Shown piece by piece: positions 1 through 64,000 of a DNA stretch of 64,000 nt. Every line of letters starts with the position of its first letter. Positions within the stretch are counted from its first letter, which is position 1. Where the stretch lies: contig OZ244653.1 of assembly GCA_965218795.1 (NCBI GenBank), positions 2,976,001 through 3,040,000 on the forward strand. Reading direction: 5' to 3'. The notes below the pieces were generated by a model. The model ran no database searches. It saw only the letters and a list, made by a program, of their open reading frames with translations, and was not told the origin of the DNA. A program made the position numbers and the translations under genes. The stretch is from a bacterium (GTDB taxonomy: Bacteria; UBA8248; JACPRG01; G963555815).

Positions 1-573
1 ATTGGCTCGCTTGCCGCGTATGCGCTGAGCCGTCTGCCCATCCGGGGCAAGCGGGCGATCCTGGCGGGGGTCCTGGCGGTGTCCATGTTTCCGCAGATAT
101 CCATCGTCGGCCCGGTCTGGCGGATCCTGAGGGCGTTTGGCTGGCTGAATTCCTATCCGGGTCTCGTTGGGCCTTATGTGACGCTCACCCTGCCGCTGGC
201 CGTATGGATCCTGGCGAGTTTTTTCAAGGAATTGCCCAGGGAGTTGGAGGAGGCTGCGAAGATCGACGGCTGCGGGCCGCTCAAAACGCTTGTCAGGGTC
301 ATCGCGCCGGTGGCGGCCCCGGGGATTTTCACTGCGGCCATTCTGATTTTCATATACGCATGGAACGAGTTTTTCTTCGCTCTGCTCATCATGACGCGCC
401 CCGCCGTTCAGACCTTGCCGGTGGGGATTGCCCTGTTTCCCGGCCAGTACACCATGCCGTGGGGGGAGATTTCCGCTGCCTGCGTCATCGCCACCTTGCC
501 GCTGGTCATTTTGGTCCTGCTCTTTCAACAAAGGATCATCCGGGGCCTTTCGGCCGGGTCGATTGTGCAGTGA
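1..573 (+). CDS. Carbohydrate ABC transporter permease (MalG-like), 5'-partial
   Basis: Frame is open from base 1 (IGSLAAYALSR...). EAA motif ELEEAAKIDG and AWNEF motif present. Confidence 0.9.
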   Translation: MGSLAAYALSRLPIRGKRAILAGVLAVSMFPQISIVGPVWRILRAFGWLNSYPGLVGPYVTLTLPLAVWILASFFKELPRELEEAAKIDGCGPLKTLVRVIAPVAAPGIFTAAILIFIYAWNEFFFALLIMTRPAVQTLPVGIALFPGQYTMPWGEISAACVIATLPLVILVLLFQQRIIRGLSAGSIVQ

Positions 574-682
574 CAAAATATATGTACAAATAGGCACCTT
601 CCCGAACAAAGGACATCTTGCAAAGGGGAAACGAGCTCCCCCGGACAACAGAGGGGAGGAGCCGTAACAACGGCTGAGAAGA

Positions 683-744
683 TGGATTCCCGCCCCTGCC
701 GGATACATGCAGGGGCAGGCTGGCAGGCTTGCAGCAGGAATCCA
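683..744. repeat. Degenerate REP-like palindrome
   Basis: TGGATTCC...GGAATCCA arms enclose an inner GCCCCTGC/GCAGGGGC hairpin. Confidence 0.45.
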
Positions 745-767
745 GCCAACATAGGACGGGCTGCGAG

Positions 768-915
768 AGAAGGACCTGGACGCGTACCTGAAGACGCCTC
801 GTCAAGTTCTACAACACCGAGCGCTCTCATCAGGGCTGTCACAACATGGGCAGCCGACCCATCGTCACGGTCAAGAAGTTTATCCAACCCGTGAGGAAAG
901 AAGCCTAGTCATACA
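768..915 (+). pseudogene. IS481-family transposase C-terminal remnant with right end
   Basis: Translates KDLDAYLK then, after a frame break, KFYNTERSHQGCHNMGSRP...KEA*. Ends ...TAGTCATACA, an ACA terminus typical of IS481. Confidence 0.6.
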
Positions 916-927
916 GGAGACAAAGAG

Positions 928-1509
928 ATGGTATCTTTCGAACAGCATCTCGAAGAATTTCATGTAGTTGCCACCAGCGCCCTTCAAAGAGAGGACGAGT
1001 TTCTCCGCGAATCCTTCTCGCAATATGAGGACACCAAACGTTACCTAGATTGGCCCCATGGAATCCCGATTCTATTTGAGGTGATATTGGTCTATCTCAT
1101 CTTTCGGGAATTGCTTTCAAGAAAATTTCCTTTAGAAGTCCTTTGGGAGCACGAATTCCCATCGAATCGTAAATCGAAGGCGGACTTGGTATTGAGAGAG
1201 AACCGGGGAAGTATATTAAGAGAACAGGCATTTATCGAATTTAAAATTTGGAAAACCGAGTATGCCAAAGAAATTGAAGCTGACATCAAGAAGTTGAAAG
1301 GTGAACTTGGTGGTTATAACGAAGTCCCAACCCGAGCCTTTGTTCTTCTTTTTTGGTCGAATCCTGATCAGAATGAAGAATCAGACAACTTGGAATGGCT
1401 CAAAGAGAACCTGGAAGCCGATTTCATCATGTCTTCAAGTTTTTGGACGAAAGGGCGGGAGTCGAAATATCACAGAGCGACTCTAGCTCTTTTTGAAGTT
1501 GGGCTCTAA
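928..1509 (+). CDS. Hypothetical protein, putative PD-(D/E)XK nuclease fold
   Basis: 193-aa AT-rich ORF with RBS AGGAG. Motif WEHE...KADLVL...FIEFK. Confidence 0.6.
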   Translation: MVSFEQHLEEFHVVATSALQREDEFLRESFSQYEDTKRYLDWPHGIPILFEVILVYLIFRELLSRKFPLEVLWEHEFPSNRKSKADLVLRENRGSILREQAFIEFKIWKTEYAKEIEADIKKLKGELGGYNEVPTRAFVLLFWSNPDQNEESDNLEWLKENLEADFIMSSSFWTKGRESKYHRATLALFEVGL

Positions 1510-1598
1510 ATTTGGATTTGTTTTTTAGATGATATAGCGGAGATCCACTCAACGGGGTATCGGGTGCAACCTCTAATTTTGAGCTGGGGGGATTCAGG

Positions 1599-1997
1599 AT
1601 GACAGACGAAATCAGGGAAACCGAGAAAGAATTAGGAGAGAAGCTCACGCCCGAGCAGTTCCACGTGACGCAGGAGAAGGGGACGGAGCCCGCGTTCTCA
1701 GGCCAGTACTGGGACACCAAGGACAAAGGGACGTACAAGTGCATCTGCTGCGGAGAGGACCTGTTCCATTCCGACGCCAAGTTCGACTCCGGCACCGGCT
1801 GGCCGAGTTTCTATCAACCCGTTGACGCCGAAACAATCGAGGAGGAAGAGGACCTGAGCTACGGCATGCGGCGGGTGGAGGCGATGTGCAACAATTGCGG
1901 GGCGCATCTCGGTCACGTTTTCCCCGACGGGCCCCAGCCGACGGGATTGCGGTATTGCATCAACTCGGCCTCCTTGGACCTCGAAATGGAGGAATAA
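1599..1997 (+). CDS. msrB: Peptide-methionine (R)-S-oxide reductase
   Basis: [29 protein letters not shown] and RYCINSASL motifs. Confidence 0.97.
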
Positions 1998-2013
1998 CCC
2001 TTCCCATTCGTTT

Positions 2014-3573
2014 TCAAGCGGAAGGGACGGCCTTGCCGAGGTCGTCGAGGACGGCTTTGGCCGCGTTGTAGCCGGGAGCTCCTGTGACGCCGCTTCCGGG
2101 ATGGGTTCCCGCGCCGGTGATGTAGAGATTCCGGATGGGCGTCCGGTAATCGCAGACCTCGGGCAGAGGGCGCCCCCGGAACCGATGGTCCATCCCCAAG
2201 TGCAAATGATCCCCATCCCCCGTGGGCAGCCTGATCTGCCGTTCGAAATCCACGGGGGATATCACTTCCATCTCGATCAGCGCGTCCGGGAAGTTGGGAG
2301 CGAACCGTCCCAGCACCTCCAGTGTGCGCATTCCTTCCGATTCTTTCACCTCGTCCCACGACCGTCCGTCGTCAATGGCGTACGGCGCATACCGCGTCTC
2401 GATCCCGATAGGATACCGGCCTTCTGCCCCGAGACCCGGGTCCAGAACGCTCTGTGTCGTCACAAACATTCCCGGATCGTTCAAGAGCCCTTGCCGGCAC
2501 GCCAGATATGAATCCTCCAGAAAGTCGACAGAGGGGCAAATGAGTTGAATGGCGACGTGCTGTTCACCAGGGTTGGGGGAGGACAGAGACGAATACACCG
2601 GAAGTTCCTTTGCGGCCAGCACGACTTTCAGGCACCCGCCCTCGAAAACTTGAATCCCCCGCGCCTTTCGGTGGAGGTCCCTTCCCAGGTCTTCCTCCGT
2701 CAACAGTTCTGACAATGCCTGGCGGGGGTCTACTGCGGTGACGACGACCTTCCCCTCGATGGTATCGCCGTCTACCAGTCTCACCCCCTTGACCTCACCG
2801 TTCGACTGCAGGACCCGGGCGACGGTGCAGCGGGTCCGGATCGTCCCGCCCCATCCCTCGACGGCCCGGGCCATGCTCTGCGTCAGCATCCCGGACCCGC
2901 CGACCGGCTGGGAGAGTCCCCACTTGTGCAGCGCCGCCTGCGCCCCCAGATAAAGCGCCGAGCCCGGCTCGTCCAGTTGCTGGCGGTGGATGGCCGGCCC
3001 CCACATGGCGTGGGGGATCATCAACGCCTTTTCCTCGAAGAACTCCTTCAGGACGCGATTGGCGCTTGCCGACATGGCATGGAAAAGCCGGTCGGCCGAA
3101 TCGCGGTCGAGCGAGCCCAGGGCCTCCTCCAGCGAGGGGGGCGGTTCGAGGAACCAATAGCCTATTGTTTCGTAGACCGGCTCGTAGAACTCGATGAACC
3201 GGCGGTAATCCTCCGCGTCGCGGTCGCTGAACTGACTGGCGATATGGTCGCAGGTGCGGTCGAGGTCCCTGTGAAAGAGGAGGTGTCGGCCGTCGGTCAG
3301 GGGAACGAAAGTGAAGGGGTCGATCCAGAGCCACTCGAGTCCATGCCGCCCGAGTTCCAGGTCTTCCAGCACAGGCGTGGCGTGGATGGGGCCGTAACCG
3401 AAGCTGTAGGCATTCACCCTGATCCCGAACCGGTCCCACGTCTGGACGCACCCGCCGACCTGCTCATCGTGCTCGAGTACGCACACGTTCAGCCCGGCCT
3501 TGGCGAGATAGCCGGCCACGATCAGACCGTTGTGGCCCGCGCCCACGATGATGGCATCAAACTTTTTCGGCAT
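2014..3573 (-). CDS. Phytoene-dehydrogenase-family FAD-dependent oxidoreductase
   Basis: N-terminal GAGHNGL dinucleotide motif. C-terminal YITGAGTHPGSGVTGAPGYNAA. Confidence 0.88.
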   Translation of the reverse strand: MPKKFDAIIVGAGHNGLIVAGYLAKAGLNVCVLEHDEQVGGCVQTWDRFGIRVNAYSFGYGPIHATPVLEDLELGRHGLEWLWIDPFTFVPLTDGRHLLFHRDLDRTCDHIASQFSDRDAEDYRRFIEFYEPVYETIGYWFLEPPPSLEEALGSLDRDSADRLFHAMSASANRVLKEFFEEKALMIPHAMWGPAIHRQQLDEPGSALYLGAQAALHKWGLSQPVGGSGMLTQSMARAVEGWGGTIRTRCTVARVLQSNGEVKGVRLVDGDTIEGKVVVTAVDPRQALSELLTEEDLGRDLHRKARGIQVFEGGCLKVVLAAKELPVYSSLSSPNPGEQHVAIQLICPSVDFLEDSYLACRQGLLNDPGMFVTTQSVLDPGLGAEGRYPIGIETRYAPYAIDDGRSWDEVKESEGMRTLEVLGRFAPNFPDALIEMEVISPVDFERQIRLPTGDGDHLHLGMDHRFRGRPLPEVCDYRTPIRNLYITGAGTHPGSGVTGAPGYNAAKAVLDDLGKAVPSA

Positions 3574-3691
3574 GGCTCTCAAAATGAAGTTGCACGAGAC
3601 TCAATGGAACCGGGCATGGATGACAAACAAGATAGTAGGATGGCCATCCTGCTGCCATCGGAAGGCGGGCTGGAAGCCCGCCCCACCTCGG

Positions 3692-3886
3692 TTAATCCTT
3701 TTTAAACCAATACGCGTAAACCGGCCGGATAAGAAACAGGACGAACAAGACCGTCAGAAGCCAACGGTTGGCCAACACCCATCCTGGTATATAGGCCCCA
3801 ATCATCATCCCGAAGACAAACACTGCCCATTTTAGCAAACCGATATCCCAAGGAGTCCAAGGTTTTGTTTGCCATAGCTTCATCAT
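3692..3886 (-). CDS. Small two-TM membrane protein
   Basis: 64-aa hydrophobic ORF (WTPWDIGLLKW...). Confidence 0.6.
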   Translation of the reverse strand: MMKLWQTKPWTPWDIGLLKWAVFVFGMMIGAYIPGWVLANRWLLTVLFVLFLIRPVYAYWFKKD

Positions 3887-4250
3887 TCTTCCCCGGATTG
3901 TGAACGGAAGACACGCCCATAAGGCACGATTGGCTTACGGAAACTCCAAATCCCCGGCGTCGCCTTTCAATGAATTCCGCAAGTTCCGGTAGGGCGGGCT
4001 GGAAGGCAAAGTCGGCGCCAACGATGTAACCATGTCAGAGAGGAATCTTCATCGCAAGGGCGTATCGAGGATATTCAACCCTGAATACCTGCCCCTGCAT
4101 GTATTGGATAGGAGAAGGCCAAGATGCCCAATCGTTGATTCTCATCGAGGCGTTCACTACAATGCGTTCAAAGCGAAAGGCAGACAAGACGGAAGAATTC
4201 ATGACAGAGGTTGAGATGCGCAAGCCGTCTCACGAAAAGGAATGCGCGCC

Positions 4251-5186
4251 ATGGTGAAAGCGGTCAACGTACGAGGCATCATCCCGGCCACGGTCCTGCC
4301 CATGACGGAAGACTGCAAGATGGACCCCACGTCAATGAAGACCTATTACGACTGGCTCATCGACCAGGGGGTTTGCGCGGTCGCAGTCAATGTGGATACG
4401 GGCGAAGGACCCCATCTCTATCCTGAAGAAAAGCGCGCGGTGTTGGAGAAGGTTGTCGAGATCGTGGACGGAAGGGTCTCCGTGATCGCGGGTTTGACGG
4501 CGATGTTCACCCAGCAGGCCATCGAACAGGCCAAGGAAGCCGAGGCGGTCGGGGCCGACGGCCTGCTGATGTTTCCGATCCCCGCCTTCCGGGGGAAGCC
4601 GCAGGACAGAGAACAGATCTACGCCTACCACGCGGCCATCGCCGATGCCGTCGATCTGCCCATGGTCCTCTTTCAACTGCAGGACGCACTGGGCGGCGTG
4701 GAATTCGAGGACGAGACTCTCCTTCGTCTCTGTGAGATCGAGAATGTCGCTGCGATCAAGGAAGCCTCCTTCGATGCTCTCAAATTCGTTCGGACGGTAG
4801 CGGCCCTGAGCGCCGCCCCAAGGACGCCCGTCATCCTGACTGGAAACGATAATTTTATTTGCGAATCCTTCATCCTGGGCGCCAAGGGCGCCCTCATCGG
4901 GTTTGGAACAGTGGCGACCTCCCTCCAGGTTGAGGCCTTCCATGCCGCGATGGAAAACGACTTCGACAAGGTCAAGGAGATCAGCCGTACAATTCAGCCC
5001 CTCGTGGACGCCACTTTCGGTCCTCCGGTCCGTAATTACCGGGCGCGTTTGAAGGAAGTGCTCGTGATGCAGGGGATCATCGAACGCGCGACGGTTCGTC
5101 CGCCGCTGGTGACCGTCCCGGAGGCGGAACGGGAGGCGATTCGTCAGGCCCTCGAGACGATGGAGCTGCTGCCGGTCAGGGCCTGA
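4251..5186 (+). CDS. Dihydrodipicolinate synthase/N-acetylneuraminate lyase family aldolase
   Basis: DTGEG motif and Schiff-base Lys in AIKEAS. Confidence 0.88.
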   Translation: MVKAVNVRGIIPATVLPMTEDCKMDPTSMKTYYDWLIDQGVCAVAVNVDTGEGPHLYPEEKRAVLEKVVEIVDGRVSVIAGLTAMFTQQAIEQAKEAEAVGADGLLMFPIPAFRGKPQDREQIYAYHAAIADAVDLPMVLFQLQDALGGVEFEDETLLRLCEIENVAAIKEASFDALKFVRTVAALSAAPRTPVILTGNDNFICESFILGAKGALIGFGTVATSLQVEAFHAAMENDFDKVKEISRTIQPLVDATFGPPVRNYRARLKEVLVMQGIIERATVRPPLVTVPEAEREAIRQALETMELLPVRA

Positions 5187-5405
5187 GACGTCCCTACGAC
5201 ATTTCAGATTTGGGAACTAACCGAATCTTGGAAGAATGCTCAAAACCCCGGTGAGAAATTTCGTCAGAAAAAATCTCACGGCAGAGCCGAGAGGATAATT
5301 GAAGATCTCAGTCCGGAGCAGAAGGAGGGATTGATAAGGAAATTCCAAGAGGAGCGCTAGTATGGTGTCTCGGAAATAAGCATGCATAAAATCAGCCTTC
5401 CCCTG

Positions 5406-5489
5406 TTGTCACCCCCGCGAAAGCGGGGGTCCAGGGCCGCAAAACGGGTGTCAGACTGCCCTGGATTCCCGCTTTCGCGGGAATGACAA
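5406..5489. repeat. REP-type palindromic element (inverted pair)
   Basis: TTGTCACCCCCGCGAAAGCGGGGGTCCAGGG ... CCCTGGATTCCCGCTTTCGCGGGAATGACAA: two inverted GCGAAAGC hairpin units. Confidence 0.8.
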
Positions 5490-5621
5490 GGAGGGTGGTG
5501 GGAAGCTCCGGTCCCCGTGAAGGCATCGATATATTTTGGTACTTATTTCTGAGACGGCACACTAGCAGCAACCGTAATATGGACCGTTGCTGCATACGAG
5601 GGGTTTGGAGGAGCAAAGGAG

Positions 5622-6614
5622 ATGAAATTCGGCCTGTCGCCGTGCCAGGAAAAAATCCGGTGGGAGCACACCGTCGAGCAATGCGTGAAAGGGGAGGAGT
5701 GGGGCTACGATTCCCTTTGGATTCAAGAGCACCACAGCGTGGAGGAAGGCTACTACCCCTCTATCTGGCCGGTCCTGGGAGGTATCGCCGCGCAGACAAA
5801 GACCGTCCAGGTAGGCACGAGCGTCCTGATTGTCCCTTTTTATCACCCATTCCACATCGCAGAAGACGCGACCATGGTGGACGTCATTTCAAATGGGCGA
5901 ATGGTGCTGGGCCTCGGCGTGGGATACCGGGAGGCCGAGTTCGATCTGTACGGCGTTCCCCTCAAGCAGCGCGGGTCACGAACGGAAGAGGGGACGAAGG
6001 TCATCCTCGATCTGTTCAACCGGGACGAAGTCAACCATGACGGAAAGTACTACAAACTGAAAGGGGCGCGGCTCCTCCCGAAACCGATCCAAAAGCCGCG
6101 GCCCCCGATCTGGATAGGCGGCTGGCAGGAGCCGGCCTGCGCGCGCGCGGCCCGGCTCTCCGACGCCTGGTTTCCCGGCCCTACAGCCGACCTGGAAAAG
6201 GTCATGACGGCCTATGGGTATTACAAGGACGCCCTGGGCGCGACGGATGAAGAGATCCGCTCCAAGGAATTTCCCATCATGCGGGAGCTTTTTTGCTGTA
6301 AGAACAAAGCCGCGGAAGAGGAGGCGCTGGAGCGCCTCCAGCACATGTACATGGAGGATTACGTCCGCTGGGGTCACAAGACGACTTCAACCGGCGAGCA
6401 GGACGTCACCTTCCAGGGCTTGATGAAAGACCGGTTCATCGTCGGTCCCCCTGAGAAATGCATCGAAGGGCTGGAGACGTTCATCGATGCGTTGGGGGTC
6501 AACCACCTGATCTTTCGGATGCACTTTCACAACATTCGCCAGCACGCGGTGTTGGATTCCATGGAGTTGTTCGCCAAGGAGTGCATCCCTCATCTGAAGA
6601 AGAAATACGGCTAA
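5622..6614 (+). CDS. LLM-class flavin-dependent oxidoreductase (paralogue 1)
   Basis: GYDSLWIQEHH, GLGVGYR and PKPIQKPRPPIWIGG motifs. Confidence 0.93.
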   Translation: MKFGLSPCQEKIRWEHTVEQCVKGEEWGYDSLWIQEHHSVEEGYYPSIWPVLGGIAAQTKTVQVGTSVLIVPFYHPFHIAEDATMVDVISNGRMVLGLGVGYREAEFDLYGVPLKQRGSRTEEGTKVILDLFNRDEVNHDGKYYKLKGARLLPKPIQKPRPPIWIGGWQEPACARAARLSDAWFPGPTADLEKVMTAYGYYKDALGATDEEIRSKEFPIMRELFCCKNKAAEEEALERLQHMYMEDYVRWGHKTTSTGEQDVTFQGLMKDRFIVGPPEKCIEGLETFIDALGVNHLIFRMHFHNIRQHAVLDSMELFAKECIPHLKKKYG

Positions 6615-6756
6615 GCCGTTCGGGACTCTTTTCTTCCATTCCGTGATCCCTGAAGGTACGCTGGGAAGGACCGGTCACGATCCGTTCGATCCCCCGGCAG
6701 ACCCGTCCGAATCGAGGTTTCTTCGAGGTGCGTGACCCGCTCAGGAGCCTGAAAGC

Positions 6757-7749
6757 ATGAAATTCGGTCTCGCCCCATGTCAGGAAAAAGCGCGCTGGGC
6801 GGAAACCGTCGAGCAGACGGTGAAGGCCGAGGAGTGGGGGTACGACTCGATCTGGATCTCTGAGCATCACAGCGTGGAAGAGGGTTACTACCCGTCGCCC
6901 TGGGTCGCACTGGCGGGGTTGGCGCCCCACACGAAAAACGTTCAATTGGGCACGGCGGTCGTCATCGCCCCTTATTACCACCCCTTCCACATTGCCGAAG
7001 ACGCGACCATGGTGGACGTCATCTCCGACGGGCGGTGCATCGTGGGATTGGGGGTCGGATACCGCGAAGAGGAGTTCGAGATTTTCGACGTCCCGATTCG
7101 GGAGCGCGGCGGGCGGACCGAGGAGGCGGCCCGAATCCTGCGTGAGTTGTGGGCCCATGACCGTATCTCCTTCGAAGGAAAGTACTACCAGTTGCGTGAA
7201 GCGTGTCTTCTGCCCAAACCTGTCCAGCGCCCCCGTCCGCCTATCTGGTTGGGAGGCTGGACCGAGCCCGCCTGCGCGCGCGCGGCGCGTCTGGCCGATG
7301 CCTGGTTTCCCGGCCCCTCCGCCGACCTGGAAAAGGTGAAGCGGGCAAACGGTTTCTACCGGAAAGCCCTTGCCGAGGCGGGGGAACAACATGAAAAGCG
7401 GGAATCCCCGTTAATGAGGGAATGCTTTTGCTGCAAGGACCAGGAAGCGGAAGCGCTGGCGCGGGAACGCCTCTTTCACATTTACACCGCCGATTACATC
7501 ACCTGGGGGCACACGACCACCACGACCGGCGAGGCGGAAGTCACCTTCGAGGGTTTGATGAAGGACCGGTTCATCGTTGGGTCCCCCGAGGCCTGCATCG
7601 AGGGTTTGGAAACCTGCGTCAAAGAGCTGGGCGTGGACCATCTGATTTTTCGGATGCACTTTCACAACATGCCCCAGCAGGCGGTGCTGGATTCCATGGA
7701 ACTGTTCGCGAAGGAATGCATGCCGTATCTCAAGAAGCAGTATCCCTGA
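6757..7749 (+). CDS. LLM-class flavin-dependent oxidoreductase (paralogue 2)
   Basis: Same motifs as paralogue 1, also 330 aa and colinear. Confidence 0.93.
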   Translation: MKFGLAPCQEKARWAETVEQTVKAEEWGYDSIWISEHHSVEEGYYPSPWVALAGLAPHTKNVQLGTAVVIAPYYHPFHIAEDATMVDVISDGRCIVGLGVGYREEEFEIFDVPIRERGGRTEEAARILRELWAHDRISFEGKYYQLREACLLPKPVQRPRPPIWLGGWTEPACARAARLADAWFPGPSADLEKVKRANGFYRKALAEAGEQHEKRESPLMRECFCCKDQEAEALARERLFHIYTADYITWGHTTTTTGEAEVTFEGLMKDRFIVGSPEACIEGLETCVKELGVDHLIFRMHFHNMPQQAVLDSMELFAKECMPYLKKQYP

Positions 7750-7842
7750 TTCCGGTGAGGAGGAGAGGGCTTGCCGCTCAGCGGGAATTCTCGAGGACGC
7801 TGCCGGAATGTTCACGACTTGAATGATGGGAGTGCCTTAAGG

Positions 7843-8595
7843 ATGGCCGGAAGACTGGATGGACGCGTGGCTCTCGTGACAGGCGGCGCGCAGGGGATCG
7901 GACTGGTCTATTGCGAGGGATTGGCCAAGGAAGGGGCCAAAGTGGTCGTCAACGATCTCCTCGATTGCGCGGGGCCGGCGAATCAAATCAAGGAAGACAG
8001 AGGAGAAGCTATCGGGATTGAGGGAGATATCTGCGACCCCAAGGCGATGGATGCCGCCGTGAAGAAGACGGTCGATGCCTTTGGACGCCTGGATATCCTT
8101 GTCAATAACGCCGCCCTGTACGCCGGTATCCAGCGAGGCTCGATGTTCGACATCACACTGGAGGAATGGGAACGCGTGATGAAGGTCAATGTCATCGGGC
8201 AGATCGTGGCGGCCCAGGCCGTGGCCAGGCAGATGAAGGAACAAAAATACGGGAAGATCGTGAACATCGCTTCCGCTGTCGTGGACACGGGCATCCCCGC
8301 CTTCATCCATTACACGGCATCCAAGGGCGCCGTCTACGCCATGACCCGGGCCATGGCACGGGAGCTGGGTGCTGACGGGATCACCGTCAATTCCATTTCC
8401 CCGGGGTATGTGGATGTGACCTCGAACGATCCGTTGCCGAAAGATCGTCACGACGATAACATCAGGGTTCGGTGCATCAAGCGCAACCAGTACCCCGATG
8501 ACCTCGTCGGCACGCTCATCTATCTATCCTCGGCCGACAGTGATTTTGTGACCGGCCAAAACATCATTGTGGACGGCGGAATCGCGTTCGCCTAG
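7843..8595 (+). CDS. SDR-family oxidoreductase (paralogue 1)
   Basis: TGGAQGIG, NNA and YTASK motifs. Start placed at MAGRLDG. Confidence 0.93.
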   Translation: MAGRLDGRVALVTGGAQGIGLVYCEGLAKEGAKVVVNDLLDCAGPANQIKEDRGEAIGIEGDICDPKAMDAAVKKTVDAFGRLDILVNNAALYAGIQRGSMFDITLEEWERVMKVNVIGQIVAAQAVARQMKEQKYGKIVNIASAVVDTGIPAFIHYTASKGAVYAMTRAMARELGADGITVNSISPGYVDVTSNDPLPKDRHDDNIRVRCIKRNQYPDDLVGTLIYLSSADSDFVTGQNIIVDGGIAFA

Positions 8596-8680
8596 CGCGC
8601 GGGTGATTCTGTACTTGGGATTCAATCGCATTGCCGGGAGGCGAACCATTCAGAAAGCCCCCGGCAGAGGAGAAGGTCTG

Positions 8681-9433
8681 ATGGCTGGAAGGCTGGATGG
8701 AAAAGTTGCGGTGATCACGGGCTCGGCTCAAGGCATCGGCTGGGTCTACGCGGAAGCGATGGCGGAAGAAGGGGCCAAGGTCGTCATCAATGACATTACG
8801 GATTGCGAAGAGCCCGCTCAGGCCCTTCGTGATTCCGGGGCGGAGGCGATTGGGATTCAGGCGGACGTTACGGACCTCGGAGCGATGGAAGAAGCGGTCC
8901 AAAGGACGGTCGATGCGTTCGGAAGCGTGGACGTTCTGGTCAACAATGCCGCCATCTTTGCGGGTCTCCAGCGGAGGTCGTTCTTTGACATTCCCATGGA
9001 CGAATGGGACAAGGTCATTCACGTCAATATCACGGGAACCTTCGTTCCCATCCGTGCGTTTGCACAACAAATGAAGAAACAGGGGACGGGCAAGATCGTG
9101 AACATCTCTTCAGCCGTCGTCGCCACTGGAATCCCCGACTTCGTCCACTACACGACCTCGAAATCAGCGGTCATCGGGATGACCCGTGCGATGGCCCGCG
9201 AGCTGGGCCCCTCCGGCGTCAGCGTCAATGCCGTGATGCCGGGATACGTCATGGCGCCTTCGAATGAGGGCAACCCCAAATCCGTCGATGACATGAATGT
9301 TTCGAGGCGCTCGATTCAGCGCACCGGCTATCCGGCGGACGTCGTGGGAACGGTGCTTTATCTGTCCACCTCGGAAAGCGATTTTGTGACGGGTCAATCG
9401 ATCATCGTGGATGGAGGGATTTGCTTCGGGTGA
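8681..9433 (+). CDS. SDR-family oxidoreductase (paralogue 2)
   Basis: TGSAQGIG, NNA and YTTSK motifs. Start placed at MAGRLDG. Confidence 0.93.
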   Translation: MAGRLDGKVAVITGSAQGIGWVYAEAMAEEGAKVVINDITDCEEPAQALRDSGAEAIGIQADVTDLGAMEEAVQRTVDAFGSVDVLVNNAAIFAGLQRRSFFDIPMDEWDKVIHVNITGTFVPIRAFAQQMKKQGTGKIVNISSAVVATGIPDFVHYTTSKSAVIGMTRAMARELGPSGVSVNAVMPGYVMAPSNEGNPKSVDDMNVSRRSIQRTGYPADVVGTVLYLSTSESDFVTGQSIIVDGGICFG

Positions 9434-9598
9434 CGGTGTACGGAGCGGATGGAGCTATCCAGGCGTCCGATCACTCTTCAGTCGGAAGGTTTGCTTTGCA
9501 AGCGGAGCTGAGCGCCGCAATTTCAACCAAAAAGAAAATCATCGTTCTCTCATCGTGAGGGTTGTCTTCTATCTCTGACAGGGGCGGAGGATCTGAAA

Positions 9599-10591
9599 TT
9601 GTCTCGCGTACCGCTGACACTGGCCTGTTGGGATTACGATCGCACCCGCCCTCTGCGCGACGGGACGGTTCTAGTGGACGGTGTCGACCTGAATTATCTC
9701 CCGCTTCCGGTCGAAGAAATTTTTTGGCGGATGTGCCAGTTCGAGGAATTCGATGCGTCCGAAATGAGCCTGTCCGCCTATCTCCTGTACAGGACGCGAC
9801 CGAACCCGCCCTTCATTGCCATCCCCGTGTTCCCGTCCAGAATGTTCCGCCACGCATTTGTCTTCATCAATGTCCATTCCGGTATCCGACAACCCGAAGA
9901 CCTCAAGGGGAAGCGGCTGGGAATTCCCGAGTGGGCGATGACGGCCATTGTCTGGCTGAAGGGAACATTCCAGCACGAGTACGGCGTAAAGCCTGAGGAT
10001 GTGGAATTCCGTGTGGGCGGGTTGGAAAATCCCGGACGCAAGGAGCGGCTCGAAATTGCTTTGCCGGCGGGCGTCAAGGTCTCAGAAATTCCCGAAGACA
10101 GGACGCTCAGCGATGAACTGGACGAGGGGGGGATCGACGCGCTGTTCACCTCTCGGATCCCCCGATGCTTTCGGGAGGGGTCGCCCAACGTGCGCCGCCT
10201 CTTCGAAAACCACAAACAGGTCGAGATGGATTATTTCAAGCGGACGGGGATATTCCCGATTATGCATACCGTGGTGATCAAAGAAGAGATTGTTCGGGAA
10301 CACCCTTGGATTACGCAAAACCTCTATAAGGCGTTTTGCGAGGCAAAGGCAATTGCGGATGAATGGTTGCGCGACACCCAGGCCATTCGTTACACGCTCC
10401 CGTGGCTTCTGACGGAAATAGAGGAGGAAGAAGCGCTCATGGGGAAAGACTTATGGCCTTATGGCGTTGAAGAAAACCGCAAAACGCTGGAAGCCCTGAT
10501 CCGGTATTCCATCGAGCAAGGACTGGCCGAGCGGGAGATCCCGATCGAAGAGCTATTTCCGGAGAATACACAATCGCCTTTCAGGGTTTAG
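9599..10591 (+). CDS. 4,5-dihydroxyphthalate-decarboxylase-like protein (periplasmic-binding-protein II fold)
   Basis: LTLACWDYDRTRPL.DG, IPVFPSR.FRH, TGIFPIMH and WPYG.E.NR motifs. No signal peptide. TTG start with RBS GGAGG. Confidence 0.8.
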   Translation: MSRVPLTLACWDYDRTRPLRDGTVLVDGVDLNYLPLPVEEIFWRMCQFEEFDASEMSLSAYLLYRTRPNPPFIAIPVFPSRMFRHAFVFINVHSGIRQPEDLKGKRLGIPEWAMTAIVWLKGTFQHEYGVKPEDVEFRVGGLENPGRKERLEIALPAGVKVSEIPEDRTLSDELDEGGIDALFTSRIPRCFREGSPNVRRLFENHKQVEMDYFKRTGIFPIMHTVVIKEEIVREHPWITQNLYKAFCEAKAIADEWLRDTQAIRYTLPWLLTEIEEEEALMGKDLWPYGVEENRKTLEALIRYSIEQGLAEREIPIEELFPENTQSPFRV

Positions 10592-10705
10592 GCTTCCCCT
10601 CTCAGCCCTGCTGCATTCGCCCGAAATTCCGCCTCTTGCGGTTGTCACCAGAAATCTCTGAACCTTCTGTCGTCACTGTGACAGTAGCATCCTGAAGGTC
10701 GGGCT

Positions 10706-10870
10706 CAGCGGCAAAGCTGTTTTTGTCCTCCTCCACAGAGGATGCCGACGTCTTTCTCGTCCTCCGAGTCTTCGCCCCCGACGGGGAAGAAGTCTTTTTT
10801 CAGGGCCAGAGCGATCCTCACACGCCGATTGGCCAAGGCTGGCTGCGGGCGTCGCACCGGAAGCTCGCCC
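10706..10870 (+). pseudogene. CocE/NonD-family hydrolase C-terminal fragment
   Basis: SSSTEDADVFLVLRVF.PDG...DPHTPIGQGWLRASHRKL with no N-terminus. Confidence 0.7.
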
Positions 10871-10892
10871 CGAGCGTCACGCCGATTGCGCT

Positions 10893-11603
10893 TCATCCTG
10901 ACCCTTCCATCCTGATCGGGATGGAGTCCATCAGCCGGAGCTCTCTCCTGGTTATCCTGCAGGTGAGGGCTTTCACCGTCACCCCCCACCCAACGGCCTC
11001 CCTGAGCGCTTGGCTGAATTCCGCGTCATTCTCGTCATTGGCGGAAAAAGATATTGCATCGGACCGGGCGACGACGAACAGAATCGCGGCTCGGTCGCCG
11101 CGGCGGACCCTTTCGGTCAAGTAGCGCAGGTGCTTCGTACCGCGTGGCGTGGGAGCATCCGGAAAGAGCGCGACGCCATTCTCCACCAGCGTGACGCATT
11201 TGGTTTCAACGAGACAGGGCGGGATCCCATTCCCTTCAAAAAGAAAGTCGAGCCGTCCCGCCGGAATGCGAGGTTCGGGGACGGCAATCGAATAGGTTTC
11301 AAACCCGGGCAGGACTCCGTCTTCCACCGCTTCCTTCACCAATCGGTTGGGGTTCCGGGCATCCACACAGACCCAACCCCGGCCTTCGGGCCGCCCTGCA
11401 AGCAGGAGGTCGTAGCGGGTCTTGCGGTTTGGACCTGCAACGGGCAGGAGGAGAACGCGGTTGCCCGGGAAGAGGAGTTCGCCCAGCCGTCCGGAGTTTG
11501 GGACATGGACGGCCGACACCTTGCGTCCGATGCGAACTTCCGCTCGAAATCGGTTCGCCCGACGGAGGAAGACTCCCTCGACCGCAGTCGCTGGAACCCG
11601 CAT
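10893..11603 (-). CDS. sfsA: DNA/RNA nuclease SfsA (sugar fermentation stimulation protein)
   Basis: RANRF, HVPNSGRL.ELL, RLDF, ETKCVTL and FPDAPT.RG.KHL motifs. Confidence 0.93.
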   Translation of the reverse strand: MRVPATAVEGVFLRRANRFRAEVRIGRKVSAVHVPNSGRLGELLFPGNRVLLLPVAGPNRKTRYDLLLAGRPEGRGWVCVDARNPNRLVKEAVEDGVLPGFETYSIAVPEPRIPAGRLDFLFEGNGIPPCLVETKCVTLVENGVALFPDAPTPRGTKHLRYLTERVRRGDRAAILFVVARSDAISFSANDENDAEFSQALREAVGWGVTVKALTCRITRRELRLMDSIPIRMEGSG

Positions 11604-11617
11604 AGGAAATCGGTTCT

Positions 11618-11839
11618 TTAGAAATAGCTCGCCAGAATCGGCGCTAGAATCAATGCCGGAAGCAGGTTCGCCACACGGATCTGCTTGATGTCCAGAAGCA
11701 GCAATCCGATGGCGAGGCTGGCCAATCCTAGTCCGTGCAGAACGATTTCCCGCGCTCTGTCGGGTAGATGCTTTCCCACGGCAAGGCCCAAGGCGGATCC
11801 CGCTAGGACCGCGGCCGCGTTGACGATGGTTCCCGTCAT
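11618..11839 (-). pseudogene. DUF554-family membrane protein with large in-frame internal deletion
   Basis: N-terminus GTIVNAAAV..GS.LG is fused directly to C-terminus IRVANLLPAL; only 73 aa. Confidence 0.75.
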
Positions 11840-11864
11840 CGCGCACCTCGTATCTGTTCAGAAA

Positions 11865-13190
11865 TCAGGAAGGCAATTGTGAATCGGCCGTCGTATTCTG
11901 ATCGGCCCGGGCGATGGGACGCACCTTCCGGGGTGCGGCAACCCATATTCCGATCACGGTCAATATATAGATCGCGAGGAGTCCCTGCAGAGCGGGAAGA
12001 TAAGTTCCCATTCGATCGTATGCGAGACCGACCAGCCAGGGCCCAAGGGCCGCTCCAATCCCCGTCCCCGTCTGAATCAATCCGAAGATGACGCCGAAAT
12101 TTTTCCCATGGAAGATATCGGCCTTGAGGGACGATGAGATTGTCCCTGTAGCTCCCGATCCCAACCCATGCAAAATGGCGAAGGCGTAAAGGATCAAAGG
12201 TGCCCCCGGTTGCGCGAAAATCAAGGCCATTGTGCCGACGAAGGTCAAGAGGCTGAATACGGTGACTCCCATCTCGCGGCCGAAGCGGTCAGAGAAATAC
12301 CCGCCGAGAATTCCGCCTCCGGAACGGAAAGCAGCGCTGAGGCCGAAGATGGTTGCGGCAAAGAGATTCGTAAACCCCACGTCGCCGATATAGGCAACGG
12401 TGTGAACCAGAAGGCCGGAAAAGCCAATCCCGCTGATAATGCCGACAATCGCGAGGGTCCAGAACCGATGGGATCGCAAAGCTTCAGCCAGTGTGGGGCC
12501 GGTCACGCTCGGTCGAGTTTCGCCCTTTACGGGAGGCTCATGGTCCGGATCGCCGAGCCGGGTCAACCCCTTGTCCGCCGGATGGCCCCGCTGAAAGATG
12601 GCCAGAAGCGGAAAGAGAACGACAAATACCAGCAAGCCTAAAAAGAGATAGGCGTTTCGCCAGCCGACGGTTTGGATCGCATACTGGATGAGAGGAAGCA
12701 GAATCAGTGCTCCAATTCCCCGTCCTGCGTTTGCGATCCCCAGGGCAAGTGCCCGGTGGCGAAAAAACCAGTTGGAAATGATGAGCACATTGGGGATGAA
12801 GCCGATATGCGTTACACCTATGGCAAGCAAAAATCCGTAGAAAAAATAGAGATGCCAAAGTGAAGTAATGAGGCTGGATCCCATCACCCCCGCGGTCAGG
12901 ATGACCACGCCGAACGGCATGACCTTTCGGGCCCCGAACTTGTCGAAGAGCCAACCCACCAAGGGACCGCAGGCACTGAAGACCAACATGCTGAGGGAGA
13001 AGGCGCCTGCGGTATCCGCCCGGCCCCAATGAAAGGTATCCAGGATGGCAACGTAAAAAATCGAAAAGGAGCCGTTCGTCGTCCCCCCCACGGCCAACGT
13101 GAGGAAACAGATCCCCACGATCGTCCATCCGTAGTAAATTCGAGGTTTAGGCGGAGAGAGGGCGGACTCGGTCAAGGGCGGCCCCTTCAT
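11865..13190 (-). CDS. MFS transporter (OFA/MCT-like)
   Basis: IYYGWTIV, G.LFDKFG.R and G.FSDRFGR motifs; about 12 hydrophobic segments. Confidence 0.92.
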   Translation of the reverse strand: MKGPPLTESALSPPKPRIYYGWTIVGICFLTLAVGGTTNGSFSIFYVAILDTFHWGRADTAGAFSLSMLVFSACGPLVGWLFDKFGARKVMPFGVVILTAGVMGSSLITSLWHLYFFYGFLLAIGVTHIGFIPNVLIISNWFFRHRALALGIANAGRGIGALILLPLIQYAIQTVGWRNAYLFLGLLVFVVLFPLLAIFQRGHPADKGLTRLGDPDHEPPVKGETRPSVTGPTLAEALRSHRFWTLAIVGIISGIGFSGLLVHTVAYIGDVGFTNLFAATIFGLSAAFRSGGGILGGYFSDRFGREMGVTVFSLLTFVGTMALIFAQPGAPLILYAFAILHGLGSGATGTISSSLKADIFHGKNFGVIFGLIQTGTGIGAALGPWLVGLAYDRMGTYLPALQGLLAIYILTVIGIWVAAPRKVRPIARADQNTTADSQLPS

Positions 13191-13364
13191 CTCGTTGAGA
13201 TCTGTGACACCGGACGATGGATTGGTTGAGCGTCGGGCTTTTGGCGTGTACGGGACTCAATGATTCATCCTACGAGCAGCCCATGCCGGGACCGCCCGGG
13301 ATGTCGGATGCGTGATGGGTCGAATTTCTAGAAGATGGAGCGTCTCGGAGGGGCGCGCCTTGTT

Positions 13365-14465
13365 TCAAACCCTCATGGGCATGACGACACAGAAATAATC
13401 CTTCTCGCCACTGGGCGCAATCAGCGTAGAGCTTAATGAATCCTTGAGGTCGATTCGAAGCTTCTCATCCTCAACCACAGACAAAAAGTCGAGAATATAT
13501 CGCGAATTGAACCCGATGGTCATCTCCTCGCCCTTATAGTCGATCTCAACCTCTTCGTTCGCCTCTCCCACTTCGGACGTATCGCTGATCATGGAGAGAA
13601 GCCCTTCCTGGAATTTGAGCTTGACCATTCGGGATTTCTCGTTGGCCATCAAGGAAACGCGCCGCAAGCCGCCTACGAAATCCTCTTTGGAGACAGTCAC
13701 TCGTTTGTCGTTTGCCTTGGGGATGACCTGTTGATAATTCGGGAACTGGCCTTCGATGAGCCGCGAAACCAACACCATCGAATCCAATTGAAACAATATG
13801 TGGTTTTCCTGCCGTTGAAATTGCGCGGTCTCGACGTCGTCCCCCAGGACCTTCAAAAGCTCCTGGATCGCCTTGCGATGGATGATGATCCCGATATCCT
13901 CCGTCAGGCTCTCGAATGACTGTGAGATACAGGCCAGTCGGTGTCCGTCTGTCGCCACAAGACTGAGCGTTCCCCCCTTTGCCTCGAAGAAAATACCGTT
14001 CAAGGCCGTCCGGGTTTCGTCCGAGGAAATCGCAAACTGGGTTTTCCGGATCATCTGGCCAAAATCGCCGGCCGGCAGAGGGATCGAGGGGGTATCGTTG
14101 AATGTGGGAACTTTCGGAAATTCATTGGGGTCCAAGCCCGGAAACCGAAATTTGGATCGGGCACAAGTCATTCGAACCCAATGGTCCTCGTCCGCTTCCA
14201 GATGAACCTCTGATTCCGGGAGTTCCCGGACGACATCAAAAACCTTCCGAGCCGGAAGGGTCACTCGTCCTGGCGTACTCACCTGGCCTTCATAGCTGGC
14301 TCGCAGGCTGATATCAAGATCAGTAGCCGACACCCAAACGGTTCCATCTTCCCCCTCCAGCAAGAGGTGTTGGAGGATAGGCATCGCGCTGCTCCGGCTC
14401 TCTGCGATTCCTTGCACGCGCGAAAGGGCCTTCTGAAGTTCGGCCTTCCCAATTGTTACGTCCAT
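13365..14465 (-). CDS. dnaN: DNA polymerase III subunit beta (sliding clamp)
   Basis: ATDL, VATDGHRL, SRLIEGQFPNY, IGFN..Y and C-terminal VVMPMR motifs. Confidence 0.97.
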   Translation of the reverse strand: MDVTIGKAELQKALSRVQGIAESRSSAMPILQHLLLEGEDGTVWVSATDLDISLRASYEGQVSTPGRVTLPARKVFDVVRELPESEVHLEADEDHWVRMTCARSKFRFPGLDPNEFPKVPTFNDTPSIPLPAGDFGQMIRKTQFAISSDETRTALNGIFFEAKGGTLSLVATDGHRLACISQSFESLTEDIGIIIHRKAIQELLKVLGDDVETAQFQRQENHILFQLDSMVLVSRLIEGQFPNYQQVIPKANDKRVTVSKEDFVGGLRRVSLMANEKSRMVKLKFQEGLLSMISDTSEVGEANEEVEIDYKGEEMTIGFNSRYILDFLSVVEDEKLRIDLKDSLSSTLIAPSGEKDYFCVVMPMRV

Positions 14466-14551
14466 ATCTCCTCCGGCAGAAGGGGGTTGTCTCCAGAACG
14501 GATCGAAAAAAACAGGGTGCACCGGGCGACGCAATGCGTCCATTCGTTCTT

Positions 14552-16590
14552 CTATGGCTTTTTCCCTTTGGGCATCAGTTTTGGAAATGTCACCTCGCTG
14601 CCCACGGTCACCTTGGACCGAAACAGATCAGGATTATATCGGGCCACGACCCAATATGGAACTTCATACTTATGGTGAGCGAGTTCCCAGAGGCTCTCAC
14701 CCTTTTGGATGGTGTGGTGGAAGGTTCCAATCACCCTGTACCGCTCATGAAAATCATCTTCCAGACTTTTATGATATTCCAATCGCCTGTTTTCAAATTC
14801 TTCCCGGGTTGCGCGGCGGAAGCTCAGTAAGAGTTTCTGACCCATCCGAATGGCCCGCCCCGGGCGCAGTCTGTTGAGACGCCGTAGGACCCTTGGGCTT
14901 GTTTTCAGCCATTCGGCGAAATGACCCAGGGTTTCCTCCGCTTCCACCCGCGTCCACCCCCGTCCGGGCGATCGGCCCGTCACCCGAACCGAGGGCAACT
15001 TCTTCCACTCCGGCCATTCTACATCTTTTGACTCCGCCGTCTTCTTCCCTTCGGAGAAAGGCTTTGAAACGGCGGGAGGACTCTTGGCAGCGGATTCGGA
15101 CGATTTGGGTTCGACAGGTTTCCCCCCCGGCCCAGCGGCCCAGGCGGTCGCCAATTGGATACCGGGTGCTTTCTTCGCCGTACCGGCGCCCTTGAGGGTT
15201 TCCTCCGATTTCCGCAGGCGCGGGGTTTTTGATACAGGGGAAGGTCGGGTCGTGACGCTCTTTACCCCGGGGATAGACAGAATTTTCCCAGCGCGAATCC
15301 GGGAGATATTTCTCACATCGTTCACTGCGGCCAGCGCCCGGACCGTTGTCTTGAATCGCCGTGCGATCAACCCCAACGAATCGCCTCGTCTCACGCGGTA
15401 CCAGCGGATCCGCTTTTGATCGCTTCGTTTCAACTTTGCGGGCAAAGAAGCATAGCGCTGTCGCAGGCGGCTCAATCGGCCGGCGGGTACTCGAAGCAAG
15501 TACCCCTTGGGGATATGCCGTTCCCCCCTTAACACCGGTACACGGAGTCCTGGATTATAGTTTTTCAGTTCTTGAAAGGTCAGGAGGTCTCGACCTGTTA
15601 TTGCCTCCGCGGATACATACGCCGGCATTCGGAAGGTTTCATAGCGTCGCGGTCTCTGCTTTTGAATGGGTCCGAAGTGACGTCGGGCTCTTTTTGACAC
15701 CCTTCGCGCCGCGAGAAATTCTGCGTAGAAATTCCTGGATGCAAACCCGAAGGTTCGCCCACTGTATTTCCTGATGATGGTGGGAAGATGCTTCGTGCCC
15801 ACCTGGCGGACTGCGCGCGCCATTCCCGCACGGCCGTGATTGTAAGCCGTAACCGCAAGCGGCCAGCTCCCCAGTTCCTGATAATTCTGTCGGAGAAGCT
15901 TAGCGGCCGCGTGCGTGGCCTTTATCGGGTCTCGGCGCTCATCCACGTCATAGTTGATCTTCATGAACAAGCGGCCCGTGGAGCGCGTAAACTGCCAGAC
16001 GCCGACCGCACCGAGGCGGGAGTATGCTCGGTAATTGAAGGAAGATTCCACGTGGGGAAGGTAGGCAATATCCGCCGGAAGGCCGTGCTTCTTAAAAATC
16101 CTTCTCATCTCCTGGATGTAGAGTCCTGACCAGGCGATCCCCTGGGGCGAAACTTTTCGCGCAATCCCTGCTGGGCTCGCACATTTCGGGCAGCCCGTCG
16201 AAATGACCGTCTTTTCCGTCGGAGTTCCCTGTAGATTCTCTGTTGCTTCCGGGGAAGCTTTTCGATGTTCGGTGTCTTCTTGGACCATCGGAGGAGAAGA
16301 GCCGCGTAGCGGGTTCGGGCGCGTTTTGCATTCCTCCACCTTATTTTTTCGCCTCTCCGGCCGGACCCTTCACTCAGGTCAACCACGTCATAGACGAGAC
16401 TTAGATGCTCCGCGTCGTGGATGACCGCTTGGCTTCGGCTGTATTTCGTGAAGATGCCGACCCAGAATTCGACAGCGTCTTCCAGCCCCTTGGGGACAGG
16501 AAACGGGTCCTTCGCCGATGCCGTCCCTATCCAAAAAAGAAACAATAAGGATGCCAGGGCAATTCGTGATTTCCACGATCCGATTTGCAT
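14552..16590 (-). CDS. LysM-domain lytic transglycosylase (MltD-like), frameshifted near 16145
   Basis: Signal peptide and AVEFW N-terminal part in one frame. SLT motifs (VESSF, GAVGVWQF, AYNHG) and LysM repeats in another frame, joined at a C-run (TTTCGCCCCAGGGG on the minus strand). Confidence 0.82.
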
Positions 16591-16796
16591 GGCGATGGGT
16601 TTCCTGCCGGGCGGGTTGTCTCGGCAAGGGGCCGACTTGAGTGAACTGAAAATTCGGTTGCCAAATGTGCTATAAGGGAAAATAAGGTAACAAATCACAT
16701 GCCAAAGCGTCAAGAGAGTTTATAAGTTTATTAATAAAATCCATTGTTTTCAAACCTCCAAGATGAATCGATTTTGTCTTCAGCCAATTTTCTCTC

Positions 16797-16826
16797 TTGA
16801 CATTGGGTCGGCTCAGACCGTAATGT
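16797..16826 (+). promoter_or_regulatory. Putative sigma70 promoter
   Basis: TTGACA followed 16-18 nt later by CGTAAT/TAATGT, downstream of an AT-rich tract. Confidence 0.5.
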
Positions 16827-16855
16827 GAAATCAACGCGGGAAAGGAGGTGATCGA

Positions 16856-16900
16856 TTGAAAAAGTCTTCATGTAGCGATCGCGAGGTGGCCGAGGTCTGA
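16856..16900 (+). other. Candidate 14-aa small ORF (MKKSSCSDREVAEV) or structured RNA
   Basis: Extended SD AAAGGAGGTGAT at 16841 precedes a TTG start; bounded by a promoter and a terminator. Confidence 0.45.
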
Positions 16901-16958
16901 CGACCTAACCCGGTGTTAGCCGGGCAGGCGCCCAGGCTAATCTAAGTCGGCACCACCG

Positions 16959-17011
16959 AAAAATCCCCGGGCGGTATGGCCTATGAGACCTTTCGCCGGG
17001 GGATTTTTTTT
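16959..17011 (+). terminator. Intrinsic terminator
   Basis: AAAAATCCCCGGGCG...CGCCGGGGGATTTTTTTT stem followed by a U-tract. Confidence 0.7.
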
Positions 17012-17136
17012 GTGCTTGACTTTCGTTCTCATTTCGAAAAAAATACGTTCAATCATTGAAATCAAATTTCCCTACAATCCGGAAGGTCGCATCACAAAGG
17101 GATTCAACGAAAAGAGGCAAAAAGAAGGAGTAAACG

Positions 17137-17739
17137 ATGTACCTCACAAAACGGCAGCGACAGATATTGGATTTCATTAAAGAGTTCATCGAAGAGAAGG
17201 GTTATTCCCCGAGTCTGGAGGAGATCGGGGCGGGGTTCGGTTTGACCTCTCCAGCAACAGTTCATAAGCACGTGATGAATCTGATTGATAAAGGCCTCCT
17301 AAGACGAGGCTGGAACCGGAGTCGGTCGATCGAGGTGCTGGAGGGGAGAAATCCCGAGCCCGTCAAGGAACTGCCATTGCTGGGATATATCGCAGCGGGA
17401 AGCCCGCTGGAGGCGGTTCTCGATCAGACCACCATTGCGCTTCCCTGGACCGAAGCCGGAGCACGTAGGCTCTATGTCCTTCAAGTCAAAGGACAGTCCA
17501 TGATCGAGGATCATATTGAAGACGGCGATTATGTCATTGTGGAGGAACGACAAACCGCCAATAACGGAGAAACGGTTGTCGCCCTGCTTCGCGATAACGA
17601 GGCGACCCTAAAGCGTTTTTACCGCGAAAACAGCCACATTCGCCTCCAGCCGGCAAACCGGGAGATGGAGCCCATCCTCGTGAGTGAGAGCGAACTGCGG
17701 ATTCAGGGAATCGTGGTTGGAATTCTCCGAAAATACTGA
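17137..17739 (+). CDS. lexA: SOS repressor LexA
   Basis: LTKRQ..I..FI...GYSPS..EI HTH, IAAG cleavage site, GQSM Ser and ATLKR Lys. Confidence 0.97.
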   Translation: MYLTKRQRQILDFIKEFIEEKGYSPSLEEIGAGFGLTSPATVHKHVMNLIDKGLLRRGWNRSRSIEVLEGRNPEPVKELPLLGYIAAGSPLEAVLDQTTIALPWTEAGARRLYVLQVKGQSMIEDHIEDGDYVIVEERQTANNGETVVALLRDNEATLKRFYRENSHIRLQPANREMEPILVSESELRIQGIVVGILRKY

Positions 17740-17744
17740 AAAAC

Positions 17745-18355
17745 TTACCTCCGGTCCTCCGCAATACTGTGGGTAATGAAAAGGACCGTCTTCCGGGTCT
17801 TCTGCCAGATCCGCAAGAGCTCCAGATTCATTTCATCCCGGGTGATGGCGTCCAGCGCGCCGAACGGCTCATCCATCAACAACAGAGGCGGGTCATGGAT
17901 TAATGCCCGCGTGATTGAAGCTCGCTGTTGTATCCTCCCTGAAAGTTCACCGGGATACTTGTCCTCGAACCCGTTGAGGCCAACGAGATTGAGAAGCTCC
18001 ATCGCCCGGTCCCGATAATCCGAGACGTTCATCTTACGGGCCTCAATCTGCAACAGCACATTATCGAGGGTCTTTCGCCATTCCAGCAACACGGGCGATT
18101 GGAAGACGATCCCCACATTGGTCAACGGACCACGAACCGGGGCTCTCCCGAAACGTCCACGGTCCCTTCCGTCGGTGACAGCAATCCGGCGGTCAGCTTC
18201 AGCAGGGTGGTCTTCCCGCAGCCGCTCCGGCCTACAACCGTGAGGAACTCACCGTCTCCGACGTTCAGGTCAACCTCTTCCAGGGCGATGACCTCCCGAT
18301 CCGCTCCCGGATTGTAGACCTTTCGAAGACCCCGGTATTCGATGACGTTCGCCAA
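17745..18355 (-). pseudogene. NitT/TauT-type ABC ATPase, frameshifted (~18140) and 3'-truncated
   Basis: Walker A GRSGCGKT in one frame; LSGR..QR, LLMDEPF and FITHS in another; stops just after the H-loop. Confidence 0.82.
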
Positions 18356-18365
18356 ACGTGCTCCC

Positions 18366-18522
18366 TTACATCCCCGGGTTGGGGCGGATGAACTGGTTTG
18401 TATAGACCTTCTTGTAATCGACATGCGGGGAGAGCTTGAAATGCTTGTTGGCCGTCGCCACCGACTTCCGGACCATGGATTCCTTCATGTAGCCGAGGCT
18501 TTTCCCTTTGACTGCCGGGTCC
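18366..18522 (-). pseudogene. C-terminal fragment of an ABC substrate-binding protein (NMT1/SsuA-like), cut by IS30
   Basis: Translates ...AVKGKSLGYMKESM...DYKKVYTNQFIRPNPGM* and begins at the IS boundary. Confidence 0.6.
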
Positions 18523-19724
18523 GGCGGTCTCAAGGGGTTGACGCACCATCTTGGTAATGATCAACTCATTGCCAGGGGGTGGTGATGCGGCCACGGGAGG
18601 AGCATGGAAGGCTAAGCAGGAGTGATCGCCTCGAGATCAGAGAACGGATCAGAGCCGGTCAGACACACGCGGAGATCGCATCAGCCATCGGATGCTCCAC
18701 GAAGTCGGTGCAGCGGTTGCTGGTACGGACGGGCGGCTACCCGCCACGTCGGCGAGTGCGTTCTCCACTTCGACTGACGGTTGGGGAGCGAGAGGAGATT
18801 TCACGAGGGTTGAAGGCTGGCGATTCGTTCAGAGCGATCGCCAGGCGGCTGAATCGAGCGCCCTCAACCATCTCGCGGGAAGTAGTCGCCAACGGATCTC
18901 GGAACCGATATCGAGCTTGGCGCGCCGACCGAAGACGGCGAAGCTGGCACGCAACCCACGGCTGCGTGCGAAGGTAGAGCGGTGGCTCGCCCAGCGCTGG
19001 TCCCCGGAGCAGATTGCCCATCGCCTCAAGCTCGAGCATCCTGACGACCCCGAGATGCATGTGTCTCACGAGACGATCTATCGGTCCTTGTTCGTCCAAG
19101 CCCGCGGGGTGCTCCGTAAAGAGCTCACAGCGTATCTGCGAACCCGACGCACACGCAGACATTCTCGGCGACGGCTCGACGGTGCCGGCCGGCTGCGCAA
19201 CATGGTCTCGATCGCCGAACGACCGCCTGAGGCTTCCGATCGGGCCATCCCGGGGCATTGGGAGGGGGACCTGATCCTTGGCGAGGTAGGTCACTCAGCC
19301 ATCGGTGTGGTGGTCGAGCGGAGGAGTCTGTATGTGCTGCTCCTCCACCTTCCGGACGGGCGGGGGGCTCCTGAGGTTCGGCGGGTCCTCGCCGAACAGT
19401 TGACGGCTTTGCCCAACCAACTCCGTTGCACGCTCACCTGGGACCAGGGCAAGGAGATGGCCGAGCACGTCCGCTTCACCATCGAGACCGGCGTTGCCGT
19501 CTACTTCTGCGATCCGAAAAGCCCATGGCAGCGCGCAACGAGCGAGAACACCAAGGGTCTCTTGCGTCAGTACTTCCCGAAGGGGACTGACCTATCCCTC
19601 CACTCCCAGGACGAGCTCGACGCCGTCGCTCGAGAGTTCAACGCCCGCCCTCGACAAACGCTCGGCTGGATGACACCATGTGAGGTCTTCGCCAAGTCCG
19701 TTGCGTTGACCCCTTGAGACCGCC
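18523..19724 (+). mobile_element. IS30-family insertion sequence
   Basis: Terminal inverted repeats GGCGGTCTCAAGGGGTTGACGCA / TGCGTTGACCCCTTGAGACCGCC enclose the transposase. Confidence 0.92.
18585..19717 (+). pseudogene. IS30 transposase, frameshifted near 18925
   Basis: HTH (RAIARRLNRAPSTISRE) in one frame; WSPEQI, SHETIY, GHWEGD, TWDQGKE and SPWQR..ENT in another. Confidence 0.88.
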
Positions 19725-19983
19725 GGACGCACCGGCCGTCCCCTGAGTAGGCCCACCCATGATAGGCGCAAATGATCTCTTCGCCCTCGACCCATCCGAG
19801 AGAAATGGGCGTGCCTCTGTGGATGCAGAGGTCGTGGAATGCCTTGACCTCTCCACCCAGGCGGCAGACCGCAATCCGGTCGTCCAATAGAGTGACGGAG
19901 ATGGGGCCATCATCCACGTCTTTGGAAAAGGCAACGGGGTGCCAATATTCTCTCAGCTTGGGCCATAGGGCACTCTCGCGCAT
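19725..19983 (-). pseudogene. Rieske oxygenase (VanA-like) N-terminal fragment truncated by IS30
   Basis: YWHPVA, CIHRG and CAYHGW Rieske motifs, then runs into the IS end. Confidence 0.85.
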
Positions 19984-20012
19984 CTTATTCCCTTCGCGGC
20001 TGAAGGCGATTT

Positions 20013-20618
20013 TTAGTTATGGGCGCTTGGCCCCAGGATGGTGATCCCTTCCTGCCGTTCAATTTGACGGATGAACGTGTACTTGTGCTCTCGGCCGTCG
20101 GCGTGTTTTCGTTTCACGCCCGGTGTGATCACCGCTTCGACCTTGGCGACCACGAAGTGAGGCCCCTCGGTTTGGATGATGTCCTCGCAGGCCGACTCGA
20201 ATTCATCAATGGAACGCACAGTCTTGGCTCTATCAATTCCACAGGCCCGGGCGACGCCTTCCAGGTCAGTTCGTCCGCGCGTATGCGTGGGCGGACCGCC
20301 GACGGAGAGGTAGCTCTCGTTGTCCCAGACGATGACGCCCAAATTCTTCGGCTGCTCATTTCCCAATGTGGGAATAATCCCCAGGTTCAGGAGCAGTCCC
20401 CCGTCGGTATCCAGCGCGATAACCTTTCTGTGGGGGAGGCCCATGGAAAGCCCGAACGCGACCGGTGATACGGTACCCAGATGCTGGTGAAACATGCTCT
20501 GCTCGCGCAAATGGGGGGCGACGTCGTACCACTCGTCAACCGCTCCGCCCAATGAGATCACGATGAGTTCGTCCTGAACCTTGGGGGCGAGAGCCTGCAT
20601 GCATTCATATCGCCTCAT
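20013..20618 (-). CDS. ThDP-binding decarboxylase beta subunit (sulfopyruvate decarboxylase ComE-like)
   Basis: DTDGGLLLNLG...WDNESY ThDP-binding motif; start overlaps the alpha-subunit stop (ATGA). Confidence 0.8.
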   Translation of the reverse strand: MRRYECMQALAPKVQDELIVISLGGAVDEWYDVAPHLREQSMFHQHLGTVSPVAFGLSMGLPHRKVIALDTDGGLLLNLGIIPTLGNEQPKNLGVIVWDNESYLSVGGPPTHTRGRTDLEGVARACGIDRAKTVRSIDEFESACEDIIQTEGPHFVVAKVEAVITPGVKRKHADGREHKYTFIRQIERQEGITILGPSAHN

Positions 20619-21124
20619 CGGACGGCTTCCCCCGCCATAATCACGGCCGTATGGTAATAGGACGAGTAAGCGTGATGAAAGGCGTTCACGATGGAGTTCT
20701 TGATGTCCCGGTCTTCCCGGACAATCTGATAGGGGATGCGGAGTGCCTGAAGCATTGGCTCCATGGTGGTTCCATGAGGAACGCCCCACCAGTTTTGTTC
20801 ACCGAATTCTCCGCGGTAGCTCATGATCATGACCACCGGGACTCCGTGCCCCAGCCCCATTCTGGCCAAGGGCTCGGATGCCACGCGGAGGCCGGAATTC
20901 TCCATGATCATCACCGCCCGTTTCCCGGAAGCGAATACGCCGCCGCATATGGCCACGCCCTCACCTTCATTGGTCACGCACACGGATCGGACTTCAGGGT
21001 CTGCCACAACCGCTTCATAGAGTTCCTTCAGATGGGAATCAGGCAGGTAACAAACGATGCTTGCGCCGGCTTCCTTGAGCCCGTCCATGGCGAGCTTGAC
21101 GGCGTCAGGGCGCATCAGTTCCAC
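20615..21124 (-). CDS. ThDP decarboxylase alpha subunit (ComD-like)
   Basis: YLPDS, TNEGEGVAICGG, MENSG and MSYRG motifs. Confidence 0.82.
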   Translation of the reverse strand: MELMRPDAVKLAMDGLKEAGASIVCYLPDSHLKELYEAVVADPEVRSVCVTNEGEGVAICGGVFASGKRAVMIMENSGLRVASEPLARMGLGHGVPVVMIMSYRGEFGEQNWWGVPHGTTMEPMLQALRIPYQIVREDRDIKNSIVNAFHHAYSSYYHTAVIMAGEAVR

Positions 21125-21262
21125 TCCTGGTCTGTGAAGGAGGGGCTCAGGCTGTGGATGGAAATCCCTGCCCGAGTGACGTTCATTCTGACGTCAATGA
21201 TTCAAGAACCCAGTCGTCATTTTATCGGAAAAACGGGAGCGGTGAAAAGGGGAACTGAACCA

Positions 21263-22644
21263 TCACCCGGTGAGCAGTCTTGGAATGAATGAAATGTCGT
21301 CAAGATCCTCGAGGTGCGCGATGGCCTCCCCGAGCTCTTGGAGATTGGCCTCGTGGATTTTGGTCGCTGAGAAGGCCGCGCACGCGGCCGCCTTGTCGAA
21401 CACTTCCTCAAAACTCATGGGATCGTCTGGGTGGCCTTTGGGAGATTCCTTGGTGTGTGGAAAGAACCCCGGTGGTGGGTGATGATCTCCACGGGGGTCG
21501 GAGGAATGACACGGGCGAGATGCTCCAGCCGTTCGTCCACCTCGGGTACGACGCGGCGCGCAAGCATCAGGATGTCCTTATCCTGAATCGCCTCTTCCGA
21601 GATCTCATGGATGAACAGCCTCTGACGCACGGCCGCGGCGGCCAGGCAATAATACAGGCTGAACGCCGCGTGGAGGGGGGTTTGGGGCTGGAGTCTCAAG
21701 GCTCGTGGTTCACACGTCATGTGATAACCGTTTTGACTGACCGTGACCCTGATCCCTTTGATCTGCTCAGGGGAAAGGCCCTCGTTTCGGACAATTTCAA
21801 GAACGCTGTCGATCGCGCCGTGAAAATACCGGCCACAGGGATAACGCTTGATGCTGACATTGGCGACTTCGAATCGTTCCCCCAAGTCATCGATAATCGG
21901 GTGAGGGGTCCATTGGTCCAGGAAGTAGGCTGGATAGAGACCGAACCGGCCTTCGAGGAAGTTCTGGATTCCATCTATGCCGCTTCGTGCCAGGAACGCC
22001 GACCGTACTCCCGCTTCAACGGCCATCCCGTGCTGGACACGCAGGTTGAGGGTTCCGTCCAGTTGGGATTGAAGCGATCCCGCCGATTGACTGTAAGCGA
22101 GGCCGAGTGCATTCCACATTTCGTACTCATCCAGCCGCAGAAGTTTTCCAGTCACGGCGGCGGAAGAGAACGTGGCGAACGTGGCGGCCCCCCAGGCGAT
22201 GTGTCCGACTCGGATACCGCAGGCCAATCGAAGCCTGGCGACCAAATCCACTCCGAGTGAAACGGCCGTAATGATCTCTTTGCCGGTGACGCCGCCCAAA
22301 TCCTCGGCCACGGCCACTGCTGCCGGGACGGCTGCAAGGCCGGAATGATCCCCGGTCAGGTCGTGGGAGTCGTCAAGCTCCCGGGCCCGACCCATCGAGG
22401 CATTTGTCCAGGCTGCCATCGGGGCGGTGAGCCGGTCGCCGAAGGCGAAGACGGTGGACTTTCCCGATGGGGACCAGCTCTTGACCTGCCGGACCAAGGC
22501 GTCCGAGCCTTTTGCGCTGCTTCCCGCCAGGATAACGCCCGATGTGTCGAGGATCATATGCTTCGCCGCCTTCACGGCGCTGACGGGGAGATGGTCGAAG
22601 TCGGTGTGCACGAGATGATGGATCAGGCGTTCTGTCAGTTCCAT
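21263..22644 (-). pseudogene. MmgE/PrpD-family protein, frameshift near 21455
   Basis: ELDDSH, IKRYPCG and AFSLYY motifs; the C-terminal PKGHPDDPMS..E..DK segment lies in another frame. Confidence 0.8.
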
Positions 22645-22908
22645 GTCTGATTCACCGTGGTTCGGCGGGTCTCCATCGGGAAAATCGGCTCGGGTTCAAT
22701 GGAGAAAATTTTCAAAGACGATACGCCGTAAGAATCATTCGGGTCAATCGCTTTGAAATCCCGCCCAATTTCTCATAGGATTCTGTATCGGGGGACATGG
22801 GTTCAAATCTTGCTCTGTTTTTCCCTTTCGTGACCGCAGTCGCGGAATTTTGTGCGGCGTTGCCGGCGTGGACCGGCTGTGACGCAATCATCCACGAGGA
22901 GAATGACC

Positions 22909-24000
22909 ATGAGCATGAAGGCGCAGGGGGTGATTTCCAGAAAGGTCGGAGAACCCACGGAGCTTGAAGAGATTCAGATCGATCCTCCCGGACCGGGGGA
23001 GGTGTTGGTCAGAATCCAGGCGAGCGGTGTGTGCCACACGGACCTTCATTACAAGCTGGGAGCGATCAACGATGATTTTCCCTTCCTTTTGGGGCATGAA
23101 GGCGCCGGGATTGTCGAAGAAGTTGGCGAGGACATCCTCGAACCGAAAGTCGGCGATTACGTGATTCTGGCTTGGCGCGCGCCTTGCGGAAAATGCCGCT
23201 TCTGCCTGATCGGCCAGCCTCACCTTTGTTCGGCCAGCCTCAACGCCGAGCCGCGGATGAAGACCTCGGAGGGACAGGTATTGTCGCCGGCCCTGGGAGT
23301 CGGCACATTCTGCACCCATACAGTCGTTTCCGCCAAACAGGCGGTTCAGGTCCCCGAATCGTGCCCGCCGGCCCAGGCCTGTTTGCTGGGCTGCGGGGTC
23401 ATGACAGGGATTGGCGCGGCGCTGTACACGGCGCAGGTCCATCGCGGCAGCACGGTGGCCGTGTACGGGTGTGGCGGGGTCGGGTGCAGCGTCATCATGG
23501 GCGCGAAAATGGCCGGCGCGCGGACCATCATCGGTGTCGACGTCTTGAAGAATAAGCTCGATTGGGCGAAAGATTTTGGAGCGACGGACGTCGTGGACGC
23601 CGGCAAAGGTGATCCAGTCGAGGCCATCAAGGAATTGACCGGCGGCCTGGGGGTCGACTACGCCTTCGAGGCGGTGGGCAAGCCTGAAACCCTTCTCCAG
23701 GCGCTATGGTCCCGCGATCTGGCCGGGACTTGCACGCTGATCGGCGTTCCCAATCCCCAGATGAAAATGGAGCTTCCCATGCTCCAGTTCTTCGGCCTCG
23801 GCGGGTCGTTGCGGGTGAGCTGGTACGGGGACTGCCTGCCCTCGAGGGATTTCCCGCTGCTGGCGGACTGGTACGGCCAAGGACACCTGGACCTGGACAG
23901 GGTGGTCACCGAGGAGATCAGGCTGGAGGACGTCGAACCCGCCTTCGAGGCCATGGAGGCGGGTTCGACCCTGCGCTCGGTCATCGTGGTTCCGGATTAA
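22909..24000 (+). CDS. Zn-dependent dehydrogenase, S-(hydroxymethyl)mycothiol dehydrogenase-like
   Basis: GVCHTDLHY, GHEGAG, structural Zn Cys cluster, GCGGVG and SWYGDCLPSRDFP motifs. Confidence 0.85.
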   Translation: MSMKAQGVISRKVGEPTELEEIQIDPPGPGEVLVRIQASGVCHTDLHYKLGAINDDFPFLLGHEGAGIVEEVGEDILEPKVGDYVILAWRAPCGKCRFCLIGQPHLCSASLNAEPRMKTSEGQVLSPALGVGTFCTHTVVSAKQAVQVPESCPPAQACLLGCGVMTGIGAALYTAQVHRGSTVAVYGCGGVGCSVIMGAKMAGARTIIGVDVLKNKLDWAKDFGATDVVDAGKGDPVEAIKELTGGLGVDYAFEAVGKPETLLQALWSRDLAGTCTLIGVPNPQMKMELPMLQFFGLGGSLRVSWYGDCLPSRDFPLLADWYGQGHLDLDRVVTEEIRLEDVEPAFEAMEAGSTLRSVIVVPD

Positions 24001-24058
24001 GTCAAAAAGAAGGGCGGCGAGGGGCTGTGGGGGCAACCTCCCGCAGCCCTTTCGCGCA

Positions 24059-25075
24059 TCAGTCGAGTGACCCGGTCAAGCCCAGTAATCGCGCCGCGTT
24101 TCCGCCCCTGATCATCGCAATTTCATCTTTTGAGCAGCCCGACAACCCATCGATCGTCTCCACGGGGTCCGAATCCGACATGAGAAATGGATAATCCGTC
24201 CCCATCAGAATGTGGTCGCCTCCCCACGTTTTCACGAGGAACTCCAGGGCCGCCGTATCGAAGACGAGGGTATCGAAGTGGAGCTTTCGGAGTGAGTCCC
24301 GGAGGGGCCGGCTCAGTTTTTCTCCTGTGTTCGGGCGAACCTCGATCATTCGCGTTAACCTTCCGTGCTGATATGGGATAAATCCCCCTCCGTGGACGAT
24401 CGCCACCTTGAGGTTAGGCAACCGTTCAAGCACCCCTCCGAAGGCCATGCTGGCTCCCGCGATGGTACTGTCGATGGGGTTTCCGAGAGAATTGATGAAG
24501 GTGTAATCCCTGAGACGGTCTGCGGCCGCGACCTGATAGGGGTGGATCAAGACGAACGCGCCGAGCTGCTCGGCCCGCTCGAAGAACGAGAATAGTTCAG
24601 GCGCGTCAAAATTCTTCCCGAGGACATGAGTGCCGATTTCGACCCCCCGAAGGCCCAACTCACCCATGGCTCTTTCCAACTCACCGACGGCCCGCTCGGG
24701 ATCCTGAAGGGGGACCGTCCCAAGGCCCGTGAACCGATCGGGGCGGTTGGATACGGCTTCCGCGATGCAGTCGTTCTGCAACCGCGCAAGCCGCTCACCG
24801 ATCTCCGCATCCGCCTCGTACAGGAAGAGGTACGGGACGGGCGCCAGGACGTGGAAATCCACCCCCGCCTCGTCCATTTCCGTCAGGCGACGGTCCATGT
24901 CAAACCCGCCCAGGCGCATCGGCCCGATTTTTCGGTTGTTGATCTGAATATCAAATAACTCAGGGGCGGTTTCCTCCCGGACGAACGTCCATGCGGAATC
25001 GACCCGGCTCATTTCCTCCAGGCATTCCGGAGTCACCCAGTGGCAGTGAACATCGATGGCGCGGGTATCGGTCAT
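24059..25075 (-). CDS. Amidohydrolase-2 family protein (ACMSD-like decarboxylase)
   Basis: IDVHCH, GVEIGT, LIHP, HGGG and MGTDYPF motifs. Confidence 0.88.
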   Translation of the reverse strand: MTDTRAIDVHCHWVTPECLEEMSRVDSAWTFVREETAPELFDIQINNRKIGPMRLGGFDMDRRLTEMDEAGVDFHVLAPVPYLFLYEADAEIGERLARLQNDCIAEAVSNRPDRFTGLGTVPLQDPERAVGELERAMGELGLRGVEIGTHVLGKNFDAPELFSFFERAEQLGAFVLIHPYQVAAADRLRDYTFINSLGNPIDSTIAGASMAFGGVLERLPNLKVAIVHGGGFIPYQHGRLTRMIEVRPNTGEKLSRPLRDSLRKLHFDTLVFDTAALEFLVKTWGGDHILMGTDYPFLMSDSDPVETIDGLSGCSKDEIAMIRGGNAARLLGLTGSLD

Positions 25076-25169
25076 CATGCAATCCTCTAAGGGCTATGTT
25101 TGGAAGGCTGAGGAAGGACCAGAAAGCAGGCCTCTTCCATCATTTCTGCGTTGGGTCTCGGATTCCCTC

Positions 25170-25500
25170 CGCGGTTGGAGCTTCGGCGCGGTCCAGATCG
25201 GGCGCCCGTCACCCTTGAAAAGCGGGAACCGCGGGCCGCCTGTCTCCACACCCATGGGTGCACGGGGAATTTCACCGTCATCGTGGAGCCGTCATCGGGT
25301 CCTCCGGTTGTCCGCACCCAGAACCGCCCGCGTTTTGGCGCGGATCTTATCGGCCACTTGAATTTGCTCGCCCCCCGTGGTCCCCATGATGGGCGGCACC
25401 GCAATCAGTCGGGCAGCCGCACATCCAAGGATACGCCAGCGCCGGACCTGCCGCTCCAGTCGGTCCAAACGTCGTTTGATGCTGTTCAAGTCCGTGTTCC
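25170..25500 (-). pseudogene. Degraded gene fragment (hypothetical membrane-anchored protein)
   Basis: RRLDRLERQVRRWRIL followed by a broken hydrophobic segment and frame disruptions. Confidence 0.35.
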
Positions 25501-25573
25501 GTTCCTTTTTGAGGTCATCACTTGTTTGCGGTGTGATTCCCTTCGAACGCTGGGATGCGCTGATTTCTCTCTA

Positions 25574-26353
25574 TCAGGCACCCTTCACGGGGCTTTCCCA
25601 TTCGATTCCGTGTTCACGGTCCCAGTCGACTGAATTGAGGAAACTCCCGTTTGGATATCCGGCGGGATTCGTCAATAAATCCAGGAGGCTTCCCCGCACC
25701 GCTTCAATCGGGCGGGCCTCATGGTAGCGATCTTTGGGAAGTTCCGAGAGAGGGAAATTTCTGGTGATCATTCTTCCCGGTCCCAGGGTGTGAGCCAGGA
25801 TGCCCCGATCGCCAAATTCGGCGGCGATGCCCTGGGTGATCCCCTCAACCGCCCATTTGGTGGAGCTGTATCCGATCGCATTTGGCACAGCGCGGTGCGC
25901 AAGGCCCGAGCTGATGTTGATGATGTGCCCGCCCCCCTGCTTGACCATCTCGCGGAGTTCCGCCTGACAACTGAGCATCACCCCAAGAATATTGACCATC
26001 AGGAGATCCCGGTACATCCCGGGGTCCAGGTCCAGGAGTGAGTCCCTGCGACCCCCAAGGCCTGCGGCGTTAATGGCAATGTCCAACCCGCTCAGGGCCG
26101 AGACCGTCTCCCGGACCATCCTCTCCGTATCGTCTTTTTCCGTCACATCCGTTTTGACAGACAGTGACCGAGAATCCAACCGACGGATTTCATCCCTCAC
26201 AGCCTGGATTTCCGAATCGGTAGTGGCCGCAACGGCCACCGAGGCGCCGGATTCCGCAGCCGTCAGCGCGCACTCGCGGCCGATGCCCCGTCCGCCTCCC
26301 GTGACGAGGACGACCTTGCCCGCCAGGGGCTTCCCCCTGGATTTGTCTGTCAT
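25574..26353 (-). CDS. SDR-family oxidoreductase
   Basis: TGGGRGIG, NAAG and YSSTK motifs. Confidence 0.9.
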   Translation of the reverse strand: MTDKSRGKPLAGKVVLVTGGGRGIGRECALTAAESGASVAVAATTDSEIQAVRDEIRRLDSRSLSVKTDVTEKDDTERMVRETVSALSGLDIAINAAGLGGRRDSLLDLDPGMYRDLLMVNILGVMLSCQAELREMVKQGGGHIINISSGLAHRAVPNAIGYSSTKWAVEGITQGIAAEFGDRGILAHTLGPGRMITRNFPLSELPKDRYHEARPIEAVRGSLLDLLTNPAGYPNGSFLNSVDWDREHGIEWESPVKGA

Positions 26354-26489
26354 CGGTGACTCACTTTGCCGACGGATGAATGAGAGATTTCAAGACGCAA
26401 GAATACCACAGCCCGCCCAGCGGCTGTCTTCGTCTCCGGGAGTTTCGCATGGTTCAATGGATATCCGTGTTGCCTGGTTTCATGGGGGG

Positions 26490-26735
26490 CTGCCGGGGGA
26501 GGCAGCATTTCCAGCGTGTGCAGCACGCCGGCCGCTACATCGGAGTGGAGCGCAATAACCCCGATTTTGCAGAGGTGGCCAGACTCTTCGGGGCGCACGA
26601 CGAGCGTATGGAGGATCCGGGCGGGTTGCGCCCGGCCATGGAAGAGGCATTGAACACGGGAAAACCGGCTGTCCTGGCCGTCATCATCGATCGCAACGAA
26701 GACGCTGAAATCCGTACGGACCTTCTACCATATTT
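26490..26735 (+). pseudogene. C-terminal fragment of a ThDP-dependent enzyme (acetolactate synthase-like)
   Basis: GRYIGV..NNPDFA.VARLFGA...L..A.EEAL..GKPAVL.V.ID with no N-terminal domains. Confidence 0.65.
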
Positions 26736-26804
26736 CAAGGAGGCCTCATTCTTTCTTCTCTGGAGCCTGGGTTTTTCGAGGGTCCGGCACGCCAGCCGGA
26801 TGGC

Positions 26805-28001
26805 TCACGAAATCGCTGAGCCTTCGGGCTCTTCGTCCACCGGGTCGTCGCTGCTTGCGCGCTTTTTGGCCGTAGGCGCATAGCCGCCCCCCTTCATCTT
26901 TGAAGCGGCATCCAGGGTCGCCTTCATTGATTCGGGCGGGATCCCGTTGGGATAGGCGTCGTCAGGGCACCGGCTGTCCCGCATGTAGGTGCATGGGCGG
27001 CACTCAATGCAGCGGATGATGTCGTCGGACTTCCCCGCGATGGCCTTCTGAGCATACTGGGGATCCGACAGCATTCCACGCGCGACCGCAACGAAATCCG
27101 CGCCCATCTTCAGGTAGCTCTCAATCCGCCCCGCATCAAAGGCTGCGCCGTTGGCAATGATGGGAACCGCGACGGTCTTCCGAAGCCGCTGGAAGGCGGG
27201 ATTGTAGAGATCCGGCATGACCGGAACACCCACGCGGGCATTACGAGAGCAGTGGAGGATGTCCACCCCTGCGTCCACGAGCGCGGGGGCCAGGGCCAGT
27301 GTGTCTTCAATCGTGAATCCTTCGTCCCAAGGCTCCAACAATCCCAGTCGATAGCTGATCACCATGTCCGGTCCGGCGGCGTCCCGCACAGCACGGGCAA
27401 CCTCCAGCGGAAAGCGCATTCGGCTTTCCAGAGACCCGCCGTATTCGTCCGTCCGCTGATTGGATGCGGGCGAGAAAAATTGCTGACAGAGGTACCACGT
27501 GGCCCCGTGAATTTCGACTACTTCGATTCCCGCCTCGCGGGCGCGGCGGGCAGCCTGACCGTAAGCCTTGACGGCGTCCTTGACCTCCTGCGTGGTCAGT
27601 TCTCTGGGGACCTCGTCTTCGGTCGGATGGGCGATGGGCGACGGTCCGACAATCGGCATTCCCGTGATTTCTCCGATCGCCGTCCGGCCCGCATGGAACA
27701 ACTGAAGCCCCAGGGGGGCGCCGGCCGCACGGACCTCCTCGGCCAGCCGTTTCAGTTCGGGAATCAGCGAATCGTCACAGGAGCCGAGCTGATCGGGAAA
27801 TCCCTTCCCTTCCTGATTGACGTGGGTCGCTTCGGTAAAGCAAATGGCCGCGCCGCCGCGCGCCCGCTCCGTGTAATGTGCGAACGACCATGGGGAAGGG
27901 GAACCGTCTTCGTTAGCCCGCGATGTGGTCATTGCGGACATCAGGACGCGGTTCTTGATCCTGAGGCCGCGAACCTCGATAGGGTCGGTGAATTCTGTCA
28001 T
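26805..28001 (-). CDS. NADH:flavin oxidoreductase (old yellow enzyme family)
   Basis: KNRVLMSAM, QLFHAGR, EIHGA, N.RTDEYGGSLE.R.RF and C-terminal CIECRPC motifs. Confidence 0.92.
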   Translation of the reverse strand: MTEFTDPIEVRGLRIKNRVLMSAMTTSRANEDGSPSPWSFAHYTERARGGAAICFTEATHVNQEGKGFPDQLGSCDDSLIPELKRLAEEVRAAGAPLGLQLFHAGRTAIGEITGMPIVGPSPIAHPTEDEVPRELTTQEVKDAVKAYGQAARRAREAGIEVVEIHGATWYLCQQFFSPASNQRTDEYGGSLESRMRFPLEVARAVRDAAGPDMVISYRLGLLEPWDEGFTIEDTLALAPALVDAGVDILHCSRNARVGVPVMPDLYNPAFQRLRKTVAVPIIANGAAFDAGRIESYLKMGADFVAVARGMLSDPQYAQKAIAGKSDDIIRCIECRPCTYMRDSRCPDDAYPNGIPPESMKATLDAASKMKGGGYAPTAKKRASSDDPVDEEPEGSAIS

Positions 28002-28226
28002 CGATTCATGCTCCGATCATTGATGGGTGGGCTTTTCGACAGTGAATGGGAGGATATGAAGACCGTGGTTTGTCTCCGTGCCGTCAATGGTGCCGCGCCG
28101 GTCCTCCAGGTCGTGGCAACCCACGAGCCCGACGTTCTCGGCTGACACGGCAGCGGAAGGTTTGGATAGGTTCACGGAGCGGACCGATATCGTTACGCCG
28201 AAGCGGATCGATGCGGGCCGCGATCG

Positions 28227-28820
28227 TTATCGCCAATCCGGGCCGAGTCGGCTGAGCGGCAGGGGGCAGACCTCGTTCACATCAACGCGGAGCGCCCCGT
28301 TGAATTTTGCGTGATAGTTTTGCATGGAGACGGCGGAGGTCAGGCTCACGATCTCTGCGTCGCGGAAGTGTTTTCGGACTTCCTCGAAGCATTCGTCGTC
28401 CACTTGGAGATGGATATCCGTGATCCGCTCAGCGAATTCGAGCGCCGCCTTTTCCTTTTCGCTGAACAAGGGGCTGCTGCGAAACTCTTGCACGGCCAGG
28501 ACTTTGTCCCGCGCCAGATGACGGCTCTCCCCATTGTCTCCATGCTCATTCAGCCAACTGGCCGAATGGAGATCAATTCAGTGAAGGCAGCCGTTGAGCT
28601 GGGAAACACGGATATTGATCAGGGTTCTCAGGTCCGGCGGAATGGAGGGGTCCGATTCAGTGGCCTGAATCATGCCCATGACCGCTTTCAGGATCTCGGG
28701 CCGATGGGCCCTGGCCTTCGTTGTGGTCAGAACCTTCCCCAGATGTTGCTCTTGCGCATTGTAAACGGACCGGACATCTTCCGGCGTTTCGTTGTACTCC
28801 AAAAGGGGTATGCGAGCCAT
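28227..28820 (-). CDS. AhpD/carboxymuconolactone-decarboxylase-family selenoprotein (CxxU)
   Basis: One frame from MARIPLL to ...PDWR*, interrupted only by TGA at 28578-28580 in SQLNGCLH-U-IDLH. The downstream FSEKEKAALEFAERIT segment is in frame, and a hairpin follows the TGA. Confidence 0.85.
28533..28577 (-). promoter_or_regulatory. Putative bacterial SECIS element
   Basis: After UGA: 9 nt, then CAUUCGGCC-AGUU-GGCUGAAUG (9-bp stem, G in the loop). AUUG.UCUC / GAGACAAU can extend the stem. Confidence 0.7.
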
Positions 28821-28857
28821 GCCCGTCCTCCTTGATGAATCAATCGGGATCCAACCG

Positions 28858-29439
28858 CTATGATGCTGGAACAGGCTCACCGCGCAGGGAGGCTGCGGCC
28901 TCCTCCAGCGGCACGACTTGGGTTCCGTAGTACCGGCTCATGTATCGCAGGGCGTATTGGTGGTCTTCCTCCGAGGGACAGGAGACCGCCTCTTCCACGA
29001 TGGTCGTTCGATAGCAAAGGCTCCATGCGTCCATCACGGTGTGTTGAACGCACGCATCCGTCCACGTCCCCCCGAAGTAGAGGTCGGTCACCCCCAGTTC
29101 ACGAAGAACCTGGTCCAGGCGCGTTCCCTGGAATCCGCTGTACCGCTTCTTTCGAATTTGGAAATCCCCTGACTGGGGTTCCAGCTCGTCCAAGACCTCG
29201 GCGTCGGGCGTTCCCACGATGCAGTGGGCGCCGAACAGCTTGAAGTGGATGTCGAACTCCACCTCTTCGGGCCAGAAGTTGTCCTTGATGAAAATGACGG
29301 GAACCCCCGCTTCTCTCGCGGCCCGCGCGAGTCCCCGGCAACCTTCAATCAGCTGCTCCGAGTTCAAAGGGGACGGCACCGGTTCGCCCTTGAAGAACCC
29401 CTTGAGCATGTCGACGATGACAACGGCAGACTTTCCCAT
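28858..29439 (-). CDS. Isochorismatase-family cysteine hydrolase
   Basis: IVDM (Asp), KKRYSGF (Lys) and TDACV (Cys) catalytic triad. Confidence 0.92.
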   Translation of the reverse strand: MGKSAVVIVDMLKGFFKGEPVPSPLNSEQLIEGCRGLARAAREAGVPVIFIKDNFWPEEVEFDIHFKLFGAHCIVGTPDAEVLDELEPQSGDFQIRKKRYSGFQGTRLDQVLRELGVTDLYFGGTWTDACVQHTVMDAWSLCYRTTIVEEAVSCPSEEDHQYALRYMSRYYGTQVVPLEEAAASLRGEPVPAS

Positions 29440-29543
29440 CGGACATCTTCCTCCCGTGAGAGAGCGCTCTCAGGCGTGGTCTCGATCCGCGCAATGAAGT
29501 TGAAAGTCGCCTGAACTTGCGTGACCCGCTCTGGACGGGGGAG

Positions 29544-30653
29544 TCAGGAAGTCGCCTGGGGTACGCCCTCGGGTCCCAAACGACTACCGTCCTCCCCGAA
29601 GTAGTATAGATTTTCATGCTGCAGATGGACGCCGACGGTGGAATCCGTTTGTATGTCGCGGTGTCCTTCGATCACCGCGATGAGGTTGTCCTCACTTCCG
29701 TAATCCAAGTACAATAATGTGTCTTTGCCCAGGGGCTCCACCAGAGCGACCTTTGCGCTGAAATCCTCGCCTTCTGTACTCCCCGAATCACCGATGGTCA
29801 TGTGCTCCGGCCGGATCCCGAGGGTGGCCGCTCCCTCCGTGTTCGGGACGGGCCCGGGAAGTCGTGCGTTGAATTCGCCCGCCCGAAAAGAGGCTGCTCC
29901 GTTCTCCCGGCGGAGTTCGCCTTTCAGGAGGTTCATCGGGGGAGAGCCAAAGAAGTCCGCGACAAACAGGTTGATCGGGTCATGGTAAATTTCAAGGGGC
30001 GTGCCCACCTGGTCGATGAATCCGTCCCGCATGACGACGATTCGGTCGGCCAGCGTCATGGCCTCTTCCTGGTCGTGCGTCACGTAAATGAAGGTTTTCT
30101 TCAATCTCTGGTGAAGCCGGTCGATCTCGGCCCGCATTTCTTTGCGCAGCTTGGCGTCGAGGTTGCTCAGGGGCTCATCCAGCAGAAACACCTGGGGTTG
30201 GGTGATGAGCGTTCGCGCGAGCGCGACCCGCTGCGCCTCTCCGCCCGATAGCTGTCCTGGAAGCTTGGGGAGCAGGGGGTGGATGTGGACCATCCGGGCC
30301 ACGTCTTCCACTCTCTTTTTCCGCTCTTCCCCGTCCACTTTGTTCATTTTGGGACCGAAGCCGATGTTGTCGAATACGGACATGTGGGGGAAGAGGGCCA
30401 GGTTCTGGAAAACCAACCCGATATCCCGGGCTCCCGGTTCAAGCTCGTTTACGAGTGTCGGGCCGATGAAAATTTCGCCCCGTGTGGGGTCCTCAAGGCC
30501 AGCGATCATTCGCAGCGTCGTGGTCTTCCCGCACCCCGAGGGGCCGACGAAGACCATGAATTCCCCTTCCCTGATGGTCAGGTTCGTATTCTCAACGGCG
30601 ACCACGCCCCCGCCGAACTCCTTGCGAAGATCTATAAGACGGATGTCACCCAC
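29544..30653 (-). CDS. Sugar-type ABC transporter ATP-binding protein
   Basis: GPSGCGKT, LSGG, LLDEP, VTHDQ and a TOBE tail. Confidence 0.95.
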   Translation of the reverse strand: MGDIRLIDLRKEFGGGVVAVENTNLTIREGEFMVFVGPSGCGKTTTLRMIAGLEDPTRGEIFIGPTLVNELEPGARDIGLVFQNLALFPHMSVFDNIGFGPKMNKVDGEERKKRVEDVARMVHIHPLLPKLPGQLSGGEAQRVALARTLITQPQVFLLDEPLSNLDAKLRKEMRAEIDRLHQRLKKTFIYVTHDQEEAMTLADRIVVMRDGFIDQVGTPLEIYHDPINLFVADFFGSPPMNLLKGELRRENGAASFRAGEFNARLPGPVPNTEGAATLGIRPEHMTIGDSGSTEGEDFSAKVALVEPLGKDTLLYLDYGSEDNLIAVIEGHRDIQTDSTVGVHLQHENLYYFGEDGSRLGPEGVPQATS

Positions 30654-30656
30654 GCT

Positions 30657-31541
30657 TTATCGCCTCCGAATCATGCCGAATGAGAACCCGCGGACCAGGT
30701 GCTTGTGGATCAGTAACCCAATAATGACGAGCGGGATGGTCACGCCGATGGAGATGGAGGACTGGAGTCCGTAGAGCCGCCCCTCGCTCGCGCCCTCGAA
30801 CTTGTTGAGCTGGACGGGGAGGGTTTGCGACTCGGCCGCCGTCAGCACCAGGCCCAGGAGGTACTCACTCCACGTCAGAATGAGGATGAACATGCACGTC
30901 GCCACCACCCCTGAGCGGATCAGGGGCACGACGATGGTCCCGAACGCCCGCAGCTTGCTCGCCCCCAGGATCTGCGCGGCCTGCTCCATCTCCTCGGGGA
31001 CCTCGTCGATGAATGACTTGGTCATCCAGGTCGCATACGGAATCGCCGTGATCGTGTAGATGATGATCATCCCGTGCCAAGTGTCCAGCAATTTCAGGGT
31101 TGAATACCAGATCACAAGGGGGATGGCGATCACGATGGGGGGCATCATCCGGAGCATGAGGAGGTTGAACATCCGCTTTTCCGGGAGGATCTTGTAGCGC
31201 GAGACCCCATAGGCCAAAAGGAGTCCGATGGACACGGCAAGGAGAGTTGAAACCCCCGCAATGACAACGCTGTTCCCCATGGCCAGCAGGGGATCGATGC
31301 TGATGGCGGGCAACACGAGGCCCGGGCGGGGGATCATCTGATGTCCCAACCAGCTGATGGCGAAGTTCTCCAGGGTGGGCGGAGTCGGAAACCAAGTGGG
31401 CGGCCAGGTAATCCACTGCTCGGGGAGCTTGAACGCGGTCGTCACCATCCAATAGATCGGAAAGACCGACACGATTAACCACAGGGACAACACAACGTAC
31501 CGTGTGACCGAGAAGAGTGTCTTGCGGGTCTCTCGTTTCAA
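30657..31541 (-). CDS. Carbohydrate ABC transporter permease
   Basis: EMEQAAQILGA EAA loop and TM segments. Confidence 0.92.
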   Translation of the reverse strand: MKRETRKTLFSVTRYVVLSLWLIVSVFPIYWMVTTAFKLPEQWITWPPTWFPTPPTLENFAISWLGHQMIPRPGLVLPAISIDPLLAMGNSVVIAGVSTLLAVSIGLLLAYGVSRYKILPEKRMFNLLMLRMMPPIVIAIPLVIWYSTLKLLDTWHGMIIIYTITAIPYATWMTKSFIDEVPEEMEQAAQILGASKLRAFGTIVVPLIRSGVVATCMFILILTWSEYLLGLVLTAAESQTLPVQLNKFEGASEGRLYGLQSSISIGVTIPLVIIGLLIHKHLVRGFSFGMIRRR

Positions 31542-31544
31542 CGC

Positions 31545-32471
31545 CTAACCTTCCTCACGGGCGAACATAACGTCCAGGGACTGCTTCTGCCTCAACAGGG
31601 TCCGAATGGAGAAGTAGATGATGGTCCCCACCAGGAGGAGGACCACATAACTCATGGCGGCCGCCTTCGAGACGTTCAGGTAATCCCAGGCCGTCAGGAA
31701 GAGGTAGACGGGGATGGTCTCCGTGGCGGTCCCCGGGCCCCCTTGGGTCAGGGTCCAGACTTTGGGGAACTCGGCCAGGGCTTCCAGGAATCTCAGGATG
31801 ATTGCCAAAATCAGGACCGGTTTCAGCAAGGGCAGCGTCACGTGCGTGAAGATCTGCCAACGGCTGGCCCCCAGCACCTGTGCGGCCTCGACAGGCTCCT
31901 TCGGCATGCTCACCAAGCCGGCCAGCATGATGATCATGACAAAGGGGGTCCAGTTCCACGTCTCGATGAGGACCATGGTGGCGAAGGCCCCGGTGGGGTC
32001 GCCCAGCCAGGAGAACCGGATGTCCCCGGGGAGAAGGACGCTCAGGACTTGGTTGATGGGGCCGCCCTGATAGAGGAGCATCTGAAAGGTAAAGCCGATG
32101 ACCACGGGGACCATCAGCATAGGGATGATGAAGAGCATGTAGTAAACGCTCCGGCCGCGGAAGGGTTTTTGAAGGAGATAAGCCAAGCCGAAGCCCAAGA
32201 CGACCGAGAAGAAGGTCGATGTTCCGGCGAAGATGAAAGACCTGGCCAGTGCCAGAAGGAACCGGCCTTCTGTGATGATCTCCCAAAAGTTCTCGAGACC
32301 GACGAAACTCGCGGTCCACCAAGGCCCCAGGTAGGCCGTCCATTGATGGAGGGTGAGATACATCTGGAGGAGGAGGACCGGAATCAGGAAAATGAGGGCG
32401 AGGACGAGGGGAGTGAGGGCGCCCCAGCGGAGGAGCCCGCCTTTTCGCCTGACCGGGATTGCCTGGGCCAT
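31545..32471 (-). CDS. Carbohydrate ABC transporter permease
   Basis: FVGLENF, W.WTPF, EAAQVLGA and GGPG motifs. Confidence 0.92.
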   Translation of the reverse strand: MAQAIPVRRKGGLLRWGALTPLVLALIFLIPVLLLQMYLTLHQWTAYLGPWWTASFVGLENFWEIITEGRFLLALARSFIFAGTSTFFSVVLGFGLAYLLQKPFRGRSVYYMLFIIPMLMVPVVIGFTFQMLLYQGGPINQVLSVLLPGDIRFSWLGDPTGAFATMVLIETWNWTPFVMIIMLAGLVSMPKEPVEAAQVLGASRWQIFTHVTLPLLKPVLILAIILRFLEALAEFPKVWTLTQGGPGTATETIPVYLFLTAWDYLNVSKAAAMSYVVLLLVGTIIYFSIRTLLRQKQSLDVMFAREEG

Positions 32472-32494
32472 CTTTCTACGACTCAAATGGGGTT

Positions 32495-32532
32495 AAAAAA
32501 GGCCCGGGGGCCTCAGAGCCCCCGGGCCTTTT
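32495..32532. terminator. Stem-loop between the SBP and permease genes
   Basis: AAAAAAGGCCCGGGGG-CCTCAGAG-CCCCCGGGCCTTTT palindrome. Confidence 0.75.
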
Positions 32533-32546
32533 GTTTCCGCCTCGCC

Positions 32547-34013
32547 TCAGCTCACCTTCGGCACATCGACCTTGGGCATGGCGTCGCGGTACGATTTCAC
32601 GTCCTTCTGCATCCGCGATTTTCCAACCCGGCGGATGATCTTGTGCCAGTCCTTCTCGATGCGCTTCAGGGCATCGCGCGGTTTGACGACCCCGAGCCAA
32701 GCGTCCGAAACATTCTTGTCGAGGGTGTCGTTGAACTCCTGCGCCCCTGTCGTACGGACCATGGGGGAGTTGACCTGCATGTTGAGGTAAATGGCGTCCG
32801 TGCCCTCAGGCGTATAGGCCTTGCGGACGTCGGGGTCTTTGAAGTGCTCCTCCCGCCAGGGATCGTGCACGGTGCTGACCGAGCCGCCGACGATGTAGGT
32901 GGAGTTGCGCCGTGACGTCCACCACATGGCCAAGTGGGCCGCCGCGTCGACGTTCTTGGCAAAATTGTTCACCACAACGAGGGGCGGGCCGGCCGCACAC
33001 GTCCGGGCGATCCGCCTTCCATTGGGCAGGACGTTCGCCGGCACGGCGCCGTGGACCCATTTCCCCGCCACTTTCGACTTCTTGGGGTTTTCGAGAATGG
33101 GCAGAACTCCTCCCCAGTAGATGCTCTGGTAGCCCTTTCCGCCGCCGAGGTGCAGCCAGTTCTGGGCGGTCCCCCAGTTGTCGATATCCTTCAGGACGTA
33201 CTTCTTCTCCGCGAGATAGGCCTCGAGGGCCGCTTCGGCGGTATCGTTATCGAAGTTCAAGGAAAGGTCGTCATTGAAGGGGAAGAGCCCGTGGTTGTAG
33301 TAGTTGATGAAGAACCACCAAAACCCCCAGCGCCTCGCCCGAAGGCTCCCGAAACCGGTCAGCTTGTTGGGGTCGGAGCCGAAGAACGCCCCCTGACGAA
33401 GATACTCCTTCCAGGTGGTGGCGAACTTCAGCGGGACGCCGTACTTGTCCGCGTAGCGTTTCTGGTTGTCCGGATTTTCCAGGACGTCTTTGCGGACGAA
33501 ATACGTGTGGCAGTTCCCGTCGGTCACCAGCCCGATGGTCTTCCCGTCGATCTGTGACATCTCGGCGAACGTGCCCACGCTCGAATAATCGAAATCGGCT
33601 GACTTCATGTATTCGTCGAGCGGCGCCGCGAGACCCGCCGTAGCCAAGGTCGGGACGGTGTCGCTGTGGACGTGCAACAGGTCGATCTTTCCGGAGCGCG
33701 ACAGGGCCTCCGCCATGGCCCGCTGAGACAACTGGGAGAACCCGATGTCAATGGGTTTCCCGAGACCGATCCCCGTGTGCTTCTTGAAGGCGGTCGCCAA
33801 CTCCACCATTTCACCCTTGGAGTGGCCGCCCCAGGCGACGAAGCTCAGGTCTACGTTCTTCTTCAGCTTTTTCGCCGACTCGATGATCCGCAATTCATCG
33901 GGCCCGGGCTCAGGCATCTTCGAGTAGGCCCTGGCCTTGATATGAACAAATGGGCCCGCCGCGGCTATGGCCCCTGCGGCCGCTGTTCCCTTGAGAAACG
34001 TTCTGCGCTTCAT
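32547..34013 (-). CDS. Extracellular solute-binding protein, Tat-exported
   Basis: MKRRTFLK twin-arginine signal; first gene of the ABC operon. Confidence 0.88.
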   Translation of the reverse strand: MKRRTFLKGTAAAGAIAAAGPFVHIKARAYSKMPEPGPDELRIIESAKKLKKNVDLSFVAWGGHSKGEMVELATAFKKHTGIGLGKPIDIGFSQLSQRAMAEALSRSGKIDLLHVHSDTVPTLATAGLAAPLDEYMKSADFDYSSVGTFAEMSQIDGKTIGLVTDGNCHTYFVRKDVLENPDNQKRYADKYGVPLKFATTWKEYLRQGAFFGSDPNKLTGFGSLRARRWGFWWFFINYYNHGLFPFNDDLSLNFDNDTAEAALEAYLAEKKYVLKDIDNWGTAQNWLHLGGGKGYQSIYWGGVLPILENPKKSKVAGKWVHGAVPANVLPNGRRIARTCAAGPPLVVVNNFAKNVDAAAHLAMWWTSRRNSTYIVGGSVSTVHDPWREEHFKDPDVRKAYTPEGTDAIYLNMQVNSPMVRTTGAQEFNDTLDKNVSDAWLGVVKPRDALKRIEKDWHKIIRRVGKSRMQKDVKSYRDAMPKVDVPKVS

Positions 34014-34233
34014 CTCATTCCCTCCTCCGGCTGGCCGCCCCCCTCCAGAAGGATCCCCTCCTGGCGAATAAGAGCGGAAGGCTCAAGACTTCCCAGGTCA
34101 GACAGACGTCCACACCACCTCACCGATATCCGGAGTATACCTCAGTCGGCAACTCCACCACAACCCCGTTTTCCGTGGCCTGGCCTTCCTGCGTCAACCC
34201 CCCCCAGGCGGAACGAAGACCGGAGCCCCATCC

Positions 34234-34974
34234 TCAATCAGGCCGCTTGGCCTCCGCGCCCTCGGCCACCTTCTCCTTGAACTCGTCGTTGCTCAGAATC
34301 CAGCCGAGACACCGGGAGACGTTTTGCAGACCCAATACGTGCAGATCCTCGCCGTACATACTGGCTACGCAATCGGACATGACCACCACGTGATAGTCGT
34401 GGTTGAACGCGGTGAAAGCCGTGTTGAGCACGCACGTGTTTGTATTGATCCCCATCAGACAGATGTTCTCAATGTTCAGACTCTTGAGCAGTCCATCCAG
34501 ATCCGTCCCCATGAAGCAGTCCAGGCGCTTCTTGTTGTCGATGACGTAATCGCCTTCTTCCAAGAGGCTGGGGATGATTTCCGTCTGGACAGAGCCCAGG
34601 ATGTTATGGTCATCGACCGTACTCTTGCGCCCGGGGCTCAGCCGGTTTTTTTCGTCCTGGATGTCGTGGAGGGCCTTCCAGAAGGGGACGCGCATCCCTT
34701 CGCTGCCCAGGTCGGGGATCTTGCGGAAAACAAGCTTCACGTGAATAATGGGGACGCCATGGACGCGGGCGAAGTCGATGACGTCCTCGGCTGCTTTGAT
34801 GACCCTTTCGGCGTCCTCCGCCGTGGCAGGCATCGTAGCCACTTCCGGGTCCAGGTGCCCGCGGTGCATGTCGATCGTCACGATGGCAGTCTTCCCAGGA
34901 TCCAGCGTCAACATTTCCGATAGTGTATTGGTCATCTCAGACCGGTCGACGATTTCGACAGATGACATATTCAT
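34234..34974 (-). CDS. Isochorismatase-family cysteine hydrolase
   Basis: TIDMH, KKRLD and GINTNTCV triad motifs. Start at MNMSS after RBS GGAGAGGAGG. Confidence 0.88.
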   Translation of the reverse strand: MNMSSVEIVDRSEMTNTLSEMLTLDPGKTAIVTIDMHRGHLDPEVATMPATAEDAERVIKAAEDVIDFARVHGVPIIHVKLVFRKIPDLGSEGMRVPFWKALHDIQDEKNRLSPGRKSTVDDHNILGSVQTEIIPSLLEEGDYVIDNKKRLDCFMGTDLDGLLKSLNIENICLMGINTNTCVLNTAFTAFNHDYHVVVMSDCVASMYGEDLHVLGLQNVSRCLGWILSNDEFKEKVAEGAEAKRPD

Positions 34975-35106
34975 ACCCTCCTCTCCACAATGTGGACGGA
35001 AGCAACGGGAGCGCTCCCGCCGTTTGAGCCGCTGAAAGTTGATGGAACCGCTGACAGGATACTCCGAAATTCGGGTTTTTCCCACCTCAATTGCGGCGGA
35101 CACCGA

Positions 35107-35450
35107 TTATTTCTTTCTCTTGGTTCCCTTCTTCGCGGTGGCTGATCCCTCCCACCATGGCGGCCTGCCGTCTCCTTCCTTGATGGTCCCGTCCTTTTCA
35201 AAGTAGAACCGACGGTCCATGCCGCGTTCGTATTTTCTGTTCAGCATCGCGACGAGCCAGTCGGCGCCCATGCACATGAAATCGGCTCCCACCCCGCCCA
35301 TCTCGCCAACGGTCCCCACTGTCTCGATACAGAATACGCCTCCTTTTTTGACTGCCTCTGGCACTGTTACCCTCGCATTCGGTGTAATTGCTCCGCCTGG
35401 GCGGTAGTCGGGGTTGAATATTAGGTTCCTACTTACCCATAAATGAAATA
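35107..35450 (-). pseudogene. Hypothetical protein, 5'-truncated by IS1595
   Basis: The open frame runs up to the IS boundary; the ORF-track ATG lies inside the IS inverted repeat. Confidence 0.5.
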
Positions 35451-36183
35451 GGGTCATGCCTAGCTGAGAGTCGAGCTTTACTCCAGAATGCTATGTATGA
35501 CAATGAAAAACAAGTATGCGAGGCGTTCAAGGATTTCCGAGGCCAAAGTCCGTGAAGCCGTTCGGTATTTCGCCGCAGCTCTCACCGCTGTCCAGGCGGC
35601 CGAGTTGAGCGGATTGAACCGGAACACGGTGAACCGTCTATACCGCGCTCTGCGGGAACGCATCCTGCTAGCTTGTGAGGCGCAACGCCCTGTGTTCGGT
35701 GTGGTCGAGGTAGACGAAAGTCTCTTCGGCACTCGCCGCGTGAAGGGCAGGCGCGGGCGTGGAGCCTATGGCAAAACGACCGTCTTTGGTATCTTCGAAC
35801 GTGAGGGACAGGTCTATACGGAGATCGTCTCGGATTGCTCAAAGCCCACACTGCAAGGGATCATCCGCGGCAAGGTGGACCTGAACACCGTCGTCAACTC
35901 GGACAACTGGCGTGGCTACAACGGCTTGGTCGAGCTCGGATACGGCCACTTCCGGGTCGACCATTGCTTTGATGAGTTCACTTGCGGTGCCGTCCACATC
36001 AACGGCATCGAAGGCTTCTGGGGACTGGCCAAGGTTCGGCTGGCAAAATTCAAGGGCCTGCCCAAACACACCTTCCACCTCCATCTCAAAGAAACCGAGT
36101 GGCGCTACAATTATCGCCATTCCAACAAATACAAAACCCTGTTAACCTACCTGCGAGAAAATCCCATCAGCTAGGCATGACCC
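35451..36183 (+). mobile_element. IS1595-family insertion sequence
   Basis: Perfect 17-bp inverted repeats GGGTCATGCCTAGCTGA / TCAGCTAGGCATGACCC. Confidence 0.92.
35503..36174 (+). CDS. IS1595-family DDE transposase
   Basis: VEVDES, RGRGAYGK, SDNW.GY, HINGIEGFW and LKETEWR.N motifs. Confidence 0.92.
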   Translation: MKNKYARRSRISEAKVREAVRYFAAALTAVQAAELSGLNRNTVNRLYRALRERILLACEAQRPVFGVVEVDESLFGTRRVKGRRGRGAYGKTTVFGIFEREGQVYTEIVSDCSKPTLQGIIRGKVDLNTVVNSDNWRGYNGLVELGYGHFRVDHCFDEFTCGAVHINGIEGFWGLAKVRLAKFKGLPKHTFHLHLKETEWRYNYRHSNKYKTLLTYLRENPIS

Positions 36184-36303
36184 TTGATTTATTCTTGGTT
36201 TCCGGGCATCGTCGATTCGTCGAGTTCACCAATGTCATCAACGGCAAGCTCTCCGGCTGAGTGCCTCCCGCTGCACGGGCAAAGGGGTGTGACGGGCTGA
36301 AGC

Positions 36304-37653
36304 TCAGGTTGACCGATCTTCGCCCACCGGGACCGGCTGGGGCTGGAGAGACCCTGCTTCTTCCCGGCGCATCAGCCAAAGGAGGAGGAGCAGGCCCGGC
36401 ACAGCCGCTACCGTCGTCAGCAGAAAGAAAGTGACCCAGTCCAGGTGGTCGGCCAGCCAGCCGGCCGATGCAGAAAGCATCGTCCGGGGCAGTGACATCA
36501 AGGCGCTCAACAGGGCGTACTGGGTCGCGGTATAGGTTGCCGAGCAAAGACTGGACAGGTAGGCGACGAAGGCCGCCGTCCCCATCCCCCCCGAGAGATT
36601 TTCGATTCCGATAGTCAGCGTCAGCATCGGCACCGAGTGCCCAGCCATTGCCTGTATGGCGAACATCAGATTGGAAAGCATCTGGAGCACGCCGCAGACC
36701 AGCAGACTCCGCATGATCCCCGCCCGGGTCACTAGGATCCCGCCGAGGAACCCTCCCAGGAGCGTGGCTCCCAGACCGAACAACTTGCTGACGTTGGCGA
36801 TTTCGATTTTCGTGAACTGAAGTTCGATGTAAAAAGGGTTTGCCATCGTCCCCGCCAGGGTGTCGCCCAGCTTGTAGAAGATCACGAAGAGCAGAATGAT
36901 CACCCAGCCCCGTCTCCTCATGAAGTCGAGGAACGGGTTGATGGCGGCTGCCTGGAGCCAGGCGGCGGTATTGTAGATCCATGATCCGCGTTCTTGAGTG
37001 CCGGATTTGACTTCATGGACCGCCCGTACGGGCTCGGGGTTGAGGAGGACGGTCATGATCCCGACTGTCACCAGCCCGCCCATGACGGCGTACACCGCGG
37101 ACCAGCTTATGGATGAAGCCAGATAGAGCGCGCCCGCTCCGGAAGCCAGCATCCCGATGCGGTATCCGAAGACGATCGTCGCGGCCCCGGCGCCGTACTG
37201 CCGCTCTTCGAGGATTTCTACACGGTAGGCGTCGATGACGATGTCCTGGCTGGCCGAACAGAACGTGACCGCCAGCGAGAGGATGGCCGTCCATCCCAGG
37301 TTTTCGGCCGGATGGGTCGTGCCCAGTCCGACGATGGCGGCCATGAGCGCGAGCTGGGTGAGAATCATCCAGCTCCGGCGGGGACCGAGCCGCGCTGTGA
37401 GGAACGGAATGCGGAGATGGTCCACGAGCGGCGCCCAAAGGAACTTGAGCGTGTACGGCATTCCCACCAGGGCGAAGAGGCCGATGGCCGTCTTGCTGAC
37501 GCCGACTTCCTTCAGCCAGATGGACAGGGTGGAAAACGTCAAGAGGAGAGGAAGCCCGCTCGAGAATCCCAGGAACATGATTGCGATGACCCGGGGGTCG
37601 CGGTAGACGGCTGCGGCTTCAAGCCAGCGTCGAACGGGACTTTGTTTGTTCAT
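36304..37653 (-). CDS. ampG: AmpG-family muropeptide MFS transporter
   Basis: LGFSSGLP, KFLWAP, RRSW, SASQDIVIDAYR.E and TATQYALLS motifs. Confidence 0.92.
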   Translation of the reverse strand: MNKQSPVRRWLEAAAVYRDPRVIAIMFLGFSSGLPLLLTFSTLSIWLKEVGVSKTAIGLFALVGMPYTLKFLWAPLVDHLRIPFLTARLGPRRSWMILTQLALMAAIVGLGTTHPAENLGWTAILSLAVTFCSASQDIVIDAYRVEILEERQYGAGAATIVFGYRIGMLASGAGALYLASSISWSAVYAVMGGLVTVGIMTVLLNPEPVRAVHEVKSGTQERGSWIYNTAAWLQAAAINPFLDFMRRRGWVIILLFVIFYKLGDTLAGTMANPFYIELQFTKIEIANVSKLFGLGATLLGGFLGGILVTRAGIMRSLLVCGVLQMLSNLMFAIQAMAGHSVPMLTLTIGIENLSGGMGTAAFVAYLSSLCSATYTATQYALLSALMSLPRTMLSASAGWLADHLDWVTFFLLTTVAAVPGLLLLLWLMRREEAGSLQPQPVPVGEDRST

Positions 37654-37938
37654 TTCTTGACGGGGCCGCCCTGCGCGAAGGGCGGGTCGAATAGGACGAA
37701 TAGGAAAAGTGGAACGGGCCGGATGAATCGTTCATGGGGGCGGCCACATGGATATATCTCAACCGGAAGGAAAGTTCCCCACAGTCCCTCATTTGACTAT
37801 AATGCCCTATGAGAGAGTACACGGAAAGGTTCGACCCATCAGTCTTCGAAAAGTGAAGCCGGATGAACGGGTGCGGGTTTCGCGCAACTGTGGATTTTGT
37901 CCGAACCCGGATTCGAGTGATTGGGAGGGGGGGTAGGT

Positions 37939-40287
37939 TTGGTTGAGACCGCGGGTCTTTATTTCGGCAAGAGCCAGCCCCGGTTTGAGGACCCCCGGCT
38001 TCTCACCGGCCGGGGACGTTACGTCGATGATATCCAGCCGCCGCGGTGCCTGCACGCCGCCATCCTCCGCACGCCTCATGTCCACGCGAAGATATTGTCT
38101 ATCGATACTTCGGCCGCCCGGGCCCTGGAAGGCGTCGAGCTGGTCCTGACGTCGGATGACCTGGGCGGCCTGGCCGCTCCTCTTCCCCTGCTTGTCCCCC
38201 ATCCCACGCTGAAAGACCCGAGGACGCCCACGCCGCTGGCAGTCGGGAATGTCCGCTATGAGGGGGAGCCTGTGGCCGTGGTGGTGGCTGAAGACCGCTA
38301 CACCGCGGAGGACGCCGCCGAGCTCATCCACGTGGATTACGAGCCCCTGCCGCCGGTGACGGATGTCGAGGACGCGCTGGATGAGGGCGGGCCGCTGGTT
38401 CACGAGGACACAGGAAGCAACGTTGCGGCGGACTTTCTCCAGGTGGTCGGCGATCCCGACAAGGCGTTCTCTGATGCTGACGTGGTTGTGAGCAAGCGGT
38501 TTGTCGTCGACCGGGGGGCCTCCATCCCCATGGAAGGGCGGGGCGTGCTGGCCGAATGGAACGGGCGCGACCGGAAGCTCCAGATCCACGTTTCCACGCA
38601 GGCCCCTGTGCCGCTCCGTGCGGGACTCGCGCAGATGCTCGGCTTGCCCGAGCACGATGTGCGTCTCGTCGCACCGGACGTGGGCGGCGGGTTCGGGCCG
38701 AAGGCCATCATTTTTTATCCCGAAGAGATTCTGATCCCCTATTGCTCGATGCAGCTCGACCGGCCCGTCAAATGGATCGAGGACCGGCGGGAGCACTTCC
38801 TGGCAAGCACGCAGGAGCGGGTCCAGATTCACGATGCCGAAATCGCCTTCACGAAGGATGGAACCCTGCTGGGCGTGCGGGATGACTTCCTGATGGACGC
38901 GGGCGCTTATGTACCCTACGGACTGATCGTCGGGATTGTGACGAGCACCACCCTTCCCGGACCGTACCGGGTGCGGAACTACCGGTCGCGACTCCGCTCG
39001 ATTTATACGAACAGGATCACGGTGACCCCCTACCGCGGGGCCGGACGTCCCCACGCGGTCTTCGTCATCGAGAAACTGTTCGACGAGGCCGCCCGGGCCC
39101 TTGAGATGGATCCACTCGAGTTGCGGGAGAAAAACCTGATCCAGCCGGATGAATTCCCGTGGGATGTGCAGATGATCTATCAGGACACCTCCGATGTGAT
39201 CTATGACAGCGGAAATTATCCCGCCTGCCAGCGAACCGCCGCCGAAGCCATCGGGTACAGGGAATTCCAGGAAACCGGGAGGGCGGCCTACCGGAAGGAA
39301 GGGCGATACGTCGGCATCGGGGTGGCCAACTATGTCGAGGGAACCGGCATCGGCCCCTATGAGGGGGCGAAGGTCTATGTCGAGCCCACCGGGGACGTCT
39401 TCGTCGGGACCGGCAGCGGAGCGACGGGACAGGGGGCCGAGACCACGTTTGCCCAGATCGCCGCTGAAGCCCTCGGTGTGGGGCCGGAGCGAATTCGGGT
39501 TGCGACCAGCGATACCGACAAATTCCACTGGGGGGTCGGAAACTACGCCTCCAGGACCGCCGTTGTGACGGGCTCGGCCGTCCACAAGGCGGCGACCAAA
39601 GTGCGGGCCATGATGGCCAAAGTAGCCGCCGAGGAGCTGGAAGCCGATGCTGACAGTCTGGTATTCGAAGAGGGCTCCGTCTATGTCGAAGGGTCTCCCG
39701 CGAAGAAGCTGACGTTCCAGGATGTGGCCCGTCTGGCCAATCCGCTCCGGGGCAACCTGCCGTCGGATTTTGTCCCGGGTCTGGAAGCCACCGAATTCCA
39801 CGTCCCCAAAACGGCGTCGTATTCCAGCGGGACGCATGCGGTCATCGTGGAGGTTGATCCGAGCCGCTGCGACATCGAGGTTCTGAAATATGTCATCGTC
39901 CACGACTGTGGAAACATGATCAATCCGATGGTCGTCGACGGTCAGGTGAAGGGGGGCCTGGCGCAGGGGATGGGAGGCGCCTTCTTCGAAAAGCTGGTCT
40001 ACGACGAAGACAGCGGCGCCCTGCTGACGGCGAGCCTGATGGACTATTGCGTCCCGACCGCTTCGGAGGTCCCCGAGCCGGAAGTCCACCATTTGATCAC
40101 GCCCTCGCCCATGAATCCTCTTGGGGTGAAGGGCTGCGGCGAAGGCGGGACCATCCCCGCCCCGACCGTTATCGCGCAGGCCGTGCAGGACGCCCTTTCG
40201 GAATTTGGTATTCAGATTGACTCGATCCCGCTGAGCCCGAGGGTGCTGCATGACCTCCTGACGGCTGCGAGAGGGACGGAAGCATGA
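37939..40287 (+). CDS. Molybdopterin-binding large subunit, xanthine dehydrogenase/CoxL-like family
   Basis: R.ED.RLLTG.G.YVDD, GGGFGPK, PYRGAGRP and GVKGCGE motifs. Confidence 0.93.
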   Translation: MVETAGLYFGKSQPRFEDPRLLTGRGRYVDDIQPPRCLHAAILRTPHVHAKILSIDTSAARALEGVELVLTSDDLGGLAAPLPLLVPHPTLKDPRTPTPLAVGNVRYEGEPVAVVVAEDRYTAEDAAELIHVDYEPLPPVTDVEDALDEGGPLVHEDTGSNVAADFLQVVGDPDKAFSDADVVVSKRFVVDRGASIPMEGRGVLAEWNGRDRKLQIHVSTQAPVPLRAGLAQMLGLPEHDVRLVAPDVGGGFGPKAIIFYPEEILIPYCSMQLDRPVKWIEDRREHFLASTQERVQIHDAEIAFTKDGTLLGVRDDFLMDAGAYVPYGLIVGIVTSTTLPGPYRVRNYRSRLRSIYTNRITVTPYRGAGRPHAVFVIEKLFDEAARALEMDPLELREKNLIQPDEFPWDVQMIYQDTSDVIYDSGNYPACQRTAAEAIGYREFQETGRAAYRKEGRYVGIGVANYVEGTGIGPYEGAKVYVEPTGDVFVGTGSGATGQGAETTFAQIAAEALGVGPERIRVATSDTDKFHWGVGNYASRTAVVTGSAVHKAATKVRAMMAKVAAEELEADADSLVFEEGSVYVEGSPAKKLTFQDVARLANPLRGNLPSDFVPGLEATEFHVPKTASYSSGTHAVIVEVDPSRCDIEVLKYVIVHDCGNMINPMVVDGQVKGGLAQGMGGAFFEKLVYDEDSGALLTASLMDYCVPTASEVPEPEVHHLITPSPMNPLGVKGCGEGGTIPAPTVIAQAVQDALSEFGIQIDSIPLSPRVLHDLLTAARGTEA

Positions 40288-41162
40288 AGCCGGTCGCGTT
40301 CGATTACTTCGATCCCAGGAGCGTCGAGGAAACAATGGAACTCCTTGGCCGGCACGGTGAGGACGGAAAGCTTCTCGCCGGGGGGCAGAGCCTCGTTCCC
40401 TTGATGAATTTTCGCCTGGCCCGTCCGACCGCGTTGATCGATTTGAACAATGTCGATGAACTGGAGTACATCCGCGAGAGCGACGGACAGATCGAGATCG
40501 GCGCCATGACCCGGGACCGGGACATCGAAATCTCGCCCATCGTCCGGGAAAAGTGCGGCCTGCTGGCCCTGGCCTCCTCCTGGATCGGTCACGCGCAGAT
40601 CCGGAACCGGAGCACGATCGGGGGAGGAACGGCGCATAACGATCCGGCGGGCGAGATCCCCGCAGCGCTTCTTGCCCTGGACGCCCGCATCCTGATCCGC
40701 GATCAGGCCGGAGGCATCCGGGAAGAAGCTGCAGGGGATTTCTTTATCACCTATCTCACGACGACATTGGAGCCGACCGATCTGATCGTCGGAGTCCGTT
40801 TGCCTGCTCACCCGGCAGGCTCGGGATTCGCGGTCGAAGAGTTTGCGCGGCGAAGCGGCGATTTTGCCATCGCGGGCGTCATGGCCCGCGTCACGATTCA
40901 GAATGGAGTCTGTCAGGGGGCGAGGGTTTCCATGATGGGCGTGGGTCCGACAGCCGTTTTGGCGGCCGATGCCTGTGAGGCGCTCACGGGGGCCGAGCCG
41001 AAGTCGGAATTGATTGAAGAAGCCGCGAGGCTGGCGAGGGACGAAGCAGAGCCCGATGACGATATCCATGCGTCGGTCGATTTCCGGCGGGAATTGGTCG
41101 GGAACCTGGCGCGGGATTGCCTCACGACGGCCTTTCGCAATGCGGGGGCGGACCTGGGATGA
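40284..41162 (+). CDS. FAD-binding medium subunit (CoxM-like)
   Basis: AGGQSL.P..N.RLA.P, IRNR.TIGG and GDFA motifs. Confidence 0.93.
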   Translation: MKPVAFDYFDPRSVEETMELLGRHGEDGKLLAGGQSLVPLMNFRLARPTALIDLNNVDELEYIRESDGQIEIGAMTRDRDIEISPIVREKCGLLALASSWIGHAQIRNRSTIGGGTAHNDPAGEIPAALLALDARILIRDQAGGIREEAAGDFFITYLTTTLEPTDLIVGVRLPAHPAGSGFAVEEFARRSGDFAIAGVMARVTIQNGVCQGARVSMMGVGPTAVLAADACEALTGAEPKSELIEEAARLARDEAEPDDDIHASVDFRRELVGNLARDCLTTAFRNAGADLG

Positions 41163-41656
41163 GCCGCAAAAGGAACATCACGGTTGAAGTCAACGGCCGC
41201 GAAACGACCGCTGAGATACCGGTCCGGAAATTGCTCTGCGACTTCATCCGGGAGGACGCCGGATGGACCGGGACGCACATCGGCTGTGAGCATGGAGTCT
41301 GCGGCGCGTGCACCGTTCTGGTGGACGGAAGGGGCGTGCGATCCTGCCTGATGTTCGCGGTTCAGGCGGAGGGCCGCAAGGTCCAAACCGTCGAGAGTCT
41401 GGGCTCGCCCGAGAACCTGAGCCCGCTCCAGAAAGCCTTTCAGGACAAACACGGCCTCCAATGCGGCTTTTGCACGCCGGGATTCCTCATGACCCTGACG
41501 GAATTTCTGAATGATCATCCGAAACCCACGCGGGATGAGATCCGGGAGGCCATCTCAGGGAACCTCTGTCGGTGTACGGGGTATATGGGAATCATCGACG
41601 CCGTTTCGGCGTACGTAGAGTCATCGGCTGGTACCATCTCGGAAAGAGGCAAATGA
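41159..41656 (+). CDS. 2Fe-2S small subunit (CoxS-like)
   Basis: GCEHGVCGAC, QCGFCTPG and NLCRCTGY motifs. Confidence 0.95.
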   Translation: MSRKRNITVEVNGRETTAEIPVRKLLCDFIREDAGWTGTHIGCEHGVCGACTVLVDGRGVRSCLMFAVQAEGRKVQTVESLGSPENLSPLQKAFQDKHGLQCGFCTPGFLMTLTEFLNDHPKPTRDEIREAISGNLCRCTGYMGIIDAVSAYVESSAGTISERGK

Positions 41657-42014
41657 GACGGATGGAGAACAGGTCAGCGATGACCTTCTCCCATCCGCGT
41701 GGATCGAAGGAAAGTCAAGCCAAGGGAATTCCTGAGCGATCAGGCCGAGAGCATCGCTCGGTCGCAGAAAGCTTCTTGGGGGCAGGGAGACACGCTGTGT
41801 CAGGTTTCTGAACTGGTGATCCTGCCGCCAAGAAGGCTATCGAAGGCCGTGCACCACAGACGAATTGAATGAGGCCGAGAGCCTCAACCGCCGAATGGCC
41901 GGCACGCAAGCGCCCCAGAAAGCCCCCTGAAGAATTCTCGATGGTTTGGCGCTTTCATTCAGAGCAAACACGATTGCCCAAGGATTCGAACGGCCCGGGG
42001 GAGGGAGAGACGAC

Positions 42015-43364
42015 ATGAATCTCGATACGGTTATCCACAACGCTGTCGTAATCAACGCCCACGGCCGGTTCGAGGGATGGATCGGAATTGCGGGCGAGAA
42101 GGTGGCGGCCTGTTCAGCCGACGCCGATCCGCCCTCCGCCGGAGAAGTCATCGATGCGGGTGGAAGGTGGCTGGTGCCGGGGGTCGTAGACTCACATTGC
42201 CATTGGGACTGGCCCGACTGGCCGATCGAGGAAGGCATCCGGTGCACGTCGAACGCCGTCACCGGCGGAGTGACGACGAACATGCACATGATGATCGAGC
42301 CCGGCAGCCTCGTGGAAGGGATTCAGCGCCGGAAGGCGAAGTGGGAGGAGCTGGCCTTCGCCGACGCAACCGTTCACGCCGTCGTCTTCTCTCTCAAGCA
42401 CGTGGAAGAGATCCCCAAGGTCGCCCAGATGGGGATCCCCTCGTTCAAATTCTTCATGCCATACCGGGGTTCCGAGGCCGTCCCGCCGCTGGAACCGACC
42501 GATGACGGAACCGTCTGGAAGGGCCTGGAGGCGATCGCCGCTCTTGGCGAAAAGGCCATCGCGCTGGTTCATTGCGAGAATATCGAGCCCATCTTCGTCA
42601 TCAAGGACGAACTGATGGCCTCGGGGCGGGATGATTTCCAATGGCGTGACGTCCGGCCGAACTTCACCGAGGAAGAGGCGATGTGGCGGATCTGCTACTT
42701 CGCCCAGCTCACGGGAGCCACGCTCTACATCGTGCACATCACCATCAAGGAAGGACCCGACGTTCTGCTTGATGCCAGAAAGCGGGGCATACGACTCATC
42801 GGCGAGACCTGTCCCCACTACCTTACTCTCGCGGCTGAGGATACGGACCGGGTGCTCGGAAAATGCAATCCACCGCTTCGCACGCACGAAGACAACGAGG
42901 CGCTCTGGGCGGCCATTCAGGCGGGACACATTACGGTCGTGGGCTCGGACCACGCGCCGGACGCCGTCAAGCATAAGCCGAATTTCTGGGACGCCATCGT
43001 GGGGTCGGCGGGGCTGGAGACCATGCTTCCGGTGATGACGCACTACGGTGTGCACGCCGGCCGGATTTCGGCCGAAAAGATGGTGGACCTGATTTCGACG
43101 GCGCCCGCGAAGACCTTTGGCCTTTATCCAGACAAAGGAGTGATCGCGCCGGGCTCGGACGCCGATCTGGTCATCGTCAACCCTGACCGCGAGGTCACCA
43201 TCCGGGCGGCGGACCTGAATCACATTTCCGACTGTTCCCCATGGGAAGGGAAGACGGTCAAAGGTTGGCCAGAGTTCACGATGGTTCGGGGGCGGGTCTG
43301 TGCGCGGGACGGGGAGATCACCGGGAAGCCGGGGACCGGGAAGTTCCTGGAACGGGCGTATTAA
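42015..43364 (+). CDS. Cyclic amidohydrolase (dihydropyrimidinase/allantoinase family)
   Basis: PG.VDSHCH, SFK, HCEN, ETCPHYL, NPPLR and GSDHAP motifs. Confidence 0.9.
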   Translation: MNLDTVIHNAVVINAHGRFEGWIGIAGEKVAACSADADPPSAGEVIDAGGRWLVPGVVDSHCHWDWPDWPIEEGIRCTSNAVTGGVTTNMHMMIEPGSLVEGIQRRKAKWEELAFADATVHAVVFSLKHVEEIPKVAQMGIPSFKFFMPYRGSEAVPPLEPTDDGTVWKGLEAIAALGEKAIALVHCENIEPIFVIKDELMASGRDDFQWRDVRPNFTEEEAMWRICYFAQLTGATLYIVHITIKEGPDVLLDARKRGIRLIGETCPHYLTLAAEDTDRVLGKCNPPLRTHEDNEALWAAIQAGHITVVGSDHAPDAVKHKPNFWDAIVGSAGLETMLPVMTHYGVHAGRISAEKMVDLISTAPAKTFGLYPDKGVIAPGSDADLVIVNPDREVTIRAADLNHISDCSPWEGKTVKGWPEFTMVRGRVCARDGEITGKPGTGKFLERAY

Positions 43365-43757
43365 GCCCGGGACATATCAAGAATCACCGTTTTTCCCCGA
43401 GGTTTTTTTTTGGGGCTCTCGCGTGCCGGCCATTTCCCGGATGAGATGATGCGGAGGGCGGTTTTTGAAAAGCGTTTCCCCACATTCCGGACAAGGAGTC
43501 CTCGTTCCGCGCCGAACCGTCACATGGTCGGTCAGATTCCTTCTCGCCGCGAGTAGGCCAAGCCTACAGCTTGGCCGTCAGGAGTTTTCGATGGGGTCCG
43601 GGAGGACGGTTTTTAAAATGCCCCCAGGAAATAGGTCGTCGAGTGTTGCCTGGCTGGTTGGGGTGGTCGCCGCTCAATATATGTTAGGATTGGAAATGAT
43701 ATGGCATCGAAGAGACGTAGGTGCGATGGCGCATAAGGGGAGGTTACGGATTTGGTG

Positions 43758-44621
43758 ATGAGGCCATTTGAGTACACGTCCCCTGGGAGTTTGGAAGAGG
43801 CGCTTTCGGTGTTGTCGGTGGCGGATTCGGATTGGCACGTTTTGTCTGGTGGAACGAACCTGGTGGTGGAGTTGCGGGACCGTAAGAAGAGTCCTTCGGT
43901 GGTGGTGGACATCAGTTTTTTGGAGGACCTTCGGTACATTCGGGAGGAAGGAGAGAGGATACTCATTGGTGCCCGTGCGAGCGTGGAGGACCTGCTTCGC
44001 TCAGAGTTGATCCGGGAGCGGGCGGGTATTCTTCGGGAGTGCGCGCTGAACTTTGCGGGTCCTCCGATTCGGAACCGGGCGACGGTGGCGGGCAACGTCG
44101 TGGACGCCTCTCCGGCAGCGGACTGCGTGCCTCCTCTTCAGGCGCTGGACGCGGTGGCGGTTTTGCGGAGCGCGGGCGGGGAGCGTCGCGTGGGGCTTCA
44201 GGAGTTTGTGACGGGTGTTCGCGAGACGGTTCGTCGTCCGGACGAGTTGTTGGTGGAGCTTTCGTTTTCGGGTCTGGACGGTGAATCGGGCTACGGGTAT
44301 TACAAGCTGGGCCGTCGCAAGGCGATGGCGATTTCCGTGGTGAGCGCGGCGGTGGTACTTCGGATGTCCGGGGGTCGTTGCCGTAGTGCGGGGATATCGC
44401 TGGGCGCGGCGTCTCCGGTCCCGATACGAGTGGGTGCGGCGGAGTCTTTGCTGAGTCAGGGTGGTTTTGTGTCAGATGCGTTGATCGAGGAGTGCGGTCG
44501 GTTGGCGGGTTCGGCCTCTTGTCCGATCGATGACATACGGGCCTCGGGGGAGTATCGCCGTTTGATGTGCGAGGTGCTGACGAAGCGTTTGCTTCGTCGA
44601 GCGCTGGGCCGGGAGGGTTGA
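43758..44621 (+). CDS. Xanthine-dehydrogenase-family FAD-binding subunit
   Basis: GGTNL, IRNRAT.AGN..ASPAAD and PIDDIRAS..YR motifs. Confidence 0.92.
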   Translation: MRPFEYTSPGSLEEALSVLSVADSDWHVLSGGTNLVVELRDRKKSPSVVVDISFLEDLRYIREEGERILIGARASVEDLLRSELIRERAGILRECALNFAGPPIRNRATVAGNVVDASPAADCVPPLQALDAVAVLRSAGGERRVGLQEFVTGVRETVRRPDELLVELSFSGLDGESGYGYYKLGRRKAMAISVVSAAVVLRMSGGRCRSAGISLGAASPVPIRVGAAESLLSQGGFVSDALIEECGRLAGSASCPIDDIRASGEYRRLMCEVLTKRLLRRALGREG

Positions 44622-44625
44622 GGGT

Positions 44626-45099
44626 ATGGATCGAGAGCGGACGGTCCGGTTTGAGTTGAACGGTGAGTTGGTGGAGCGGCGTTTTCGGGTGAACGAGTCG
44701 CTGTTGAACGCGCTTCGTTACGAGTTGGGCGCAACGGAGGTGAAGAACGGTTGCGAGAAGGGTGACTGCGGGGCCTGCGTGGTTCTGGTGGACGGTCGCG
44801 CGGAGAACACGTGCTGCATGCTGGCGGTGCAGGCGGCGGGCAAGGTGGTGGAGACGGTGAAGGGGATGGGGAGCGTGGAGTCGCTTCATCCTCTTCAGGA
44901 GTCGTTCATCGAGTTGGGTGCGATCCAGTGCGGTTTTTGTACGCCGGGGATGCTGTGCGCGGCGAAGGGACTGTTGTCGGAGTACCCGGCGGCGAGTCGG
45001 GACGAGATCAAGGTGGGGATATCGGGCAATCTGTGCCGCTGCACGGGGTATGTGAAGATCATCGACGCCATCGAGGCCGTCGTCCAGGGAAAGTATTGA
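44626..45099 (+). CDS. Xanthine-dehydrogenase-family 2Fe-2S subunit
   Basis: GCEKGDCGAC, QCGFCTPG and NLCRCTGY motifs. Confidence 0.94.
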   Translation: MDRERTVRFELNGELVERRFRVNESLLNALRYELGATEVKNGCEKGDCGACVVLVDGRAENTCCMLAVQAAGKVVETVKGMGSVESLHPLQESFIELGAIQCGFCTPGMLCAAKGLLSEYPAASRDEIKVGISGNLCRCTGYVKIIDAIEAVVQGKY

Positions 45100-45195
45100 C
45101 GATGCCACAACGGAGGGACGCTCGATTCATCGCCATCAGGAAGATTGAGGGATGGGGTTGGCGGAGCGTCCGCCTTCCGGCCTCGTTCTCTCTCC

Positions 45196-46310
45196 TAGTG
45201 GACTGTAACATTGAGATAGCCAGTAATGTTTGGTACAGTATCATGCATGCCAAACACCCCCATTCAGCTGACTTCCGATGAAAGAGAAGAACTGCAACGG
45301 CGATCCCGTTCGCGCGTGCTGCGGTCCGAAGACGTCCGACGAGCCCAAGTCATTCTGATGCTCGATGCCGGGGAGTCCTATTTGAGGATCCAGCGCGCCG
45401 TGGGCTGCGATGCCCGGTATGTGAGCCGATGGAAGACCCGGTTCCAACAAGAGGGACTGGCCGGCTTGTATTCCAGACATTGCGGTCGAGCGGTTCACAA
45501 GCGCACCCCCCGGCTGGAGGCTCGGATTCTGGACTGGACCAGGCGCCGACCACCGGACGGAGCGACGCACTGGAGTAGTCGCAAGCTGGCGCGGCAGTTG
45601 GGCACCAACCACATGATGGTGGCCCGGGTTTGGAAACGTGCGGGTCTGCAACCCCACCGCATTCAACGTTACATGGCATCGAATGATCCGGACTTTGAGA
45701 AGAAGGCGGCCGATATCATTGGCCTCTATGTCAACCCGCCGCAACACGCCGCCGTTTTCTGTGTGGATGAAAAAACCGCCATTCAGGCCTTGGACCGATT
45801 CGATCCCGTGTTGCCGCTTTCTCCGGGTCGCGCCGAGCGTCACGGTTTCGAGTATTACCGGCACGGAACGCTCTCGCTGTATGCGGCCCTGAATACAAAG
45901 ACCGGCGAGGTCATCGGCAAGACCGCAGCGAGGCACACCAGCGAGGCCTTTGTGGCTTTCCTTTCTGGCATCGTGGCCAGACAACCCAAGCGGCGTGAAA
46001 TTCACATCATCGCAGACAATCTGTCGGCTCATAAGAGCCGCCGCGTGCGACAGTTTCTTGACGCTCACCCGCGCGTGCATTTGCATTTCACCCCAACTTA
46101 TTCCTCTTGGTTGAATCAGGTCGAAATCTGGTTCGCAAAAATCCAACGCGACGTCATTGCCCGCGGCGTCTTCACTTCGGTTCCTGATTTGGCTCGAAAA
46201 CTGATGCGCTATATTCGACAGTGCAACAAGAAACCCAAACCCATCAAGTGGAGCTATACTGATGGCTCACGGCGAATCACCACTAGCAAAGTCTCTGTTA
46301 CAAGGTACTA
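45196..46310 (+). mobile_element. IS630-family insertion sequence
   Basis: Ends CTAGTGGACTGTAACA / TGTTACAAGGTACTAG form an imperfect inverted repeat with a TA/CTAG target on both sides. Confidence 0.88.
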
Positions 46311-46311
46311 G
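45247..46311 (+). CDS. IS630 transposase (apparently intact)
   Basis: THWS.R.LA, VDEK, Y.RHGT, ADN...HK and TPTYSSWLNQVE motifs. Confidence 0.94.
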   Translation: MPNTPIQLTSDEREELQRRSRSRVLRSEDVRRAQVILMLDAGESYLRIQRAVGCDARYVSRWKTRFQQEGLAGLYSRHCGRAVHKRTPRLEARILDWTRRRPPDGATHWSSRKLARQLGTNHMMVARVWKRAGLQPHRIQRYMASNDPDFEKKAADIIGLYVNPPQHAAVFCVDEKTAIQALDRFDPVLPLSPGRAERHGFEYYRHGTLSLYAALNTKTGEVIGKTAARHTSEAFVAFLSGIVARQPKRREIHIIADNLSAHKSRRVRQFLDAHPRVHLHFTPTYSSWLNQVEIWFAKIQRDVIARGVFTSVPDLARKLMRYIRQCNKKPKPIKWSYTDGSRRITTSKVSVTRY

Positions 46312-46335
46312 ACAGCTAGACAGGAGGTCGAGCTC

Positions 46336-48609
46336 ATGGAGGCTCTGAAGGTTGTTGGACAAAGCTTGCCGTTGAAGGACGCCACCGACAAGGCGGCCGG
46401 GACCGGCATGTACACGGTGGATATGTCCTTCCCGGGCATGCTGTACGGCAAGGTCCTTCGGAGCCCCCACGCCCATGCCCGAATCGTCAACATCGACGCG
46501 TCCAAGGCGCGCGCGCTGCCCGGCGTCAAGGCCGTCATCACGCCGGACGACGTGCCCCGGAACCCGTTCACAACGGCGGGACATCCGCCGCCTGATCCGA
46601 CGCCCGACGACCAGTTCATTCTCGATCACAAGGTCCGGTACGTGGGGGACAAGGTGGCCGCCCTGGCCGCCGTTTCCAACGAGGTCGCCCTGGAGGCCCT
46701 GGACCTCATCCAGGTCGAGTACGAAACGCTTCCGGCGTACTTCGATCCCCGAGACAGCTTGGCGGACGATGCGATCGACATTCACGATAACCTGGAGCAC
46801 GGCAGGAACACGGCGGGCTACATCCGCATGGAGGAAGGGGACGTTGAGAAAGGCTTCGCCGAGGCCGATCACGTGGTGGAGACGGTATGCGAGGTCCCCG
46901 GCCAGGCCCATTCGATGCTGGAACCCGTTGTCGCCCTGGCTCATTGGGAGACCGGCGGAAAGATCAACGTCTGGTCTTCTACGCAAATCCCCTTCACCCT
47001 TCGGCGGCTGATGCACGACGCCCTGGGCGTCCCGATCCGGAAGATCAGAGTGTATATGCCCATCGTCGGCGGAGGGTTCGGCTGCAAGCAGGACATGCAG
47101 GAGGAGCCTCTGTGCGCGCTTCTGTCCAAGGCGGCCGGGTATCGCCCCGTCAAGCTGGAATACACCCGCGAGGAGACCTTCTGCTCCTCCCGGATTCGCC
47201 ATCCCTACATTATGAAATCCAAGACGGGCCTGAAAAAGGATGGGACCATCACCGCCCGCTACCTGCACGCCCTCGCCAATACGGGCGCATTCAGCAGCCA
47301 CGGCCCCATCGTCACGGCGTATATGGGGGCGATGTGGCTCGCGCTGTACCGTTCGCCGCACCTCCTCTTTGAAGGCCAAACGGTCTATACGAACCTGACG
47401 ATTGCGGGGGCCTTCCGCGGCTACGGCGTCCCGCAGGGGACCTACGCCTGCGAGCTGCACATGGATCAAGTGGCGGCCGAAATGGGCATCGACCCGCTCG
47501 ACCTTCGTCGGGCGAACCACGTCCAATCCGGAGACATCCACCCAGCCACCAAGTGGAAGATTGAATCGTGCGAGCTTCGAAAGTGTATTGACTTGGGGGC
47601 GGAGGCCATCGGCTGGAATGAGAAACGCAACCGGAACGGCGGCGGCAGGCTGCACGGGGTCGGCGCAGCCATCTTCACCATCGCCAGCGGGGCGGCGCCG
47701 TTTGCGCTGGAAGCCTCCTCCGCCACAGTGCGCGTGCTCGAGGACGGGGGGCTCCATCTGAACATGGGGATTTCCGACACGGGCCAAGGTGTCGAGACCA
47801 CCATGGCGCAGATTGCGGCCGAGTCGTTCGGCGTCTCTTTGGACAAGGTGGAAACCAACCGGATAGTGGATACGGACACCTCACCCTACGACAACGGGGC
47901 CTATGCCACCCGGCAGGCCTACGTCTCAGGGATGGCGGCCAAGCTGGCGGCCGCGGAGGCCCGCAAGATGGTTCTGAAGCACGCTTCGAAGATGCTGGAA
48001 GCGGCCGTCGACGATTTGGACATCTCAGAGGACCAAGTCGTGGTCCAGGGCGCGCCGGACAAGGCCGTCGGCATCGGGGAGGTAGCCTTCGACGCCCAGT
48101 ACGGGGGGACGCCGCATGAGCTCGTCGGCCGCAGTGACTACACCCCGCCGACGAACGCGCCGCCGTTCGGCGCGCAGTTCGCCGAGGTGGAGGTGGATCC
48201 GGAAACCGGAGAAGTCCGCCTGCTGAATTTTGTCGCAGCCCACGACGTCGGCCGGGCCCTGAACCCCGTGGTCGTCCAGGGACAGGTCGAGGGCGGCGTG
48301 GCCCAGGGGATCGGGTACGGGATGATGGAGGAGATGGTGTTCGACGCCGAGACGGGAAGAACGCTGACCTCTGACTTCGCCCAGTATGAGATTCCGACGT
48401 CGATGGACACGCCCGAGATCGAACCGCTGCTGATCGAGGAGGGCGAGCCGACCGGCCCGTACGGCGCCAAGGGTGTGGGCGAGCCCGGAATCGTGCCGAC
48501 CGCTCCGGCCATCGCCAACGCCGTCTTCAACGCCATCGGCGTTCCCGTGAACGAGTTGCCGGTGACGGCGGAGCGGGTACTCGAAGCGCTTCGGGCAAAG
48601 AACGGTTGA
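46336..48609 (+). CDS. Xanthine-dehydrogenase-family molybdopterin-binding subunit
   Basis: RSPHAHA, GGGFG.K, AFRGYG.PQ, GQG..T and GAKGVGE motifs. Confidence 0.94.
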   Translation: MEALKVVGQSLPLKDATDKAAGTGMYTVDMSFPGMLYGKVLRSPHAHARIVNIDASKARALPGVKAVITPDDVPRNPFTTAGHPPPDPTPDDQFILDHKVRYVGDKVAALAAVSNEVALEALDLIQVEYETLPAYFDPRDSLADDAIDIHDNLEHGRNTAGYIRMEEGDVEKGFAEADHVVETVCEVPGQAHSMLEPVVALAHWETGGKINVWSSTQIPFTLRRLMHDALGVPIRKIRVYMPIVGGGFGCKQDMQEEPLCALLSKAAGYRPVKLEYTREETFCSSRIRHPYIMKSKTGLKKDGTITARYLHALANTGAFSSHGPIVTAYMGAMWLALYRSPHLLFEGQTVYTNLTIAGAFRGYGVPQGTYACELHMDQVAAEMGIDPLDLRRANHVQSGDIHPATKWKIESCELRKCIDLGAEAIGWNEKRNRNGGGRLHGVGAAIFTIASGAAPFALEASSATVRVLEDGGLHLNMGISDTGQGVETTMAQIAAESFGVSLDKVETNRIVDTDTSPYDNGAYATRQAYVSGMAAKLAAAEARKMVLKHASKMLEAAVDDLDISEDQVVVQGAPDKAVGIGEVAFDAQYGGTPHELVGRSDYTPPTNAPPFGAQFAEVEVDPETGEVRLLNFVAAHDVGRALNPVVVQGQVEGGVAQGIGYGMMEEMVFDAETGRTLTSDFAQYEIPTSMDTPEIEPLLIEEGEPTGPYGAKGVGEPGIVPTAPAIANAVFNAIGVPVNELPVTAERVLEALRAKNG

Positions 48610-48630
48610 AATCAGTTGGATTGAGGAACC

Positions 48631-48659
48631 GGGGGCCGCTTAGGCGGCCCTTGTTTTTT
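48631..48659 (+). terminator. Intrinsic terminator
   Basis: GGGCCGC-TTAG-GCGGCCC followed by TTGTTTTTT. Confidence 0.7.
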
Positions 48660-48693
48660 GGAATGATCACGTCGAGACAGGAGGAAAAGGTTC

Positions 48694-49518
48694 ATGGCGG
48701 AGGCAGCGATCAACGGCGCCAAGATTTGGTACGAGGTCCTGGGGGAAGGCGACCCCATGCTCACCATTCACGGATCCGGGTTCGGGCACGACAACTTCGC
48801 GCCCATTGTTCCCTACTGGGAAGAAGACTTTCAGGTGATTTGGTACGACATGCGGGGGTACGGGCTTTCCGAGCGTCCGATTCAGAAGTACGACATGGAG
48901 GTTTGGGCGGACGACGCGGTGGGGCTCCTCGATCATCTCGGGATCGAGAAGGCGCACATCAACGGAACTTCCATGGGTGGCATGATCGCACTCAAGCTGG
49001 CCGCCAAGTATCCGGACCGGGTGTGGGGTCTGGTCGTCAATTGCGCCATGGCCAAAATGGATTATGCCTCGAAGATCAATTTTCGCACCCACGCGTCGAT
49101 TGCCGAGCGGGAGGGGATGGGTTCCCTCGCCCTGGCTTCGCTATGCGCCGTCCAGGCCTGTTCGTACAACCATCTCGACGGATCGGAGGGGGAAAACACC
49201 GTCGAGTTTATCCGGACGATCCTTGAGAAAAATAATGAAGTGGAGATTTTCAAGAGCGCCTGCCAAGCCATGATTGAAATGGATCTGACGGAAGACCTTG
49301 CGAAAATCACGGCTCCGGCCCTCGTTTACACGGGGGACAAGGACATCATGACGCCCGTGGACCCGGGTCCGAGCGGGATCGGAACCCGCGGCATCGCGGA
49401 GCGGATCCGGAACGCCGAATTGGTTCTCATGCCCGGCTTGTCCCACACGACGATGGTCGAGGCCCCGCAGGAGTGCGCCAAGCTCGTGACGGATTTCCTG
49501 AAGGGTGTCCCGAAATAG
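48694..49518 (+). CDS. Alpha/beta hydrolase
   Basis: HG, DMRGYG.S, nucleophile GTSMGG, GDKD and C-terminal His. Confidence 0.92.
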   Translation: MAEAAINGAKIWYEVLGEGDPMLTIHGSGFGHDNFAPIVPYWEEDFQVIWYDMRGYGLSERPIQKYDMEVWADDAVGLLDHLGIEKAHINGTSMGGMIALKLAAKYPDRVWGLVVNCAMAKMDYASKINFRTHASIAEREGMGSLALASLCAVQACSYNHLDGSEGENTVEFIRTILEKNNEVEIFKSACQAMIEMDLTEDLAKITAPALVYTGDKDIMTPVDPGPSGIGTRGIAERIRNAELVLMPGLSHTTMVEAPQECAKLVTDFLKGVPK

Positions 49519-49542
49519 CCGGGGTTCCGCGGGAGGACTCGC

Positions 49543-50280
49543 CTAGCCCCCCATCCGGATGATCTCCTCCGCACAGATCTCGGGCTCTGAAAACATGACC
49601 TCGTGACAGGTGTCGATCTCTGCGTAGGTGTGCTCGATCCGGCTGGACATCTTCGGGTGCCACCAGCCGTCCGGGAGCGCCTTGTCCTGCGTGCAGAAGA
49701 TGTAGGACATGGACAGATCCATCGAATAGAACTTCTTCAGGTCAACCTTCTGAATATAAGGATGGTACAGGGTCGGCGTAAGCTTCCGGTAAGCCGCCTT
49801 GGCCTTGTCCACGTCCATCCCGTTGGCGAAGAATTCGAGGAACAGGTCTTCGGGGAACATGACGGTGTTGTCCGGACTCTCGGCCGCCAACTGGCCGAAG
49901 GCCTGCTGTTGCTCTTCGGGACAGTTGTCCACGAGCGATTCGCCGTCCTGCAGGATGAAGGCGGACAGGAAGACCAAGTGCGCGAGGCGTTCGGGGATTC
50001 GCTCGGCCGCTTTGGGGATGACGATGCCCGCCATGCTGTGTCCGACCAGAACGACGTTGCTCAGGTCGTTTCCCTCGATGAGCTCCACGACGGCGGTGGG
50101 GTAATCGTCATAACGCACGTTGGGACGTTCGGGGATCCTCGCTCCGTGGCCCGGGAGGTCGAGTGCGTACGCCTTTTTCCCCCGCTTCTCCAGGTGGGCG
50201 ATGACTTCTTCCCAGCAGAAGGCCCCGTGGCAGGACCCGTGAACCAACACGTAATTTTTTTCGCCGTTGTTCTCAGTCAT
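49543..50280 (-). CDS. Alpha/beta hydrolase (methylesterase-like)
   Basis: LVHG..HGA.CW, DLPGHG and GHSMAG motifs. Confidence 0.92.
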   Translation of the reverse strand: MTENNGEKNYVLVHGSCHGAFCWEEVIAHLEKRGKKAYALDLPGHGARIPERPNVRYDDYPTAVVELIEGNDLSNVVLVGHSMAGIVIPKAAERIPERLAHLVFLSAFILQDGESLVDNCPEEQQQAFGQLAAESPDNTVMFPEDLFLEFFANGMDVDKAKAAYRKLTPTLYHPYIQKVDLKKFYSMDLSMSYIFCTQDKALPDGWWHPKMSSRIEHTYAEIDTCHEVMFSEPEICAEEIIRMGG

Positions 50281-50396
50281 GGATGACCTCCTTGAATGCA
50301 AGTCTGAAGCGCATCGACCCCGCCCTCATTATGATCGACCTGACGGCAAGGATCGAACCTTCCCCGCTTGGACCCTTCCGAGATACCCGTGAGACA

Positions 50397-51254
50397 CTAC
50401 CCCCATTCCACGTGGCGTAATGCCTTGAATACGGAGACATTCGCCTCGATCGGATGAGAAACGAGGACATCATCCGTTGCGGTGAGAAAAACCGGATGGG
50501 ACCGGGAGCCGACTTCCGATACGTACTGCTTCAGGAGCTCCGGTGATTCAAAGCATTCCGCGGGTATGAATGCACCCGCGCGGGATTCGCCGGATATCCC
50601 CTGCAATCCGATCTGTGGTTGGAAAAGAAGGGCATCGGCCTGGAGAAGCGAAAAGGCATTGTAGTACTTGACGGTGTTGAACACGGGCTCCGCAACGCCG
50701 GCCGCTTCCTCCACTCCCGCGGTCTCCTCCAGAAGGACGACCTCCGCCCCTGCCTTACAGACCGCTTCCGCGAGCATGCGCGTCAGATCCACCGTCTCCG
50801 GAAGCAGATCGGGCCGATCCAGGCAGTCCCCGCCGCACAGCCCCATTGGCCCGGGAATGACGGCCAGGATTGGGATCTGCCTTCGCAATTCAATTTTCAA
50901 TCTTCGGATCACTTCCAACAGGACGGTGACAGGACCGTTCGAGAGCGCGTCCGGCGGCCACGGGTTTGCCCGCGGGGAAGCCCATTGAATGGCCGGACCC
51001 GCCGGGGACCAGTCGACTTGCGCCCCGGCGCTCTCAGCGAGAAATGCCGCATCGAACCGGACGCAGACACAATCCACGTCCAGGAGGCTTTGCTGGTCCC
51101 TGAGTGAACGGGTCAGGCGGGTGGGGTCTTGCGCCAGGAGGTTGGGGGCTGTCCCATCCAAACGGGATGCATGATAGAAGGCCAGGGGTAGAAGGGGCGG
51201 ACGAGGGCAGGGCGCACCCCGGAAGAATGCCCTCACCAACTGCCTGGACGACAT
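50397..51254 (-). CDS. apcE: UROD/MetE-fold protein, probable acetophenone carboxylase epsilon-subunit homologue
   Basis: 285 aa with UROD-like segments (LAE..GA.V.W, PGP). Occupies the fifth position of the apc gene order; the assignment rests mostly on synteny. Confidence 0.55.
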   Translation of the reverse strand: MSSRQLVRAFFRGAPCPRPPLLPLAFYHASRLDGTAPNLLAQDPTRLTRSLRDQQSLLDVDCVCVRFDAAFLAESAGAQVDWSPAGPAIQWASPRANPWPPDALSNGPVTVLLEVIRRLKIELRRQIPILAVIPGPMGLCGGDCLDRPDLLPETVDLTRMLAEAVCKAGAEVVLLEETAGVEEAAGVAEPVFNTVKYYNAFSLLQADALLFQPQIGLQGISGESRAGAFIPAECFESPELLKQYVSEVGSRSHPVFLTATDDVLVSHPIEANVSVFKALRHVEWG

Positions 51255-51483
51255 TGTGCAACCTCGGTGAATGATTCGATTTGAGCTTCCGGGACGGTTT
51301 CCGGTCCAAAGAAAAGAATCCCCGCGGCGTGTCGTCCGCAGGGATTCTCCTGATTTCTCTCGAACCCTTCGGCACCCTGCGAATCACGCCCGTGGATGAA
51401 GATGGAGACCGCGTTCCCGGGCCGAACGGAGAGCACTTCACCCCCGGTTGCGGCTTCTCCGCCGGCCTTGCGTCCGGTCCCGT

Positions 51484-53541
51484 CTAAATCCGGATGACCT
51501 CGCGGTTCTTTTCGGCGTCGGGCCAAGTCCCATAGTACTTCAGGGCTTGGGGATGCGGGCGTTTCTCTGACCACTCCTTGATGAACTCGCCGTAGGGTTT
51601 GCCCTGGCTGAGGCGGGCTTCCCGTTCCGCTTTGCGCAGACGCTCGGTCTCCTCGACGTTCGCCTTCAGGGTTTCCCGATCGTAGGCGACCTGATAGACC
51701 TTCTCCGCCGTCCAATGCGTGATGGCTTTGTTCCGCAAATCTTCCATGACCCTCTCGGGCGGCCGCTCCAAGACGTCGCCGTAGCCCCCTCCCCCCTGGG
51801 TGCTGGAGGTAATGACCTCCCCGCGTCGGACGATGCGCGCCGGGCGGGTCTGGTGCTCCCGAATGATTTCACCCCCGAAAGGGTTGTCCTCGATAAGGTC
51901 ATGGTCATTATCCGGCAGGAGGACCTCTCCCTTCATGAGCTGGGCCTGGACATCGGTATTGACCACTCGGATGGCCGGAACGACGGTCTCCGAATACCCG
52001 CCGAACAGGCCGCAAGTGGTGGGCAGCTTGGATTCTTTGGCCGTGGCCGTAAATACCGCATGCGGGGCCTGATGGACCGTATACGCCACCGCCAAGCCGA
52101 CCCCCCCCCGGTACTTCCCGTATCCGCCGCTGTCGGGCATGGACTTTTGATAGAGGTGCAGCACCGGGAAGGCCCGCTCGATGTCCTCCACGTCGGGCCC
52201 CTTGCCCCATGGCGCGTGGGGGAACCCGAAGACGTCCACCCCGTCCTCGCCGTATCGGGCGGCCAGCCCCCAGGCGTTCAAGGGGAAGGCCATGAAGTCG
52301 ACGATCTTGGCCCCGTGCTGGTTGACGCACGTGATCATCGGAGCGGCCGAGTTGGAGGAAGCAAACCCGCAGACCAGACTTCGCTGCGGGCTGTCAAACA
52401 TCATCTTGGAAAAAACGACCGCCAGGAGAGGAAAAACGGCCGACGCCGTAATGGGCGAGCAGGAAATAGCGGCCTCCGGATCCGGGTCCATGATGGTGCC
52501 CTTCGGAATGATGTAATCGATGGGATCCATCGAACCCGCGGAAATGGGGAAATCATGGAAGGGGAACGCATAGAGATAATGAGCGCAGTGAGCGCGAACG
52601 CTGGGGGACAGAGACTGAAAGCTCCCCTCGTGCTCCGGTGAAGTGCCCGTCATATCGATGACGATCCGATCGCCCTTCTTGTGGATGGCGAGGGGAACCC
52701 GCAGCAGCGCGGCCTCGGAACCGGTCGTATCGATGAACACGACGTGGCGGTACGTCCCGTCGTTCCATTCACTGATTCGCTTGCGGGCGCCGTCCGCGGA
52801 CTCCTTGATCTGCTTCAGAAACAACATCCGGAGGAACTCATTGCCCTTCTTCTGGGCCAAGTTCTGCATGCGGACGCGGATGCGGTCGCAGGCCGCCACC
52901 CGGGCCTTCACGTCGGTGACCTGCATCCGCGGCGCGCGCGACATGAAGTTCTCCATCATCTTCAGTAGATCGGCCTTGAGCTGGTACCCCTCGCCGATCT
53001 TGATGGGGGTGAGCTTCATCCCCTCGTCGTGCCGGGTAATGGCCGTGGTGATCTCCCCGCCGGGCTCCTTGCCCCCCGTCTCCGACTGATGGGCGCCCAC
53101 GACGGTCCACGCGACGAGGGCATCCCCGTTGAAGATGGGCATAATGGCGAACTGATCGGGGTTGTGGATGCCGCCGTAAATCGCTTCGTTGCAGTAATAG
53201 ACGTCCCCCTCGTTCACCTGGACCGTTGGCTCATCCTTGAAATATTTCAGGATGAACTTGACCGGAATCTGCCCGGTGACGGTGTGAAGGTAGGTGCCGC
53301 AAACGGAAGTGACCAGGTCGCCCTCGGCCGTATAGATCCCCGCCATGGAATCGCCCGAGTGGAGCATGCTGGAGATGCCCATCTTGGTCATCACGGCCTT
53401 GCCTTCTTCGACAATGAGGACGAGGTTTTCCGAGTAAATCTCGTAATCGCCCGGGGACAGCTCTTCGATGGACTTCATCGCCTCTCGCGTGACATCCGAA
53501 GGTTTCAGCCCCTGCTCGACGAGATCCATATCAAAGGACAT
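51484..53541 (-). CDS. apcD: Hydantoinase B/oxoprolinase-family subunit, acetophenone carboxylase ApcD-like
   Basis: CGTYLH, YGGIHNPDQ, H..ETG..EPGG and GGGGYGDVLER motifs. Confidence 0.8.
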   Translation of the reverse strand: MSFDMDLVEQGLKPSDVTREAMKSIEELSPGDYEIYSENLVLIVEEGKAVMTKMGISSMLHSGDSMAGIYTAEGDLVTSVCGTYLHTVTGQIPVKFILKYFKDEPTVQVNEGDVYYCNEAIYGGIHNPDQFAIMPIFNGDALVAWTVVGAHQSETGGKEPGGEITTAITRHDEGMKLTPIKIGEGYQLKADLLKMMENFMSRAPRMQVTDVKARVAACDRIRVRMQNLAQKKGNEFLRMLFLKQIKESADGARKRISEWNDGTYRHVVFIDTTGSEAALLRVPLAIHKKGDRIVIDMTGTSPEHEGSFQSLSPSVRAHCAHYLYAFPFHDFPISAGSMDPIDYIIPKGTIMDPDPEAAISCSPITASAVFPLLAVVFSKMMFDSPQRSLVCGFASSNSAAPMITCVNQHGAKIVDFMAFPLNAWGLAARYGEDGVDVFGFPHAPWGKGPDVEDIERAFPVLHLYQKSMPDSGGYGKYRGGVGLAVAYTVHQAPHAVFTATAKESKLPTTCGLFGGYSETVVPAIRVVNTDVQAQLMKGEVLLPDNDHDLIEDNPFGGEIIREHQTRPARIVRRGEVITSSTQGGGGYGDVLERPPERVMEDLRNKAITHWTAEKVYQVAYDRETLKANVEETERLRKAEREARLSQGKPYGEFIKEWSEKRPHPQALKYYGTWPDAEKNREVIRI

Positions 53542-53564
53542 TTCACTTTCTCCCTTCGACTTCC

Positions 53565-55694
53565 TTAGATCATTTTGAGAAGGCCGTTCTTGAACTCGTC
53601 CATGACGAACCGCCAGCCGGGCTCCACGACGATGGTGGTGTCCTCGGCCTCCACGATGGCCGGCCCGTCGAATGTGTGGCCGACATCGAGCTGTTGACGT
53701 CCGTAGATGGGCGTTTCCTGCAAACCGATGTCCGGCCAGTGGGCCGGACGGGTGCCGATCTGAGCGGCGGATGCATCCGTCTTCGCGGGTTGCAGTTTCT
53801 GGACCTCCGGCTTGGTGCCGGGTACGGTGGCCCGGAGCACGAAATTCTCGATTTCAACGCCGGCCTCCGGCGTCAGCCCCATCGGGCTGTAGGCCTCGCT
53901 GTATTCCTTCTCGAAGGCCGCATAAATCGTACGGATATCGTCCGGCCCCTTGACCTTCATGACCGGGGAAATCGCGCGTTTCACGTTGAGCTGGCCTCCG
54001 AACTTCATGTCCAGCTCGAGCATCCATTGAACCTGGTTGATATCGAGCCCCTCGCCACGAAAGTCCTGCTGTGCCCGATCCATCAATTCATCGACCACGG
54101 CATTGAAGGTGTCGTAATCGTCAAACAGGTTGCTTTTGAAATCCATCAGATGAAGGTGCAGAGACTTTTCGTACAGGTGGACCATGTCCATGGTAGCGGA
54201 GCCGAAGGCGCAAAAGGTCGAGGCGAAGGAGAACACCACAATCGTTTCCAGTTGAGCGAACGAGGCGAAACCGGTGGCGTGGACCGGCCCTGCGCCCCCG
54301 ACGGCAAATAGGATGAACTCCCGCGGATCAAACCCCTTGAGGACGGTTTCCTTGTATATCTCCCCACCCATATTGGCATCGACCACCCGCTTGGCCAGCT
54401 GGGCGGCGTCTTCCACGCTGACGCCAAGGGGGGCGGCCACATGGTCCTGGATCGCCTTGACCGACAGTTCCTTGTTCAGCTTGAGACGGCCTCCATGGAA
54501 GGTGTCCGGGTTGATATAGCCCAGCACCACATCGGCGTCTGTGACGGTGGGCTGGGTCCCGCCCTGGTTGTAGCAGGCGGGGCCGGGGTGAGACCCTGCG
54601 CTTTCCGGGCCCACCTCCACTTGATTCCCCAGAAGGGGGTTCACGCGGATGATGGAGCCGCCGCCTGCGCCGATGGACCGGACGTCGAGCATCGTGGCGT
54701 CCACGACCCATCGGTCGATGATGGGCTGAAACTGGTAAAACCGGGTGCTGCCCTCCGCGACCATCCCGATGTCGAAGCTGGTTCCCCCCATATCGGCGCT
54801 GATCACGTTCTTGTACCCGTATTGGGGCGCCAGGTAGAAACTGCCCATGACGCCGGCGACCGGGCCGCCGTTGTACGTGTTGACGGCCGACGTCTTGAAC
54901 ACCGACGCCATCCCCCCCGTGTTGTGGATCATCATGAGGGGCCGCTTGTACCGGCGCTCGCGCAGCTCCTCGGTGATTCCGATCAGTCCCGCGTACATGG
55001 ACTGATGGAGATAAGCGCTGAGGATGGTCATCATCGTGCGGGGGTATTCGTATATGCGCGGAGCGATCTCGACGGACAGGAACACGGGCATGTTGCCCAG
55101 ATAGGAGTCATTGTATTCCTGGCTGATCAATTCCTTGATGCGCTGCTCGTGCGCCGGGTTGACGAAGGACCACAGAAGAGAGACCACGAACGCCCGGGCC
55201 CCCCGATCCACGAGGCCGCGCAGTTGTTCCAGAAACACTTCCTCGTTCAAGGGGTAGATGACGTCACCGTTGGAGTCGATACGCTCCTTGACCCCCACGA
55301 CCATCGTTTTTTCGATGAGCGGTTCGGGCCGCTGGATTCGGGCGATGTTGCGCGCGAACTTGAACGGGATCCCGTCCGCCCATTGGCTGCACCGGCCGAT
55401 GAACACGGTATCCTCGAATCCGTGGGTCATGATGAGCGCCAACTTGGGCCCCACGCGCTCGATGAGCTTGTTCATGGCCAGCGTGGTCGAGTAGCGGATG
55501 ATCTCCGTCTCGGACAGCAGTTCCTCCACCGGCATGTCCAGGCGGTCGGCGCTTTCCTCGATGGCCTCCATCATGCACACGGACAAGTCGTAGGCCGTCG
55601 TGCGGGCCTTGCACCACACCTCCTCCCCGTTGCGCGTGACGTAACAGTCCGTGAAGGTTCCGCCGATGTCGATATCAATGGCTGTCTGCGCCAT
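53565..55694 (-). CDS. apcC: Hydantoinase A/oxoprolinase-family ATP-binding subunit, ApcC-like
   Basis: IDIDIGGTFTD, IIRYSTT.A.N, DMGGTSFD and GAGGGS motifs. Confidence 0.8.
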   Translation of the reverse strand: MAQTAIDIDIGGTFTDCYVTRNGEEVWCKARTTAYDLSVCMMEAIEESADRLDMPVEELLSETEIIRYSTTLAMNKLIERVGPKLALIMTHGFEDTVFIGRCSQWADGIPFKFARNIARIQRPEPLIEKTMVVGVKERIDSNGDVIYPLNEEVFLEQLRGLVDRGARAFVVSLLWSFVNPAHEQRIKELISQEYNDSYLGNMPVFLSVEIAPRIYEYPRTMMTILSAYLHQSMYAGLIGITEELRERRYKRPLMMIHNTGGMASVFKTSAVNTYNGGPVAGVMGSFYLAPQYGYKNVISADMGGTSFDIGMVAEGSTRFYQFQPIIDRWVVDATMLDVRSIGAGGGSIIRVNPLLGNQVEVGPESAGSHPGPACYNQGGTQPTVTDADVVLGYINPDTFHGGRLKLNKELSVKAIQDHVAAPLGVSVEDAAQLAKRVVDANMGGEIYKETVLKGFDPREFILFAVGGAGPVHATGFASFAQLETIVVFSFASTFCAFGSATMDMVHLYEKSLHLHLMDFKSNLFDDYDTFNAVVDELMDRAQQDFRGEGLDINQVQWMLELDMKFGGQLNVKRAISPVMKVKGPDDIRTIYAAFEKEYSEAYSPMGLTPEAGVEIENFVLRATVPGTKPEVQKLQPAKTDASAAQIGTRPAHWPDIGLQETPIYGRQQLDVGHTFDGPAIVEAEDTTIVVEPGWRFVMDEFKNGLLKMI

Positions 55695-55712
55695 GCTGCT
55701 CCCCTTGTCCGC

Positions 55713-56045
55713 TCAAAGTCCGTGCTTCGCCTTCAGGGCGTCGATGTCCAACTCGATGTCGAACGTGATCGGATGGCCCGGAGGAAGATACTCCACCTCG
55801 AGCATCGTCGCGCAACCCGGACAATAGAACTCGACGATTCGGCACCATTCCGGATCCGGGGCGAACCCGTACTCCCCTTCCACCACCGGGCGGTGAACCT
55901 CTCTCGGGTCCCGGTCGGCCACCAGGCACCCTTCCTTGTAATTCCCTCTGGCCGGACCCAAGCCGTGCCTGCACACCTTGCAATGCCAGAATTCCTTCTC
56001 CAAATCGATTTCCAGGTACTCGGTGATTTGAGGCCGGGCACTCAT
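55713..56045 (-). CDS. apcB: Acetone/acetophenone carboxylase small Zn-binding subunit, ApcB-like
   Basis: TEYL.IDL, CxxC, YK.GCLV, EGEY.FAPD..W.RI.EFYCPGC and EYLPPGHP motifs. Confidence 0.85.
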   Translation of the reverse strand: MSARPQITEYLEIDLEKEFWHCKVCRHGLGPARGNYKEGCLVADRDPREVHRPVVEGEYGFAPDPEWCRIVEFYCPGCATMLEVEYLPPGHPITFDIELDIDALKAKHGL

Positions 56046-58036
56046 GATGACACCTCCAACAACCCGTTTCCGGATGGATCCGTCTTGAACGTGGTCTTAT
56101 CGGGGACGAGCACAGAGGTGTACTCGCTTTCGACGATCGCCGGCCCGGACACCTCGGAGCCGAGCGGGAGGCGATCCAGCCCGTACACCGCCGCCTCGGA
56201 CTCTCCGGAGGGCAGTCGGAGCTTGCGCGTTCCTTGTTGGGCTTGGGCAACGTCGTCGGCCCGTTCTCCTCTCGCCGCGGTGTCCGGATGCGGCGCCGAG
56301 CAGGCCGCGGTGAGGCGCACGATGACGTACTGGCCATTGCCCGGGAGATTGGAAACGAACTGTTCCAGCTCAGGCGGAATCCGGGCGTTTCGAAACGGAG
56401 CCGTCTGTTGAGCCAGAGACTCCATGCCAGCCAGGCAGTCCACATCGAGCGTGCAGCGCATCATCTCCTCGGCGAAGCCTTCCCCCCGCATGTCGCGGGC
56501 AGCCATTGACCTCAGACCTTGGGCGGCCCCGCTCAGCAGGACCGGATCGACAGAGCCGTTTACCACGGGACAGATTTCTTCGTAAACGTGGGTTACGTCC
56601 AGTGTGCTCGCGCCGAAGGCTGAAAATACGGCGCCGAATGCCGGGACGTACACCTCCGCCATGTTCAGCTTTCGAGCCAGGCCCGCCGCCAGCAGCCCGG
56701 CCCCGCCACCAAAGGCGTAGAGGGTGGCGCCTTGCAGCGAAACGCCGGAGGGCAGGGCGACTTGCTCGGCGATCTGTTTTCCGAGCGCGCTTTCAATGGC
56801 GTCCTTCGCCGTGAGTGCAGCTTCGGCCGGATCGACGCCCATGGGCTCGGCCAGCTTGTCCCGGATTACGTCGCGGGCCTTGTCGGCGTCCAACGTCTTC
56901 CGTCCGCCCAGGTATTCATCCGGCGAGAGATAGCCGAGCGTCAGCCAGACATCCGTGGGCGTCACTTCCGACCCGCCCAGTCCAAAGGCGGCCGGTCCGG
57001 GAACCGCTCCCTGGCTGTCCGGACCGACGGAGATCCCGTGGGGGGAGTTGAGCCGGATGATCGAGCCGCCTCCCACGCCGAAAGACACGATCCTCGGTAT
57101 CCTCTGAGCGACCTGGACACCGTTGATGGGCAGATAATCGGCCCTGACGGAGGCGCCTCTGGCAATCAGCGAGACATCGGACGTGGTGCCCCCGACGTCG
57201 ATGCTGAGCACCCGATCGTGACCCACAGCACCCGCGAGTACGTGCGCGCCGCGCACTCCGGCCGCCGGCCCGGATTGATACGTATTGATAACACGGGTCT
57301 TGGCCACCCGGGTGACACCGTAATCCGCAGTGACGATCAACAGGGGGTAGCGGTAGCCGTTCCTCCTGACCTGGTCCTCGGCCTTGTAGAGAGAGTTGAC
57401 CATGCTGCGGTGAAAATAGGCGTTCACGATCGCCGTGTTGGTCCGGATCTCGTCGCTGGGGACTCTCGAAACATGATGGGAAACCAGCATGGGCACCGCG
57501 CCGAGGTAATGGCGGGGGTAGGCCGAGTCGATGGCCCCCCTGACCGCCATTTCATTGGCCGGATTCAGGTGGGCGTTCCGCAGGCTGATCACCAGGGTAC
57601 GGGCCCCGTTCTCCAGCAGAAACCGCACGCGCGCGTCCAGCTGTTCGGGGTCGGGCGGGCGAACCACCTCGCCCTTCCCGCTGGTTTCCTCTGAAATGCC
57701 GACCACCATCTGTGGAGGGACAAACGTTGTGATCGGACTGTCGGAGGCGTTGGAATAGAGGTTCTTCTCGGCGCCTTCGGTTACGATGACGCCCAATTTG
57801 GGGCCGGAGAGCTGGACGGCCGTATTGGTGGCTATGGTGGAAGAAAAACGGATGACGCCGGTCTGCTCGAGCAGCTCCGGTGTTGCGAATCCAAGACGGC
57901 GGGCGCCCTCTTCAATGCAGGAAAAAAAGCAGACTGTGAGATCGTGGGGCGTGGTCTCGACCTTAACGCTGATGCCGCTCCCGGAGATGTATCCGTCCGT
58001 AAAGGTGCCCCCGGTGTCGATATCAATGGTGTACAA
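56042..58036 (-). CDS. apcA: Hydantoinase A-family ATP-binding subunit, ApcA-like
   Basis: YTIDIDTGGTFTD, KV.TTPHD, SSTI.TN and DVGGTT motifs. TTG start after GGGAGG. Confidence 0.8.
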   Translation of the reverse strand: MYTIDIDTGGTFTDGYISGSGISVKVETTPHDLTVCFFSCIEEGARRLGFATPELLEQTGVIRFSSTIATNTAVQLSGPKLGVIVTEGAEKNLYSNASDSPITTFVPPQMVVGISEETSGKGEVVRPPDPEQLDARVRFLLENGARTLVISLRNAHLNPANEMAVRGAIDSAYPRHYLGAVPMLVSHHVSRVPSDEIRTNTAIVNAYFHRSMVNSLYKAEDQVRRNGYRYPLLIVTADYGVTRVAKTRVINTYQSGPAAGVRGAHVLAGAVGHDRVLSIDVGGTTSDVSLIARGASVRADYLPINGVQVAQRIPRIVSFGVGGGSIIRLNSPHGISVGPDSQGAVPGPAAFGLGGSEVTPTDVWLTLGYLSPDEYLGGRKTLDADKARDVIRDKLAEPMGVDPAEAALTAKDAIESALGKQIAEQVALPSGVSLQGATLYAFGGGAGLLAAGLARKLNMAEVYVPAFGAVFSAFGASTLDVTHVYEEICPVVNGSVDPVLLSGAAQGLRSMAARDMRGEGFAEEMMRCTLDVDCLAGMESLAQQTAPFRNARIPPELEQFVSNLPGNGQYVIVRLTAACSAPHPDTAARGERADDVAQAQQGTRKLRLPSGESEAAVYGLDRLPLGSEVSGPAIVESEYTSVLVPDKTTFKTDPSGNGLLEVSS

Positions 58037-58255
58037 ACGCTCGCCTCCCCGCCCCAGGCCCATGGAACCACGTCCAAGACCCGCTTCCACCTTTGGCCAC
58101 GATCGCAATCATCGACCCTTGTCGAGGACTTGAGGGCCGACAATCAATCATCTGAATTGTTTACGGAGAACCACCTGAATTCTCTGAATTCTACCTCATT
58201 GAAAAAAAATTATCTCACAAAAATTCGCTGGAGGGGAATTCCTCATTTCCTCCGC

Positions 58256-59104
58256 TCAAAGCTTCAGAAGCTTCCTGGCGTTCTCGTAAAGGATCTTCCG
58301 ATGCAGTTCTTCCTTGAACCCGGCCTGCCCGAAATCCTTCAGCCATCGTTCCGCCGTGAGAACGGGATAATCGGAACCGAACAGGACCTTGTCCCCCAAT
58401 GCGTAGTTGGCGTAGCGGACCAGGGAAGGCGGAAAGTATTTGGGAGACCATCCGGAAAGGTCCATGTAGACGTTGGACTTGTGCATGGCGACGGCCAGCA
58501 TTTCCTCCTGCCAAGGCCAGGCCGGATGGACGCCGATAATGGTCAGTTCGGGAAAGTCCGCGGCCACATCGTCCAGATACGGAATGGGCTGGCTGTATTT
58601 GAGCTTCATGCCCAGGCCGCCGGGAGCCCCCGCCCCGACCCCGCACATCCCCATGTGGAAGATGCAGGGAAGTTCCAGTTCCGCGCATTTCTCCCAGAGA
58701 GGATAGAATCGGTGGTCGTTCATGTAGAAAGCCTGCTCGCTGGCATGAAACTTCATGCCGATCAGTCCGAGGTCGCGCACGCGCTCGACCGCTTGTTTCC
58801 CTTTCCAGGGATCCACGCTCCCGAATCCGAGAAAAATATCCGGGTGCTTCTTGACGGCCGCGGCCACATGATCGTTCGAGACGGCGGGGGTGCCGAAGTG
58901 GCTCTCGCAATCCAGCGCCAACAAAACGGCAATCGTATTCAGCGAGCGGTAGTTGTCGGCTGTTTCGTCCAAACTGACGGGGGGCATCTTCCGCCGGAAA
59001 TACTTTTCGGCGTACTCCTGGAACTTGCCCATCAAGGCAATGTTCGCCTCATCGGCGGGGTGGACATGAATATCGATTGCAGTCGGCTCCCGGATCAGGG
59101 GCAT
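58256..59104 (-). CDS. Amidohydrolase-family protein, aryl-beta-ketoacyl-CoA hydrolase (CouO)-like
   Basis: IDIHVH, GFGSVDP, GAG.PGG.G.KL.YS.P, HP..PWQ.E, HK.NVY.DLSGWSPKYFP and FGSDYP motifs. Confidence 0.75.
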   Translation of the reverse strand: MPLIREPTAIDIHVHPADEANIALMGKFQEYAEKYFRRKMPPVSLDETADNYRSLNTIAVLLALDCESHFGTPAVSNDHVAAAVKKHPDIFLGFGSVDPWKGKQAVERVRDLGLIGMKFHASEQAFYMNDHRFYPLWEKCAELELPCIFHMGMCGVGAGAPGGLGMKLKYSQPIPYLDDVAADFPELTIIGVHPAWPWQEEMLAVAMHKSNVYMDLSGWSPKYFPPSLVRYANYALGDKVLFGSDYPVLTAERWLKDFGQAGFKEELHRKILYENARKLLKL

Positions 59105-59165
59105 GGCTCCTCATCTCTCGTTCTGTGTGAAGAAGGAGTTCCGGTCCGGTGATTCGCCGCCTGCT

Positions 59166-59852
59166 TCAGCCGACGGCCTTGGAGGTCCGGACCTCCAGAG
59201 GTTTCAGATCGTCCGCCACCCTCAGCCGCGGTTCCGTCAATGCCTGCAATTCACCAACGCTTACGCCCGGCAGGAGCTCTCGAAGCCATAGACCGTCTTC
59301 CTCGATGTCGATAACAGCCAAGTCCGTTATGATACGGTTGACAGCGCCCTTGGCCGTCAGGGGGTAGGAGCATTCCCTGACGATCTTCGGCGAGCCGTCT
59401 TTGGCGGCGTGGGTCATGATGACGATCAGGTGTTTTGCGCCCGCCGCGATATCCATGGCCCCGCCCATGCCGCCGAACGTCCTCCCCGGCGCCTGCCAAT
59501 TGGCGATGTCGCCTCTTTCGGAGACCTGATAAGCGCCCAGAATGCATACGTCCAGATGGCCGCCGCGAAGCATCGTGAAGGAAAGGTCCGATGGGAAGAA
59601 AGAGGCTCCGGGGAAAAGGGTGACGGGCTCCTTTCCGGCATTGATGAGGTCGATGTCCCGATGACTTCCTTCTGCGTGAGGGCCGATGCCGAGGATCCCG
59701 TTTTCCCCGTGAAGCATGATCTCAATGCTGGGGTCGACGTAACTCCCCACCAAAGTCGGGATCCCCTGGCCGAGGTTCACGTAGTCCCCATCCTTCAGTT
59801 CCTGAGCCGCCCTTCGGGCCAACTCCTCCCTAGTCAACCCAGGTGGGGTCAT
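59166..59852 (-). CDS. 3-oxoacid CoA-transferase subunit B
   Basis: VNLG.GIPT, catalytic Glu in ENG, RGGH.D and GMGGAMD motifs. Confidence 0.93.
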   Translation of the reverse strand: MTPPGLTREELARRAAQELKDGDYVNLGQGIPTLVGSYVDPSIEIMLHGENGILGIGPHAEGSHRDIDLINAGKEPVTLFPGASFFPSDLSFTMLRGGHLDVCILGAYQVSERGDIANWQAPGRTFGGMGGAMDIAAGAKHLIVIMTHAAKDGSPKIVRECSYPLTAKGAVNRIITDLAVIDIEEDGLWLRELLPGVSVGELQALTEPRLRVADDLKPLEVRTSKAVG

Positions 59853-60516
59853 AGCGCTCTCCCTTCACAACGCGTTGAACGAATATGCCGGGCGTCACGA
59901 CGGCCTCGGGCGTGATGTTTCCAACTTCCACGACCTCTTCCACTTCCGCAATGGTGACCCGGGCGGCGGCGGCCATCACGGGATTGAAGTTGCGGCCCGC
60001 CAGTCGATAGACGAGATTGCCCAATCGGTCGGCCTTTTGGGCTTCAATCAATGCGAAATCAGCCGCAAGGGGCAGTTCCAGAACGTACTCCCTCCCGTTG
60101 ATGCGCCGGACTTCCTTGCCTTCCGCTACGGGGGTGCCTACTCCCGTGGGGGTGAAAATGGCTCCCAAGCCCGCTGCAGCGGCTCTCATCCGCTCCACTA
60201 TCGTCCCCTGGGGGACGAGCTCGAGCTCTGTCTCTCCCGCCTTCAACCGCTCTTCGAAGGCGTCACTCGCGCCCGGAACCGGGAAACTCGCGTACAGCTT
60301 CTTGATCTGGTTGTTGCGGAACAGCATGGCGATGCCGCGTTCTTGCGAGCCGGCCGAGTTGGAAATCACGGTCAGGTTTTTGACGCCTTGCCCGGCCAGG
60401 GCGCGGATAAGGTTTTCGGGAACGCCGGAGTCCCCGAAGCCCCCCACCATGATCACGGCTTCGTCCGGTATGTCCGCCACGGCCGCGGCGGTGTTTTGAT
60501 AGGTCTTGTCGATCAT
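59830..60516 (-). CDS. 3-oxoacid CoA-transferase subunit A
   Basis: GGFG..G.P, PQGT..ER.RA, AD..GNL.Y...RNFNP and TPGIFV motifs. Confidence 0.93.
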   Translation of the reverse strand: MIDKTYQNTAAAVADIPDEAVIMVGGFGDSGVPENLIRALAGQGVKNLTVISNSAGSQERGIAMLFRNNQIKKLYASFPVPGASDAFEERLKAGETELELVPQGTIVERMRAAAAGLGAIFTPTGVGTPVAEGKEVRRINGREYVLELPLAADFALIEAQKADRLGNLVYRLAGRNFNPVMAAAARVTIAEVEEVVEVGNITPEAVVTPGIFVQRVVKGERYDPTWVD

Positions 60517-60698
60517 GGGTCGATTCTTCTCGATGGGTCACCCAGTATGGAGGACTCAGCAATGGATGTTGACATAGGATCCCGCCCTCTGTAAAGTATC
60601 GCCACCTTTGCCCAGGCTTTGGGTCGAAAATGGGAAATATCCGGTATCCCAACCGGATAATGGTTTTCGTCACGCGCCGGGCGCTCGCGGGACTCCCA

Positions 60699-61799
60699 AT
60701 GGCCGAAATTCGATTTGAACATGTCTGGAAGCGTTACGGGAACGTCGAGGCGGTCAAGGATCTGAACCTGAAGTGCGAGGACGGCGAGTTCCTCGCGCTG
60801 CTGGGCCCTTCCGGCTGCGGCAAGACCTCCAGCCTGCGGATGCTGGCCGGACTGGAAGTCATTTCCGAGGGTGACCTGTACATCGGCGACAATCGGGTCA
60901 ACGATATCTCGCCGAAGGGCCGGGACATCTCGATGGTCTTCGAGGATTACGCCCTCTATCCCCACATGTCCGTTTACAATAATATTGCGTTTCCCCTCAA
61001 GATCAGGGACTTCGAACGGTCCGAGATCGAGCAGCGCGTCCAGCGCGCGCTGACGATGCTTGGACTGAAGGATATTCGGGATGAGAACGTTCAGCGCCTG
61101 AGCGGGGGCGCGCAGCAGCGTATTTCCATCGGCCGCGCCATTGTACGGGAGCCTCAAGTCCTTCTGATGGATGAGCCCATCTCGCATCTGGACAGCGCGC
61201 ATAAGGTCGAGCTCCGGGGTGAGTTGAAACGGCTTCAGCGCAATCTCGGCGTAACGACAGTGTATGTCACCCACGATCAGATCGAGGCCATCGCCCTGGC
61301 GGACCGGGTGGCCGTGATGAATCTGGGCGTGCTTCAGCAGTTGGGTCCTCCGGAGGAATTGTACGATCAGCCGGCCAACCTGTTCGTTGCCGGTTTCATC
61401 GGGGAGCCGCCGATGAATTTCATTCCATGCGAGGTGGATTCCGTTGGGCGATGCCTGAAGGGTGTTGATTTCGAGGTTCCTGCCTCGAAGGTCCTCCTGG
61501 AAGGTCTGTCCGGTCATGGAGGGAATCGTCTGGTGCTGGGCATCCGGCCCGCGAACCTGAAGATTGAAATGGCGCCTTCAAACGGGCTCCCGCGCGGGAA
61601 GGTGTTTTCTATCGAGCCTCGGGGGGACTCAGCCGTTGTCATGGTGGAGATGGGGTCGCATCGTCTTCTGTCCGAATCGCCTGTCAATCTGGATCTGCAG
61701 GAAGACGCGGTGGTGGGGCTCTCGTTCGACGAAGAGCAAATCCATGTGTTCGAGGCCGAAGGAGGGACTCGCATAACGACTGGTTTGGGAAGGACTTGA
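60699..61799 (+). CDS. Sugar-type ABC ATP-binding protein
   Basis: GPSGCGKT, LSGG, MDEP and VTHDQ motifs. Confidence 0.94.
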   Translation: MAEIRFEHVWKRYGNVEAVKDLNLKCEDGEFLALLGPSGCGKTSSLRMLAGLEVISEGDLYIGDNRVNDISPKGRDISMVFEDYALYPHMSVYNNIAFPLKIRDFERSEIEQRVQRALTMLGLKDIRDENVQRLSGGAQQRISIGRAIVREPQVLLMDEPISHLDSAHKVELRGELKRLQRNLGVTTVYVTHDQIEAIALADRVAVMNLGVLQQLGPPEELYDQPANLFVAGFIGEPPMNFIPCEVDSVGRCLKGVDFEVPASKVLLEGLSGHGGNRLVLGIRPANLKIEMAPSNGLPRGKVFSIEPRGDSAVVMVEMGSHRLLSESPVNLDLQEDAVVGLSFDEEQIHVFEAEGGTRITTGLGRT

Positions 61800-61807
61800 G
61801 CCGGACC

Positions 61808-62917
61808 ATGGGCGCCGTCAGATTGGAAAATATTTGGAAGTCCTTCGGGCATGTGGAGGCCCTGAAAGGGATCGACCTCCCATTCGAATCGGGAGATCTG
61901 ACCGTTCTGCTCGGCCATTCGGGCGCGGGCAAGACCACTATCCTGCGGATGATTGCGGGACTCGAAACCGTCGACCGCGGGGATATCCGAATCAACGGCC
62001 GAGTGGTCAACGACGAACCGCCCCGATCCCGAGGCACCTCGATGGCCTTCGAGAGCTACGCCCTCTACCCGCAGTTGTCCGTCTTCGAGAACATGGCCTT
62101 TTCGTTTCTGGTGGCTGCTGGAGCCAAATGGACGCTGACGGAGGAGGTCCGCGGCAGGGTTCGCGCAATGGCCGAGCTTCTGGAGATCGCTCAACTGCTG
62201 GATCGTCTTCCGCGCCAGCTTTCCGGAGGACAGCGGCAGCGCGTGGCGCTGGGCCGAACCCTCGTCCGCGACGCCGCCGTCCACTTGCTGGACGAGCCGA
62301 TTGCGCATTTGGACGCCAAGCTGCGGCATCAGCTCCGGGGTGGATTGAAGCACTTGCAGCGGGACCGGGGCGCAACGACTGTGTGGACGACGCCGGATCA
62401 ATTGGAAGCGATGTCCATCGCCGATCAGGTGGTCGTTATGAACCACGGGGTTCTTGAGCAATCGGGTCCGCCTTCCGAGCTCTATCAGCATCCGAAAAAT
62501 GAATACGTCGCCCGCAGTCTGGGGGAGCCCCCGATGAACATTCTGTCCTCATCGGTCAGGCGGGCAGACGACGAAATGCAACTCGATATCAATGGGACCT
62601 CTCTGCCGGTTCGGGGGGAGGGCGCGCGCGTGCTGGAGCAATCCAACGGAGACGGACGGATTTCCATGGGAATTCGGCCGACCGATATTTCCGTTCAGGC
62701 CGAGCGGCCTCGGGAACCATCCCTGGAGTCCGAAGTCGTCGTCTTCGAACCGCTCGGACAGTATGGCGTCGTGACTGCCCAGTGCGCTGGGGAGGAGCTC
62801 AAGGTCAAGGTGGGCAAGGGGATCCGCCCTGAGCCCGGGGCCCGGATTTGGCTGGTTCCTCATGCGGAGCGGTATCACTTTTTCAACCCGAGGACTGGAG
62901 AAGCTCTGAGGGCCTAA
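61808..62917 (+). CDS. Sugar-type ABC ATP-binding protein (degenerate H-loop)
   Basis: GHSGAGKT, LSGGQ and LDEP motifs; TTPDQ replaces VTHDQ. Confidence 0.92.
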   Translation: MGAVRLENIWKSFGHVEALKGIDLPFESGDLTVLLGHSGAGKTTILRMIAGLETVDRGDIRINGRVVNDEPPRSRGTSMAFESYALYPQLSVFENMAFSFLVAAGAKWTLTEEVRGRVRAMAELLEIAQLLDRLPRQLSGGQRQRVALGRTLVRDAAVHLLDEPIAHLDAKLRHQLRGGLKHLQRDRGATTVWTTPDQLEAMSIADQVVVMNHGVLEQSGPPSELYQHPKNEYVARSLGEPPMNILSSSVRRADDEMQLDINGTSLPVRGEGARVLEQSNGDGRISMGIRPTDISVQAERPREPSLESEVVVFEPLGQYGVVTAQCAGEELKVKVGKGIRPEPGARIWLVPHAERYHFFNPRTGEALRA

Positions 62918-62968
62918 GACGTTCGTCAGGGATGGCCGCGGACAATCACTCGAGGAGGGAGCGCGTAA

Positions 62969-64000
62969 ATGAGAAGGGGAATGAGATCAGCCCGAAGATG
63001 GAGAAGCGCCTGGGTGTTCGGGCTCGTGGCCCTGTCGGCACTGGCCCTGAGCGGCTCGGCCTGGAGTTGGACGCTGGAAGAGGCGGCCAAGCCCTACAAA
63101 GGGTCCACCCTGAGGGCGGGCATCGCCATGGTTCCCGTCATCGAGGGATATCTTCCGCTCATCAAGGAGTTCTCGAAGCGGACGGGGATCAACGTCAAGG
63201 TCGAAAAATACACCCACGCGGAGTGGGACGCGAAAGGGGATGCGGATCTCTACTCTCGGACCGGACACTTCGATTTGCTTCAGATGCACCACACCCGGGC
63301 GGAAGACTGGGCCGTGAACGGGCACGTCCGGTGGATCAACAAGTATATGAAGAACCCCAAGCTCCGAGATCCCGATCTGGATCCAGATGATTTTCTCCAG
63401 CCCCTGTGGAATGACAATTGCCTGTTCGAGGGCGGAAATTATTCCTGTTTCCCGACCTACAACTTCCAGATGGTGTACTGGTATCGCAAGGATTGGTTCA
63501 GCGATCCCGGCGAAAAGGCCGCGTTCAAGAAGAAATACGGGTATGAGCTGGGGCCGGCAAAGACTTACGAACAATTCCGGGATATCGCGGAGTTCTTCAC
63601 CCGGAAGAAAGGCGAAAAGATTGCCGGTAAAGTCCTTGCAGATAACCACTACGGCGTCGGCTTGGTGGGCAAGCGGGAGATGTCCCTCACTTGGGAATGG
63701 TACAACATTCTCAACGGCTGGGGTATCAAGCTCTATGAAAACGACGGCCGTCCGAACTTCAATCAAAAGGCCGTGATCGACGCCACGAAGTGGTGGCTGA
63801 GTCTCCGGCCGTTCGCGCCGCCCGGGGTGTCCGAGGCCGGGTTCATCGACCTGTTTGTCCTGATGACGAAGGGCAACATTGCCCAGTCGCTGAACTGGAT
63901 CGACTTCGCCTTTGCGATCGATATTCCCAAAATCTCGAAGGCCGTCGGGGTTTACACCTATGCCCCGGTTCCCGTTCGGGAAAAGGGTATCCCCCCCAGC
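62969..64000 (+). CDS. Extracellular solute-binding protein, 3'-partial (absent from the ORF track)
   Basis: RBS GAGGAGG and signal peptide, then WTLEEAAKPYKG.., F.KRTGI.V and YRKDWF..P; open to the window end. Confidence 0.88.
   Translation, partial: MRRGMRSARRWRSAWVFGLVALSALALSGSAWSWTLEEAAKPYKGSTLRAGIAMVPVIEGYLPLIKEFSKRTGINVKVEKYTHAEWDAKGDADLYSRTGHFDLLQMHHTRAEDWAVNGHVRWINKYMKNPKLRDPDLDPDDFLQPLWNDNCLFEGGNYSCFPTYNFQMVYWYRKDWFSDPGEKAAFKKKYGYELGPAKTYEQFRDIAEFFTRKKGEKIAGKVLADNHYGVGLVGKREMSLTWEWYNILNGWGIKLYENDGRPNFNQKAVIDATKWWLSLRPFAPPGVSEAGFIDLFVLMTKGNIAQSLNWIDFAFAIDIPKISKAVGVYTYAPVPVREKGIPPS

Follow-up and report, generated by a model that had tools for sequence, protein, structure and literature searches.

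What does a gene set resembling acetophenone carboxylase (Apc) do beside genes for a CoA-transferase and an amidohydrolase? The question is raised by a 64,000-nt stretch of a bacterial contig (OZ244653.1, assembly GCA_965218795.1; hereafter, the window). A first-pass annotation of this stretch proposed a new aryl-ketone pathway, in which carboxylation of an aryl methyl ketone is followed by CoA transfer and hydrolytic C-C cleavage.

Organization of the operon

The eight co-oriented genes claimed for positions 50397-60516 of the window were all found there, on the minus strand, using ORF and profile searches (Table 1). Their spacing was operon-like: neighbouring genes either overlap, by 23 nt (scoA/scoB) or 4 nt, or are separated by 18-229 nt. 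An alpha/beta-fold hydrolase gene lies on the same strand, 95 nt beyond the epsilon gene. Because this gene keeps the same position in a second genome (locus L001; 84% conserved), the operon probably consists of nine genes, the alpha/beta hydrolase included. Two long minus-strand ORFs upstream (60513-62491) were rejected, being artefacts that run antisense to two ABC ATPase genes on the plus strand, and the operon therefore begins at scoA. The region between scoA and the ABC-transporter genes contains one sigma-70-like site, on the plus strand only. The TTG start tabulated for the apcA-like gene opens the longest ORF. Similarity to homologues sets in near residue 25, and the internal Met16 is probably the likelier start, which would place the true start near 58063.

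Table 1. Features of the operon and its upstream neighbourhood (positions in the window).
Feature	Position	Strand	Basis or remark
scoA-like, 3-oxoacid CoA-transferase subunit A	59830..60516	-	TIGR02429, PF01144; operon gene 1
scoB-like, 3-oxoacid CoA-transferase subunit B	59166..59852	-	TIGR02428
Amidohydro_2 enzyme, near relative of CouO/HpeF-type beta-ketoacyl-CoA hydrolases	58256..59104	-	PF04909
apcA-like, second HyuA-type ATP-binding subunit (Apc alpha-prime type)	56042..58108	-	best NCBIfam model ApcA
apcB-like, small zinc subunit	55713..56045	-	PF08882 (Acetone_carb_G); best model ApcB
apcC-like, HyuA-type subunit (Apc alpha type, presumed ketone kinase)	53565..55694	-	best model ApcC
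apcD-like, HyuB-type core subunit	51484..53541	-	best model ApcD
Epsilon-like subunit, UROD fold	50397..51254	-	PF01208, NCBIfam ApcE
Alpha/beta-fold hydrolase, probable ninth operon gene	49543..50301	-	PF12697 and PF00561
Divergent intergenic region between scoA and the plus-strand ABC-transporter operon	60517..60699	.	sequence inspected
ABC_tran/TOBE ATPase genes	60630-61799 and 61796-62917	+	next: SBP_bac_1 gene from 62969

Profile searches detected no kinase or phosphatase gene in the operon. The annotation had further stated that the window lacks a ligase and a thiolase, and this held with the queries employed: 16 AMP-ligase-like and three thiolase places were detected in the genome, all of them outside C1:2976001-3040000, and no AMP-binding gene was present among the scanned ORFs of the window. 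The three thiolases are thus encoded elsewhere in the genome. Protocatechuate 3,4-dioxygenase beta was detected in the genome above its cut-off, and PobA, BoxB and Oah gave no match above cut-off.

The five-gene complex is of the Apc type

We compared the last five of the eight genes with ApcABCDE of Aromatoleum aromaticum EbN1 (PDB 5L9W for the core and 9FOU for epsilon), using the criteria for the Apc type given in the cited parts of Weidenweber et al. 2017 (PMC5214803). The two systems have in common five genes in the order apcA-B-C-D-E (HyuA', small subunit, HyuA, HyuB, epsilon), similar subunit lengths, the distinction of alpha from alpha-prime, ASKHA motifs, a four-cysteine small subunit and an epsilon subunit of UROD fold. 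Thus, the match in order and motifs asserted by the annotation was borne out, and the lengths agree as well. The R/KERiDsxG fingerprint, described as present in the alpha but not the alpha-prime subunit of Apc (PMC5214803), is found in the ApcC-like protein (KERIDSNG, residue 136) but not in the ApcA-like protein. Phosphate and adenosine motifs (D.GGT..D, D.GGT, G..PGP) are present in both HyuA-type subunits. The ApcB-like protein (PF08882, 125.7 bits) has two CxxC pairs, C22/C25 and C75/C78. The ApcD-like protein has 685 aa, compared with 684 in Apc and 776 in the acetone carboxylase Acx, and the ApcC-like protein 709 aa, compared with 732 and 717-727, respectively.

Among solved structures, Aromatoleum Apc also gave the top scores with the C-, D- and epsilon-like subunits. 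In phmmer searches, the ApcC-like protein scored 765.7 bits with 5l9w_B but 367 with Acx, and the ApcD-like protein 513.5 bits with 5l9w_A but 118.7 with Acx. The five subunits did not group with hydantoinases or lactamases, a placement that the annotation had named as evidence against its reading. As judged from sequence, then, the five-gene complex has the published structural features of the Apc type.

None of the five subunits reached the cut-off of its NCBIfam Apc equivalog model (A, 426 of 1250 bits; B, 173.6 of 250; C, 829 of 1500; D, 556.5 of 1500; E, 22.9 of 450), with A-D reaching roughly between one and two thirds of it. The 120 best relatives of the ApcD-like protein (47-88% identity) are all uncharacterised. 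By these scores the carboxylase belongs to a large uncharacterised clade, far under the Apc cut-offs, and in the Apc branch function cannot be deduced from sequence, according to the cited part of PMC5214803.

The epsilon-like subunit matched PF01208 with 30.6 bits (cut-off, 23.9) and the ApcE model with E=4.5e-5, and its best PDB sequence match was Apc epsilon (9fou_A, E=0.0031). When its AlphaFold model (pLDDT 92.5) was searched with Foldseek, chains of 9fou ranked 2, 3 and 5 (E 1.3e-12, TM 0.69/0.70), and the MtaA-like 4ay8 ranked 1. The modelled fold matches ApcE, but kinship specific to ApcE is weak, because MtaA and UROD score equally well and share the fold.

Comparison with acetone-type clusters places the carboxylase nearer Apc

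Acr, a five-subunit look-alike of Apc from Rhodococcus aetherivorans, accepts acetone and C4-C6 aliphatic ketones for carboxylation, whereas acetophenone is not carboxylated (PMC13677872, 2026). In the cited parts of that paper, five-gene operons with adjacent acetoacetate-converting genes (CoA-transferase) are read as acetone carboxylases, and the true Apc branch is tied to a benzoylacetate-CoA ligase. The Acr type resembles the operon of the window in having five subunits, epsilon included, and an adjoining CoA-transferase A/B pair for acetoacetate conversion. As stand-ins for this type, in place of the R. aetherivorans sequences, we used the clusters of RHA1 pRHL2 and Neorhizobium, chosen because their subunit sizes match those in PMC13677872.

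The subunits of the window did not group with these stand-ins. Scores against the Apc models A/B/C/D/E were 426/174/829/557/23 for the window, 332/145/553/299/none for RHA1 and 343/132/569/322/none for Neorhizobium; the Apc epsilon model thus detects the epsilon subunit of the window but misses those of the stand-ins. Against Apc 5l9w_A, the D subunit of the window scored 513 bits and that of RHA1 292 bits. The large subunits (A, C and D) of the window share 28-40% identity with their counterparts in RHA1 and Neorhizobium, while those two share 48-64% between themselves; for D by blastp, the values are 31-32% and 53%. Further, the D subunits of the RHA1/Neorhizobium type have 756-776 aa and are 70-90 aa longer than that of the window. 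At seven positions of the Apc ketone pocket (L81, F281, N282, P285, I333, Q344, T345), an assignment that its authors themselves call tentative, the residues are M, Y, N, P, I, D and V in the window and T, I, H, P, I, H and L in RHA1 and Neorhizobium. In these residues the ApcC-like subunit is more like Apc than like the Rhodococcus/Neorhizobium type. Two of the changes from Apc to the window, Q344 to D and T345 to V, are non-conservative. In these sequence comparisons, neither Acx nor the acetone-type clusters of Rhodococcus and Neorhizobium come as near to the carboxylase as Aromatoleum Apc does.

The CoA-transferase and the amidohydrolase

The ScoA-like protein scored 308.4 bits with TIGR02429 (cut-off, 128.5) and 233.8 bits with PF01144, and the ScoB-like protein 293 bits with TIGR02428 (cut-off, 243.55). 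With both family cut-offs passed, the two products are assigned to the class I 3-oxoacid CoA-transferases (ScoAB/PcaIJ type). The ScoA-like protein is 43.6% identical to CoA-transferase A adjoining the five-gene cluster of Neorhizobium. The (S/G)ENG motif, which we take to be the site of the catalytic Glu of ScoB-type subunits, is G-E-N-G in the window and S-E-N-G in the Neorhizobium equivalent.

The amidohydrolase matched PF04909 with 163.4 bits and no model in the NCBIfam profile search. It is 46-50% identical to plasmid-borne amidohydrolases of cou-type (hydroxycinnamate) and hpe-type (hydroxyacetophenone/acetovanillone) clusters, and 48-49% identical to the hpe-type members. In those clusters CouO and HpeF are the beta-ketoacyl-CoA hydrolases (PMC4737184, PMC9618137), the activity of HpeF, like that of HpeE, being a prediction in the cited text of PMC9618137. 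The metal ligands H13, H15, H150, H193 and D245 (HxH, His, His, Asp) are invariant in a 10-sequence alignment (A3) that includes cou- and hpe-cluster members, and they are among 60 invariant columns in the alignment with the plasmid cluster relatives, to which identity there is 47-51%. In a 43-row tree, the clade of the window enzyme and the neighbouring cou/hpe clade (support 100/100, window enzyme excluded) formed an 11-row group, which has a support of only 84/91.

A relative was encoded in 157 plasmid records, from which seven gene contexts were chosen by hand and not at random. Two of the seven are hpe-type, with biotin carboxylase parts and HAD genes, joined by a Tm-1-like ATP-binding protein in one (L127) and an acetoacetate-CoA ligase in the other (L129). 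Two are cou-type (L124, L130), with feruloyl-CoA synthase, enoyl-CoA hydratase and a MarR regulator; L124 also has a dehydrogenase, and its amidohydrolase is annotated '4-hydroxyphenyl-beta-ketoacyl-CoA hydrolase', the product name of CouO. The others comprise an AMP-ligase with SDR and MaoC genes (L125), beta-oxidation genes (L128) and an uninformative context (L126). Homology and the gene contexts of the relatives support the annotation's view of the enzyme as CouO-like, by way of cou/hpe-cluster proteins rather than RHA1 CouO itself. CouO of Rhodococcus jostii RHA1 likewise belongs to the amidohydrolase superfamily, but is paired with a beta-oxidation set (PMC4737184), whereas the window enzyme is encoded with a CoA-transferase and a carboxylase.

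Distribution of the gene linkage

The full eight-gene linkage was found in two species-level genomes of one genus, that of the window and L001. Full synteny was present in one of 39 amidohydrolase-centred loci, and the amidohydrolase did not turn up in any of the 71 metagenome loci centred on ApcD, many of which are short. The order apcA-B-C-D-E also occurs in L001, L053, L136 and L138. A CoA-transferase lies upstream of Apc-like genes in the window, L001 and two genomes of a sister genus (G001, G002), and elsewhere near such genes in L054 (after epsilon), L097 (after apcD) and L099 (after apcD and apcA); a CoA-transferase A/B pair also adjoins the five-gene carboxylase on a Neorhizobium plasmid (L052). 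The annotation had counted confinement to a single genome against its proposal. For the eight-gene set, the linkage extends to only one further species-level genome of the same genus, while the CoA-transferase linkage recurs more widely.

In G001 and G002, scoA-apcABCDE is present but scoB and the amidohydrolase gene are missing. The apcA of G002 is in three pieces and the epsilon gene of G001 carries a TAA, and these clusters may be decaying rather than functional. Adjacency of scoAB and the amidohydrolase gene without Apc genes was observed in L002 and L028. Four scanned ApcD relatives at 60-70% identity (L063, L077, L082, L088) have GntR and 3-hydroxyacyl-CoA-dehydrogenase-like genes alongside and, in part, urocanase-like (L063 and L082), M20 peptidase, Amidohydro_1 or purine/cytosine-permease genes; a CoA-transferase and an amidohydrolase of the window type are absent from their flanks.

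Proposed route and alternative explanations

Our tentative reading, to which we give slightly less than an even chance, is that the operon encodes a methyl ketone route without ligase and thiolase. The five-subunit enzyme, by homology with Apc, would carboxylate the methyl group of a ketone at the expense of ATP and bicarbonate, giving a beta-ketoacid. A transferase whose family is clear would convert this acid to its CoA thioester, with substrate and CoA donor presumed. The amidohydrolase, to judge from its homologues and their contexts, would then hydrolyse the beta-ketoacyl-CoA to a carboxylic acid and acetyl-CoA. An aryl or otherwise bulky methyl ketone is favoured as the substrate, because a dedicated hydrolase replaces a thiolase and because the carboxylase is Apc-like, not Acr-like.

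The Hpe pathway of Rhodococcus rhodochrous GD02 (hpeHICBADEF) proceeds from ketone carboxylation through a CoA thioester to a CouO-homologous hydrolase (PMC9618137), the same logic by which an aryl methyl ketone would here pass through a beta-ketoacid and its CoA thioester to an aryl acid and acetyl-CoA. In Hpe and the related Acv system, which follows the same logic (Sphingobium SYK-6; bioRxiv 10.1101/2022.04.28.489975), a biotin-dependent carboxylase works together with a kinase and a HAD phosphatase, whereas the window has a biotin-independent complex of the Apc type; Hpe activates with an AMP-forming CoA synthetase and Aromatoleum with a benzoylacetate-CoA ligase (bal), whereas the window has a class I CoA-transferase, and a CouO-like hydrolase besides. 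With Hpe as published precedent, the evidence suggests that methyl ketones are broken down here in a known manner but by a novel combination of genes. Of the "new aryl-ketone pathway" in the annotation, the novelty of the combination therefore stands, but not that of the sequence ketone, beta-ketoacid, CoA ester and hydrolysis. The more specific version, that this uncultured Nitrospinota-labelled lineage degrades aryl or heteroaryl methyl ketones to aryl acid and acetate, the transferase taking CoA from the acetyl-CoA released by the hydrolase, we regard as doubtful.

An aliphatic ketone of the acetone or butanone type might be the substrate instead, with the transferase acting on acetoacetate, a housekeeping thiolase elsewhere cleaving acetoacetyl-CoA, and the amidohydrolase and alpha/beta hydrolase serving another purpose. 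The substrate range of Acr and the acetone reading of CoA-transferase-linked operons in the cited parts of PMC13677872 argue for it, as do the pairing of the carboxylase with ScoAB and not an AMP-ligase, the same pairing in Neorhizobium and the three thiolases elsewhere. The scoA-apcABCDE set without amidohydrolase in G001 and G002 fits as well, although scoB is also missing there and apcA or epsilon is broken. We consider this explanation unlikely overall: the subunits are nearer Apc than those of RHA1 and Neorhizobium in D-subunit score, identity, length and pocket residues, and a CouO-family hydrolase gene between the transferase and carboxylase genes is left unexplained. In another alternative, the amidohydrolase acts before the carboxylase, as a C-C hydrolase of a 1,3-diketone; of the two products, a carboxylate and a methyl ketone, the ketone is then carboxylated, activated with CoA and cleaved by a thiolase encoded elsewhere. 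SRAH of Sterolibacterium denitrificans, an Amidohydro_2 enzyme, hydrolyses a cyclic 1,3-diketone (PMC11780191, as cited), a Sterolibacterium MAG is among the members of a distant clade (29-34% identity) in the amidohydrolase-centred scan, and the gene precedes those of the carboxylase. The window enzyme is, however, much closer to the cou/hpe-cluster enzymes (46-50%) than to that clade, and its linkage to scoAB without a carboxylase in L002 and L028 ties it to CoA chemistry; the diketone explanation is very improbable.

It is also conceivable, if rather improbable, that the Apc-like complex is an ATP-dependent enzyme for some other carbonyl or heterocyclic substrate, with chemistry so far undescribed, in a genome with a much expanded hydantoinase/oxoprolinase family. 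The genome has about 22 HyuA-like and 21 HyuB-like places and seven Acetone_carb_G matches, six of them in open frames of 735-1099 aa. The flanks of the ApcD relatives at 60-70% identity are compatible with such a role; further, a 78% paralogue of the amidohydrolase in the same genome adjoins a HyuA-HyuB-M20 set, and a 62% relative in L003 lies ahead of a HyuA-HyuB pair. The caution in PMC5214803 about reading function in the Apc branch applies here too. Against this, the Cys4 small subunit, duplicated HyuA and epsilon have so far been found only in carboxylases and not in hydantoinases or lactamases, as far as the cited parts of PMC5214803 and PMC13677872 cover them, and a class I 3-oxoacid CoA-transferase suits a beta-ketoacid product.

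Implications

To our knowledge, only one Apc-type enzyme has been characterised on an aromatic ketone and one on acetone. No member of the large clade of the window enzyme has an assigned substrate, and the two informative downstream families of this operon give a testable substrate hypothesis. If CoA is recycled as in the more specific version of the route, it would cycle catalytically, with no ATP spent by a ligase and no thiolase; the enzyme would be the first of the Apc type whose product is cleaved by hydrolysis instead of thiolysis, and the Hpe logic would have been reinvented independently. If the methyl ketone route works, three enzyme systems would convert aryl methyl ketones to aryl acids without kinase, phosphatase, biotin enzyme, ligase or thiolase, which would be relevant to the funnelling of acetophenone-type lignin monomers. 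The CouO-type hydrolytic retro-Claisen step would then have been joined to ketone carboxylation more than once.

Gene content of the operon and proposed route

The genes under study form a tightly packed row on the minus strand (see the table below). The open reading frames and family scans returned the eight genes, from scoA to the epsilon gene, that the first-pass annotation had listed, and both their identities and their coordinates were therefore correct. Its statement that the window contains neither a ligase nor a thiolase also held for the queries used, as the AMP-ligase-like and thiolase genes that these detected in the genome all fall outside the window. The alpha/beta hydrolase gene that follows is a probable ninth member. 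Two further ORFs upstream of scoA, 334 and 325 aa long, overlap at the stop codon of one and the start codon of the other and were considered as members. They were rejected as artefacts, given that neither matched a family, their composition was unusual and they lie antisense to two plus-strand ABC ATPase genes. A plus-strand ABC transporter operon diverges from scoA and starts approximately 180 nt away. A promoter and terminator scan of positions 49000–61000 yielded fewer sites than shuffled sequences, and none on the operon strand.

On the basis of family membership and gene context, we infer a route of three steps. The Apc-type carboxylase would convert a methyl ketone with ATP and bicarbonate to a beta-ketoacid, ScoAB would move CoA onto this acid, and the CouO-like amidohydrolase would cleave the beta-ketoacyl-CoA to an acid and acetyl-CoA through a hydrolytic retro-Claisen reaction.

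Features of the window and of related loci
Feature	Sequence	Position	Strand	Content or assignment
Gene row under study	window	49543–60516	minus	
ScoA-like and ScoB-like genes	window		minus	class I 3-oxoacid CoA-transferase subunits; both above NCBIfam cut-offs
Amidohydrolase gene	window		minus	Amidohydro_2; no NCBIfam model match
Five carboxylase genes	window		minus	best NCBIfam models ApcA, ApcB, ApcC, ApcD and, weakly, ApcE
Alpha/beta hydrolase gene	window	95 nt beyond the epsilon gene	minus	
Two rejected ORFs	window	60513–62491	minus	artefacts
Molybdenum hydroxylase FAD-binding subunit gene	window	43752–44621		one side of the IS630 gene
IS630-family transposase gene	window	45226–46311		between two molybdenum-hydroxylase genes
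XdhA-like molybdopterin subunit gene	window	46336–48609		other side of the IS630 gene
Second Mo/FAD/2Fe-2S set	window	37921–41656		complete
Amidohydrolase paralogue (78% identical)	L047 (G000:C1:4889001-4908000)	6765–13549		convergent to a HyuA-HyuB-M20 peptidase set; NMT1-type binding protein nearby
Second ketone-carboxylase-like set	L048 (G000:C1:1080001-1099000)	about 5305–11448		AMP-binding CoA ligase, then HyuA, then HyuB with C-terminal Acetone_carb_G fusion
Haloarchaeal five-gene Apc-like cluster	L050 (Haloterrigena alkaliphila plasmid)	3470–11061		order A-epsilon-B-C-D; beside an IclR regulator gene
hpe-type cluster	P. putida YC-AE1 plasmid			Tm-1-like ATP-binding protein, biotin-carboxylase components, HAD hydrolase, amidohydrolase
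hpe-type cluster	R. leguminosarum plasmid			biotin carboxylase, HAD hydrolase, acetoacetate-CoA ligase, amidohydrolase

Apc-type features of the carboxylase

Weidenweber et al. (PMC5214803) set out what distinguishes the Apc type (acetophenone carboxylase of Aromatoleum aromaticum), and every such feature was found in the window genes, bearing out the gene order and motifs claimed earlier. The carboxylase genes are ordered ABCDE. ASKHA ATP motifs occur in both HyuA paralogues and the KERIDSxG fingerprint only in the ApcC-like one; the small subunit carries two CxxC pairs, and the HyuB-type subunit has 685 aa compared with 684 in Apc. When compared with solved structures, the C-like subunit scored higher to Apc (766 bits) than to the acetone carboxylase Acx (367), as did the D-like subunit (513 and 119 bits, respectively). 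The epsilon-like protein was modelled at high confidence as a UROD-type barrel (pLDDT 92.5). In a fold search with this model, Apc epsilon (9FOU) ranked 2, 3 and 5, on a par with UROD and an MtaA-like methyltransferase, and it was also the top, albeit weak, sequence match in the PDB (E=0.0031). A metagenome scan using the epsilon protein alone detected no relative, and a literature search found no publication on an Apc epsilon cryo-EM structure. All subunits scored far below the equivalog cut-offs of the family models, so that the window enzyme is not an orthologue of Apc.

The best 120 of 758 relatives of the D subunit at E<=1e-60 were 47–88% identical and all uncharacterised; their depositors labelled them Nitrospinota, Acidimicrobiales, Solirubrobacter, Tectomicrobia, Acuticoccus and Bacillus. 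Among the papers listed in a literature search on Nitrospinota, Nitrospinae and Tectomicrobia, none mentioned acetophenone carboxylase. In the genome itself (5.17 Mb, a single contig), about 22 HyuA-like and 21 HyuB-like places were counted. Six of its seven Acetone_carb_G matches fall inside open frames of 735–1099 aa, which suggests a fusion between the zinc subunit and a large subunit.

The amidohydrolase and its relatives

The closest solved structure to the amidohydrolase was the uncharacterised Bordetella protein BB4693 (3irs; 89.5 bits), on which we found no literature. A plasmid search gave 157 records with a relative, the best being 46–50% identical over the full length. Seven of these contexts were fetched, chosen by hand rather than at random and one of them for its annotation. 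Two were of the hpe type and two of the cou type, the latter with feruloyl-CoA synthase, enoyl-CoA hydratase and MarR regulator genes (a dehydrogenase gene also in one), and the amidohydrolase in one cou-type context was annotated as 4-hydroxyphenyl-beta-ketoacyl-CoA hydrolase. The other three contained AMP-ligase, SDR and MaoC dehydratase genes, beta-oxidation genes, and nothing informative, respectively. According to PMC4737184, CouO is an amidohydrolase-superfamily enzyme that closes the beta-oxidative deacetylation of hydroxycinnamates, with an aromatic acid as product. HpeF shares 95% identity with CouO and is predicted to act as the hydroxyphenyl-beta-ketopropionyl-CoA hydrolase in the acetovanillone/4-hydroxyacetophenone pathway (PMC9618137); the roles of HpeE and HpeF are proposals in that paper, not assay results.

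The window protein and its relatives, those from cou and hpe clusters among them, shared 60 invariant alignment columns, and the metal ligands (HxH, His, His and Asp) lie in such columns. In a tree of 43 rows, the proteins of the window, the same-genus genome (L001) and L002, together with the genome's own paralogue, formed a firm clade. The group in which it sat also took in the cou/hpe clade along with one protein each from Tectomicrobia and Thermomicrobium, and had support of only 84/91. Further, CoA-ester enzymes were encoded within approximately 6 kb in five of six scanned MAG contexts of relatives that were 48–59% identical. In L002, a Nitrospinota-labelled MAG, a gene for an NMT1 binding protein comes after scoA-scoB-amidohydrolase.

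Distribution of the linkage

We surveyed 39 amidohydrolase-centred loci in species-representative genomes. The eight-gene synteny was complete in one of these 39 loci, L001 (90% identical). The order scoA-scoB-amidohydrolase occurred in three (L001, L002 and L028), and the amidohydrolase adjoined a HyuA/HyuB pair in L003 and L037. A metagenome scan queried with a three-sequence ApcD alignment yielded 71 loci, many of them short, and none contained the amidohydrolase. Three carried scoA or scoAB, newly arranged: in L054 it follows epsilon, whereas L097 and L099 have it downstream of the carboxylase genes. Two loci contained a recognisable epsilon. Of 51 genomes surveyed in the phylum of the window, 5 had an epsilon gene; these belong to a single family and make up five of its seven genomes, that of the window included. 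In two sister-genus genomes (G001 and G002), apcA directly follows scoA, with 297 nt compared with the 1775 nt that hold scoB and the amidohydrolase gene in the window. In G002 (L136) apcA is in three pieces and in G001 (L138) epsilon has an in-frame TAA; these clusters may reflect decay or else assembly error. From both surveys, the phylum survey and the sister-genus loci, we conclude that the link between carboxylase and transferase is recurrent and that the three-way link with the amidohydrolase is confined to one genus.

Other arrangements were seen among the metagenome loci. Relatives of ApcD with 60–70% identity lie in four-gene ABCD sets in L063, L077, L082 and L088, adjoining GntR and 3-hydroxyacyl-CoA-dehydrogenase-like genes, a urocanase-like gene (L063, L082) and, in some, M20 peptidase, Amidohydro_1 or purine/cytosine permease genes; no recognisable epsilon was found in their scanned flanks. 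In L093 and L099, Apc-like genes stand in the order B-C-D-A (D about 40% identical). Upstream of them lie two genes, one for a PEP-utilizer-domain protein and one for a UPF0261 protein, a pair that may be a kinase resembling that of hpe clusters. Downstream are scoA-scoB, a DUF35-like OB-fold protein and an SCP-x-type thiolase in L099, and FAD/CCG oxidase-like genes and a thiolase in L093.

Substrate and comparison with known pathways

Muller et al. (2026; PMC13677872) report that a five-subunit Apc look-alike of Rhodococcus aetherivorans (Acr) carboxylates acetone and C4–C6 aliphatic ketones, not acetophenone. The paper argues that five-gene operons beside acetoacetate-converting genes encode acetone carboxylases, whereas a benzoylacetate-CoA ligase accompanies the true Apc branch. 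Under this scheme, gene context would place the window on the acetone side. The sequences, however, are nearer to Apc than are those of two plasmid clusters that stood in for the acetone-type group, Rhodococcus jostii RHA1 pRHL2, the subunit sizes of which agree with those published for Acr, and Neorhizobium petrolearium, the cluster of which includes CoA-transferase A/B and sigma-54 regulator genes. These two were 48–64% identical to each other across four core subunits, whereas the large subunits of the window (A, C and D) shared only 28–40% identity with theirs, and its C and D subunits 42–47% with those of a third plasmid cluster, that of Haloterrigena. Scores to Apc delta were 604 (Haloterrigena), 513 (window) and 292 bits (RHA1). 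All five NCBIfam Apc models scored the window above RHA1 and Neorhizobium, and the epsilon model matched the window and Haloterrigena proteins and missed those of the other two. At seven tentative acetophenone-pocket positions, Apc has L, F, N, P, I, Q and T, the window M, Y, N, P, I, D and V, and RHA1 and Neorhizobium T, I, H, P, I, H and L. Judging from these identities, model scores and pocket residues, the window enzyme therefore belongs to an Apc-proximal branch, outside the acetone-type group as sampled here. The epsilon gene of Haloterrigena, of the UROD family, stands second in its cluster, and no amidohydrolase relative was found on this plasmid, which bears the closest plasmid-borne Apc-like cluster.

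A dedicated hydrolase also argues against acetone, as a thiolase would suffice for acetoacetyl-CoA. Because of this replacement and the Apc-like features of the carboxylase, we favour an aryl or bulky ketone as substrate, although in the Apc branch substrates are not readable from sequence, according to the authors of the structure (PMC5214803). Caution is also called for by the gene neighbourhoods of the 60–70% identical ApcD relatives and by the roughly 22 HyuA/HyuB pairs of the genome. The genome encodes a protocatechuate 3,4-dioxygenase beta subunit and a benzoate-CoA-ligase-family gene above cut-offs; a genome search returned no PobA, BoxB or Oah above cut-off. This gene content is compatible with an aryl ketone and not decisive. 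The order of the steps could also differ: since an Amidohydro_2 beta-diketone hydrolase is known (PMC11780191), the amidohydrolase could act ahead of the carboxylase, in beta-diketone cleavage, rather than after the transferase as in our proposed route.

The Acv system of SYK-6 was ruled out as an Apc-like precedent; because its carboxylase is biotin-dependent, it is tied to the window by pathway logic only. Among the papers listed in a literature search, none described acetophenone carboxylase, CoA transferase and amidohydrolase genes in combination, judging by titles and abstract openings. The Hpe route has a kinase, a biotin carboxylase, a phosphatase and a synthetase; in the window, an Apc-type complex takes the place of the first three and a class I CoA-transferase that of the synthetase. 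All parts of the operon have known families, and they share their pathway logic with the Hpe route; what is new is the combination of the parts.
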